The position numbers and the translations under genes were made by a program. Positions 1 to 64,000 of a DNA stretch of 64,000 bases are shown here, piece after piece. The notes under the pieces were generated by a model. That model had not been told where the DNA came from. It did no database searches and worked only from the letters and a program-made list of their open reading frames with translations. The stretch is taken from the NCBI RefSeq assembly GCF_030684315.1, contig NC_081369.1, positions 9,586,035 to 9,650,034 of the forward strand, given 5' to 3'. Positions within the stretch are counted from its first letter, which is position 1. The number at the start of each line of letters is the position of its first letter. This stretch comes from Stegostoma tigrinum (lineage: Eukaryota).

Positions 1-904
1 CACATCGTGGAAAATGTACTGCCTAGGTACGAATAATCAACAGTTCCTGCTTCATACAAACAGTATTTAATACCAAAAAGGGATCAACCATTTCAATTGA
101 AGAATCACTCTTCCTTAATCGTAACTGAGAAGCATATAAAATGAGAAGAGTAGTAGGCTATTTGACCCATGAATAGAGACAATTTATTTAATTCATCAGC
201 TTGTATTTATAAACTACACATTCTTTTTGGGTAAGATTTCCAAATGCTTGGAAATGATGCAACCACATTATGGAGAATTGTTAATGATTGAGAGCAACAT
301 TTATGTAATTGGGAAGATAATTGACAAAGGAGAGGTAATACTGAAAATATTGTACATTCAGTGAAAGTACTTAAAGGAGCAATACTTTGGATTAAATATA
401 AGTTTCGCAGAATGTTCAGAACAATGACTCGGAACTTCACATGAGAATAACATCTTCAACTGTCCAGAGAACAAGAGTGAATTATTGATAAACCAAGTGG
501 ATGAAGAGCCAAATCAACATTTCCAGATAAGGACAGAGATTTCTGAAGCTTTGTGATGATCTGTTAAGAGCACTGCACAATGGGGATCATCATTTCACAA
601 AAGACAAAGGCACTTGCACTGAACTGGGTGAATCCAAGTGTTATAGAAATGTTGGAAGATGTAAGAGTCTATAGATTGGGAGAGAAGGGAAAAAGAAATG
701 TGATACAGTTAAGACACATTCAGCATTGATTCAGAACAATGGGCCCTTTGTTTAAATTAACAAAACTAATTTTTAAATTGAAAATTAGCCAAACACTCAC
801 TTATAAATATTTAGAGAACTTGCCATGGTTAAATGTGGATGAATGAAATTCTACATCAACAGGAATCATGAAAGAGTGAGATAACTTTTCTTGCTCTTGA
901 CTAT

Positions 905-3037
905 TTTAAAGATTTAGGGAGCATAGGATGGGGAAGGAAACTGCAGGGGATGGGCACATTAGAAATGTGGAGCTTATTCAAGGAAAAGCTCCTGTGTGTC
1001 CTAGATAAGTATGTACCTGTCAGGCAGGGAAGAAGCTGTAGAGTGCGGGAGCCGTGGTTTACGAAGGAGGTGGAATCTCTCTTCAAGAGGAAGAAGAAGA
1101 CTTATGTTAGGATGAGATGTGAAGGCTCAGTTAGGGCACTTGAGGGCTACGAGGTAGCCAGGAAAGACACAAAGAGAGAGCTCAGAAGAGCCAGGAGGAG
1201 ACATGAAAAGTTGTTGGCGGATAGAATCAGGGTAAACCCTGAGGCTTTCTATAGGTATTTAAGGAGTAAAAGAATGACGAAAGTAAGATTAGGCCCAATC
1301 AAGGATAGTAGTGGTAAGTTGTGTGTGGAGTCAGATGAGATAGGGGAAGCGCTAAATGAATATTTTTCAACAGTATTCACTCTAGAAAATGAAAATGTTG
1401 TCGAGGAGTATATTGAGATACAGGCTACTAGACTAGGTGGGATTGAGGTTCACAAGGAAGAGGTATTAGAAATCCTACAGAGAGTGAAGATAGATAAGTC
1501 CCCTGGGCCGGATGGGATTTATCCTCGGATCCTCTGGGAAGCCAGGGAGGAGATTGCTGAGCCTTTGGCATTGATCTTTAACTCGTCATTGCCTACAGGA
1601 ATAGTGTCAGATGACTGGAGGATAGCAAATGTGGTTCCCCTGTTCAAGAAAGGGAGTAGAGACCACCCTGGTAATTATAGACCAGTGAGCCTTATCTCAG
1701 TTGTTGTAAAGTGTTGGAAAAGGTTATAAGGGATAGGATTTATAATCATCTAGAAAAGAATAAATTGATTAGGTATAGTCAGCACGGTTTTGCGAAGGGA
1801 AGGTCGTGCCTCACAAACCTTATTGAGTTCTTTGAGAAGGTGACCAAACAGGCAGATGAGAGTAAACCGGTTGATGTGGTGTATATGGATTTGGGCAAGG
1901 CGTTCGATAAGGTTCCCCACAATAGGCTATTGTACAAAATGCGGAGGAATGGATTTGTGGGTGATATAGCAGTTTGGATCGGAAATTGGGTTGCTGAAAG
2001 AAGACAGTGGGTGGTCGTTGATGGGAAATGTTCATCCTGGAGAGCAGTTACTAGTGGTGTACCGCAAGGGTCAGTGTTGGGTCCACTGCTGTTTGTCATT
2101 TTTATAAATGACCTGGATGAGGGCGTAGAAGGATGGGTTAGTAAATTTGCAGATGACGCTAAGGTCGGTGGAGTTGTGGATAGTGACGAAGGATGCTATA
2201 GGTTGCAGAGAGACATGGATAAGCTGCAGAGCTGGGCTGAGAGGTGGCAAATGGAGTTTAATGCAGACAAATGTGAGGTGATGCACTTTGGTAGGAGTAA
2301 CCGGAAGGCAAATTACAGGGCTAATGGTAAGATTCTTAGTAGTGTAGATGAGCAGAGAGATCTCGGATGTCCATGTACACATATCCTTGAAAGTTGCCAC
2401 CCAGGTTGACAGGGCTGTTAAGAAGGCATACAGTGTTTTAGCTTTTATTAATAGAGGGATCGAGTTCCGGAACCAAGAGGTTATGGTGAAGCTGTGCAAA
2501 ACTCTGGTGCGGCCGCACTTGGAGTATTGTACACAGTTCTGGTCACTGCATTATAAGAAGGATGTGGAAGCTTTGGAAAGGGTGCAGAGGAGATTTACTA
2601 AGATGTTGCCTGGTATGGAGGGAAGGTCTTACGAGGAAAGGCTGAGGGACTTGAGGCTGTTTTCATTAGAGAGAAGAAGGTTGAGAGGTGACTTAGTTGA
2701 AACATATAAAATAATCAGAGGGTTAGATAGGGTGGATAGGGAGAGCCTTTTTCCTGGGATGGTTACGGCGAACACAAGGGGGCATAGCTTTAAATTGAGG
2801 GGTGAAAGGTATAGGACAGATGTCAGAGGTAGTTTCTTTACTCAGAGATTAGTAAGGAAATGGAATGCTTTGCCTGCAACGGTAGTAGATTCGCTAACTT
2901 TAGGTACATTTAAGGCGTCATTGGATAAGCATATGGACGTATATGGAATAGTGTAGGTTAGATGGGCTTGAGATTGGTATGAAAGGTCGGCACAACATCG
3001 AGGGCCGAAGGGCCTGTACTGTGCTGTAATGTTCTAT
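905..3037 (+). mobile_element. 5'-truncated CR1-clade (HER1-like) LINE, ORF2 reverse transcriptase with frameshifts
   Basis: ORFs 950-1729, 1711-2409 and 2348-2956 carry KSPGPDGI, NYRPVSL, QHGF..GRSCLTNL, KAFDKVPH, GVPQGSVLGP, KFADD and the CR1 C-terminus (RPHLEYC, LERRRLRGDL), split by two frameshifts. 3' tail GGGCCTGTACTGTGCTGTAATGTTCTAT. Confidence 0.95.
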
Positions 3038-4139
3038 TTTGCAATATGTTGACACTAATTCGGTCCATATTAAACCATTCATTTTAATGATATGATTTGA
3101 ACCATATGCTCACTTTGTAAAGAAATTGAAACCTCTCCGGAGAAAAAGATGCATAAATTTACAGTCAATGGTTTTTCAGTTTGTTTGAGCTTTGTTCGTT
3201 CATGAGTATTATATCATTTCACATTCAAGCATTCTTTGTGGGCTGAAGGGCCTGTTCTGTGCTGTACTGTTCTATGTTCTCTATATTCTATATCATGCCT
3301 GGAGAACTCAGCTATAAGGATCTGATGTATCATGATGTGTATGCATTATTTTGTAAGATTTGCATTGCAATAAATCTTGGACACACTGACTGTATTTGCT
3401 AGCCATTCGCACAATTACTTAATTCGATACAGAATCTAAAATCACACTGGGTTTTGATGTCATTTTCTCGGAGAAGCCATGCTTTCATCTGACTTCAGTC
3501 AAGTTTTCCTCAAACTGAATCCAGCAGCTTTTAATCATTTAAAAAAAGGACAATGGTCTGCAACAGCTGATGGCCCATTGTTTTCAATATCCAGTGGTAA
3601 ACTCCCAATGTCTAAAAAATCATGAGTGCTCCAGACGTTGTTAAACTTTCCTGTTCAGTATAACTCAGGAAGCCCGACTGGAAAGGATCATTGTATTTTG
3701 TTGAATATTAAAGACGAGCCGATGCTTGGGATATGCAGAGACTACTGCCAAGCCAGAACAGACAATTCTGCAGATGCATTCTGAATCTGCTTCTTTTTTT
3801 TCCTAAAAGAAAGATTAACCTGCTTTTGTAAGCAACATGTTCAGAGATGTTTGTATGCAGCTCGGGAGTAGGTGGGACAAAAAGTTGTGTCTTCTGGTCC
3901 AGCAATAGGGACATTACCACTGTTCCACCAGAGGGTTCTTCCGTGTCTTTTAAAAAATCTAAATGTCATGCAACAACCATACACCATGAGACAAAAGTAA
4001 AACACTGATGCCGAAAATCTGAATTAAGCACAAAGAATGTTGGAGAAGCTCAGTGGCTCTGTTGATTTTTCAGTCCATGTGATATATCCCCATTGCTGTG
4101 AGGGAGGTTGTTTTAGCATTCCAGATAACATTTGAATTC

Positions 4140-5130
4140 ATACCTAACAAAGGGTTAATCAAAATGTAAGACCCGTGATGTTGCAGATAGTATATTGGTA
4201 TGGATGGAAAATTGGCTCAAGGGTTGCCAACAGTGATTGGGGAGCAGGTGTTCTATTTCAGGATGTCAACTTGTAATCAGTGGGGCTCTACAAGGATCAG
4301 TGCTAGGACCAAGACTGTTTACAATACATGTTAATAACTTAGAAGAATGAATTGAATACATTGCAACCACATTTTCAGACAACAGAAAAATGGGTAGAAC
4401 AGGAGATGATATTGGAATCATCTAGGCCTGAAACATCAGCTTTTCTGCTCCTCTGGTGCTGCTTGGCCTGCTGTGTTCATTCAGCTCTACACCTCATTAT
4501 CTCAAGATCATCAGGTAAATAAGTGGGAAAATTCTTGCAAGTAGAGTGTGAAATCAGAAAATGTGAAGCTTTTCATTTTAAAAGGGAGAACAAAAGAACA
4601 GATAATTCCTCAAGGTGGAACAAAAGGCTCCAAGATGCAGGGATTGGAGGTTACCTGTGCAAAAAACACAGAAAGCAAGTACACAGGTGCAGCAGGTAAT
4701 TTGGAAAGTTAATGGAACATTGACCCTTATTCCAAGGGAGTTTGAATATGAGCGTTAGGAAATCTGAATGCAACTGTCCAAGGTGATGATGAGACAATAT
4801 CTGAAGTGTTATGAGCGGTGTTGTCTATATATAAAAGGAAAAATATAGTTTCATTGAGGCTAGTTCCGTGAAGGTCCTCTAGGAATATCCCTGTTATAGA
4901 GATAATGTCTTATGAGCAACCACTAATACAGATTAGGAGTCTATTCACTGCAGTTTGGAAGAATAAGAGATCATCTCATTGAAACACCTAGGACTCTTAA
5001 AGGGCTCGACAGGATCGATTCAGAGATGTTTCTCCTCCTGCGAGAGTCTACATGCAGAGTACTTAGTCTCAGAATAAAGGGGAACAAATTTTAGGGTCAG
5101 ATAGGAGGAATTTCTTCTCTCAGAATGTTG
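4140..5130 (+). mobile_element. Degenerate CR1 LINE RT fragment with a nested Penelope-type end fragment (about 4420-4505)
   Basis: Decayed GVPQGSVLGP-like DNA (acaaggatcagtgctaggacc) and CR1 3' ORF-like DNA; no long ORF. Confidence 0.7.
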
Positions 5131-7796
5131 ACAGAGCTCCTTTGCTCATCATTTGTTAAAAAATAGTAAACTGAGTCCAGTCCATGTGACAAGAAATTTA
5201 AAGACTATTAGTAATTACTTCTGGTCATATTGGACATGTGCCAACTGTTCCTTCTAAGTCTCTGGGTCAAACTCCTGGGTCAACTTACAAAATGGAGGAC
5301 TGCAGCTTTTCAAGAAGTCAGCTCACCACTGCCTTTTCAAGGGGACCTGGGGACAAGCAAGAAATACTGACCAGCCAGCAGTGCCCATATAATAAAAATG
5401 AGAAACAAAGTTTGCCATCCCAGATTTTTATTTTATATCAAATTCAAATTTCACCATCAGTCATGACAGAATTCAAATCCGGGTCCATGGCTCATTATTT
5501 GATTTTATGGGTTAATAGTCTAGTGATAATACTACAAAACCAATATCTCCCCAGTGGGTTGCCTGTTCCACCTATCTCCATCCTGCCTCGTCATGTTCTT
5601 GTTATTGTAAACTGAGACCAAAGGGCTAAATAACATCAATTTTCACAGTGGGCTCCTTGGCTAATTTCATGATCTTGCATATGCACTAATCAATTTTAAA
5701 CATAAGGCCTCCAATCTACAATAAAGTGATGCTGTGCCCATTTTGTCCAAGTAGTTTTCCAATGATACTTGTGATAACCTACTGTTGTTTCTTTGTGAGG
5801 AGGCGTTTGTCGGTTATAGATGGCGAAGGATCTTGTCTGAAAACATTGGGCTAGGATTCACTTACAATGCATAGCAATCATCCTACAGTCCTCCGTCATA
5901 GTTGCGTTTGGTGTTGGTGTTAGTGGTGGATCAATCTGTTTCCCAGAGCCCACCTTAAGCAATTCTGTGCTTTCTTCTCATTCTTGCAGACCCTTGTTTT
6001 GACTCTTGTGCCCTTACTTTCTGCTTCATTTCCTGCCCATCAACCAATAATCTGCTCAATTTGTGGCCTAATTCCTTGCAGTTTCGACACTTCAGGTGAT
6101 GTTTCTCCTTCTTGTCTTATTCCATAATATTGGATATGCAGTCATAGAGTCATATGACAAAAGAGGCCCCTTGGCTGATCGATCTATTTACACTATTGCC
6201 GCTTCAGAGCATTTGGTCCATAGTCTTAAATGTTATGATTTCAAACAGTTATTGAAATACTTTTTAAATGTTGTTTTACCAACTCAAAAGGTTTACCAAC
6301 TCAACTACCCTCCTGGACAGTGGAATCCACAATCCTATCATCCTCTGGTTGAAATTAGTTTCTCCTCAAATGCCACTAAATCCCCCCTTCCTTTTCATTT
6401 AAAATTATTGCCTCTCCTAACAGAATCTTTCACGAAGAGGAATGCCTGTTTCCTATGCACCCTGTTAATGCCTCTCATAATCTTATACACCTCTGTCAGC
6501 AATTACCACTATCACCACCACCAGCCCGGATACTGCTGCTCTAACTTAAACAAGACGAGCCTGTTGCAGGGAGAAATAGCGAAGAGTATTCTTGAGATCT
6601 GTGTTCCATAATACAAGCAATTTTTATCTTGTGCGCTTTTGCTACATATGTGGAAGAGGCCAGCGACGAATTTGAAGCTGACTTTCACATGGTACCCAGA
6701 TGCCTTCTTAATACAGCCTAGATTGGAAGAGATGTCAATGATGGCCTAGGTTCCAAAACTGAATAGAACAATATTATACGTTTTGTGTTACAATAATCAC
6801 ACACGAAATTGATGTCATTGTTAGCCACATCTTCATAATATGAGCATCCAATCTAGTAAACATATGATGAATGATGGATAATTGTATGGAGTCCCACATT
6901 CATTACCAATAACCTAAATATTTGTTTATCATTAAGAACTTTTCCAAATTTTGTATGAACTTCAGTGTGGCAGACTAGGAACGCCATTAATTTCTAGCAT
7001 ATATAACAAAATGTTTGAAATCAATAGTAGTATAAATTTTCTACAATTTTGTGGCACAGATGACAAATTGAGAACAACTTTTCTCTGATTTGAGACGGGG
7101 GGGGGGGTCAAGCAAACAGTCCTTCTGACTTGCAGCTGAAGTTTATAACTCCTGCTGTTTGTGTGCTGTAAGTGACTTTTTAAAAAAGTTTCATTTTAAG
7201 ATACATCTTTACTTTTTCTACACTTCCCATTACTAATTATCTTTTCTTAATAGAAAGCATGCATATGAATTCCACTGATGAGGGTGAAATTCAATCACTA
7301 TACAGCTTTAAAAAGCTATTGTATGAAACTTGTTTAGATTGCACAAATAACTAGGGCAGATAACCATATGTTGCTCTGTATTTTGCAATTAAGTCTCACA
7401 TGTTTGTTTCTCCTCTGTCGTCACCTCTCTTCTTACAACATTTCTCTGCCCTCCTTCTATGTCAATGGTCACTTGGAGATCATGTTTACACCATTTATTA
7501 CTTTTCTCTAATAATGTTATAGGCCTCTTTAGTGCCTACAAACTTGATTACACTAATTTGTTGTTGCATTTCTAATTCTAAAATTACCTTAAAAGCTCAG
7601 AATACTTCAGCATCAACATTTTCCTTTCATTGTTTACAAAATCATAAGTTCAGGACTGTGGTTTAACTGGGTCTTTCAAAAATGCCCCTTACTAAAATGA
7701 TTATGTGTTTAGAACTGGTATAGTGATAGTAGGAACTGCTAATGCTGGAGAATCTGAGACAACATGGTGTGAAGCTGGATGAACACAGCAGGCCAA

Positions 7797-8309
7797 GCTG
7801 TCCAGTTTTGGTCGCCTCATTGCAGGAAAGATGTGGAAGAGGTGTAGAGGAGATTTACCAGGATGTTGCCTGGAATGGAGGGAAGATCTTAAGAGGAAAG
7901 GTTGAGAGAGCTAGGGCTGTTCTCTTTAGAATGGCAAAGGATGAGAGGGGGCTTCATAGAGGTGTACAAAATGATCAAAGGTGTAGATAGTATGGACAGC
8001 CAGAGGCTTTTTCCTAAGATGGAGGTAGCTATTATGAGGGGCATTGTTTTAAAGTGAGCGGAGGTAGATATAGGGGAGATGTCAAAAGTAGGTTCTTTAT
8101 TCAGAGAGTGGTAGGGCTGTGGAATGCATTGCCGGAGAGGGTAGTGGAGTTGGCCTCATTAGGGCATTTAAGCAGCTATTAGACAGGCATATGGATGATA
8201 GTATATGGTAGAGGTGGAGGTTAGCTAGACCTTAGGTTTAGGATAAAACTTCGGCACAACATTGTGGGCTGAAGGGCCGGTACTGTGCTGTACTGTTCTA
8301 TGTTCTATG
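7797..8309 (+). mobile_element. CR1 LINE 3' fragment
   Basis: Homologous to the 3' end of the LINE at 905-3037; ends in GTACTGTGCTGTACTGTTCTATGTTCTATG. Confidence 0.9.
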
Positions 8310-11300
8310 GACCACACTGGTGCTGTAAACTGAACTCCTCATTCAAAACATTGTTTTTCTTTCAGATTTCCACCACCATAGTTCTTTGAGTTATTTTTGT
8401 GTTTACGCACCTTCAAAATGTTTATAAGGAATCATCACCTCTCTCCTGGTTGGTAGTACAAATGAAATTTCATTTGGTAGTGACTGTTCTCCTTGACAAT
8501 CATATCGGCTTCAGCTTTCTTTTGTATTGTGCCAAATACAACAAACCAATGACTGCTGGTTCTATGAGCCTCCTTTGCATTTACTCTGAAATTGTCTTTT
8601 GTTTTATTTTTAATCTCCGAGACATTGACCAGTTCTGCAGCAACTGTGTTTAGCCTGGCTGCGATTGGGGGCGTATCTCTTCCTAAAGTGTCTGGGAATC
8701 TTTACCCCAACTCTCACATACATGTCATGGAGATTATACATGTATTAATCTTCCATTACCTCAAGTTTATTCCAGAAATCCATATTTAATTTTTAAGAGT
8801 TGAATTGGCGAGCATTCCCATCGCCATCTGTTCCTCAACCAGTGTGAAGGGGGTGGATTCCACCGTTGACTGGCATTAATTACCCCGTTTATATGTCATT
8901 CCTTCTTGTAACATGAGGTGCACATCTGTTAGTGTGTTTGCTTCAGAGAGGCTATAGGAACTACCACATCATTGTTTGATGCTTGCTCCAAATCATCACA
9001 ACATATGTTGTACTCTGTTGTTTATTTTTCTAAAACTTCTACGGCTCAAGTCTTTTTTTTATCAGCAGGCAACAGCAAGATGAGTCACTGTCTTGTAGTC
9101 TTTATAGCACTCATTACATTTTGTCTCATCTCAATTTGATTTTGTCATTTGTTTGATGGATTTTAAGCAGATAGTAATACTTAAAATATTCATATCACGC
9201 ACTTCTGTCCCCTTTTGTCATTTTGAGTTTCTCAATATTCATTCAATTGAACTGGAGATCTTCTGGGCTTTGTTCTCCCTTTTTCAACTGATTTATTTGT
9301 GTTTTGTTAATGTTGATCTATTATAGATCTGTTTCATGACTCCTAAAGTGATCATACACTATCAATGGTGCTGAACAAAGTTATTTGTCATTGGCTTGTG
9401 CTCATTAACCTTTGGCCACTGTCTCTCCATATGTTTCAATTTCACCCATTTTGCGGGAAGATTTTGCCCAATTTTGAAAACTACTGGCTGCCAACTGCAC
9501 AGATTCTGCATTCTCAGTTCCAGCCAACTCACAGGTTAATGGCTTTTGCAATCTGGGTCACATAATTCCTGATTTACACCTTAACTACATGTGGTAAAAT
9601 AACCTGGCTGGTGTCTCCTGCAGTTAGTCTATCAGTTGCCTCAGGGACCTTGCTCATAGTGACAATTGTTGGGAATCTCAAGATACTCTGCAGGAGTCAC
9701 TTTTAAATACAAGCAAGAAGCATTTTATTATTTGTGGAATGTATACATTACAGGAACTCTCAAATTTCTCTGAGAGGCATCTCAAGAACTTAACTCATTT
9801 CTAGTGCTTTTTGACCACGCCATGTAAGATTACCCAATGGACCATGATAAACTATATTACCTCGTTCTGACCAGTGCTTAATGTAATCCTAAACCAGTCA
9901 CACAGGTAGCATACTGCAGAAGAGAACACAATTGCATGATTTGAGTGATCGTAGGTGTTCAGCATCATTTACCATGACTTTCCAGTGACTAACCCAGGTT
10001 TGTGATTCAATCTCTAGGTGACAGCAGTGATTTGACAATAGATGCATTAGCCAGATGAGAGGAGTGGATTGATGCGCCACAGACTCTAGAAGTTGGTTGT
10101 AACATCCCTGAGCATTTTAATGAAAATAATAATAATAACAGATAGCTGCCCCTAGTGATCTTGACATGTAACAAGGAAGAGGAAGGTGCAGTGATTATGT
10201 CATTAAACTGAAATTTTTGAGGCTCTGTTGGTGTGGTTCAAATCTAACCAGAGCAGTTGGTAGAGTTTGAAATAACTAAAAATAAACAGGACTAACGTGG
10301 TTCCCTGGATTTAAGTCATCCTTGTTCAACAGGCTTGTAATGGCCTTTCTAAAAATTGGTTAGGAAGTATTTAAGATTTCACCTCAGTGACTGACGATAA
10401 TGGACAACAAACAAAAGTCTTTGCTGAGAGGCAGTTTCCTAAGGAGATCTGAATCCTTGAACTACCAATGAATCTACCCAAGCTGATTGGCAAGAACTAT
10501 ATGACAATTGAAAGAAAAACTTCTTTGTTAACAGTTTGCCAGGCACCTGGAAACAGACTTTAAAGGAAGGTTTCGGTGATACATGATAACAGCAATTCGG
10601 GACTGGGGTCTGAGGGTGAATGTTCATCATTGGACGAGAATTGTTTCCAATTTAGGTTCAACCAATCATTTCCATTTCCTCCCTTGGCATATTGTTTCCT
10701 GAACTTCAGGTGAGCTACAATGGAAGGTGATGTGGTGAACTCAGCCACTCAGGTTCAAAATGTAATCCTGAGGTGTGGCTGTACAGCCAAACTAGCGTGT
10801 CCACATCTTCAATTCCAGGAAATAAAAGTCAGTATGAAATCTCTTGGGCTGCCATATGAGGCAGACCAGACTTGGCTTTGACCACCCAGTTGGGGCGAGA
10901 TATGTCTGTTTACAGTTTTAAGTCCGACACTGGAAATAAATTGTACCTTGGGCTAAATGGGTTAAAAATGCAGAAGTTAATGCTTGAGTTTTCATGGATA
11001 CATGCTATACCAAGCTTGCTGGATTTTTAGAACAATTTAGGGCTAATACCCTGTTAGGTTGTGGGTCATCAAAATAAAGCTGGGAGAGGAAAAGTGCTCA
11101 TCTCGGGGGGAGTAGTTCTCCTGATAATAACAGATATCAGGTTCGATTCAGTATCACTTCATTAATCTCAGTCTTGAAATACAACTCAGTGATTCAAGGA
11201 GATGCTGAGGGATTGGATTTTGATTTGAAAGTATGAAGAAAATAATGAAGAATCAAAAGCCAGGTTTAACTTACTTTTTCGGAAAGAAGCGTTTGAGGAA

Positions 11301-12269
11301 CAGAGCACTGAGATGTAGTTGTGGGCCATTAATTGATTTTACAAGAAATGTACGTGCATTTGAGAAAATACCAACTTTTTGAGATGTCTGTTGAAGCTTT
11401 CTGAAGTGTTTCCTTTATTTCAATCCCTGCATTCATGTTACATTAGTCGCATTAGTTATCCCACAACAGCCAGTGCCTTGAAAGCTTCCACTGTTTTTGC
11501 CCTGGTAACATTGCATCCATCTCATCTACTCTTGATTCCTAATCAATGTGACATAGATGGCCTTTTCAGTGCCTCCTTGTTATCTATTTTATTTAACTAA
11601 AATGCACGAAATACCAACCATTTCATTATGAGTAGAGCAGTGCTCTCTTGGTGATAATATTTGCAAAGTACCAATAAGCCGTGCTAACTTCTTCAATTGT
11701 TCAATCCACTGTTTGGATCGTAATTCATCAGAATCAATCATCCACCAGCCCTTTAGTCATTGTATTTCAACAGTATCTTTTTGGACTGCCTTTTCACCTT
11801 TCAGTCTCTCTTTTGGTTTCTTTAATCTGTTTTGTTAATTTAACGTAATCTAACATATTTGGGCCTGATTCTTCATTCTGTTAACCACTTGGCTTCTGTC
11901 ACATGTTGCTCCATCTGGCTGCTGACAAAGACTCTGGGCCAAGAATTAATAGTGGCATCTAATTGCTTAGTATTCTGAACTTGTCTGCATCATTTGACAT
12001 GCTCAACAAAACAGTCATCCATCAATTGTCCTGTGTCACACTCAAAGTGGTTGCACAAATGTGACTTATCAGCAAACAATTCCTTAGCATTTAAAATTTA
12101 ACACTGGCCCACTCCCTTAATGGCTGCTCTATTGTACACTTTTACCTTGCTAGTCATCTTCCTCACACAGCCCCATTTTTGGTTCGAGGAGAAGGGAGGG
12201 TGGGAAGCACCAATGTACTGTTTCAGTTTTAAACACATCTTGATATCAGGTTCTCTCAGACATGCAGTA

Positions 12270-12560
12270 CAGTCATGATGACTGTGGCAATGTCTGCCAG
12301 AATTCTACTGTGATGACTCTCAGCTACCCTCTGATTCACTGTGCTTCTTTGCTGGGTCATGCGGTTTGTCCTGTGGAGGTCTCCTGTGTGGTCATGATGA
12401 CTGTGCTGATGTGTCCCCGAATTCCACCATGATGACTCTCAGCTGCTCTCTGATTTGCTGCCCTTCTTCTTCATCTGGCAGAGGGTGTCCTGCAGATGTC
12501 TACTAAGCAGTCATGATGACTGTGGGGGTGTCTCCCTGACTTCCAATGTGATGACTGTTT
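12270..12560 (+). repeat. Degenerate tandem repeat, period 119 bp, about 2.4 copies, with box C/D-like motifs
   Basis: GTCATGATGACTGTG recurs at 12272, 12391 and 12510; a second RTGATGA recurs at 12310, 12429 and 12548. Confidence 0.85.
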
Positions 12561-12564
12561 GTCA

Positions 12565-12735
12565 CGCCTCCACAGCCTGCTGTGGCAATGATTCCATACA
12601 TTCTCCTTTCTCTGGATGAAGAAGTCGTGCCTTAATTCCTTTCTAAAGGACTTTTCTCTAAGGCTGTGTCCTCGGGTCCTAGTCTCTCTTGCCTTCCGGA
12701 GCATCTTCTCATTGTCCAGACTGTCCACGCATAAC
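12565..12735 (-). mobile_element. CR1 3' fragment that truncates the third copy of the 119-bp repeat
   Basis: Minus-strand translation ETRTRGHSLREKSFRKELRHDFFIQRKENVWN matches the CR1 ORF2 C-terminus. Confidence 0.8.
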
Positions 12736-15700
12736 TCACAGCAGACTCCAGCTGCTGTCACACATATGGCCCCTGAGATATGAAGCTAACAGTGCAGAGG
12801 CGAGCCAGCTCTTGATTAAATTATGTAGAATCACAGTGTAAACATTGTAACTGTTACTATTCAGGAAGATTGTTCTCTGAAATCCTCTTGGAAACATCGA
12901 GACAAATATTAAAACTAACCTGATTTCTTGTGAATACTTTATATCACCAACGATTGGAAATTCTCTACAAACATTCTTTCTTTTGTATTCCATTGGTTTT
13001 ACACAAGAAATTAATTGCAAAGAAACTCCATAAATTCGATCAAAATGTATGTATCTGCACCTGCTTATCATTGATACTTATCTGTCTTGTTTTTGTGACC
13101 ACTGCCTGCCATCTTTGCACCCAGGCTATTATAATAAGTTGATATCCTTATGCCTGCACACAGATGTCTCCCAGTGTAGAGTCCAATCTAAAAAGCAAAA
13201 CATCACACAAGCAGAGAAGGAATGCTTGAGAATATGATGCCTCTCATTTTCAGAAAATTACAATAACACATTTGTTTTAAAAAAGTGAAAACAATGGATT
13301 AAGCCACCTGGTTACATAGAATCTGCAATACTGCCATTCAATTTTCAATAGTAATTTTATGAGATTGCCTAACTAGCAATCCCTTTCATAGATTCTGAAC
13401 GTGTGTCTCTTTTATGAAGACCTTACATTGAATATTACCTCAAGTATGTTTTTCCATCCGGTTTTATGGCAATTTCAACAGACATACTGAAAACCCCAAT
13501 TTAGCTAATCAATGTTGCAATATTTTTCAGGCAACACTCACCATAATGCAATCATTCTTTCACTCTTGTAGCTAGTGTAGGAATACTACTTCACTTTGGG
13601 ACTATTGGGAGTGTGGCCACTGGACTAATGTTCCTGGCACTCATGATCAATGCTGAAACGTGGTCTCAACTGATGAATAACAATGTTAAGTTCTACTGTA
13701 CCCTCACCATTTAAATGCAAACTTCAGTGTCAGTGATATCTTCTTACCTGAACTGGAAATGAGAATTCAAATGAAAGTTAACATTGATAACGATATTATC
13801 TGTCATCAGCGAATGTCAATTATTTTGAAATACAGTTTACGGGAATGGTATGATTGCAGAATATTAAAAAAACTTTCATAGCAATATCGATAGTTATTTG
13901 TTTGATAAAGATGTCCCTATTGAAAGATGTTAAATTAAGTGTGCCCTCCTCTACAATCAGTTGCTAACTCATTCTGTTGTGGTTCAAACCCGAAAGTGAA
14001 GAAGGACGGGTGTCTGGGAAACGTAAACTGTAAAACAATGCAATATCTCAACTTATCCATCTTACAATGCCAACGGGACTGATCTCCCATACTAACTCCA
14101 ATTCTCTACCTATCTCCATATTTGTTGACACTTTATTCATTTTGTTGTCGTGTGTTTTGCAAGAAAGTTAAATATTTCTCGTTTATCTCGATGTACCTGT
14201 GAGATATTGGCGATGAGGTGATTGGGCAGGACGGGGTTACAGTCAGAGATTTTTTACGGTCGCCGATGGAATTTAGAATAGAACGGCTGATACTCAAAAT
14301 AAGCAGTGTCTCATTCGAACATCTACAACTAAGTTAAGGAGAAACTTACTTGGTTTGAATATCTACAAACTTGACTACCTCAGCCAGTTGCGTTTGCTCT
14401 ATTCTTAAATAAATTAAACACTATGATAGAAAATTTCTGAACTTTCAGGAATTAAAGAATCTGTACTGCGTGGCAGTAACTGCAGCTGAGGTGGAAAACC
14501 AGGCATGTTTGCCTGCAGAGGGAGAAACTGTCTTCAGGGGACTTATTATCCGGTCTAGGTCTAAACGGTTACTGTGCTGTGTTTGCTCAGTGCAAAACCA
14601 TTTCAGCCAATAATCAAGAGAAACCTCGGCGAACCTTTCTCTGGAGCTACAGAGATATCAGGCAGGCTAAGAACCCCCGAAGTTTATGCAATGAAGACGT
14701 TCAGCAATGAGATGGTTTTCCTTGGTCCGCAAACGATGCTCTCTTATATTTCAAGTAAAATGCAGAACAAAAACCTCCAAGTTGCGATTAGATGCAGCTT
14801 TGCAAAACCCTTGTTGCAATCCAGACTTGTCAATCATTTTTGACATTGCTTTCACGTTTCATGTGTATTTGCATTCGGGAATATGAGAACTAAGTAATTA
14901 TTTCAAATATTACTACATTTTATTTATTCCAGGATATGCAAGACATAAACAAGAGCTGGCAGATTCTGAAACGGCAACGAATTTTGCTGTAATAGAAATA
15001 GTATAACATAGTCATTCCAGAATATTTCAATCTACTGGCTGAAATATCGGTCAGCTGACAGTAACTCTTTCAAACTATGGTGAGAAATGATGGTGCAAGT
15101 AATTATTTTTTAATATTTCATGGAAATTTTCCGGGTTACTTAAAGATGTGCCGAGGTACTAACTGATTGTTAATAAAACGATGCTTCCTCAGGTTTGAGG
15201 AAGCATATCTTAATATTGTAAATTTGCTGCTCATGTCAGTAATACTGCCCTCTTGCGTAAACGCTGGCAGTATTATATATTATCTATAGGCAGCACAGTG
15301 CTCCAATGATTGCATTTGTGTACACATGTATAGGTTATCGTTTGTGCGCCTCATCTCAAATTCTTGTCAACTCTTGTTGCAAATTGGTGAAAACCCACAG
15401 CTGTATATTTGTATTCTGGCACGTGTAGGGATAATGTACTAAGGCCGTGCATTTTATTGCATTGGATTTGATCAGAAGCAAGAAGTTATCCCGCCACAAA
15501 TATGAAGGGGAAAAATACATTTATGCCAAGGTTGATTTATTGGCATAGATCACCAACATACGATTAACATTTATGCAAATATGAAGGCAATGGATTCTTG
15601 TGGATTGACACTGTTCACAACTGTGGCGTTTTGCAACCCTGCTGATAACAACTTCGAAGCACTGCCTAAAGCTGTGAAAATGATAAATTGGGTATATTAT

Positions 15701-16329
15701 TATGAAACATTGGATTTGCAAGAAAGTGCAAAAATTAAGAGAAATATTCGAGAATGTGCCCAATTGTAGATAAACAAGGGAAAGTGGACTACTGACACTG
15801 TCCACGTGGAAACAATATAAATGAGTAAAAAACGTATACGCGCAAACGTCATTCTATTGTTGTCGATATTTTCTGATCAATATGTTAATGAATGATATTA
15901 CACAACCTCTTTAGCAGGAGGGACTTGACGCCAAACATCTAGCCCAGTAGCAGCAATACCGACATTTCTCCACAGGAGATTTTGGCTTTATTTCTGTGTT
16001 GTGTCATGTCAACTCAGGTTTGTGAATAGTGGGTGATAACATTCAACAGAGATATAAGACATTACATTGATGTCATTACATGGAACGTTATCTACAGTAA
16101 AACGAAAATGCATTCAAGTATTTGTTTTATGTTCCGCTAAAGGTTTTTATGAATGAAAACTTTCTCACAAAATCTACTGCTATAATTTTTATATGAACTG
16201 AGTCAATATATTTCTCTGATTGTGGTTTCGCAATACTATGGTATTATCTGGTTTGTACAAAGTTCTGAATTCAACAAACACAGAAGCTATGCTACCTGCT
16301 AAAAATCAGCATGCTACCTACTGAAAATC

Positions 16330-16692
16330 AGGGTAGCTGATGGCCTGGTGGAATTATCATCAGACTGTTAATCTAGAGACCCAAACCATGTTCGGGGGAC
16401 CTGGGTTCGAATTTCCCCACGTCAGATGGTGGAATTTGAACTCGATACGTACTTGGAGTTACGAATCTAATGGCTATGAGTACATTGTCGATGGTGAGTT
16501 GAAAAATCCTTCTGGTTCACTGATGCCCCTTAGGCAATGAAACTACCGTCCTTACCTGGTCTAGTGTACATGTAACTACAGCCCCACAGCAATGTGGCTG
16601 ACTCTTAACTGCCCTCTGGACAATTAGGAATGCGTAATAGATGCTGACCTAGCCAGTGATTCTCGCATCGTGTGAATTAATAATAATAATAA
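16330..16692 (+). mobile_element. tRNA-derived SINE (second family)
   Basis: A-box-like TGGCCTGGTGG, B-box GGTTCGAATTTC, (AAT)n tail; homologous copy at 55403-55745. Confidence 0.8.
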
Positions 16693-19653
16693 ATCCTGCT
16701 TTTTTCCCCTTGGTAAGTGATATTCTCAGGTCAGTGATTTGATTTCTGTTGTATTTTGCAGTCTTGTGACTGCCAGTCTTGTTTATATTACTGATATGAG
16801 ATGGTTGAAGGTTCAGTCTATGGAACAATCCAAGAATCTCCTGTTTCCGATTCCCCCCCCCCCACCTTTTTGCTAATTTTAACCGTTTACCTAACTCTTA
16901 TGTATTTATGTGGAATCATAAAATATCAAACCTTTTCTGGGATCTGACACTTTTCAAAGAATCATCCAAATGATTCCTCAAACAGCGCAGTTTTCTAATT
17001 TTGAATTTATAACTAATTCTTCACGTATTCTGCTTGCAATAGCGATTACACTTCGGTATTCCTTTGCCCTTTAATTAAAGAATCAATTGAATCGACTTAA
17101 GTTATGTGCCATTTTAAACTATTGTTAATTCAAAGTTATTATGATACAAAGTAAAACGAAATTTCTTTACTGGAATCTATGAAGCTATGATTTGATTGGG
17201 CACAGCTCTCTGCCAAAGGTACCGTGTTTTATTTTGCCACAATAGATTTTCCTGTAGCCATCTATTGTTTCAATATCAAAGCGATACAAATCATCGTGAC
17301 AATGCATGAACAGAAGTGGTGGTCTACGTTAAAGACCACTGGACCACTGGACATATTGACCACATCAATATGTGGGTGAAATGTTAGCTTGACAGAATGC
17401 TGGATATTTTTTAACTTGATTGACGTAATCATCCGTAAAACCAATATCGACAATGGTCAGATGCTAATCAAGCTTGCTAGTTGCTAACCAACCAACACAT
17501 TTAATGCTAAGTTTAATTTTGTTTATAGCAGGATACTGACAATATGTCTGGTGACGAATAGTAACAGCTTTGCCTCTGCATGTTTTGGTACTATATCTAC
17601 ACACACTGTTCAGATCCTACAAATATGCCATTTCATACTTTTCTGTCTAAATTTTCAAAATGTTTTCTTGATATTGCCGAAAATGTGAGTGCTTCAGCTT
17701 ATATGATATCGATTTCCATTTTAGACAATCCATTTCCTTGTTCAAAACATTTTGACTGCTTGTGGAGAATTGGTCTGTTTTCTTATCCCAATCCCAATAT
17801 TCCTCTGTGCATAGCGTATTTTAAATTTAACCATGTTTGGGTTTGGTTCGTTATATAAATTGCAGCCTCTCTAATATTCGGCGCTGAGGACAAGTCAGCA
17901 CATTTCCTTTACTCAACAAGAAATTTTAGAGTAAGACAAAGTACTGACATAAAGAGGGAACGTTATTGACAAGTATCGTATTGTTAACAACAAACCTATC
18001 CTTAATAAATCTATTACAGGAAGATCAACCTCTTCTGAGGAGAAAAAAGATGAAAAATCAGAAGTCTTTTAACTTTAACACACTTTGTTCAAGTGACAGT
18101 TTAATGAAAAAAAGTAAGAAATCACAAGTTATCCCATTTACTGTTCTGATTCAGTAATTAATCTACAAACACCGAAGCTGCTCGAACTGACTGTCTTCCT
18201 TGAACCACTGCAATTGGCTGATTTCTCTTTACGATGATAATGACCTCGATTTCAAGAGAATCCTCTTTAGGAACCACTTCGCAGCGATAAAAATGACTTT
18301 TGATGGTCACCAACTCTCACACATATTTGGGAAGAGTTTCAAAGAAGGCAAGTGTAATAATTGGCTATTGCATTGAACGTTTTAGGAGGCTTACACTCAA
18401 ATCTGAATATGAGTTTGCTACTTTAACATATTGAGGCAGTTCTTTGCAAGTTCGATTAACGAGAGGACACCTTATGAAAACATTAAGAAAGCGTTTCTTT
18501 GGGAACTTCACGGTACAACGCGAATGCGATGTTTGACTTCGCAAGAGAATTAGGACCAGAGGAGCATAATTTCAGGGTACAGGAATGGTCATTTAAGACA
18601 CACATTAGATCTTTTTTTCATCCAGAGGGCAGTGAATCTCTGGAATTCTGTGCCACAGAGCATTACTGAGGCAAACTGAAGGCTGACACAGGCAGGTATC
18701 TGGACCAAGGGCTAAAGGAACATGGCAAAAGGAGAACTCGAGGATTAACAGGCCAACAATGATCTAATTGATTGGAATGATAGAGTCAATGGGTTGAATG
18801 GCTTAATTCGGCTGTTATGATTTATAATTGATTAAGTTTTGAGCAGGAGGAATAGACAGACATGAGCATTTCATGAGAGAAAAAGCAAATACTGACATTA
18901 CATGATGTAATAAAAATACACTTTAGCTATAGAAATTGGAGAAAATTACAGTCATGAAGTCCATCAAGAAAATTTTAAAGTTTCTATTGATTCTCCTTAT
19001 GGAATAGGAAGAAAAGAATGTGAAGGTATTGATATGTCAATTGACATATCATTGGGTGAAATGAAGTGGCAAATGCCACTTGGATATTGCCTCTGCAGAA
19101 CAGATGGCAGATAGAATATTTGCAATTTTGTATCCCCATCGAAGAGGTTTATATGAATTGTGATGCAATGAGCAAGCTTGTATCGAGTGCATGCGTCTTA
19201 GTTCCTGAAGCATGCTGGCAAAAATATCGAAATCCAAAGACCGAAAATGTCAGGGATCAACATGAAACGACCTAGACACAATAGCCGACATGATGCTGTC
19301 ACCATCTCAATATGGCATAAAAACAATTAATGTACAGCAGCATTGACTGGATGAGTATGGAAGCGATGTATCTCCAAATAAAACACGAGACAAAGCATGT
19401 CCAGCAGGTGGTGCTAAGTGCTTTATATCTGGCCATTTGGAACAATCTAAGAAATATCATGAAGAACAACAACTGCAAAACCTCAGTGAAGAAAGGCCAG
19501 GGGAAAGAAAATCCAGTTTAATTGAAATGAATAAAAACAAATATGATTCCAAGGAATTACTGAGACAGGATAAGGAGAAAGACAACTTTCCTAGGTAAAG
19601 TCAAACAGAATGAAACCAGAAAATAGATCATCATCTTAAAGTCGCAGTTTAAT

Positions 19654-19958
19654 TTTAGATTACCTACAGTGTGGAAACAGGCCCTTCGGCCCAACAAGTC
19701 CACACCGCCCCTTGGAACATCCCACCCAGACTCATCCCCCTATAACTCACACACTCCTGAACACTATTAGCAGGGCGAATCCACCTAGCCTGTACATCTT
19801 TGGACTGTGGGAGGAAACCGGAGCACCCGTAGGAAGCCCACGCAGACACTAGGAGAATGTGCAAACTCCACACAGACGGTTACCCGAGGCTGGAATCGAA
19901 CCCGGGTCCCTGGTGCTGTGAGGCTGCAGTGCTCACCACTGAGCTACCTTGCCGCCCC
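19654..19958 (-). mobile_element. Full-length HE1-like (V-SINE type) tRNA-derived SINE
   Basis: Minus strand reads GGGCGGCAAGGTAGCTCAGTGG...GGGTTCGATTCC head, GTCTGTGTGGAGTTTGCACATTCTCC core and a CR1-like tail GAAGGGCCTGTTTCCACACTGTAGG. Confidence 0.85.
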
Positions 19959-20001
19959 AAAACGAGATTCCTCGAAGCTCAGCCCTAACCAGGGCAGTAA
20001 C

Positions 20002-20074
20002 TGGCTGCACCCGGAGTTGAACTCGGATCGCAGAGCTCAGAAGCCAGCGTGCTGACCACTATACCACAGCTGCC
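20002..20074 (-). pseudogene. tRNA-Gln(CTG)-like pseudogene or SINE head
   Basis: GGCAGCTGTGGTATAGTGGTCAGCACGCTGGCTTCTGAGCTCTGCGATCCGAGTTCAACTCCGGGTGCAGCCA is colinear with vertebrate tRNA-Gln(CTG), but the acceptor, anticodon and T stems are mismatched. Confidence 0.6.
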
Positions 20075-20459
20075 AGATTCTGTCGTACAGGCAAGCACTT
20101 TACCATCGCTGATGTGTGTGACAGTCAGGCAAATTAATACAAAGATAACAAGATAGACGTGTTGAAAATATAAATAGAAATAACTGAACATGAGTTAGAA
20201 GCCAATTCAGGGACATCTTTGCAGAGTGGCCACGTTTGGTAACTCCATATTCAAGGGTTTTCAGTCTCCTGGAAGAATAGGCAAAATTGTAAAGGAGATG
20301 AAGTAGTTTTGTTCACGAAGGCGAGTATCAGTGTACAACCTGGAGTGGATTCAGTTCAAGTGAAAATGCAAAATAGCACGGCAAAGACTTCATGGCTGGG
20401 GCTTTTCTACATGCCACTGATTTGCTTCAATTGGGCATTTTGCGCTGTAAGTACAGTAG

Positions 20460-21180
20460 ACTAGATTCGGAGAAGCGGTGCTTCACTTGGAAGGTGTGTC
20501 AGAGACCTTGGATATTGAGGAGGAAGGAAGTAAATGGTCAAGCATTAAACCTTCTGTGCACAGGATGAAGGGTCTAGGCCCGAAACGTCGGCTTTTGTGC
20601 TCCTGAGATGCTGCTTGGCCTGCTGTGTTCATCCAGCTCCACACTTTGTTATCTGGCACGTAAGTAAGCGACTGGTTCTCGCATCCTGTTGAACGGAGTG
20701 GAAATGGCAGATTACAGACCTTTGGGTGTGGGTTCTGGTGATCACAATGTCGTCGCCTCTACATTGCAGAGGTTTTTTAATGATTGAGATTAGATTAGAT
20801 TCCCTACAGTGTGGAAACAGGCCCTTCGGGCCAACAAGTCCACACTGCCGGTTGAAGCATCCCACCCAGACCCATCCCCCATAACCTGAAGCGCAGACTG
20901 AGGAATTGATTTGAAGAACATGTGCGTTTTGTCTGCAAAAATGATCTTGAACTTCCTGTTGCCGATCACTTCAATACGCGAGTGTTCGCTTGCGAGTATC
21001 TTTGAATCGGGCTTGCTGCAGAGCTCCAGCGAAGTTATTGCAAGCTGGATGAGTAACATCTCATTTTCTGTCTTGGGACACTGGAGCCCTCAGAACTCAA
21101 TATAGACTTCAATCCTTTAAAAGGATAAGTACCTTCTCCCCTCTCCTTACCCCAAACTGCAAACAACATGAGCTGCTATC
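20460..21180. mobile_element. Penelope-like element remnants (GIY-YIG C-terminal fragment and end repeat) with a nested HE1 3' fragment (about 20786-20885, minus)
   Basis: Decayed PVADHFNT...GLLQ...HLIFCLGTLEPSELNIDF at about 20955-21110; end motif GATGAAGGGTCTAGGCCCGAAACGTC at about 20564. Confidence 0.65.
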
Positions 21181-23535
21181 ATAACCAACCCATTGGAAGC
21201 TACCAATGGTCCAGGTCATGAGGAAGAAGCTGATTTTGGAAGAAATGCTGACAAGAGTGTACAAAGTTATTAGAAGTTTTAGTAAAATTGAAACAAAAGA
21301 ATCACAATGCTCTGTAAAATAGTCTAACGCAACTGCTTGCATTCTGCCAGGAATTTCCACATTGCTTGATTACAATGAAGATTTTTTCCTGAGCAGGATA
21401 TTTTGTGATCTAGGTAGTTTAAAATCAATATTGTCAGGGGCATTGATGCACACATGTAGAGCAGATGAGCCGCGAAGCTGGCCTGCCTGGCTTACAGTTA
21501 AGGAAGCTATTGTGCAACACTAGATCGCTACCCCATGTCCTCCATTGCATCTACACAAATTAAGTGCACATGTTTTTATGGTTGCATAATTTAGCAAATA
21601 TTTCGAATTAATGATTCTCCAAAGGGAGAGTCACCCTTTATTTGGACGGAATGCTTCGCACCACTTCTCATAAGGAAAACATGCAGGTTGCGCCCTCGAG
21701 ATGCAACGTACCGCTGCATTTTGTCTTTTTTTTCTTTTTCACTGTTACTTCATCAGAATTTGTTGCATTTCTCCGCTCAATTCAACGTGTTTTCTGCTCA
21801 GTTTTCAGTCTGTCACATCAAACTCAAATGACTCCATTCGAAGGCGCATGTCTGTTATAAATCCCTATGACAGTGGCTGGTAATATAATCACCATTTCTC
21901 GATGGATCCTGCCCTTCGGCATTTCAAACTATTGATAATGCTCTGCAGCTTCTCCTCTATTATCCATTACAATCAGGTTGCATTCATTGTCAGGCCGTGG
22001 AACAATATCAGAAAGTATAGTTCTGAGAGAAGTTTGTTCACCCAGACATTGTGAGCCTGTGGAATATTCTGTAACAGAAAGCAGTTGAATGTTTTCATGA
22101 AGGCGTTAGATCCCCTTTTCTGAGGGATAAAGAGGTCAAAGAGTGTGGGAAGGAAACAGGAACAGGGTATGAATTGGATCATCGGCCACGATCATATTGG
22201 ATGGAAGAGCAGGCTTGCAGAGCCAAATGGCCTTAACCCTGCTCCTATCTGTACCAACCTGGGTTTCGAAAAGGCAGAACATATCTAATTTATATGATTA
22301 TGACTTTACTAAAGAATGGGCAATGTTGATGAGGACAATGCGAGTGTTTTGGTATCTGTGTAATTTCTAAACATTTCAAACACTGTTACAAAATAGGGCA
22401 GATAACAGGCCCATTATTCATGGAATCAAAGCAAAATGGTCGTAGTCGCAGCAATGTCAGATACCAGAGAGAATCGCAAGCATACAATGTCAAATTAAAG
22501 GAACACTTTCAAATGGAGTTCTGCAATTGGGAGGACCTGAGACTATCTGCGCACTGCTTGGTGAAATTGGCAATGTTCAGAGAGCAAATGATTAGTGTGA
22601 TATCCAATTTCAACGGCGTTACTATAATGATAATAACAGTGTACCAAGGCAAGGATATTGTGGCGCAGAATTTGCAAGAATGATAAAAAGAATTGAAATT
22701 CTTGGCGTTTTGTGGAACGATTTAAATTCCAACTTCAAGCTGCACTCAATTGATTATTTTAGAAGTGCATTCATTGTCATTAAAAAGAAACGCGGCAATC
22801 GACGTGCGCTGCCAAAATCTGCGAAAAGCAGTCAGCTAAAAATATCAGGGAGTCTCTGTTTTTATGATGATCGGAGCATAAATACTAGAAAGAACGCCAA
22901 TAATTCCACAACTCTACTTTCATAAAATGAACTCAATGGATTGCTTAACATTTGTTCGACCTTGCACAAAGTTTAAAGTTGCATTGGAAATCCGGCATCC
23001 CTGCCGTTACAGCGTGCCAACGTGTCTGTCCTGGTTTTTGTGTTGCTTTACAGAACTGTATCTTCCACCCAGAAAATTTTAGCACTGAGGAAAAATTCCA
23101 ACTCACTGAGAGATTGCTTCCCAAAAATTTGCCTGATTCCATGGATGGAAATGAGTGGTAAAGCCCCGTCTATTGCCGTTCAAGACGAAAAAGTTGAGAA
23201 TTCAAACCACGAGAGTTCTGAAGGGAATGCATAATGGCCAACTGAGCCCATTGACAGAAACTCCAAGCATCAAAGCCTCCGATTATCGAAAACGTGAAAA
23301 CGATGCTACGTGATCAACATCTGTGGTCAAGACCTGGATGTCCTCATTAAAACAGTGATGGAGCCAGATCTACCTGCGTTTAGAAAGAATATGGGCATTA
23401 GCAGCGTTAGTTAACTCTGCATTTGAAAATCAAATGTCTTTTGCTCTTTTGCATTACTTGATAAACACGATTTCAGACGTGACATACACACAGAAACTGC
23501 AAAATAGCTTTGACCATACGAGACTCAAATTATCG

Positions 23536-23566
23536 ACCGCACTCACAGGATGTTAAACGTCATTGC
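23536..23566 (+). promoter_or_regulatory. Conserved proximal promoter module of gene A (RUNX-like, ETS-like and CRE-like sites)
   Basis: ACCGCA / ACAGGATGT / AAACGTCA about 100-125 bp upstream of the ATG; the 24-nt TCACAGGATGTTAAACGTCATTGC is identical upstream of gene B. Confidence 0.55.
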
Positions 23567-23661
23567 CACGTATCTGATACAGTGAGCAAACTGGAAACCC
23601 GTCTTAGCAGTTACTAAAGCGCGTAGCTGCACAGCGTGGTTAGAACAAACCATCATTAATA

Positions 23662-23716
23662 ATGCCAGCGAGGATGATTTTTTTCTGCCTGACACTACTC
23701 GAGTTTATTCTTGCTG
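23662..23716 (+). CDS. Gene A exon 1, signal peptide MPARMIFFCLTLLEFILA
   Basis: Hydrophobic leader, phase-1 donor GTACTT at 23717, homologous to the gene B leader. Confidence 0.8.
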
Positions 23717-26700
23717 GTACTTTGGTTTTTGATTCACAGAACTGCTTTAATTCATTAAAGACTTTCGATGCAGCTCCTCCTTCCATTAAATAATCTTAAT
23801 TCATCTATCTTGTTAAGAACTTAACTCTCCTATCTTTATGCCGAATACGACAGTTAACTATGTTTTATTTTGTTTCTGACAGCTGCGGACCACACTTGTT
23901 TTAGGGTTACTCAAATACCTAAAAGAGCAGCTGCGAACAGACGGGAAGACATTACCTTCTACTGTACATTCTCAATTTGTCAGCAAAGTTCAAAGCCAAA
24001 TGTAATTTGGTGGAAGCAGGTTGGGAATGAACGTGTTCAGATTGAAGCCAGTGGTAGACAACAATTTGGATTTGAAAATGAAGCAACAGCGTTCCTTAGC
24101 TTGCTGCGCGTTGATATCCAAGATTCTGGACATTATCACTGCACGGTGAATTACCAAGGAATCGGTCAAAGAAGCGGAACCCCGTCCCAGCTATTTGTGC
24201 GTGGTAAGTGAGAGCGACGCTGTCTGAAATAATTTGAAATAACAAGATATTTCCTGATCGCTGATTTCACCAATATTCGCGGTTAAATCGTGTCCAGTTA
24301 TCATTTATACAGGAACCTACCCTTGATATTTCAGTTCCGTTGAAAAAAAGTAAAATTAGACGATCAATATCACCGGTAGAAAACTGAAGCTTTTATAAAT
24401 ATTAACAATTTACACTGTAATTCTAAAGACAGCCTATACACTATGTGCTTTTTGCCGATATACAAAACTTCCGATGTACATAGGCAACAAGAAACCGCTT
24501 TGTCAGGCTATTCGTCCACAATTCTTAGTCCCTGGTATGTTATTGAAGTCGTGTGACTGCCCGACAATTATTTTTTCTGAGATTGAAGATTCTAGAAATT
24601 AATTCTCACATTAATTTCACGTCATAATTTGAAAATCAACATGAACTTATTTCATGAGTGAAGGAATCGATGCAAAAGAAACACACAGTTTGACAGATAC
24701 AAGTAGGTTGAATCACTGACCTAGAATAAATAAAACAACGCAGAGAATCTGTAGCAATAACAAATTTGCTGGAAAAGGTCAGCAGGTCTGGCAGCATTTG
24801 TGGAGGACAAAACAGAGTTAACGTTTCGGGTCCGGCGACCCTTCCTCAGAACTTAAGGTTCAACTGATTCAATGTGTTTTGTCAATTGAAATGCCTTGTT
24901 TTTGAAATCCGACTGATGCAGTGATCTTGGGGTAATCGGCAATCTGCAACTTCACCGCCATTATGCACTTGAGCTTAAAAAAAACACCAGGGCAGACGAG
25001 CACAATTTGCTTTGTTCCTTTCTTGTGCGCAAGCTCAATTTAATTAATTTATTCAAATATGCGACATAAGCATTGCTAAGCATTTTGTAGTTTTGTTCTG
25101 CCGAGGAAGGCCAAGTATTGGATTTGATAATTCAAGTAAAAATGGATAAAAGCCGCTGCCTGGAGAGCTATTTGTTTAATTAACTGAATGTTTGTACATA
25201 AAATTAAGTTGAGAAGAAACTGCACTTCTGAGCATTGTAATTATAGGAATGCATAGCGTCTGTAAATCAGCCTCAAATTTAACAATTTCTGATTTGTTCC
25301 AGTAACTTGGCTTTGTTCAATCTCTGCTTGCAGTTGCTCCAGTCCCACTGAAAATTACGCCCAAGTTACATGAAGAAAATTCACTTGTGTCTTTGACCCT
25401 TCTGTGTGAAACAGCTGCATTTTATCCGGAGGATTTCACCCTCGCCTGGTATAAAAACGGCACGAAAACTACAGTCGGTATAAATACGAGCAAGGTGCAG
25501 AACAGTGAGGGACTGTATGAAGTATCCAGTTCTTTGTTTGATCCTCATCCTCCCTCAAATAATCTCAAGTATACCTGTGAAATATCTCACATCTCCCTCA
25601 AGACGCCTGCTGTTGTAACCCACAGTATTTCCACATTTGGCGGATTCCAAAAAGGCGAGTTATGCTAATTATGAACAAGATTCATCGCACAATGCGTGCA
25701 TTTCATAGAGCTAATCCACGATACTTCCGTGGAAATATCTCCTTTAAATGCATTAAAATAAGTTGAAATGTGAGTTACGAAAGTGGCAAAACTTTACTGG
25801 CATCCAAATTCCTTTATTTATGGAGTTAGTGTTATGTTCAGTAATGAGCTGTTCTATCCGTTTCTTATGTTTTGTCTTTTTTGGCCGTCGTTCATTGTCA
25901 TTATTTCCATGTTAAAAATGCTTTCTTCCTACTAGTGCCTACTTTTCTTGTACTGTTGCCAGTGGGCTACATTGTTTTATTTGGTTTCGCTCTGCTTTCT
26001 AGCGCTGCATTCCCCATTGTTTGTGTCCAGGGCAGAATTCTGAGACTTTATCTCTTGTCAAGTGGTATCTCCCACCCGGCCACGGGAGTTTGGTTGGGAT
26101 CAATGTCACATATACCACAAGGCCTGTGGGATGCCTCGACTGTCTAAAGTGCGTCAGATTTAATGTATTAACGATTTGCTCTCTTTGGCAGCAGTTTGTC
26201 ACCGCACAAAACAATAATTAATTACATCTACCCCATAAAAGTCCTTTGCTACGCAGTGTGTCGTCGATTTATTTGTACATGGTTCTTAACCATTTGCCCC
26301 GGTTCTCAAGTTGGTGAAGTCAGCAGTGAAATCATGCCACTAATTTCAAAAGGGCATATGTTAAGAAGTCAGAAAAGTCAAGAAGCCCAACACTGTGGTC
26401 CACAGTGAATCAATCTATCATGTAAGCCTACACTTCCAAAACAATTTTTCTACATCCTTGAACAGACAATCTATTTCTGAGATTGATTCAGAATTTGCGT
26501 TTGTTGGAAGTAGAAGTCACTTCAACATTCAACTGAAATAATATTTGGCACTTCAGCTTTCTCATTGCCCTTCAATAGCGCGGTGCAATTGAAAACACCA
26601 TTATACTGTAAGCAAGAAACTACAGCAAGACTTTTTCAAACATCGTCAGAAAATAATGTCCTCTTACTTTTGCAGAGGAGTGCAATACTCCAGTCGTCTT

Positions 26701-27998
26701 ATGGGCCCTAATTTCAATCATGGTGGGATTTGCGCTGGTTGTGCTAATGGCTGTAATTGCAAAGCGGCATGGACTTCGGTTTAACAAAAGTAAGGTCGAC
26801 TGCCAACTCTCTTGATCTTCGGTCTAGTTGTAGTCTAAGGATAACAAACGGGCGTAGCGCGGAGTAGTACGGAAAGAGAAAATATTTGAAATTGAAAATG
26901 CAATGGGTTTATTTTTCAGCGCGCTCAGATTGCTCCAAATACAGTTCATAAGGCAGAATTGTTCACACATTTGTGATCAACACGTTAATTTCCAGATGCA
27001 TTAGGTTCCAATATAAAAACTGTACTGTTCAAAGCAATTAATGAAATGTGCCGTGACAAACACCAAATTGGCAATTTGATTGTTCTGCCGAGGAATGGTT
27101 GGTCCTTGAAGAACAGGAGGATTAAGAACACATGGTAACGATGCAATACCATATTGTTGGCTCTGCTGCTAGCAATATAAACATTGTGTTGTGCCTCAAC
27201 TGCGCATTCGAAGCCTCTTTTTCACTTGGAATCAGAAATGTAAAGCTTCGTTTTCCATATGAAAACTGGGTTAATATTTCTATCATGCAATATAATTAAA
27301 TTTTATTGATATATAGATAAAGAAGAATGCACAAGGCAACCGGATGATCGTGACAAAGTGGTAAGTTCATTCCTTCAACCTGGTAGGTGTTTGCAATAAA
27401 TTGAACGATTGCAAAAATGGAAGTAATATGTACTAATCACGTCAGAGTATTTTATGATTGTTTGTTGAAGGACGTGTTCATCCAATGACGTTTGAAAAAC
27501 TGTTGGTACAAGATTGTTACTGATAAAGAATTTTAGTTGGATTTTAAAAATCTCGTTATAACTATGAGAATGCTTCTAACTAATAACACTTTAAATCACT
27601 CAGTCATTCTTTAGTTTTGGACACAAATTTACTGTCCAATGCTGCTGCCTTTTGACACTAAAATAGTATGTTCCAGAGTGAATGTGAAGAAGCTTTGCTT
27701 GTTATACTAGTCACTGTGCATTAATATTTGTATGCACGGGAATAAATCTGAAATGAGGATTCTGCTAGTGATCTCGTGCCCAGGTTAAAAGTGTTCAGTG
27801 CTTTTTGAAAGAATTGTTGAAGACATGAAATAGGAACTCGATGAAATATTTTCTTTTTGGTCCTTGCAGGTTGCCGTGGCTCAAGATGTGCAATATTCTG
27901 CAGTCCATTTCAGCAGAGACAAAACAGCTTCAACACACACATTTCAAACAGAGAGAAACATGAATAATGAGGTAGGGCTGACTAACAGAAGAGTTTAA
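23662..27998 (+). CDS. Gene A: type I IgSF receptor, leader-VJ-C1-TM-ITIM tail (NKp30-like V, SIRP/B7-H6/tapasin-like C1), predicted inhibitory, 327 aa
   Basis: Exons 23662-23716, 23883-24203, 25334-25654, 26676-26789, 27317-27360 and 27870-27998 join in frame (984 nt; phases 1,1,1,1,0). All introns are GT-AG except a GC donor at 25655. Exon order and most exon sizes match gene B. Confidence 0.88.
23883..24203 (+). CDS. Gene A exon 2, Ig V domain with germline J-like G strand
   Basis: VTQ.P, ITFYC, VIWWKQ, DSGHYHC, GTPSQLFVR; bounded by ctgacAG and GTAAGT. Confidence 0.92.
24816..24853 (-). ncRNA. Minimal hammerhead-ribozyme-like motif inside a Penelope-type fragment (about 24755-24853)
   Basis: AGTT-CTGAGGA-A-GGGTC-GCCG-GACCC-GAAAC-GTT-AACT: 4-bp stem I, 5-bp stem II, palindromic stem III. 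Confidence 0.6.
25334..25654 (+). CDS. Gene A exon 3, Ig C1-set domain
   Basis: LTLLCETAAFYPEDFTLAWYKNG...GLYEVSSSL...YTCEISHISLKTP (C1 motifs FYP, W, YxCxxxH). Confidence 0.92.
26676..26789 (+). CDS. Gene A exon 4, connecting peptide and uncharged TM
   Basis: EECNTPVVLWALISIMVGFALVVLMAVIAKRHGLRFNK; bounded by tttgcAG and GTAAGG. Confidence 0.88.
27317..27360 (+). CDS. Gene A exon 5, cytoplasmic 1
   Basis: 44 nt, NKEECTRQPDDRDKV, GTAAGT donor; near-identical 44-nt exon in gene B. Confidence 0.85.
27870..27998 (+). CDS. Gene A exon 6, cytoplasmic 2 with ITIM
   Basis: VAVAQDVQYSAVHFSRDK...RRV*; VQYSAV fits the [S/I/V/L]xYxx[I/V/L] consensus. Confidence 0.85.
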   Translation, partial: VAVAQDVQYSAVHFSRDKTASTHTFQTERNMNNEVGLTNRRV

Positions 27999-30130
27999 GT
28001 CATCAGTATAATATGGCGGTTCACGCTGTCGATGAGAACATTCACCTCTGTTGACACTGACTATGTGAGATATTGAGAGTTATTTGCGCGTACTTCTGAT
28101 GACCACTTTGCAGAAATCTTGTAAAAAGACACATTGCCAATATTTATAAATGCTGCTTTTACAGGACCCACAAGACGCAATCGGTAATACGGTGACGTAC
28201 ACCACACTAATGCTGAATAGTTCAGTGAAGCCGGAGGTGTACCACATTCCCAAAGAAGGCACAGAGTACGCTGCGTTGCAGACTGGAAGACGAAAATGAG
28301 TAAGAGAAAATATTTAAGTACAAACAAGAAATAACAAGCCATAACAATTTGGATGCGGAAGATACTGCTCAGACATAGACTGACACGTTTTTATTCTTTT
28401 CTGCTTAGAACTTCGGGCCTGTAGAATCTCTTATCTGCAAATAGGCATTGCAGTCGTATATCAGACAGGAATAGTTATGAACTATCACTCTAATATCAGC
28501 TTAATCTCATATGGTTGTTTTGAATTGCATCGGTGATGTGTGTTGAAAGTATGTTGCAAAGACGCTTTGCGTGCGGAGGGCTCTGCCCCTTAAGGACTTC
28601 CGCTTCTAGTTTCCGGTTTCTTGTATCCTCTCAGAATCTATGCTTTTCCCTTCTATTAATACAGGCTCAAAGCCAAGCTGCTTGGTCTTGCAGGTGAACA
28701 ATTCCTAATTCATGGGGCATGCAACCTGGTGTATATAACGTGCTATACCAGTCTCACCCTGCATCATTTTCCAGCAGTTTCTGTGCCAAAGTGACGTCAT
28801 GTGCAGCCAGCAGGCAACCGTGTCTCAACATCTTGAAGAAACAATCCACGGCGGCAACAATCATTCATTCACGATCGCTTTGCACATTAAGGCATGAGCA
28901 GCCTGCAACTTCACTCTAACTGACTCTAAGATCGGGTATTTGATCAGAATGGTGTTGATCAGAGTTGCAGTCCAAGGACTGGGGCATGGTCAGTCTTGTA
29001 GTTTCATCGGGATCAGTCCATGGATGAAGGCAAACGCAATCATTCAACAACATGGGCACAACTAGTCCAGGGCTTTCGGTTCAGATCCATCCACAGAAAG
29101 AAGTATGAGGAAACAAAATGTCAATGGCGGTTAAGGTGTAATGGGTAGCGTTCAGGAAAGTACAGTTGACACCGAGATGAAATCAGTCACGTATGATTTA
29201 AATGGCGGAGCAGGATCGAGGGACTGAATTTCTTGCTTTGGGTTTTAGTTCTTATGTTCTTACCATTGTGAGTTTTGGAATCCCTTTCCTTAAAAGGCAG
29301 TGGATGCGGAATTTTAAAGCATTTTAAGGTAAAGGCTGATATATTGTTGATGACCAAGGGGATGAAAGGTTATCAAAAATATGCAGGAATGTAGAATTGA
29401 GGATAAAATTAGATCTCCTGTGATCTTATTCAATGGCAGAGCACGTTTGAAGTTTAGAGTAGCCTACGTTAGTTTTTATGTTCACATCAACATAACTTGG
29501 GAGGCAGCAGCCACTTGAAGGAAACTCGGGAATCTAGTTATGTAGTTTGGGTGCTACAGCCTCAATGGGAGAAAGGGAGACTGACAATAGGGAAGGAAGT
29601 TTGAATGTTTTTTTGTGCCAGCATAGTTTAAAGGACGCTTATAAATGGACTCAGGGACGAGGATAGCTTGTCCACAGTTACGATCACCATGGCATGAAGG
29701 AAGAGAAGTGTGAGACCATACCTGGTATGGTCACCTCATGTTCCAAGGAACTTGAGATTGTGGGGTTGCATGAAGGTGGGCAGGAGGTGCATAGTGCAAA
29801 CCCATGTAGACAGGTTATGTGGGTACTTATAGAAATTTAAAACAGATGGAATTTCAAAAGAAGGGAGATCAGGAAAGTAGAGTGGATGTTCTGGGGTTCT
29901 CACATGTTGAGGTGACTGGAAGCCACTGAGCAAAGATCCGTCACTGTTGTCTTCAATCTTGCTGAAATTGTAATGCGTGAATTGTGAAGCATAATGGTGA
30001 AGAAACACATGGAGATAGTGTCCCGACCTGTGAGTGAGGGGACTGTATGAATATGCCGATATGAGTCTTTTGAAATGGAAACCACATTGTACATATACCC
30101 CTAAATGATAAAAGACCTAGACCTGCAGAC

Positions 30131-30476
30131 GTCTGTCTCTGCCTCCCTAACCTGTTCTTCCTCTCACCCATCCCTTCCCCCCAACCCAAGCCGCACTTCC
30201 ATCTCCTACCTACTAACCTCATCCCACCTCCTTGACCTGTCCATCTTCCCTGGATTGACCTATCCCCTCCCTACCTCCCCACCTATACTCTCCTCTCCAC
30301 CTATCTTCTTTTCTCTCCATCTTCGGTCCGCCTCCCCCTCTCTCCCAATTTATTCCAGAACCCGCTCCCCACCCCCCTCTCTGATGAAGGGTCTAGGCCC
30401 GAAACGTCAGCTTTTGTGCTCCTGAGATGCTGCTGGGCCTGCTGTGTTCATCCAGCCTCACATTTTATTATCTTAA
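30131..30476 (+). mobile_element. Penelope-like element 3' fragment with a pyrimidine-rich tract and hammerhead-like core
   Basis: CTGATGAAGGGTCTAGGCCCGAAACGTCAG at 30381; flanked by near-direct repeats ACC(T/C)GCAGAC. Confidence 0.7.
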
Positions 30477-31149
30477 ACCCGCAGACTGCCTGATCTCTGA
30501 CAATGACAGGATATTAAACCATAAGGATATCGACCATCCACACCAGTATATTTGCATGGAGAGGCTAAGGAAATGTGTCAGGATATCTCACCATGAAGGA
30601 CAAAGATGTCAGCATAAGGCATTGCTCAACATTCACATTGTTCATTTCCCTTCACAGGATTTCGTTTCCTTCCTGTCCCTACCACTATGTCAAAGCGTTG
30701 TCCCTGGTTTCATCAGAGGGAACTGGCCTCAGCAGTGGAAACTGTAGGTCTTGGACGTTTTGTAAGGAACGCTGGGATTTCTGTGTCAGAAATAATGTTT
30801 TGATTGCAAATTTGAATGTTAAATAGCTCAATCGTAAGGCAATACAAAATTAGAAATTTTGTGCTTAACATTTCCGCATTTATCCCAACTTTCACTGCAA
30901 CACCAACAAAGAATTGTTCTATTTTTCGATACAATGCCTCTGCTCATATTGTGAATAAAGTATGTTAAGTAACATAGTTACAGATCATAAATCGTTTGAA
31001 AGTTTGTCAATGAATTTCAACCAGACAAATTTGTGTAATAAAGTGATCTGTTGCAACAAATTCATCATCGTACCGTGTGATTAACAGCGTTGACGTGAAT
31101 AAAGCACTGTTTGGCAGACAGGAAGCATAGAATTTCAATGCATTCATCA

Positions 31150-32200
31150 TTTTTGGAGTTTTCAGGCAGTTGCTATTTGGGGTAGCACAGGGATCACAGC
31201 TTGGGTCCCAGTTATTCACAAGACATATTTATAACATGGATGAGGGAACTAAACGTAATATCTGCAAGTTTGCAGACGCGCACAAAGCTGGATGCGAGCG
31301 TAAAATGCAAGATGTTTGCAGCGATGCTTCAGTTTGATTTGGATAACCTAAGTGAATGGGCAAATGCATGGTAGATCAAGTATAATGTAGATCGATGTGA
31401 TGTTATGAGTTTAGTAGCAAAAGCTGGAATTCAGATTATTATTTCAATAATTGTCAATTGGCAAGGAGAAGGGGCATGACGAAATGAGATTTGGGTATCT
31501 TTGTACATTAGTCACTGAAAGCAAGCATGCATTTGCATCAGGTCGTGAAGAAGCGACTAGTTTGTTGACCTTCAAAGCAAGTGGATTTAAATAGAGGAGC
31601 AGGGATGTCTTACTGACAATGTACAGGGTCTTGGTGAGACCAACCAAGAGTTTCGTGTGAATTTTGTTCTCCGTTTCTGAGAAAGCCTGTCCTCGCAATA
31701 CGGGGAATGCAACACAGTTTCCAGACTAACTCCTGGGATTGCATAACTGACACATGCATACAGATTGAATCGATAAGGACTATATTCACAGGAATTTGAA
31801 AGAATGAGGCGAGATTACATAAAAATCTGACAAAACTGGACAGAGTAAGCGCAGGAAAGATGCTCCGATTGATCAGCGAAGCCAGAACTAGGGATCACAG
31901 ACGAGAGATGTGGGGAAGGCCATTTAGGATTGAGATGAGGAAAGATTTCTACATCTCGAGTGGTGAGTCAATGGAATTCTCTGCCAAAGAAAGTGGGTTA
32001 GGCAAAATATTAACTGTTTGCACGGATGAGTTCGAGATATTTCTCCAGGCTAAAAGTATAAAAAGACGCTGAGGGAGGCGTTGGGAAGAGAGTGAGAATT
32101 CAGCCAACTTGGATTCAGTGACTAGGATGATCAGCCAATGGTCATGTTGAATGCCTTGGATGGCTGAATTACCATCTCTTACTTTTGAGTTCATCTATTT
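31150..32200 (+). mobile_element. Old degenerate CR1 LINE RT and 3' end
   Basis: Decayed GVAQGSQLGSQLF, KFAD and RTRDHRREMWGRPFRIEMRKDF. Confidence 0.75.
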
Positions 32201-32654
32201 TTGTTTTAAGGTCATGAACAGGCGATTTCACACATTTTATCAGGTAGCTACCGCTTTTCTAGCTGTAGGAAAACAGTTTGAAAAGTGGTCACCAAGAGCA
32301 TAAATTTCCATTACTACAGCTAAGAACTGTCAGGGCATTTTAAGCATTCAGAATGGACAATTATGCATTGACATCGTGTGTAATTAATCGAATTAGCTGT
32401 GTTGCTCTTTAGGAATTTTGCTTTGAATACCTGTGGAGTTTGGCGTGAAGTGGTTTTTTGGTATTTGCATCATTAACGAGCATGTTTGCGCACCCCTCTG
32501 TTTCTGTTAGATGCTCCATTGTTCATGAACATTCACAAATAGTTTTAAAATGACTCGTCAGCTATGATCTGATTGACTCATTGTGGGACCACAACTCTTT
32601 CTATTCATGTGGTCGCCATTTAATAACGCACATACGATCCTGTAATGATTTTCC

Positions 32655-34737
32655 CAGTGGAGATGGTTTAAGGAACAGTTGTTGGGAGTGATGAGTAAAT
32701 ATGTCCCTCTGAGACAGGCAAGACGGGGTAAGATAAAGGAACCTTGGATGACGAGAGCGGTGGAGCTTCTAGTGAAAAGGAAGAAGGTAGCTTACATAAG
32801 GTGGAGGAAGCTAGGGTCAAGTTCAGCTAGAGAGGATTACATGCAGGCAAGGAAGGAGCTCAAAAATGGTCTGAGGAGAGCCAGGAGGGGGCACGAGAAA
32901 GGCTTGGCAGAAGGAATCCGGGAAAACACAAAGGCATTTTACACTTACGTGAGGAATAAGAGAATGGTCAAAGAAAGAGTAGGGCCGATCAGGGATAGCA
33001 TAGGGAACTTGTGTGTGGAGCCTGAGGAGGTAGGGGAAGCCCTAAATGAGTTTTTTGCTTCTGTCTTTACGAAAGAAACGACCTGTGTAGTGAATGAAAC
33101 CTTTGAAGAGCAGGTGTGCATGCTGGAATGGATAGAGATAGAGGAAGCTGATGTACTGAAAATTTTGTCAAACATTAAGATTGACAAGTCGCCAGGCCCG
33201 GATCAGATTTGTCCTCGGCTGCTTTGGGAAGCGAGAAATGCAATTGCTTCGCCACTTGCGAAGATCTTTGCATCCTCGCTCTCCACTGGAGTCGTACCTG
33301 AGGACTGGAGAGAGGCAAATGTAATTCCTCTCTTCAAGAAAGGAAATAGGGAAATCCCAGGCAATTATAGACCGGTAAGTCTCACGTCTGTCGTCTGCAA
33401 GGTGTTAGAAAGGATTCTGAGGGATAAGATTTATGACCATCTGGAAGAGCATGGCTTGATCAAATACAGTCAACACGGCTTTGTGAGGGGTAGGTCATGC
33501 CTTACAAACCTTATCGAGTTTTTTTGAGGATGTGACTAGTAAGGTTGATGAGGGTCAAGCTGTGGATGTGGTGTATATGGACTTCAGTAAGGCATTTGAT
33601 AAGGTTCCCCATGGAAGGCTCATTCAGAAGGTCAGGAGGAATGGGATACAGGGGAACTTAGCTGCTTGGATACAGAATTGGCTGGCCAACAGAAGACAGC
33701 GAGTGGTAGTAGAAGGAAAATATTCTGCCTGGAAGTCAGTGGTGAGTGGGGTTCCACAGGGCTCTGTCCTTGGGCCTCTACTGTTTGTAATTTTTATTAA
33801 TGACTTGGACGAGGGAATTGAAGGATGGGTCAGCAAGTTTGCAGACGACACAAAGGTCGGAGGTGTCGTTGACAGTATAGAGGGCTGTTGTAGGCTGCAG
33901 CGGGACATTGACAGGATGCAGAGATGGGCTGAGAGGTGGCAGATGGAGTTCAACCTGGATAAATGCGAGGTGATGCATTTTGGAAGGTCGAATTTGAAAG
34001 CTGAGTACAGGATTAAGGATAGGATTCTTGGCAGCGTGGAGGAACAGAGGGATCTTGGTGTGCAGATACATAGATCCCTTAAAATGGCCACCCAAGTGGA
34101 CAGGGTTGTTAAGAAAGCATATGGTGTTTTGGCTTTCATTAACAGGGGGATTGAGTTTAAGAGTCGTGAGATCTTGTTGCAGCTCTATAAAACTTTGGTT
34201 AGACCGCACTTGGAATACTGCGTCCAGTTCTGGGCGCCCTATTATAGGAAAGATGTGGATGCTTTGGAGAGGGTTCAGAGGAGGTTTACCAGGATGCTGC
34301 CTGGACTGGAGGGCTTATCTTATGAAGAGAGGTTGACTGAGCTCGGTCTCTTTTCATTGGAGAAAAGGAGGAGGAGAGGGGACCTAATTGAGGTATACAA
34401 GATAATGAGAGGCATAGATAGAGTCGATAGCCAGAGACTATTTCCCAGGGCAGAAATGGCTAGCACGAGGGGTCATAGTTTTAAGCTGGTTGGTGGAAAG
34501 TATAGAGGGGATGTCAGAGGCAGGTTCTTTACGCAGAGAGTTGTGAGAGCATGGAATGCGTTGCCAGCAGCAGTTGTGGAAGCAAGGTCATTGGGGTCAT
34601 TTAAGAGACTGCTGGACATGCATATGGTCACAGAAATTTGAGGGTGCATCCATGAGGATCAATGGTCGGCACAACATTGTGGGCTGAAGGGCCTGTCTGT
34701 GCTGTACTGTTCTATGTTCTATGTTCTATGTTCTATA
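32655..34737 (+). mobile_element. Young 5'-truncated CR1 LINE with a single +1 frameshift in a T-run near 33520
   Basis: ORFs 32679-33527 and 33532-34641 carry all RT motifs (KFADDTK); (TTCTATG)n tail. Confidence 0.97.
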
Positions 34738-36339
34738 TTGTGTGTCAGGCGGCTTGTTTCCACTCCTGGCTTAGACCCCTTTGTTGGCAACAGAATTAGT
34801 CGACTGAATTGATGACAATAATAGTGTCAGCGATATGCAGTACAATAATGTTACAGATTGTCTTTAAAGCCAACACTAACGCATGGAGAAACACAAATGG
34901 CATTCCCTTATCCTTAATTGAAAGTCTTTTTACATGATACATAATAATATCCGTCACCGTCAACGAATTAAGAAGAAGCAAAGCAAACTGAGCAATCAGA
35001 AGATTATGGAAACGTTTCTTTATATCATACGAATTAATACGCAAGGATATAGAATGATTCATCATTGGATGTAACCAGGATTCTTTCACAGAAGTGCAAC
35101 AGGTCAAATATGCGGCTGATTTCAAGCAAAAAAAAACGACTTTCCAACATTGACATGACACTATAGCCTAATATTAAGCTCTGCAAACTAAGCACCATGT
35201 CAGCATCTGCTATGCTGCAATCTTCCTTCCATACCACCCAGGCTTGGCGCTCGCTGGATTTTATGCTGCTCTCCGCTTCTCTTCAGTTCCTAATCGTTGA
35301 TCTGCGATGAACCTAGAACGGGATGTCAATTTCATGATCGAACTGTATACTCTGCGTTCTCTAGTCAACCTTATTAGAACTGGGACGGAACGGGCAATGT
35401 GTGAGTAACATCCAAATTATTTTATGCTGCCAAGGAAAGCACAACTTTTCCTCTAGACTCGATGAGTACAAAATTGATTCGACAAATCTGTCTCCCAAAT
35501 TTTCTGCTTTACGATCAAAGTAAGTGATCACCTAACCTTCTTTGTGTTAAGGTGTTGTCCAAATGTTGAATATATCAGGGTGGTGTTTATTGATTTTCAG
35601 CGAGGTTAATGCCCCTCAGTGCAGTTTAGCTATCCCGAAACAACTTACTCGTCTTTCACCATTCAATAATCACCATTCAATCGCATGATATCAATAATGC
35701 TAATAAGGAAAATATGGTGAAATCCTATTTATTGAAATAATGTTAATTTCTGCTAGAGTCGATGTAGGAAGATTTACTCATGCCTGAGCAATTTACATAA
35801 GCTCAAAGAGAACAGGAAACCAATTTATGAAGTGATTCCAGGTAATCCAAAATACTTACAGGCGGCATGTTTGCAACAGAAACTAGTCAATCACGTTGAC
35901 TGATATGGTTTAGGGAGGGGATGCTCTAGAAAGATATTGGCTAAAGTTCTAAACAGACATTTTGAAAGAACAGATGAATTTTACTTGGCAAAACCTTTAC
36001 ACTTTTGGCCAACTTGAACGTTTCTGATTCATTCCAGAAAATAATTTTCCAACTTCAACGACAGTTTATCTTCGTATTGTTACAGATTTTTCATTAACGT
36101 GGCACTGATAATGAACACAATTCACGCACTGCCTATCCTCTGTTCGGGTACATATTTGTGAAAGTAACGCAAACTGGAGTTTGTGCCGCAAAAGTTTCCA
36201 GTCTTACCATGACTGTTGATGTAAGTGATGCTGGCGGGCACCTTAAGACAGTTGTGGCTGGCAGGTATAAACTACACCATCCTGCACACGCCGTGCTTCT
36301 TCCAACGAACTCGAAACTTCATGAAGTCAATCCAAGGTC

Positions 36340-36800
36340 TTAGTCATACAGTCAGATTTGTACAGCACGGAAACAAGCCCTTCAATCCAAACCCTCCATA
36401 CCGACAATACATCCTAAATCAATATACTCTCATTTACAAGCATTCGGCCCATATCCCTCTAAATCCTTCCTATTCATTTACATATTTTAAATGTTGTAAT
36501 TATATCCAACACTACCCCGGCAACTCATTCTTACTGATACCACCCTCTGCGTGCAAGGGAATGCCCCTAAATTCATTCTCAAATCTTTTCTGCCTAATCA
36601 TAAATTTGTGCCCTCTAGTTTTTGTCTCCCCTGACCTTGGAAATAAACGACCTTGACTGTTCACCCTTTCCATACCCTTCATGATTTTATAAACCTCCTT
36701 AAGGTCACTCCTCAGCTTCTGATGTTCCAGGGAAGATAGCCCCAGCCTATTCAGTCTCACTGCTCGAAAACTCCAATCCCGGCAACGTCCTTTAAAATAT
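36340..36800 (-). mobile_element. CR1 3' fragment
   Basis: ORF 36512-36760: RLNRLGLSSLEHQKLRSDLKEVYKIMKG...KTRGHKF. Confidence 0.85.
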
Positions 36801-38581
36801 TTTCGTGTATACTTTCAAGGCTTTGTTTTTCACAGCTTCTACTCCAGTCAGAATTTCGGCACCAGCTCTTAGCCAGGGGGTTCTTAAATCCTCCGGGTAC
36901 CAGGCTGCTGTTTTTACATTCGAATTTCAGCCAAGTCACTGAGAGCCCTTTAACAAGAACAGTTTTCAATAGGTTTGTGGAACTAGAAAATATTATCACA
37001 TTTGTATGACCGAGTAATGTTAACCCGGGATGTTGTTCATATTCCTCTTCTTTCATTTAAATTTTAAAGTTGTTCCAAAACTTGAGGCAAATTCTGGCAC
37101 GAGTTGAGGTTAGCAGCGATAGTTCCAATTAAATATCTTTCAAATATATCCGCCAGATCACTTCACCATGCATATGGATTAGATCAATGTCTCGTTTTTC
37201 CCTCTTACTGTCTTTACTGTATTAATTTTTTTGTGTTTATTGGGAAAATAGAAACATAAGCCAATTCGAAGCATTTGATAAATTACAGAGTTTATGTTGT
37301 TTTGCATGAATATTGAGTTGACGGAGATCTCTTCAGTGCCTGCATGGACTTCAAATTAATTATGCAAAATGCACAGTTTAACCTCAGCCAGTACAGTTGA
37401 GAACAAACATTTCCAAGTCCTGATGAAGCTCCAGGCTATGTGATTTTCATGTGAGAAATATTTCCTACAGGGTTGAGTGGATTGAGGAACTGAGGGGTTT
37501 TGGCATTTGTCACCTCATGAAAGTGTATTATTGACAGTTGAGTGTTACTGGAGTCATCTTACCAGGCTCTGAGCAGCGTGTGTTGTGATGAAATGTGTGG
37601 CGGAACCTGGTGGGTTGGTCACCCAAGGCCACATTCATCTAGCTGCAACATCCCCTTTTCCTGAAGCACCGTCGCAAGGATATTATACAACTTGAAGTCT
37701 CTCTGTGGGAATAACGCAGCACCCCAACTTAAGAGCACTCATCAATGCATGCAATGTGAAAATATACCTTAACAAACCATGTCATAGAATGGAAATTTCT
37801 ACTGATCCAAGTGATAACGAACGATAAAGAATTTACATTAATGTGGTACATTATATAGCAAATTAGGAAATGTTTGGAAAGTGGGATCAAATTGCCATCA
37901 AGTGATACATACGTATCAATTATCTGATTACTTTCAGATTATCTCTGCGCTGCTTGCATCGGCAATAACTATGAATTATTGAGCCTATGGTCAAATTGGC
38001 TGGTTACCACTTTCAATCCAGGAGATAATGCTTTAAAATCAGTCAGAAATTTCAGCTGATAAGCCTTTTGTGGAGCAATTCTGGTCTCTTTTGTCTTGAA
38101 ATTAGGCTGTCATAATTCAAGTACAAACTGCTCAAACTGAATTGAAGTCAGCAAATATAGCAAAGAGTTATGTTCAGTTATTAGCTTTGATTTGTTTGTA
38201 TTAGGGAAAATGACTATGAAAATGAAGGTTTGATAGACCTGTTGAAATCATGACAGTACCAAAGGAATGAACAGTGGCCTGTTGATCCCATTGGCAGAAA
38301 TTCCAAAAATCAGAAGCTCTGACAATGGGAAATATGAAACAAAGCAACAGCCACATGATCAAAATCGTAGTTAAGACTTGTGCGCACCGATGGCCAGAGT
38401 GATGGAGACAGATTAACTCTTGTTTGGAAGCAATAAGGACATCAGCAGTATGAGTTAACTCTGCATTTGCAAATCTAATCGCTTTTTAAACATCTTTACA
38501 GCACCGATACACGTGTTTTCAGAAGGGAAATAACCTCAGAAATTACAGCATCACATTGGGCAATATAGGCTCAAATTAACA

Positions 38582-38612
38582 ACCGCATTCACAGGATGTT
38601 AAACGTCATTGC
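38582..38612 (+). promoter_or_regulatory. Conserved proximal promoter module of gene B
   Basis: ACCGCAtTCACAGGATGTTAAACGTCATTGC, paralogous to 23536-23566. Confidence 0.55.
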
Positions 38613-38705
38613 TAAATATCTCTTGGCCATCAATCTTTGCAGTTACCAACTCGCAGAAACTGCCAGAACTGTGTTTTGAACCTATTGCTATAAATGTAAG
38701 CGGGG

Positions 38706-38748
38706 ATGAATTTTCTCTATCTGACTCTACTTGAGATTATTCTTTCAG
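38706..38748 (+). CDS. Gene B exon 1, signal peptide MNFLYLTLLEIILS
   Basis: Hydrophobic leader, CAG/GTAAAT phase-1 donor. Confidence 0.8.
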
Positions 38749-41700
38749 GTAAATTAATTGAAAGAAAATTTCTTTAATTGATAGAAGGCTTTTGAAGCCA
38801 TTCATTTAAATAATCTTATTTCGTCTGTCTCGACAAATAATTAATTCTTCTACCTTTATGTTGAATATGACATAGTTGCTTTTACTTCACAATGTTCCTG
38901 ACAGCTGCAGACTCATTCAGTGTTACTCAAACGCCCAAAGAAGTGAGTGCATCCAGATGGGAAGACATTACCATGTACTGCACATTCCCCACCTCTCAGC
39001 ACTCTTCAAAACCAACGGTAGTTTGGTGGAAGCACGTTCGGAATGAACATATTCAGCTAAGTGCCAGTGGCAGAAAACGATTTGGTTTTGAAAATGAAAC
39101 AATGGTTTTCTTAAACTTGCTGAGCGTTAGTATCCAAGATTCTGGAGTTTATTACTGCACAGTGACTTATCAAGGAATAGGACAAATAAATGGAACCGGT
39201 TCTGAACTAATTGTTCAAGGTAAGTGAGAGAGCGAGACTAACTGAAATATTTAGAAAAAAGAAAACTCCAAAATATTTTCTGATCAATTATTTCATCAAC
39301 TTTGGTAGACTCATCTTGTGTACTCAGCATTTGCACAACAACCTACGCCTGATGTTTCCATTCCCTTGAAAGAATGTAATTGGATAATTAATATCACAAG
39401 CAGAATATTGCAGCATTTATACATATTAACCATTCAGAGTATAATTCTAAAGACACCTGATACATCAGAATTTCTGATACATATACCGGCAACAAACAAG
39501 TTATGATAATACAAGATTCTACAAGATTCTTTGCTTATTATTGTTATTGATGTCCCGTTCACCACCAGCTAGTCTTTCTGAGGTGGAAGAGTCCAGAAAG
39601 TGATTCTCACATAATTTCAATGCATTTTACCATTTGTAAAGTTTTCGATCAGAAAACTGCTAAATCCTGCACCCTTCATTTAATCAACAATTAGAAGCTT
39701 ATTTGTTAATATTCGTTTGAGAATAACAAACACAGGGCTCAAGAACACACATTTGCTTCCTCTCCTCCTCCGTTCCAGCTCAATACAATATTTATCCCCA
39801 ATTTCACAACCCCAGGAATACAAAGCAAAGTTTCCTTGCATTGTTTTAGCGATGAATATCGAATACTGGATTTACACTTCAAGTAAATAAGAACAAATGT
39901 CACCATCAATGAGAGATATTTACTGTCCTAACTGAATGCTTGTCCAAAAAATAGAAAGAAAATAAGCTGTGTCTTTGAATGTCATTATTGCAATAAAGGG
40001 AGCCGATTGAAGACGCGACACGAATTTAACATTTTGTGATTGTGATCAATAACTTCGTTTTGCTTACTCCCTTCCGGCAGTTGCCCCAGTCCCACTGAAA
40101 ATTATATCCAAGTTGCATGAAGAGAATCCAACCCGATATTTGAGTCTTTTATGTGAGACATCTGCATTTTATCCGGAGAATTTCACTCTGACCTGGTACA
40201 AAAACGGGATCGAAACTGACCGAGGAATAAAAACCAGTAAGGTGCAGAATAACGTGGGGCTGTATGAAGTATCCAGTTCTTTGGTTGAGACTCAACCTCC
40301 TTCGCATAAAACCAAGTATACCTGTTTGGTATCCCATGTCTCCCTCAAAACGCCTGCTGTCATCACACGCACTATTTCTACTTTTGATGGAGCCCTAAAA
40401 GGCTAGTAAACTACTGCTAAAATGCAACAAGATGCATTGTATAAGATATAGTTCATGTTGGTATTCCACTGCCTCTTATTTTGAAAATTATGTTAAAGTT
40501 GCCATTTGTGTTGCAAAAACAGCTAAACCTTACCGACATTCAAATCCCTTTATTTATTAAATAGTACTATACAGAGAGCTAGTTGTTCCACTGGTTTCTT
40601 TTTTGTCTGGTCATTTCATTAGTGAGACTTGTTCACTGTCTTTGACTTCCATGTCAACGTGGTTTCATTCTTCCTGATGCCCACTTTCCTTCTACCGTAT
40701 CGATTATGAGGAGGTATATTTTTTGTTTGCTTCACTCTGTCTTCGTCTCCTTCCCCTGTGGTTGCGTCCAGTGCAGAATAAGATTCATTGCCTTGTCAAA
40801 ACCTAACTCTTACTTATCTGTGGCACTTTAAGTTGGTATTGGTCTTGCATGTATCAGATAAACTTTGCTCTCTACATGTCCAGGGTGTTGTGATTAAATG
40901 CATTACAATTTGATTATTCTGTAGATACTTTGACCCTGCGTGAAATGATATTTTTTGTGCCACTTCATTCATAGATATCCTTTTTATTTACACATAATGA
41001 ATGCATAAATACAGTTTATTTATTTGTGAAGACTTGCTCACTGAATCCATCAGTCCAGAATTTGACGTGGTTAGCCAAGAAAATGCTGGTGAAATCATTT
41101 CTCTAATTTCAACAAGTACAGGGGCAAGAAAGTATAGGAATAAGATGTCAACTCGACTTGCAACTGAAGTGATATTTGGCAATTTAGCTTTTTCATTGAT
41201 CTTCCATAGCACTGTGCAGTTGAAAATACCACCATATTTTAAGAAAAGAATTATAGTGGCCATTTTTTTCAACAATCAGAAGCAAACGATGCCCTCTTAA
41301 TCCTGCAGAGAGTATCAACAGTTCACTCGTAATCTGGTCTTCAGTTCGTAAAGCGGTTGCTTTGGCATTTCTTGTAATCCTGGCCATAATAGGAGCGTGT
41401 ACTGCACGTGAATATATCCAAGGTAAGATCTACTTTCACCTTTTTATTTTGCACAAAACCTATTTTCATTTGCCATCTGTGGAAAACGAATGGGATGGGT
41501 GAGATGAAGGCCTACTGGGAATAATTTGAATTGACTTAAAATTGAAAAATGATTGTTTTATTTTCTTCATGAACTTGGATTGCAAATGCAGAAAGGTTCA
41601 TGGGCACATGTTTGGGCCATTCAGCACCCTCAATCCTGTTTAGCCCTTCAAGGGGATCACAGCCGATCCACTGCTTAACTCCATATACATATCCCTAAAT

Positions 41701-43119
41701 ACCTTTGCTTAATAAAGTGTTGTCGATCTCAGGTATAAAATTAAATAAACTTTAATTTGCAGAAATACCTTCCAAACGTTTACCATCTATGTGTGTTAAA
41801 GTGCTTTCTAACATCTCCCCAGAAGGGTTGAGACCTAATTTGTGGATTATGCCCACTATATCTAGAATCGCCATCCAAACAGAAATTGTGCATGTCAATC
41901 TACACAGTCTTTTCCTGTTAGTGTTTTGAAGAGTTCAATCAGAAAACCCATGAACCTTATAATTTCTAGAGAAAACAGGCCTAATCTAGGTGGTGTCTAC
42001 TCATATTTAAATCACTGATGTCCTGGTAATATTCTTGTGAATGTACATTGTACTCTTTCTCAGGACAGTGCATCTTTCCTATGCTTTGGTGTCCAGATCT
42101 GTTCACAGTTTGCAAAAAAAAGTTATCGAATGTGTATAGTTCTCCCATGAGTTAATTTCCAAGCAATTTTCACTTTTCAGCATGACAGATGAAATATACC
42201 CTGACAAACATGAAGTCAGTCATTTGATTATTCCGCAGAGGAATGTTTGCTCCTTGAAACTTTGGAGGATAGGTGCAGATTTCGACAATGACTTCTCTAT
42301 CCTCTACACACTCATTTTGCGCTTGGAAACTGAGTCAATAATTCCATCACTCAATGTAATTATATTTTACTGATTTGTAGATAAAGAGGAATGCACAAGG
42401 CAACAAGACCATAAAGAAAACATGGTAAGTTTATAAAATGTGAGGCTGGATGAACACAGCAGGCCAAGCAGCATCTCAGGAGCACAAAAGCTGACGTTTC
42501 GGGCCCTTCCTCTCTGATGAAGGGTCTAGGCCCGAAACGTCAGCTTTTGTGCTCCTGAGATGCTGCTTGGCCTGCTGTGTTCATCCAGCCTCACATTTTA
42601 TTATCTTGGAATTCTCCAGCATCTGCAGTTCCCATTATCAATGGTAAGTTTATTCCTTTGTCATATTATGGGTTTAAAATGTTTGGCCAATTGCAATAAT
42701 AGGAGAAATATATGTTGATATAACCAGAACATTTTAAACCTATTTATTGAAAAATACATCATACAGTATTAGTGTGTGTTTCAAAATTAGATTGGAAATG
42801 TGTTTGGTACAGACTATGTTGTTGACACAGGATGGAAAATTGATTTTTTTAAAAAACTGGAAGTACTCATATCTGGGAGAATGTTTCTTGGTAGTAAGGC
42901 ATTTATAGATTGAGTCGTTCCTTATTCTTGAAGAGAAATTTACTATTTAAAGTGGCAATTTTAAATTTAAGATTGTGTTGTAGCATGACGGTGAGGATGT
43001 TTAATTTGTTATATTGAATGCTGCACAGGACAATTAATGGAATATTGTCATTCTTGTTTTTGCAGGAAGCTGTGGTTGAGGCCTGTGACAGACTTCAGCA
43101 AAGACGGGAGAACTCTTAA
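38706..43119 (+). CDS. Gene B: type I IgSF receptor, leader-VJ-C1-TM(Arg/Lys)-short tail without ITIM, predicted activating (or mainly secreted), 296 aa
   Basis: Exons 38706-38748, 38905-39219, 40081-40401, 41309-41422, 42381-42424 and 43066-43119 join in frame (891 nt); GC donor at 40402; paralogous to gene A exon by exon. Confidence 0.85.
38905..39219 (+). CDS. Gene B exon 2, Ig V domain with J-type GxG motif
   Basis: FSVTQTPK...ITMYC...VVWWKH...QDSGVYYCTVTYQGIGQINGTGSELIVQ; GTAAGT donor. Confidence 0.93.
40081..40401 (+). CDS. Gene B exon 3, Ig C1-set domain
   Basis: LSLLCETSAFYPENFTLTWYKNG...YTCLVSHVSLKTP; same 321-nt length as in gene A. Confidence 0.92.
41309..41422 (+). CDS. Gene B exon 4, TM with basic residues
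   Basis: ESINSSLVIWSSVRKAVALAFLVILAIIGACTAREYIQ; 114 nt as in gene A; bounded by ctgcAG and GTAAGA. Confidence 0.85.
41590..42110 (-). mobile_element. Degenerate CR1 3' fragment in gene B intron 4 (absent from the gene A intron)
   Basis: Antisense CR1 3' end features such as GGCCATTCAGCACCCTCAATCCTGTT and GGATTATGCCCACTATATCTAGA. Confidence 0.6.
42381..42424 (+). CDS. Gene B exon 5, cytoplasmic 1
   Basis: DKEECTRQQDHKENM, 44 nt, GTAAGT donor. Confidence 0.85.
42435..42640. mobile_element. Penelope-type fold-back insertion with a 13-bp target-site duplication
   Basis: Perfect 73-bp inverted repeat (42433-42505 / 42529-42601); TSD ATGGTAAGTTTAT at 42422 and 42641; the paralogous site in gene A is empty. 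Confidence 0.9.
43066..43119 (+). CDS. Gene B exon 6, truncated tail EAVVEACDRLQQRRENS*
   Basis: Homologous to gene A exon 6, with a net 11-nt deletion across the ITIM codons. Confidence 0.75.
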   Translation, partial: EAVVEACDRLQQRRENS

Positions 43120-45582
43120 CGCGTGCATTTAAAATAGAGAGATGCACATAGGCTTAAGTAAGGCCTAGCATCGAATGAAAAAATCAAATTGTGACTCAGG
43201 CTGGCAACAAAGACATTTTCTTTTATGGACATTGTCAATGTGATATTTTGAAGTTTATCTTCGTGTTCTTCTGAAGAATAATTTTCATAAAATCTAGAAA
43301 AAGAGCTAATAACAGCGTTTCTAAATACTATCTTTACAGTTCCCGCAAGTTGAAACTGGTGATAAGATGCTGCTGTTGACTGTGTGAAGGAGGCCTGTAG
43401 TATTCTTGAGCTGCAGACTGGAAACAAAATGGAGTAACAGAAGATGCATACGACCAACCAAAAATAACAAGCCATAGAATTGCAGAAGATACTCATCAGG
43501 CATATACCGCTTGTATTCTTTTGTACCTAGAACTTCAGGCCCGCACAAGCTCATCTTTCTACATATAATGCACTAAAATTTGATATTAAACAACTGCATT
43601 TACCACCTATCACAATGATACACAATTATTCTTTATTTAGTTGCTTTATAGAACTCTAGAGATCTGCATTGAAAGTTTGTTGAAAGGTTACTTTGCATGA
43701 AGTTACAGACTGTGTCTAATGGTTGCTCACTTATTCTCATTTGACATCAAGCCTATCTGCATGCAGACAGTATCAATGCCATGCCTTGCTTTGTACTGTA
43801 CTTTCAGACCCATACAGCTTATCCTGCGGGTGAACAGTTCATACCCAATGGGGCAAACAACCTGATGTATGCAATGTGCAACTTCAATCTCACACCTGCA
43901 CCACGTGCCAACAGTGACGGGTCAAACAGGTATCATGTGCTGTCAGCAAATAGCCATGTATCAAAGTTTTAGAGGAGAAGTCCTCAGCTAAGACCATGGA
44001 TGTATCTATCAATTATAGAAGACCCAGGCATCAAATTAAGGGCAACCTCTCCTTCCAGTCCAAGTATACAGAAACAGTCACATGCTAGTGGACTGGTGTT
44101 AGACAGAGTCTGCATTCCAGGTATTGGGTTATGATAAGTCCTGAGTCTCCTTCCTGGTTAGTGAGGGGCGAGGGTAAAGGCCAGATTAAAAGGCAATGGT
44201 TTGGGAGGAGGGGTAGGTCCACAGTCACAATCATACTGACGGTTAAATGGGAGGGGTACGAAGTGAGTGAAGTGTCTATCAGGGCACCTTGCATGGCTGC
44301 CTCATATGCAAGTGGGGGACAGGAAGTGGGCACCTATAGGCTGATGTTGATAGGTAGGGTGGAGACCTGTGGAGGTGGAAAGCCTATGAGGCTTATGAGG
44401 TGGGCAATCAGGATCATAATTCAGATGTTCAGGGGCTCAAACACATCCAGGTGGAGCCTCAAAGCCAATGTCACAGGATTGACATCTTCCGTCCTGTTGG
44501 AATTTTAATGTGTGCAATCTGAAGTGTAAAGACAGCAAGTGCACCTGGAGAAGGTAGCTAAGAATATTGACCTTTGTGGGGGGGGGGGGGGCGCGGAGCT
44601 TGCAAGGCCTACCAAAGTGAATCTTTTTAACTGGAAACCATATTATATGCAAATCCTTAAACTACATGGGACAGATGCCTTGAGCACAGGTGATGGTACT
44701 GCTTTGACCTGATGTATGGAACATACTTCACTGTCCTGGGTATCAAAGAACTGCTCATTTTCCTTCAATGGGTTCCCCTTTTTGACTTTCTTCCTCATCT
44801 GAACTGTTCTGGTGCTGCCTCTGGTAATATACTTTGGTGGATGGAACCTGGTTAATAATGAATTCTGTTGACCGTGAATATTTGAGTTGGACAAACCTAA
44901 GAGCACTTATACCTCATATAAATAAAGTTTTAAATGTGTTTCTTTTGTAGCTTGAGTAGCTTAATAACACTGCAACAATGATTTAAATTAGAAAAATCAT
45001 GCATGATGTTTCAGTCTAAAGGGTACCATGAAATGAAATATCAACACAGATGGTACTCACTTTTATACAATTTCCCCGCTCATAGCATTAATGAAGAGAG
45101 AAATTCAAGCTAAATGAAGCATTTGCATGTCCTAAAGCCATTTGAATATATTTGATACATACTCTCTCCTGAAATATATTTGCAACAATCTCATCATAAC
45201 AATTTGTTGTAAACAGCAATGAGATCATTTTCATCTCAGCTGTTCTTCACTGAATGACAGTTTCCAATTAAGTTTTTAGAGTTTCTGTTGTCAGTCTGAT
45301 AAAAATTAAAGACTACGCTGCCTCATTCATGACTGGAAGAAGCGTTGAGTTTGTGTGAGGACTCAAATAATGTTTATTTAAATGCTCAAATAATCATAAC
45401 AATAGTGCCTGGAGTATAAATACGAGCCAGAGCTCAGATGCAGTTTCAGTGCAGTTCTTCAAAGACGGTTGTAAGATTTTATTTTTATGTTCATGATTTT
45501 TTCCTTCTTTCTCATAATATTTAATTCTCTAAAGTGCATCAAAGCTCATATTCATGTGACAACTGAAACCACTTATTTTGGC

Positions 45583-45703
45583 AGTGATAATGGGAACTGC
45601 AGATGCTGGAGAATCCAAGATAATAAAAGGTGAGGCTGGATGAACACAGCAGGCCCAGCAGCATCTCAGGAGCACAAAAGCTGACGTTTCGGGCCTAGAC
45701 CCG
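45583..45703 (-). mobile_element. Short Penelope-type end insertion with a 14-bp TSD
   Basis: CCACTTATTTTGGC at 45569-45582 and 45704-45717 flanks the same repeat seen at 42435-42640. Confidence 0.85.
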
Positions 45704-48329
45704 CCACTTATTTTGGCGTCTGGCACACCAAGCGTCTTCTCCAGTATCAACATACATCTCACGTTGGACCGATATCTATCACTTCATTTGTCTAGACTCA
45801 ACTTTTCCAATTCACATCCAGCTGTTCTTCCAAATTCTATGTTCTGTAGACGACAAATCGGCCAAATCCTTGTGGTCAGTGTTTTAAGAAGCACATATGG
45901 TATCCTGCTAGCTAAACTATGTTGGGTCATAATCAGAGTCTTGATTTCACAATACCCATTTTTGTTAAACCATCCCATGCACTTGCCTCTCACCAACTCA
46001 CTAGTTTCTCCCAGTCTCAAAAAGTATCTTTACATTTCTCTATCCTTACCATCGCTTTAATCCTTTAAGGTATGTATTATAAAGTATCTATTTCATCAAG
46101 AGTTTGGTCGTGTACCTGAATACACCCTCACTTCCCCAATTCAATGCATTATTTTATATCATTCCTGTGAAGTGTCTGGGGCGGTGGAGTGGGGGCGTGG
46201 GGAGGCTTCATAACATAAAGGCAGTACAGGGTCATGTGTTGTCTTCAGATTGTACTCTCATTCCATAGCTCCTAATGGTTACCAGCGTCCAACTAGTTGC
46301 CTAGAGTTGCCTAAAGTGGGTCAGAAGCTCTTGAAAGAGAGGCAGGTGTACGACCATTAACCCATTGCTAACCACGTGTTCTTCTTGTTGGAAATAGGAA
46401 CCTGGCATCTGAAAATCACTTCCTGTCTTTCAACGCTTTGGTCAACCCACTGAATTTGCTTTTCCACAAGTTTGCTCTAAAACATGTACATTTAATTTGT
46501 TGTCATTCTTATTTTTCATATATAAATTATTTTACCTCATCAAAATATTGCATAGAACTGAAGATTTATCCTTTATTAAAGTGACTAACTTTAATGCATA
46601 TCAGTATTGCAAACCGTACAAACACCACAAGTAAAATCTCTTGTACTCTCAATCTTACTTTTTAAATAATCTATCCCACCTTTGTGAATAATCAATTCAG
46701 ACACCAGCTTTTTATTTCAATAAAATACATTGAATTTCTTCACATTGTACCTTTAGCAGAGCAAAATTAAACACCAAAGTAATCTAATTTGTCTCTGCTA
46801 TAAACCCAAAAACTTCATTCAAAGCATCATTCACACAAAGGACAAACAGAGAGACACTGTTAAGGTACAATAAAATCAAATAGCAAAACTAGTCAGATCA
46901 CATAAGTGGTTTGCATGATCTGTTGTTCCACAAACATAAGTGATGGCTTCTTGGTGTTCTGAAGATGCTGATCAGGTTCAGTTTTTCACTTCACTCTGAC
47001 AAAGATAGTAATAATTTAATCTTTGTTTTCTATACTTTGAACTTCCAAGGTGATGGACAAATCGACTCCCACCAATCAAAGAAAAAAGCAATTTATTTAA
47101 GGAAGGAAAATTGTGAGAGATTTGACAGAATAGATTTTCTAGTTCATAAACTTATAACACAGACAGATTTGACCTAAAACTACAGACTAAGTCCAAGCTA
47201 AGGAAACAATTCTTGGGTATTTATGTGAAAAGCAATCTGTTTTATGATATGTTAGATGGATTGTTGGATAAAATGGTTTTGAATGATGGACTTGTAATAG
47301 GTTTTATTTCACTGTTTTGGCCTGGTGGATGCTGTAATGGGTCAACGATAGAAAAGAAGATGTACACACACAGAATAGTTTTTGGATTTGGGTTGTGTTT
47401 AATGGAATTATGGTGTGATGAGACAATCATTCATAGTTTGGACATAAGGAAGATGCATTCGTATCTTCTGGGGATCTTGATGCACAATGATAGCTTTCCT
47501 AACACTGAACCAGGAGACCCAGGTTCAATATCAGCCCCAGATGTGTGTTAAACTATCTCTTACCATGGAGAGACATTGGCCTAAATACGCAGGCCACTAC
47601 AAATTACAAGGTGCTCAAGTGAGTATGCAGGGCTCCTGCAAAGTTGCTGCAGTGCAGCAATAGCATTATTATTTACTCAGCAACATTTCTTCTAAAAGTA
47701 TGCTTCAATATACCTCCTGTTAATATTTGATTGAATTGTGTCCTGGAGTTATGAGACAGGTCAGCAGTAGATTTCACTCTTTACCCATTAGTCATCCTTC
47801 AGTTTGCCCTGTGGCTTAAACACCGAACACGCCTCTATCTAGTAAGAAAGAATGTTATCTCTCACCCTCTCCTGGCATAGTCGGTACATGCCACCTCTCT
47901 TGCAGAGCAATTGAAGACAAATTAGGAGATGTTAAATATATTTTCTGCTCTGTTTTGGAAGGAACCTGACGGATGGCATTTATTGCCATGGCCACTGACA
48001 GTATCTTCCTGCTCTGAGTTTTCTAGTCTACTTACAGCAACTCCTAGAAGAATGGACAAGATTTACACACTCCAACTCAGTGACATTGAGTTATAAGAAG
48101 TGTTCTCTGAAGATAAAGTAGAATTCTCCCTCTTGCCTTTCAGTTGATTCCTCAAGCAGCTTGTGTCCCCTATTCAATTTTTGCTGATTCTCCTGTCATC
48201 TCAGGAGCACATTGTCTGAACAGAATTCTTGACATGAGAACACGTACCATATACATCTCACTAGACTCACTAGATAACATCATAAACCACCACCACTTGA
48301 CTATCTCAGCAAATTTAGAAATACGCAGG

Positions 48330-48525
48330 AAATGACATCACCAACCCAAGGAAACCTAAACTGATAAATAGAAAGCGGGACATAACACCAGCGCGTCACT
48401 GGAGGCTCACTGATGATGTTACCTAGAATGGTGACGAAACGTCGGAAAACGAACCTTCCAGCTCAGCAAGCAAACTCACATCCAGAACCTCAACCTGAGC
48501 TACAAATCTTCTCAAAACTCGCTAT
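48330..48525 (+). mobile_element. Second Penelope-like family end fragment with a hammerhead-like core
   Basis: CTGATGA-T-GTTACC-TAGAAT-GGTGAC-GAAAC-GTC at 48410-48443. Confidence 0.6.
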
Positions 48526-49149
48526 ATTTTCAACTGATGTGTTTTCTTTGAATGTTTAATTCGATTCTCCGCGAAAACACAGTTCACATTGATTGGGCAT
48601 CATGCATATTCTTAAAAGGGCTAATATACAAGGCTCCTATTGTGACTCACAGATAGACACTCAACTGGCTTAATATCAAGCTAGCATTAAATTAGAATAA
48701 CATTAAAAAGCTTCTCACTGTGATACCACAATAAATATTAAATTATCTTTTAAACTTAATTGGACTAGCACTGAATAAAGAATTGATCTTACATAATCAT
48801 TCTATAATTTCCCATATTACAAAATGTTAGGCTTCTAAATTTATGTCTGTCTCAACTGTCAGTCTTAGAATATTCTGGGTGACGATATTATCATATATGT
48901 GTAACAAGCATTGAAAAAGTGATGAAGAATCTCAGCAGGCCTGGTAACATCTGAGATAAAAACAATTAACGTTTCCAGCAGGGTGTGACTCTACTTCAAG
49001 ACTCGTTCAGCAGACCATCAGGTCTGCTGTGTATGAATAAGCCAGCCATTCAAATTAATCCCACTTCTCAACACCTGGTGACATGCTTTAAAATTGTTGC
49101 ACTTCAGATGCAGTTTCAGGTTTCTTTTACATGAGTAGAGGATTTCTGT

Positions 49150-50230
49150 CTCAAACGTTAAAACGTGAGTATAAATTCCACACGAACGCCATCCTCTGAG
49201 AGCGGACCTGTGGAACACTCACCCTAAATCTTTGACCTCCAACATTTCCACGCTTGGCTATGGGACACAGGTGTCCCCTGGCCACTCTATCCAAGACCGT
49301 CCATAATTTGTGCACCTCAAGCATGTCACCCCAAAGTCTCCTTCATTCTAAGGAAAAATTTCATTCCTTTCCAAACCTTAACCCATAACCCAATTTTGAA
49401 ACAATGGCAATCATCCAGTAAATCACCTCTATACTCTGTCGACGCCAGCTATGCCCTACTTGTATCGTAAAAACAAAGTTTCCAACACTGCTCAAAAAGC
49501 TGTAGCTGTGACCTAAACTTACCTTGAACGGTTTCAGTATGTCATCCCAGCTCTTGTATTCAATGCATCACCAATGAATCAAAACATCCCGTATGTCTTT
49601 TGCACCCCATTATTGACTTACTCTGGGGCTTTCAGCAATTGATTGTGAAGCACTGTGAGATGTCTTACATTCCCTTGCTCTCAAAACGTCTTCAAATCAC
49701 ACTGAGTTATAAAAATTCCAAAATGAACTACAAACATTTTCTACATTCAGTTTGTCTCCCACATAGTGTTGCCAAAAAAATCAGTTTCATTTTCAATACA
49801 ACTATATTTTCAGGAATCAATGGGATGGCTGAGAGCTATACACATTTTAAAAAGCCCCGTGACATTTTGTTTGAAAAGAAAACATTTAAGGGATCTGGGC
49901 TTCCCTGGCATTTACTACCCATCTTTAACCATCCTTGAGAGGCATGATGCACGCTTAAAACACTGCACTCTGGTGTAGGTACGCACACGCAGCTATTAGA
50001 ATTTTTTCCCCCCAGGATATTGGCCAATGAAAGTGACGGAAATTTCCAAAGCAGGGTGGTAAATTATGCTGATATTTCCTAGGTGCCACCAATATACCAC
50101 CAATTCAGCCGCACAGTTAAAAGTTAAAACTGATCTGAGCTCTTCGTGAGAGTAAGATGGAGCAACTAACATTTTGTTTACTCTGTCCAATACCCTGAAG
50201 CCTCTACCTAAATTATCAATCCAGTGAAGC
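49150..50230 (-). mobile_element. Old degenerate CR1 LINE fragment
   Basis: Antisense CR1-like 3' ORF DNA (ccttcattctaaggaaaaa, atccagtaaatcacctctatactct); no ORF. Confidence 0.55.
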
Positions 50231-52009
50231 CGATTTGGAGGTCAGCAATACCATATAAGCTGACATTCACTCTCCTGCCAGAACCTGGAAGTGCTCAGAA
50301 ACTGAAACTTGACAGGCTGAAAAGATTGCGAGTGTAGCAGTTAGATTCCGTGTTGTCAAAGGGAAATAAAAAGGAAAACCCTATGAAGCTAACTAGATGT
50401 AAAAAAAAGTTCAAAAGAGTACAGCTTCCACGCCTCCTTCTCCACGTCGCTTAGTGATGAACGATAAATACCGGCCTTTGCCAGGACACTTACCTCCTGA
50501 GAATGACTTAGAAAGTAATGCATCAGGTTGACTGCCTATCCCAGTAGACTATATTCTTGATTTTCGCAAAGATTAATGGGACAATGGAAAAGATCATTTG
50601 GATAATAGCATGACTGTGATGTGGTATTCAATCATACGTAAAAAATGTGAGAAAATAAAATGACGGATTTGTATTGATATAACAAACTTCCTAGTCACAG
50701 AAATGCAAGTAGTAAGTAGTATTTAGCAAATGGCGATGGCAAATAATCGTGAAATAAATAAAGCAGTTTAGTTGAGGTTAATTGCAGATATAAAATGGGC
50801 AGAATTACGAATAGAACTCTTGTGCCCAGTTAGGAATGCGCACATGGGAAATTTCTATCCTCTTTACGGAGCAGAGAATTCTTTATTGACAATTTTAGAT
50901 TCTCAGTCGATCGGTAGTACGTCTGGCAATGGAATACTGAAATATTGTAAATTGTGTGATCAAGTACGTTTAATCAATTGAGAACTTGAAATGAGATGTT
51001 TCAACTGAAAGAAACAAAATTTAGTGAAAAGCACAGTTGAAATTATTACCGATCTTGTGATAAAATGAACACTGTTTTTAAATTAACGCTATATAAAATG
51101 AAAACAAAACCGTTGCTTGTACTCAGCAGATCAGTACCAACTCTGCAAAGGAAGACAGTTCTCTTTTCATTCTCTGACTTTTCATCAGCGCTAAGCCTTC
51201 TCATCCTAAATCTTCTAAATTTTAGTTTGATAGCAAACAAATGAATCATGTATCTAAATTTACAAGCTTATGCTACACACAGTAGCACATTTCCCCATAA
51301 CAGCCTAGCTATGCTACCCATACATGTACTTTGAATGCTACTTAATGTATTAAAAAGGCATTGATTTAACTTTAATTCAAAGTGTTTTTACATGATCCAA
51401 AATAATGCCTATCAGTCAAGAGTTATAAAGAAACCCAATTGCAGCCGCACAATCAAAAGATCATGGAAACTGTTCTTTCCAGTTAAAAATTAATGCAAAC
51501 AAATAAAATTGATGCAAGAAAGGATTATCTATTGGACATAACTAGGTTTCAACAATAGGTATATAATAGGTCATATAACTGACTGATTTCAATTAAAAAT
51601 TCAATTTTGTATTGATAATGCGGCATCATGAGGGAATGGCCGCACAATATGTTCTGAAAAGCAAACGCCACGTCAGCATCTGTTATGATGAAATAATTTC
51701 CAATATCGTTCATGCTTGGTGGTAGCGTGACTTTATGGGGCTAATGGATTCTATTCAAGCCCTAATAATGTGTTTTTTTTTGATAACCCTATGACCAGGA
51801 TATCCATTTCATGATCGAACTCGCACACTCAGCAAGCATCGTCAGCAATGGGGATGAATGGGCAATGGTGAGTAACATCTAAGATATTTCAGGCTGCTAA
51901 GAAAATCATAAATATGCTTCCAGATCTCATAGCAATTAGTTTGGATTCCTCAAATCTGCCTCCCAAATCTGCTGCGTTGTAATCAAAACAACCCATACTC
52001 TACCTTCCT

Positions 52010-52710
52010 AAACACCAGAAACAAAAACAGAAGTTTCTGGAAAAGCTCAGCAGGTCTGGAAGCACCAATGCTTAAAAAAATCCCAGTTAATGTTAAGGGA
52101 GCAGTGACCCTTCCTTGGAACTGATAACAGCTAAGAAAATGTCTGTTTATGTACAGATAATAGGTTGGGCAAATGGAGAAAAGAGTAGACGATAGTTGGG
52201 AGTAGAGTCCGAACAGGCAGAACAACAGTTGGACAGAAAAAGGAATTTATAACGATCTGGCTGGGGAGATGAATAGCTGTTGATGGAGACTGTATGCAGC
52301 TAGGAAGAAGTAGTGTATAATGGCAGGCTATGTGATTACAAGGGCTGGAGTGTGGAGTAGGGTCTAGGACACGGGAGATTTCAGACCCTCAAATTACTGA
52401 ACTCGCAAAGAACAAGAAAATATACTGGAATGGAAATCCTGTTGGAGAGAGCTGTAGAACGTCTTCAAGATCGGCATGCCAAGAATTGACGTGGCCAAGA
52501 TTTAAATACAAAATAAATCTGACAAAAATGCAAGTGCTGTTTTTCAGCAACAGAAACAGAAGTTTCTGGAAAAGTTCAGCAGTTCTGGCAGCATCTGTGA
52601 AGAAAATCAGAGTTAATGTTCCAGGTCCGGTGACCCTTCCTCGGAACTGATGATAACTAGGGAAATGTCGCTTAATATCGATGCGATAGGCTGGGAGAAT
52701 ACGTTGATTA
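52010..52710 (-). mobile_element. Two Penelope-type end fragments (about 52010-52400 and 52550-52710)
   Basis: AACAGAAGTTTCTGGAAAAG(C/T)TCAGCAG.TCTGG...GTGACCCTTCCT.GGAACTGAT, the same family as 24755-24853 and 53865-54000. Confidence 0.7.
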
Positions 52711-54889
52711 GATCTTACTTGCAATTTGACTGCATCCATGCCTTGCCTTGTTTTATTTTATTTTAACCGTACTCTCAGAGCCTTGCAGCTTATCCTGCAG
52801 GAGACAAGTTCGCAGTCAATAGGGCATATAACCTTATAAACACGATGTGCTACATCAATTTCACTCCTGCACCACATAGCAGCAGCTAATAAACCAAATG
52901 CACATCATGTGCAACAAGCAGACAGCCATGACTCAAATTCTTAGGGAAAAGAGACTTCAGCAAAGTCCATGGAGGTACCCAGCCATCATCATAATGGTGA
53001 GTCTATTGGCTAGGGAAAAGGACAGACAGCAAAGCAATGATTAGGCGGAGGGGCTAGTCCCCACTTAAGGTGATAAAGGCGTTTAGGGGCGAGAGGTGGG
53101 AAGTGAGGGATTTGTCTATGACTGCACCTGGCATGGTCACCTCAAATGGAAAGGGCTGAGATAGTGGAGGCAGATATTGGAACACGTAGGCTCATGTGGA
53201 TGCGTTATGTAGGGACCTGTGGATGTGTAAAGGCTATGGATTTCACATTGGGAAAAGAATGCAGGTGTTCAGGGGATCATACACATCCATATGCAACCTG
53301 AAAGCCACTGACAAAGGATCAGTTATTGTCATCTCCCATCCTGGTGAAATTCTACTATGTGCAAAGTGAAACAAAATAACAGAGAGAAAAAAAAATCTGG
53401 AAGAATTGGGTAAGAATATAAACCTTGAGACAAGAGTCTGCAGGACCCACCAATGTGAGGCATTCTAGCAGAAACTATTCACATGCAGACTGATGAGTTG
53501 CATATGACAGAGAACTGCAGATTGCCTGATTCCAGACGATGGCAATGCATTGCCATTTTGTGGAAAATGCTTCACTGCGATCGATATGGATGACCTGCTC
53601 ATTTATGCCAGAAGCTTCATATTCATAGGTAAGTGAAAGTAGTGTGACACTTCTCCATGAGAGACATGGTGTCAGCAGAACCTATTGTTCATAAACACCC
53701 GTTTAATCTTCCCTCAATTATTTCCATTTGATTTTCTGTCCCTTTTGCAACATATCAACTGGGTGGAGGGAACCTTATCTGCAATGGTCCCCGTTGACCA
53801 TGAAGAATTGGGTCTGGCAACACTGAGAGACTTTACGATAAACACGACAAAATAAACCAAACAAACAAAAGAACAACAGATGCTGGAAATCTGAAACAAA
53901 AACATAAATTGCTGGACAATTGCAGCTGGTCTGGCAGCATCCGTGGAGAGAAATCAGAGTTAACTTTTCGGGTCCAATGATTCTGCTTCAGAACTGATAG
54001 TAGATAGGAGAAGGATATTTTATGTGGAAGATTGTAGACAGAACCTGAACAGAGAGAAACACAGTTGCACATATAGTGTCTTAGCTGTCTTAACAAGTCC
54101 AAAAAGTATGATGCCAGGGCCCCAATCAAACAAAGTCTTAAATTTAAAATTCCCAGCCACGTTAAACTGTTCCATTTTGGAATATCATTCTAATTTCCTC
54201 CAGACTCATTATCCTCTCAGATCCATATATTCTCATCATTTTGGCCTCTTCTGCCAGGTCAACAATTATTGCTCCATTACTGGTAACCATTCCATTGCTT
54301 TCCTCAGTGTTGAAGTTATCCCTACAACTCTCCATTCTTAACCTTGTTTTCATCCTTTAAGACGCACATTATAAGTCATCTATTTCAACAAGTGCTTGGT
54401 CACGTATTTTAATGTACACTTATTCATTTGATGCAATATTTTAATTGATATTACCCCTGTGAAGTGCCTTGGGAGGTCTGATAACACGATTGGCATGATG
54501 GAACAAAAGGTCTAGCTTTCGCTTCTCATCTGAAGGGCAGTCACTGGGACTGTACTGCTCCCCTTCCACAGCTTTGAAAGGTCAGTGGTGATTAAACAAT
54601 TGCCTAGAGTGGGTCACAAAACAAAGGATCATTTTCAAAGGTGGCAATGTGTGCGACCACTAAGCTGTAATCGAACACGTATTCATCCTATAGGATATAG
54701 GAAACTGACAGCCGAAATTTACTTCTTATCCGAAGATACTTTGCTCAACCCACCAAAGCTTACTGAATAATTTCTATTGCCGCAAGTCTGCTCAAGAATA
54801 AATATATATTATTTGAAGTCTTTTGTTGACATATCTCTGAAGTATGTACATTTGATTTATTGTTAATCTTAATTTTCTAAAGTAAAATT

Positions 54890-55380
54890 GAGGTGATACC
54901 AAGCAGTTTAGACAAAGGAAAGCCAATGGATGTTATCAAGTTCAACTTACAGATGGCCTTTGACAAGTTGCAACACAGGAGGCTGTTGAGTTAGATTAGA
55001 GTTCATGGTGTTAAAATCAAGATGTTAGCATGAATGGAAGATTTGCTGTTTGTAAGAAAGCATAAAGTGGGGATAAAAGAGTTTTTCTCAGGATGGCAGA
55101 TGATGACTAATGGTGTTTCACAAGGGTCAGTGTTGGGACCACAACTTTTCACTATATACATTCATGATATAGACGAAGGAACATAAGGCATTCTATATAA
55201 TTTTGTAGATGGTACAAAGACAGGTGGAAGGACAAGTCATCTTGAGGAGGTAGGGAATCAAATGTCACAGCGAGAAAGTGGGAGAATTGGGTTGAGAAAC
55301 CTATCAGCCCCGATTGAAGGGCAGAGCAGGCTTGATGGGCAGAATGGCCTAACTTATAGTCCTATGTCTTATGGTCTTAG
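54890..55380 (+). mobile_element. Internally deleted CR1 RT fragment
   Basis: Decayed AFDKLQHRRLL and [19 protein letters not shown] followed directly by a CR1-type 3' tail. Confidence 0.75.
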
Positions 55381-55402
55381 GATTTATCTAGGTTTAGATT
55401 TA

Positions 55403-55745
55403 GGGGAGGCCACGGTTTAGTCACTTTTCAATAGGTTCTTAATTCAGAAAGTTAGCTAACGTTCTGGGGATCTGAATTCAAATCCCGCCACAGTAGACAG
55501 GGAAATTTGAATTCAATTAAAGAAACTGGAATGAAATGTCTACTAATGACCATGAAATCATTGTTATTTGTCATGAAAAAGAGATCTGGTTTACTAACGT
55601 CCTTCAGGGAAGGAAATCTGTCATCCTTTCCTCATATGGTCTACTATGACTCCAGAACCATAGCAACATGGTGAACTCTTAACTTCCCTCTTGACTATTA
55701 GCATGGACAATAAATGTTGGTCTAGCATTGAGTGAATAAAAAAAG
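55403..55745 (+). mobile_element. tRNA-derived SINE (same family as 16330-16692)
   Basis: Shared core GAAATTTGAATTCAAT...TCTGGTTTACTAACGTCCTTCAGGGAAGGAAATCTG; A-rich tail. Confidence 0.75.
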
Positions 55746-56420
55746 GCTTATTTTTTCAAAACAACTCATGAAGACCTTCTTACCTGTACTGCAAACCATG
55801 TAACTACAATGAATAAAACAATTAGCACAGCAGAGATGAATTCTAGTTGTGGTAGGACCTAATTCAAAGGCAAAATTCATTAAACACTTTACGCAGCAGT
55901 TGCTCCCCAACAATGCTCAAGGAATCATTCACACCATGGTGAGTTGTTGTGGGTTTGGAAGTCCTCTACTCACAATGACCACTGATGCTACGAGGGGACA
56001 TTTCAAAGTTTACACAGAATCTAAATCAGGCACAGAACCTGTTCCAAACAATTGTTGTCACCACACCATTAGTATTGTTGCTTCAGTTCAACCCATACAT
56101 GGTCAATAGTAACACTTTGGATGTTAATTGTGGTTGTGAATGTGAGGGATAATTGGTTGGATTCTCTGTCATTGAGTTAATCCTTGCCTGCCTCCCGTAT
56201 GGCGTGATGTTTCTTCTCGTTTTACACCAAAAGAAATGAAGGATAAATATTTGGAAGGCACAAGGGCTACAAGGTGTAGGAGAATGAAGAAATGTAGTGA
56301 CAATATAAGAAGGCAGCCAGAAGATTGCAAATGGCCTGCTAGAACGTATTAGGGACAAGTTGAGGTTGAATGATTTGCTCAGTAACATCGAAGGTTACAA
56401 ACAGTTTTACAGGAAGAAAG

Positions 56421-59400
56421 GCTATTTGTGCAAGGTAAGCGAGAGGGCAGGACTTTCTGGAATATTTCAAAACACCAACATATTTTCTGATCATTTATTT
56501 CATAAACATTGTCTTTGCAGTGATGGCTGCTCATTATTTGTGCTGTAAGCTATACTTGATATTTCTGTTCCCTTGAAAGAAATACAATTGGACATTCAGT
56601 ATCATAGCTGCATACTGTAACATCTATAAATATTACGCATTTATAATTTCCAAGGCACCTTATGCACTAAGTTTCTGAATGTTAAGTTTCCAGTGCATAT
56701 GCCTGAGAACAAAATACTTATGTCAATGTAATTCCACAATGATTCTTAGTCCTTGGTGCCTTGTTGAGTTAGTGTCTGAAATAACTTAAAAGACTGGCAT
56801 CCCATCATGCAGTCAACATCTATTTACAGATGGAGATTCTTTGATATTGATCCAGCACCCTCAGACCCAGGTCTCAGACTGAACAGAACCTCTAGTACAT
56901 CTTTTCTGACAGTCAGGAATCCCTGATTGGACCAGATTAACAGACCCAATCAGGGAGCTTATATTCTATTGACGTCTACCTGTCTGACATTGTTACAATC
57001 ATTACATCTCTGCCCAACTAAATCTGAGAATATAGGTCAGTTATTTTCTTTCTTGTAGCTCCTGCCAGCGTGTTTTAGCTCTGGGACAGATTCTTCCAAC
57101 TCTTCCCCAGATACCCGCAATGCATAGCAGCGCCCATCTTGTACCCACAGTGTCACAGAAGAAATTAATTCCCTTCTTTAGGTGAAAAAGTTGTCAAGGT
57201 GGTGACACATGCTATGTTCATCTCAGATTCTGAGACATCACCTATTGCTTGATGAAGATGGAGAACCAATGGATTCTGGAATAATCAGAAAAGCTGTTGA
57301 GGAGCTGGGCACCTTTTGCTCACGCACTGCTTGTGGGTTTGCAGCTTTCATGTGGTCCATGCACTTATTCAGTATCATTGGAACTTTCCACGTGACTGGA
57401 CCTGACTTTGTATCAAACATGCCTCTTACCCAAGAAGTGCCATTCCCGTGGTTTCTATACCAAACATGGTCCTCTGAAGTAAGCTATCTCTCTCACCTAG
57501 TGCAGTCTTGTGCCTGGTGTTGACATTCCTAGGGCCGTTTCACCCACCCACTCCCATGCCTGGTAAGATCAGGTAAAATTAGTGTGGAGTCTTTTCCCCA
57601 TTAGCGAATGTGCTGGCGCTATTCTTGTATTTGAATGAGGAGTGGTCCAAAATGAAATAGGAACAGGGACAGTTTGGTATCTAGTGAAGCTGCAGGGTGT
57701 TTTTTTAGGCCTGTTTTCAAAGTTTGGACTGCTTTTGCTGCAGACCATTGAATGATGCATGGAATGGAGCTGTCCTTATCTGTCGACTAAAATTTGTGTT
57801 TACAATATTCTCAAATTCCCTGGCGGTAAATGATAGTCCATTACCTGTGACCAAAATTGCTAGGAGACCATGCATTGCAAATATGCGTGCAGTTTTTCTA
57901 TCATCATCCCCACACTATGCACATCCAGCCATATTGAGTGGGTTTCCACAATGACAAAGAAAATTGAGCCCATGAGAAAAACCTGCATTATTGATGTGTA
58001 ACTGAGTCCAGGATTTACCTAGACATTTCTGCAAATGTAGGGGAGTTGCTGGTGGTAATTGATGTCCTTGCTAGCACTGCTCCACCAATGCGGCTATATC
58101 TGCATCCAATCCTGGCCAGCTGTTATAACATCATGCCAGCATCATTATTTTGGCAACCCCTGGATGATCCTAGTGGAGTTCAGTCAGTATCTGGTGATGG
58201 CCTACACTCAGGACAATCACTCCTGCTCCCCATAATAATATGCCGTTCTCTGCTGTGATCTAATCTCTCTGGGTCCAAGCAGTTTTCATTTCTAGTTATG
58301 ACGACCCTCTTGATTACCCCATCACCATCAACTGTTTGAATTTTGCCAGGGCTGTATTTTTCTATGTTCCAATGTTGATGTTGTCTTGTGTGACTGGAAG
58401 GCTGACCAGAAATTTTTAAACCATTACGGACTCTTCCAGTTGTGTTATGCACTTTTAGGCATTCCTCTCCATTGGGTCAGCTATGAGCTAATACTACCCC
58501 GATGCCATAAGTGGAACAATCACATGTCAATACTAGATTTCACTTGGGATCATAACATTCCAAAACCTAAGAGGATGATAACTGTTTCCTCACTTTTTTG
58601 AATGCTATGGCTTGCCTATGTGACCATTTACAAGGCATATCCTTTTTGTAAGAGTTGATGCAAAGATGCCAGGATGGTCGACTCGTTAGGTATGAACTTA
58701 CCATAATAATTAATCCGCCTAGGAGAAATATCAATGGACAATGTTCAAGTTCTCTGAGAACTCCTTATTGGTTTTGACTCTTATTAGCTTGTTGCCTAGA
58801 AAAAAATACTCCCCGGGATAGACCTTTTAAAATGTTTTCCATCTTCTGTTGAAAATTTTTACAGGCTGGCAATACCTCAAAGAGCATCATGTATTGATGC
58901 AAATCATTGCAGGTAGTAATTATACTTCTGGGAATCCTCACGTTACAGCAATTGCAATTACACATGTTTCATCTCAAGATTCACAGAGAGGCCTGTCCTC
59001 CACCCCTTCTACCAGCTTTGCACATAAATCCTCTATGTGAGGGGTTGAGTATTTATTCAGCTGTGAAAGGTGGTTTATTATTTGTTTAAAATCCCCACAA
59101 AGGCAAGCATGCACATTGGGCTTTACGAATGGTACAACTGGTACTGCCCATCCAGCAAACTGCAATGGTAAGAACATTTCTTTGTTTTCCAGCGTTCTGG
59201 TTTCTCCCTCTACTTTTGCCCATAAGACAAATGGCCCTTGGTGGACTTTGAATAATGGTGGAATTGTTTCCTGCTCAACATGCAAGGTGGTCTTGCCTTC
59301 TTTGATAGTCCACTGGCCTTCCTGAAAACTTCTAGGTCTTTAATTAGGACTTCACTCAGGCAGACATTTTCAAATTGAAACATACCAAACTAACCTAGGT

Positions 59401-61681
59401 AAATATTTCTCAATGGATTTTGCACCATCAAGTCCGAGGGACCCCCAGTCTTTTTCTGGAGTTTATGGTAACTGAATCAGCTACTTAACATAAGATACTG
59501 GAACTGAAGTTGTACCCTTAATCTGTAATGGCTCCACAGTATAAGTTCTCAGTCTAGCCAAGATCTTGCACCCCATAAGGGTTGGAGTTCAGAGCGAATT
59601 TTGTCAAATTGTGACTTGCGATCAGTGAAATTGCTGCTCTGGTATCAAACTTCATTGGATCTGAGTGGCAATTTAACCCACTGAGCTCTAGTACGCACTT
59701 CAAACAATAATTACCATTTGTAGTTCCTGACATTCAACTGATTTGATGTATTTCCTCATTAGTAATATTTTGGTTTTGAAATTTAACTGATGCAGTGATC
59801 TTCATTTCGTCAACAATTAGTACCATTGCCATAATACACTCAAGATTAATGAACACAAGCTTCAATTAATATATTTGCTTTGTCCTTTCTTTTGCCCTAT
59901 CTCAATATTATTCATTCTATTAAACATGTGAGACAAGCATAGCTAAGGATGTTGTGGCTTTGTGCTGCTGAGGAGGCCAAGTATTAAAATTGATTCTTCA
60001 AGTAAAGTTGTGTAAATGCCATCAATGTGAGAGATTTATTATACTATCTGAGTGCTCATGCACAAAATATTATTTAAAGTTGATCCTCTCAATGTTGCAT
60101 GATGGTAAAGAAGTGAAGCAACTGAAAGTCACACTCAGATTACCTTTTCTAGATTGTGTCCAGTATACTGGCTTTGATCATCCTCTTCCTGCAGTTACCC
60201 TATTGTAAAACATGTACAATTTACATGAAGAAAATTCACCGGTAACTTTCAAACTTCTACGTGAAACAGTTGCATTTTATTAGGTAATATTCACAATGAC
60301 TTGGTAGAACAGCGGTGCCAAAAGAACACGAGGAATAAATGTTAGTGTTGTGCAGGACAACGAGGACCTGTATGTAGCATCCAATTCTTTGGCTGAGTCT
60401 CAACTTCCTCTGAATTATTCTAAGTATACCTATTCAGTACCTTATGTCTTCCCCAAGAATCATGCAGCCGGCACCTACACCATTTCCATGTTTGGTGGAG
60501 TCCAAAAGACTACTTAGAATTGGGCAAGCACATGAGTACATCCACCATACAATATGTGCTGGTCAGCATCATGGAATTAATCTGTGGCAATTTAATTGGG
60601 AAAAAAATCACGTTTTAATACGTTGTATTTGATAACCTGCATGTTGCAAAAGCAGCAAAAATTTTTTGACTTTAAACTTCCTTTGCTTGTTGAATGGCCA
60701 TTGAATTCAGAAATGAACCATTCTATCTACGTTTTACTAGTCACTTAATTAGTGAGAAATGCTAACTGACTTTGACTTCTATATTAAAACTGTTTCATTA
60801 TTTAAAACTGCATAGAATTGGAGTGTTGTTGCCATGAGCGGCATCGTTTCCATTTTGCTTGTTTGTTTGTGTTCAATCTTCCTTCTACTTCCCTCATTGG
60901 TCGTATCCACGAAGATTCATAACATTTGCCCCTTGTCAAATGCTATCTTTCCCTTTTCCCGGCTTGTGAAATTATGGGATGTCTCACACATTTCACATAA
61001 TCATTGCCCATGATACATCTCTGGTGCATCAGATTTAAAAGCCTTAATAATTTACTGCTTTTATTCAGAGTTTATCCTATCAGTGCACAATAATCTATTC
61101 ACCCCACTGGTAGATACCTTTTTCTATAAAACTAATATGATAAACACAACGCATTTATTTCCAAGGTATTCCTAACCAATTGCCCCAACCTAGAATCTGA
61201 TGCAATCAGTATTGAGAATACTTGTGAAATCATGCCTCTAAATTAGATCAACCATACGTTAACAAGTAAGTTACATGTTTAATGATAGGACAATATGTGA
61301 ATAAGAAAGTCGACAAGAACAGTTTTTTGGGGGAATCAATCAGTCTTGTATTTCTACCTTTCTGAAAAAAAGCCTTTTGTGATGCATGAACCGACAATTC
61401 AATCAGTGACTAATTCAGAAAACCCCATTGGTTAAATGAAGACCAGTTTAACTTTCAACTGTAAAATATTTGGTAATTCAACTTATCAATTTCCCTTCAG
61501 TAGTGCAGTGCAGTTGAAAACTTCATTATACTTCAGGCAAGAAATTAGACTGATGCAGATAATAAAATCTGCAGATAATACTAAGCCATTAGCCTTCTGG
61601 GCACCAACTCGTGTGAGGGCTAGATTGATGTTTCTTGCACTAATGATTGTATTCAGATAGTTTCATGGACTCAGCATAAAA
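56421..61681 (+). pseudogene. Pseudogene C of the VJ-C1-TM family
   Basis: Only the last 14 nt of the V exon plus its donor remain (GCTATTTGTGCAAG/GTAAGC, 56421-56440). The C1 remnant (60195 to about 60508) has lost both Cys (CGT, TAT) and has two TAG stops. The TM remnant 61575-61681 reads DNTKPLAFWAPTRVRARLMFLALMIVFR*. Introns align with genes A and B. Confidence 0.88.
56777..59700 (-). mobile_element. Degenerate, 5'-truncated Ty3/Gypsy LTR retrotransposon in the V-C1 intron of pseudogene C
   Basis: Protease-like KFDTRAAISLI (about 59620-59660), RT start WAVPVVPFVKP..LCGDFK..PHIEDL (ORF 58974-59285), integrase-like LVTGNGLSFTAREF, purine tract next to a TGT...CA 3' LTR at 56777-57006. Confidence 0.85.
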
Positions 61682-62627
61682 GTAAGATCAATTGACAACT
61701 TCTGATATTAAGTTTAGTTGTAGTCTGCGAACAATAAGCAGAATGAAGGGACCTTTGCATGCTCAGGAGAACTTGAAAGGATTCAAAGTTGAAAACACAA
61801 TTGTTTTGCTTTTCAGCAAATTCAGATTGTTCCAAACAAATTCATAATGCAGGAATGTTCACAAACTTATGAACAAAAAAGTTAATCACTCACAGAGCTG
61901 TGAGGTAATTATTCTATCCAACATTGCTATGAGAAAATAAATTAGTGACACTTCCATTAGTGAAGATGAGGTCAGGACAGGAGTTCCCTGCAGCGAATTT
62001 AACATTTCATGCCAGATTTAGTTTAGTGATAATCACACAAAGAAAGAATGTTTTTTGATGAATCTAATAATATATGTTATACATAAATTTAATTGGTGTT
62101 GATTTTTGTATTTTATACAATGTGACTTAAAAAAGCAATAAGTCAAAGAAATATATCATGAAATTATGAACAGATCAAAGATGATCTGTTTCAGAGTTCA
62201 CTATGTTTCAGGGACAATGCGAAGGGGCATACAAATTTTATTGAAATATGATTTCTACAATTTTACTTAATATTGAAACTTTAAAAATTAGAATTAAATG
62301 TTGCACCAATGCAGACAAATGATATTTTAAGATCTGAAACTGTGCTGGACTATCTGCTGACCTTTGCAAAAGGACATTAACTAGTAGGCATTGCTGTGCT
62401 GCATGAAGCTTCTGAAAGGATTGTTCTGAAGTGGTTCACAAAAATGCAACTTTTTTTTTAATCTGACCTTGCTGTACAAAAATTAACCAATAATCGGTTA
62501 ATAGAAAGAGAGAGCCACATGCTCTTATAATAATCTGAACTATTACAAATCCTGATGATTTACATAACTTTATGATATGCGTGATGGAGACTAGCGCACT
62601 GGGCAATCATCTTATTCTTATTTGCAA

Positions 62628-64000
62628 TAACATAGAACATAAAACAGTACAGCACAGAACAGGCCCTTCAGCCCACAATGTTGTGCCGTCAAATTTCTGT
62701 GACCGTATGCATGTCCAGCAGTCTCTTAAATGACCCCAATGACCTTGCTTCCACAACTGCTGCTGGTAATGCATTCCATGCTCTCACAACACTCTGTGTA
62801 AAGAACCCGCCTCTGACATCCCCTCTATACTTTCCTCCAACCAGCTTAAAACTATGACCCCTCGTGTTAGCCATTTCTGCCCTGGGAAATAGTCTCTGGC
62901 TATCAACTCTATCTATGCCTCTCATTATCATGTATACCTCAATTAGGTCCCCTCTCCTCCTCCTTTTCTCCAATGAAAAAAGTCCAAGCTCAGTCAACCT
63001 CTCTTCATAAGATAAGCCCTCCAGTCCAGGCAGCATCCTGGTAAACCTCCTCTGAACCTTCTCCAAAGCATCCACATCTTTCCTATAATAGGGCGACCAG
63101 AACTGGACGCAGTATTCCAAGTGCGGTCTAACCAAAGTTTTATAGAGCTGCAACAAGATCTCACGACTCTTAAACTCAATCCCCCTGTTAATGAAAGCCA
63201 AAACACCATACGCTTTCTTAACAACCCTGTCCACTTGGGTGGCCATTTTAAGGGATCCATGTATCTGCACACCAAGATCCCTCTGTTCCTCCACACTGCC
63301 AAGAATCCTATCATTAATCCTGTACTCAGCTATCAAATTCGACCGTCCAAAATGCATCACCTCGCATTTATCCAGGTTGAACTCCATCTGCCACCTCTCA
63401 GCCCATCTCTGCATCCTGTCAATGTCCCGCTGCAGCCTACAACAGTCCTCTATACTGTCAACGACACCTCCAACCTTTGTGTCATCTGCAAACTTGCTGA
63501 CCCATCCTTCAATCCCCTCATCCAAGTCATTAATAAAAATTACAAACAGTAGAGGCCCAAGGACAGAGCCCTGTGGAACACCACTTACCACTGACTTCCA
63601 GGCAGAATATTTTCCTTCTACTACCACTTGCTGTCTTCTGTTGGCCAGCCAATTCTGTATCCAGGCAGCTAAGTTCCACTGCATCCCATTCCACCTGACC
63701 TTCTGAATGAGCCTACCATGGGGAACCTTATCAAATGCCTTGCTGGAGTCCATATACACCACATCCACAGCTCAACCCTCATCAACTTTTGTAGTCACAT
63801 CCTCAAAGAACTCGATAAGGTTTGTGAGGCATGACCTGCCCCTCACAAAGCCGTGTTGACTGCATTTGATCAAGCCATGCTCTTCCAGATGGTCATAAAT
63901 CCTATCCCTCAGAATCCTTTCTAACACCTTGCAGATGACAGACGTGAGACTTACTGGTCTGTAATTGCCAGGGATTTCTCTATTTCTTTTCTTGAAGAGA
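62628..64000 (-). mobile_element. Young CR1 LINE, same subfamily as 32655-34737, running off the window edge
   Basis: ORF 62689-63768 is nearly identical to ORF 33532-34641; an in-frame TGA lies just upstream (about 63772); 25-nt deletion in the 3' UTR relative to the + copy. Confidence 0.96.

What the first reader, a model, noticed from the sequence alone, without database searches (positions are those of the whole stretch)
23662..43119. Paired inhibitory/activating receptors with a non-rearranging, antigen-receptor-like VJ-C1-TM ectodomain
Seen: two adjacent paralogues share a six-exon plan, and their V domains are 64/101 identical by my manual count, including an invariant FG (CDR3-equivalent) loop YQGIGQ. 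A has a neutral TM and an ITIM (VQYSAV). B has W-x3-R-K at the start of the TM and no ITIM. Known: V+J+C1+TM is the TCR chain layout; a J-type G strand fused in one V exon plus an N-terminal TM Arg is the NKp30 pattern (FcR-gamma/CD3-zeta coupling); V-C1 with paired signalling recalls SIRPs. Inference: a shark paired-receptor family combining an NKp30-like VJ with a C1 domain, probably binding a shared ligand, and a candidate model for the pre-RAG antigen-receptor ancestor. Automated annotation may already label it SIRP-like or B7-H6-like, so novelty is unverified.
Basis: partly seen in the sequence, partly recalled or inferred. Interest (0 to 1): 0.85.

Follow-up and report, generated by a model that had tools for sequence, protein, structure and literature searches.

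The report
Shark SIRP-like inhibitory/activating receptor pair
Two neighbouring zebra-shark genes encode related antibody-chain-like surface receptors, one with an inhibitory tail and one with a charged membrane anchor. They belong to a large, misnamed and apparently undescribed receptor family of sharks, rays and chimaeras that most resembles mammalian SIRPs.

Summary
Gene A (23662-28299) and gene B (38706-43119) are tandem paralogues with leader, V(J), C1, TM and tail exons. V domains are 66/104 identical, C1 domains 73/106.

Gene A has seven coding exons, not six. It equals RefSeq XP_059507523.1 of Stegostoma tigrinum, misnamed "HLA class II DRB1 beta chain-like". Its tail carries VQYSAV, VTYTTL and TEYAAL.

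Gene B has an open six-exon frame, W-SSV-R-K at the start of its TM, a truncated tail and a decayed relic of A's last exon. It therefore looks like an activating receptor derived from an inhibitory one. I found no protein model and no RNA data for B.

A third, dead copy (C, about 60-61.7 kb) and an inverted C1 relic (36.3-37.0 kb) lie alongside.

All ~75 named relatives are chondrichthyan, with inconsistent automatic names. R-in-TM/short-tail and ITIM forms recur across species. The closest known kin are SIRPs and Ig/UrIg V-C1 chains, roughly tied. NKp30 likeness is not specific, a shared ligand is doubtful at 63% V identity, and the "pre-RAG ancestor" idea is untested.

This scan had already found the same family several times elsewhere on this chromosome.

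The parts
23662..23716 (+). Gene A exon 1: leader (MPARMIFFCLTLLEFILA), phase-1 donor
   Evidence: exact substring of RefSeq protein P0152
23883..24203 (+). Gene A exon 2: V domain with degenerate J motif (GTPSQLFV); FG loop YQGIGQ
25334..25654 (+). Gene A exon 3: C1-set domain, followed by a GC donor (AAG|gcgagt)
   Evidence: Pfam C1-set 40.6 bits. The RefSeq junction FQK-EEC requires this donor
26676..26789 (+). Gene A exon 4: short stalk with Cys, uncharged TM (VVLWALISIMVGFALVVLMAVIA), KRHGLRFNK
   Evidence: helix 239-269 in the model
27317..27360 (+). Gene A exon 5: cytoplasmic KEECTRQ... segment, conserved in B
27870..27971 (+). Gene A exon 6: cytoplasmic, ITIM VQYSAV
28165..28299 (+).
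38706..38748 (+). Gene B exon 1: leader from the second ATG (MNFLYLTLLEIILS). The ATG homologous to A's start is followed by TAA
38905..39219 (+). Gene B exon 2: V domain with intact J motif (NGTGSELIV) and YQGIGQ
   Evidence: Pfam V-set 36.4 bits
40081..40401 (+). Gene B exon 3: C1-set domain, followed by a GC donor (AAG|gctagt)
   Evidence: Pfam C1-set 41.6 bits
41309..41422 (+). Gene B exon 4: TM with Arg-Lys at its outer end (LVIWSSVRK-AVALAFLVILAIIGACTA-REYIQ)
42381..42424 (+). Gene B exon 5: cytoplasmic KEECTRQQDHKENM
43066..43119 (+). Gene B exon 6: EAVVEACDRLQQRRENS then stop; homologue of A's ITIM exon with an 11-nt deletion at the VQY codons (AVVE ends, ACDR follows)
43340..43437 (+). 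Gene B: decayed relic of A's exon 7. The acceptor is kept, the tyrosine-motif codons are deleted or changed, and the 3' end is homologous to A's. Possibly a 3'-UTR exon after a donor at 43158
   Evidence: Alignment; sequence. The splicing is inferred
60173..60514 (+). Gene C: C1 pseudo-exon with three in-frame stops and a lost donor (AAG|ac)
61575..61681 (+). Gene C: TM pseudo-exon of activating type (FWAPTRVRARLMFLALMIVFR then stop), 107 nt instead of 114
36258..36983 (-). Inverted, interrupted relic of a C1 exon from another subfamily (best matches P0062 and P0120), with several stops

Best explanation
The window holds part of a tandem cluster of a chondrichthyan multigene family of non-rearranging type I membrane receptors. 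Each has a leader, a V domain with a germline J-like G strand, one C1-set domain, a TM and a tail.

Gene A is an intact inhibitory member. After ligand binding, its three tail tyrosine motifs (VQYSAV, VTYTTL, TEYAAL) would be phosphorylated and recruit SH2 phosphatases of the SHP-1/2 type. This step is inferred from motif rules.

Gene B is an intact-looking activating-type member. Its tail is cut short by a stop in the homologue of A's ITIM exon. Arg-Lys at the outer end of its TM would pair with an acidic residue in an ITAM adaptor of the CD3-zeta/DAP12/FcR-gamma class. This step is also inferred.

B arose from an A-like inhibitory gene. It still carries a decayed copy of A's last exon and 3' end, and its leader ATG has shifted.

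Gene C and the inverted C1 relic are dead copies from the same birth-and-death process.

A and B are old duplicates (dS about 0.6) inside an orectolobiform-specific clade. They are paired in the broad sense of opposite signalling with related ectodomains, not a proven same-ligand pair.
For: Gene structure:
- All seven exon translations of A are exact, ordered substrings of XP_059507523.1.
- B has the same exon phases and splice sites.
- A and B share sequence over promoter, exons and intron parts.

Domains:
- Pfam V-set and C1-set.
- AlphaFold pLDDT above 90 over both Ig domains.

Constraint on B:
- dN/dS is 0.45 for V and 0.29 for C1, at dS 0.55-0.68.
- Under neutral change, 263 codons would stay stop-free with P = 0.03 to 0.0006.
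- The truly dead copy C has three stops in one exon.

Origin of B:
- A relic of exon 7 and a truncated exon 6 are visible in the alignment.

Family-wide pairing:
- Arg at the TM start with tails of 5-40 residues and no motif occurs in P0008, P0012, P0032, P0039, P0120, P0207 and P0208.
- Neutral TM with ITIM/ITSM tails occurs in P0029, P0031, P0157, P0166 and P0204.

Other:
- A, B, C, P0001, P0165 and the Chiloscyllium protein P0003 form one clade (SH-aLRT 99) in both the V and the C1 tree.
- B's DNA is covered by independent contigs of the sample with no differences over its exons.
Against: There is no RNA evidence for either gene here: no RNA run of this species is indexed.

Three protein searches that found other Stegostoma members found no model for B. 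RefSeq therefore may not call B a coding gene.

B's Arg-Lys lies at the edge of an 18-residue hydrophobic core. It could be juxtamembrane rather than buried.

A 2014 survey reported no FcR-gamma homologue in sharks (PMC4016189), so the adaptor is unknown.

B's cytoplasmic part is about 40 residues, longer than in most activating receptors.

Pairwise dN/dS cannot assign the constraint to B's lineage alone.

ITIM function is read from motifs only.
Confidence: 0.6

Rival explanations
1. Gene B is not a working activating receptor. It is either an unexpressed, slowly decaying copy or a signalling-dead decoy that merely lost its ITIM tail, with Arg-Lys acting as an ordinary juxtamembrane stop.
For: No protein model for B in the collection, although A, P0001 and P0165 of the same species were found. 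The first ATG is destroyed. The exon-7 relic is decaying. No RNA data exist. Dead copies sit next door.
Against: All six exons are open with intact splice sites at dS about 0.6. dN/dS is 0.29-0.45 and P(no stop) under neutrality is at most 0.03. W-x(2-3)-R directly before the hydrophobic core recurs in short-tailed members of other species.
Confidence: 0.25
2. The family is the true cartilaginous-fish homologue of tetrapod SIRPs. A would be SIRP-alpha-like and B SIRP-beta-like, with one C1 domain lost or the second C1 gained later in tetrapods.
For: The nearest named clusters in the ESM Atlas are SIRP-alpha clusters (0.97 and 0.96). The family profile aligns colinearly with SIRP-alpha d1-d2 (57.8 bits), with a close match over the C1 B-C strands, and with d3 (45.1 bits). 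Gnomon most often names members SIRP-alpha-like or SIRP-beta-1-like. Signalling is paired, as in SIRPs.
Against: Ig light chains (60-64 bits) and UrIg2 (52 bits) score the same. The V profile does not put SIRP in the best 60. The structural search is topped by B7-H6, PD-L2 and nectins, all tied. There is one C1 domain, not two. Synteny could not be tested. ITIM/ITSM tails are common to many IgSF inhibitory receptors.
Confidence: 0.2
3. The genes are NKp30 (NCR3)-family members, or direct relics of the pre-RAG antigen-receptor precursor.
For: There is a germline-joined V with a J-like G strand and a C1 domain, the layout of an antigen-receptor chain. The best Foldseek matches are Ig light chains and a TCR beta chain. 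VNAR and TCR V domains are among the best single-domain V hits. C1-less V-TM forms exist in the family.
Against: NKp30 is not among the best V hits. No member is named NCR3-like by any source. An N-G-T sequon sits on the J-like bulge in most members, which does not suit Ig-like V-V pairing (inference). UrIg and UrIg2 are closer to Ig/TCR by published trees and linkage (PMC12227049). A's J motif is degenerate.
Confidence: 0.07

Closest known systems
SIRP family (SIRP-alpha / SIRP-beta-1), tetrapods
   Same: N-terminal V domain with a J-like G strand followed by C1-set domain(s). Inhibitory members have several tail tyrosine motifs, and activating members have a basic TM residue and a short tail. 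Genes are clustered. It is the best named match in the ESM Atlas and gives a colinear profile match.
   Different: One C1 domain instead of two. V similarity is not specific. It is a large, fast-diverging multigene family seen only in Chondrichthyes. CD47 binding and orthology are untested. The literature places SIRP origin in tetrapods or calls it unknown (PMC13262535, PMC9652883).
UrIg / UrIg2 (non-rearranging shark VJ-C1 genes; PMC12227049)
   Same: Germline VJ exon, C1-set domains, elasmobranch. UrIg2 is the top PDB profile hit (2.3e-35 summed over three C1 domains).
   Different: UrIg and UrIg2 have many C domains, form antibody-like dimers and are single genes linked to the MHC or the antigen-receptor complex. 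The present family has one C1 and ITIM or charged-TM signalling. Its V+C1 unit scores only 52 bits against UrIg2.
Ig light chains / TCR chains
   Same: V(J)-C1 order, phase-1 exons, C1 hallmarks. Foldseek's best matches are Fab light chains, and profile matches reach 60-64 bits.
   Different: No rearrangement signals and no separate J. There is a signalling tail. No conserved interchain Cys (only A has a stalk Cys). A glycan sequon sits on the J bulge.
NKp30 (NCR3)
   Same: Non-rearranging V with a J-like G strand, and Arg near the outer end of the TM in the activating form. This rests on established knowledge, not on a test here.
   Different: NKp30 has no C1 domain and is not among the best V matches. 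No source names family members NCR3.
B7-H6 / B7 family
   Same: Top structural match for the V-C two-domain ectodomain (4zso_E, Z 16.9, rmsd 4.1 A over 193 residues). Several ray members are auto-named NCR3LG1-like.
   Different: The match is tied with PD-L2, nectins, Rst and others within 1-2 Z units. B7 proteins are ligands without paired ITIM/charged-TM forms.
KIR-type birth of activating receptors from inhibitory ones
   Same: The activating gene keeps fossils of the inhibitory tail: an early stop, a relic last exon and a new TM charge.
   Different: Unrelated Ig domains (C2/I type in KIR). This is an analogy of process only, recalled from general knowledge.

Membership tests
IgSF C1-set domain (criteria in PMC2785349) | Pfam C1-set above cut-off; (F/Y)(F/Y/H)P at the BC loop; 13 residues between Cys(B) and Trp(C); x-V-x-H after Cys(F) | tested here: met
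   40.6 and 41.6 bits against cut-off 21. CETAAFYPEDFTLAW and CETSAFYPENFTLTW both have 13 residues between Cys and Trp. YTCEISH and YTCLVSH are present.
VJ-type V domain | V-set fold with D-x-G-x-Y-x-C and a germline G-x-G-[TS]-x-L-x-V G strand in the same exon | tested here: met
   B has DSGVYYC and GTGSELIV. The family consensus is NGTGSxLxV. A has GTPSQLFV, with the second Gly lost.
SIRP family | V-C1-C1 ectodomain | tested here: not met
   Only one C1 exon lies between the V and TM exons in A, in B and in all aligned relatives.
SIRP family | Sequence closer to SIRP than to other V-C1 proteins | tested here: inconclusive
   SIRP-alpha 57.8 bits, Ig light chains 60-64 bits, UrIg2 52 bits for the V+C1 unit. 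ESM Atlas favours SIRP. The V profile does not.
SIRP family | Orthology by synteny with the SIRP locus; CD47 as ligand | not testable with these tools
Paired inhibitory/activating receptors | Inhibitory member: ITIM [ILVS]xYxx[ILV] in the tail, uncharged TM | tested here: met
   VQYSAV at residue 292, VTYTTL at 329 and TEYAAL at 352 of P0152. The TM has no charged residue.
Paired inhibitory/activating receptors | Activating member: basic residue in the TM, short tail without ITIM, association with an ITAM adaptor | tested here: inconclusive
   Arg-Lys lies directly before an 18-residue hydrophobic core and there is no ITIM. Burial in the membrane and adaptor binding cannot be tested here.
Paired inhibitory/activating receptors | Highly similar ectodomains (shared ligand) | tested here: not met
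   V 63% and C1 69% identical. A's V is 100% identical to P0001, encoded elsewhere.
NKp30 / NCR3 | Single V(J) ectodomain with specific similarity to NKp30 | tested here: not met
   A C1 domain is present. NKp30 is absent from the best 60 hits of the V profile and of the V exon of A.
Rearranging antigen receptors / UrIg | Split V and J with RSS (Ig/TCR), or a multi-C1 antibody-like chain (UrIg) | tested here: not met
   V and the J-like strand lie in one exon. There is one C1 exon.
PRARP (lead from an earlier scan note) | V-C2-TM receptors of bony vertebrates (recalled from Fu et al. 2019, which is not held) | not tested
   No PRARP sequence was given by any tool. The second domain here is C1-set, not C2.

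The most novel reading that the evidence does not exclude
The family is the cartilaginous-fish sister or ancestral form of the SIRPs. That would be a non-rearranging VJ-C1-TM receptor with paired ITIM/charged-TM signalling already present at the root of jawed vertebrates. It would move the origin of SIRP-type receptors from tetrapods to early gnathostomes. It would also give, beside UrIg, a second living model of a membrane-bound VJ-C1 chain like the one the RAG transposon split.
Probability: 0.2. Interest if true: 0.7.

Novelty: new variant of a known kind. Interest (0 to 1): 0.45.

Why it matters
C1-set domains are almost confined to antigen receptors, MHC, tapasin and SIRPs.

Reviews call the origin of SIRPs unknown (PMC9652883), and a 2026 survey dates them to tetrapods (PMC13262535).

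A large V(J)-C1 family with inhibitory and activating forms in sharks, rays and chimaeras bears on that question. Pipelines name it variously MHC class II-like, tapasin-related, Ig lambda-like, B7-H6-like or SIRP-like, and I found it in no paper.

This locus adds a clear example of an activating gene still carrying the fossil of an inhibitory tail. It also flags a RefSeq misnaming: gene A is not an MHC class II beta chain.

As biology it is an expected kind of innate receptor system, not a new principle.

Tried and rejected
- **RNA evidence.** The look-up of sequencing runs returned only four DNA-like contig sets from one sample. Read laying confirmed B's DNA with no differences over the exons but gave no transcripts.
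- **Synteny and cross-species gene structure.** The MHC paper's supplements did not contain the catshark accessions. The rest of the window holds only LINEs and repeats.
- **A RefSeq model for B.** Three homologous-protein searches found none. The last used an alignment with B's exons as separate rows.
- **Joined models.** B was handled exon by exon only. For A I used the database protein P0152 as returned by the tools.
- **An old, separate activating TM lineage for B.** BLAST of the TM exon gave only weak, mixed matches, so I make no claim.
- **Structure search as a family test.** Foldseek is saturated by Fab light chains, and VIA-align gives many tied V-C proteins.
- **Literature.** Eight searches found no description of this family. 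The UrIg J Immunol 2023 paper, Ohta 2019 and the shark NCR3 paper are not held. I therefore could not check whether the published nurse-shark "NCR3 family" overlaps this family.


Full report
**What is there**

ORF and three-frame scans show two V-like and two C1-like open segments on the + strand. A tblastn of these against the window finds each pair plus a third, broken C1 copy near 60.2 kb.

A blastn comparison of the two regions shows homology from about 460 bp upstream of the start codon through the V exon. It continues through the C1 exon, the approach to the TM exon, a small cytoplasmic exon and the 3' end.

Reading the borders gives seven coding exons for gene A and six for gene B. All are AG...GT except a GC donor after each C1 exon. 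The Ig exons are in phase 1-1.

Pfam calls the second domain C1-set in both genes: 40.6 and 41.6 bits against a cut-off of 21. The first domain is V-set or I-set.

**Identity of the locus**

A HMMER search of B's V exon against 1.8 billion representatives returned a family of 220-400-residue proteins. Exact look-ups show that the best hit's cluster is from Stegostoma tigrinum. It contains XP_059507523.1, a 363-residue protein named [quoted passage not shown].

All seven exon translations of gene A are exact, ordered substrings of that protein. The window is therefore zebra shark, and gene A is already predicted, under a wrong name.

The RefSeq junction FQK-EEC can only come from the GC donor.

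For A I used this database protein as the tools returned it. B was searched exon by exon only.

**Gene A**

- Uncharged TM (VVLWALISIMVGFALVVLMAVIA).
- A stalk cysteine.
- A 103-residue tail with VQYSAV, VTYTTL and TEYAAL.

This is the layout of an inhibitory receptor. Recruitment of SHP-type phosphatases is inferred from the motif rules, not shown.

**Gene B**

The ATG homologous to A's start is followed by TAA. The next ATG, homologous to A's Met5, opens a 14-residue hydrophobic leader.

The V and C1 exons are open. The TM exon reads LVIWSSVRK-AVALAFLVILAIIGACTA-REYIQ. The homologue of A's ITIM exon has lost the tyrosine codons to an 11-nt deletion and ends in a stop 54 nt in.

Downstream, the acceptor, part of the body and the 3' end of A's exon 7 are still recognisable but decayed. 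B thus looks like an activating-type gene made from an inhibitory one.

The relic donor at 43158 lies 38 nt after B's stop. If it is still used, the last intron would sit in the 3' UTR without triggering nonsense-mediated decay. This is inference.

**Is B alive?**

A versus B, by exon:

| Exon | Amino-acid identity | dN/dS |
|---|---|---|
| V | 66/104 | 0.45 |
| C1 | 73/106 | 0.29 |
| TM | 8/37 | 0.78 |

dS is 0.55-0.68 for the V and C1 exons.

Random substitution of A's exons 2-5 leaves 263 codons stop-free in 2.7% of trials at 12.5% change per site. At 20-30% change the figure is 0.35% or less.

Gene C shows what decay looks like. It has three stops in the C1 exon, a lost donor, a 107-nt TM exon with a stop, and no V exon.

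B has therefore been under constraint for much of its history.

Against this:
- Three protein searches that recovered other Stegostoma members returned no model for B.
- No RNA run of the species is indexed.
- DNA contigs of one sample cover B's exons without a difference. This supports the assembly, not expression.

**The family**

About 75 relatives carry names, and all are from sharks, rays or the elephant fish. The names include SIRP-alpha-like, SIRP-beta-1-like, tapasin-related, Ig lambda-like, NCR3 ligand 1-like, CD276 homologue, PD-L1-like and MHC class II-like.

A 20-sequence alignment shows these conserved features:
- a V domain with NGTGSxLxV;
- a V[AP]PTPLK junction;
- a C1 domain with CETAAFYPExxTLTWYKNG and YTCLVSHxSL;
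- a TM;
- either long tails with repeated xxYAxLxL ... TVYAQ ... TEYAE motifs, or short tails.

The TM and tail classes were as follows:

| TM and tail type | Count |
|---|---|
| Neutral TM with ITIM/ITSM | 38 |
| Basic residue at the TM start, no motif | 28 |
| Neutral TM, no motif | 18 |
| Basic TM with motif | 15 |

These counts include isoforms and juxtamembrane lysines, so they are indicative only.

Clear Arg-in-TM, short-tail forms occur in Scyliorhinus, Mustelus, Heterodontus, Heptranchias, Chiloscyllium and several rays. C1-less V-TM forms also exist.

In both the V and the C1 tree one clade has SH-aLRT 99. It holds A, B, C (C1 tree only), two further Stegostoma genes (P0001, P0165) and, in the V tree, a Chiloscyllium fragment (P0003). 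The A/B split is thus old but lies within orectolobiform sharks.

A's V domain is 100% identical to P0001, a gene elsewhere on the 68-Mb chromosome whose model ends after C1.

**Closest known families**

- **V exon of A alone.** It finds only weak PDB hits: CD79b, VSIG4, BTLA, VNAR.
- **V-only family profile.** It finds VNAR (5.9e-13), CD79b, and TCR alpha and delta V domains. Neither NKp30 nor SIRP is in the best 60.
- **Full-length family profile.** Its best hits are UrIg2, Ig chains and SIRP-alpha. Per V+C1 unit the scores are SIRP-alpha d1-d2 57.8 bits, Ig light chains 60.7 and 64.4 bits, and UrIg2 52.2 bits. These are effectively tied. The SIRP-alpha d2 B-C strand region is strikingly similar to the family consensus in that alignment.
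- **AlphaFold model of P0152.** It is confident over both domains. Foldseek returns Fab light chains and a TCR beta chain. VIA-align on cluster representatives puts B7-H6 first (Z 16.9) but within 1-2 Z of PD-L2, nectins, VNAR and CD79b.
- **ESM Atlas.** The nearest named clusters are two SIRP-alpha clusters (0.97 and 0.96).

My reading is that the family works like SIRPs and is most simply called SIRP-like. Membership in the SIRP family is not shown. One defining feature, two C1 domains, is not met.

**Literature**

SIRP-alpha's V-C1-C1 structure was already proposed as a link to antigen-receptor evolution (PMC2785349). UrIg and UrIg2 are the current non-rearranging shark candidates for the gene invaded by RAG (PMC12227049, PMC10751288).

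SIRPs are reported from mammals, birds and lizards, and their origin is called unknown (PMC9652883). A 2026 survey dates them to Tetrapoda (PMC13262535).

A 2014 survey found no FcR-gamma in sharks (PMC4016189), which leaves B's adaptor open.

I found no paper describing this family. Several key papers are not held.

**Earlier scan notes**

The scan had already flagged this family at least seven times on this chromosome, from 7.4 Mb before the window to 0.57 Mb beyond it, and once on another piece. One of these is another inhibitory/activating pair.

My independent tests agree with those readings. They add the relic-exon evidence, the constraint test on B, and the two dead copies.

**Verdict**

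This is a new variant of a known kind: paired, SIRP-like V-C1 receptors. Gene A is already predicted but misnamed, and gene B is apparently unannotated. Interest is moderate.

Noticed in passing
window 25647-25660 and 40394-40407: Both C1 exons end in a GC donor (AAG|gcgagt, AAG|gctagt). Read-through gives a stop after 3 codons in A (..FQKGELC*) and at once in B (..ALKG*). Paralogue models P0001, P0151 and P0165 end ..FQKGELVAVSFVTKCIVE, so soluble V-C1 forms by donor skipping are possible.
   Followed up: partly
window 36258-36983 (- strand): Inverted, interrupted and stop-ridden relic of a C1 exon from a different subfamily (best matches the catshark protein P0062 and the bamboo-shark protein P0120), lying between genes A and B.
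   Followed up: partly
window 60173-61681: Gene C is a dead activating-type copy. Its C1 exon has three stops, the donor is lost, the TM exon reads W-APT-R-V-R-A-R then stop, and the V exon is missing although intron-2 homology begins at 56421.
   Followed up: yes
window 872-2953 (+), 32649-34638 (+), 62692-63999 (-): Three LINE reverse-transcriptase ORF copies. The second and third are very similar and nearly open, which suggests a young element inserted between the receptor genes.
   Followed up: no
window 42426-42640; also 30376-30475 and 45617-45702: About 100-bp element at 96-99% identity between copies (an inverted pair in B's intron 5). Summed contig depth there reaches millions, so it is a very high-copy SINE-like repeat of this genome.
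   Followed up: partly
P0091 versus P0095, and P0035, P0058, P0073, P0097 (database proteins): Family members or isoforms that lack the C1 domain (V-TM-ITIM). Skipping the phase 1-1 C1 exon would give an NKp30-like layout. This could explain confusion with NCR3-type genes.
   Followed up: no
RefSeq XP_059507523.1, XP_059507815/816/818/819 (Stegostoma tigrinum): These are named MHC class II beta chain-like but are V-C1 receptors of this family, so the automatic names are wrong.
   Followed up: yes
I did not examine it.
   Followed up: no
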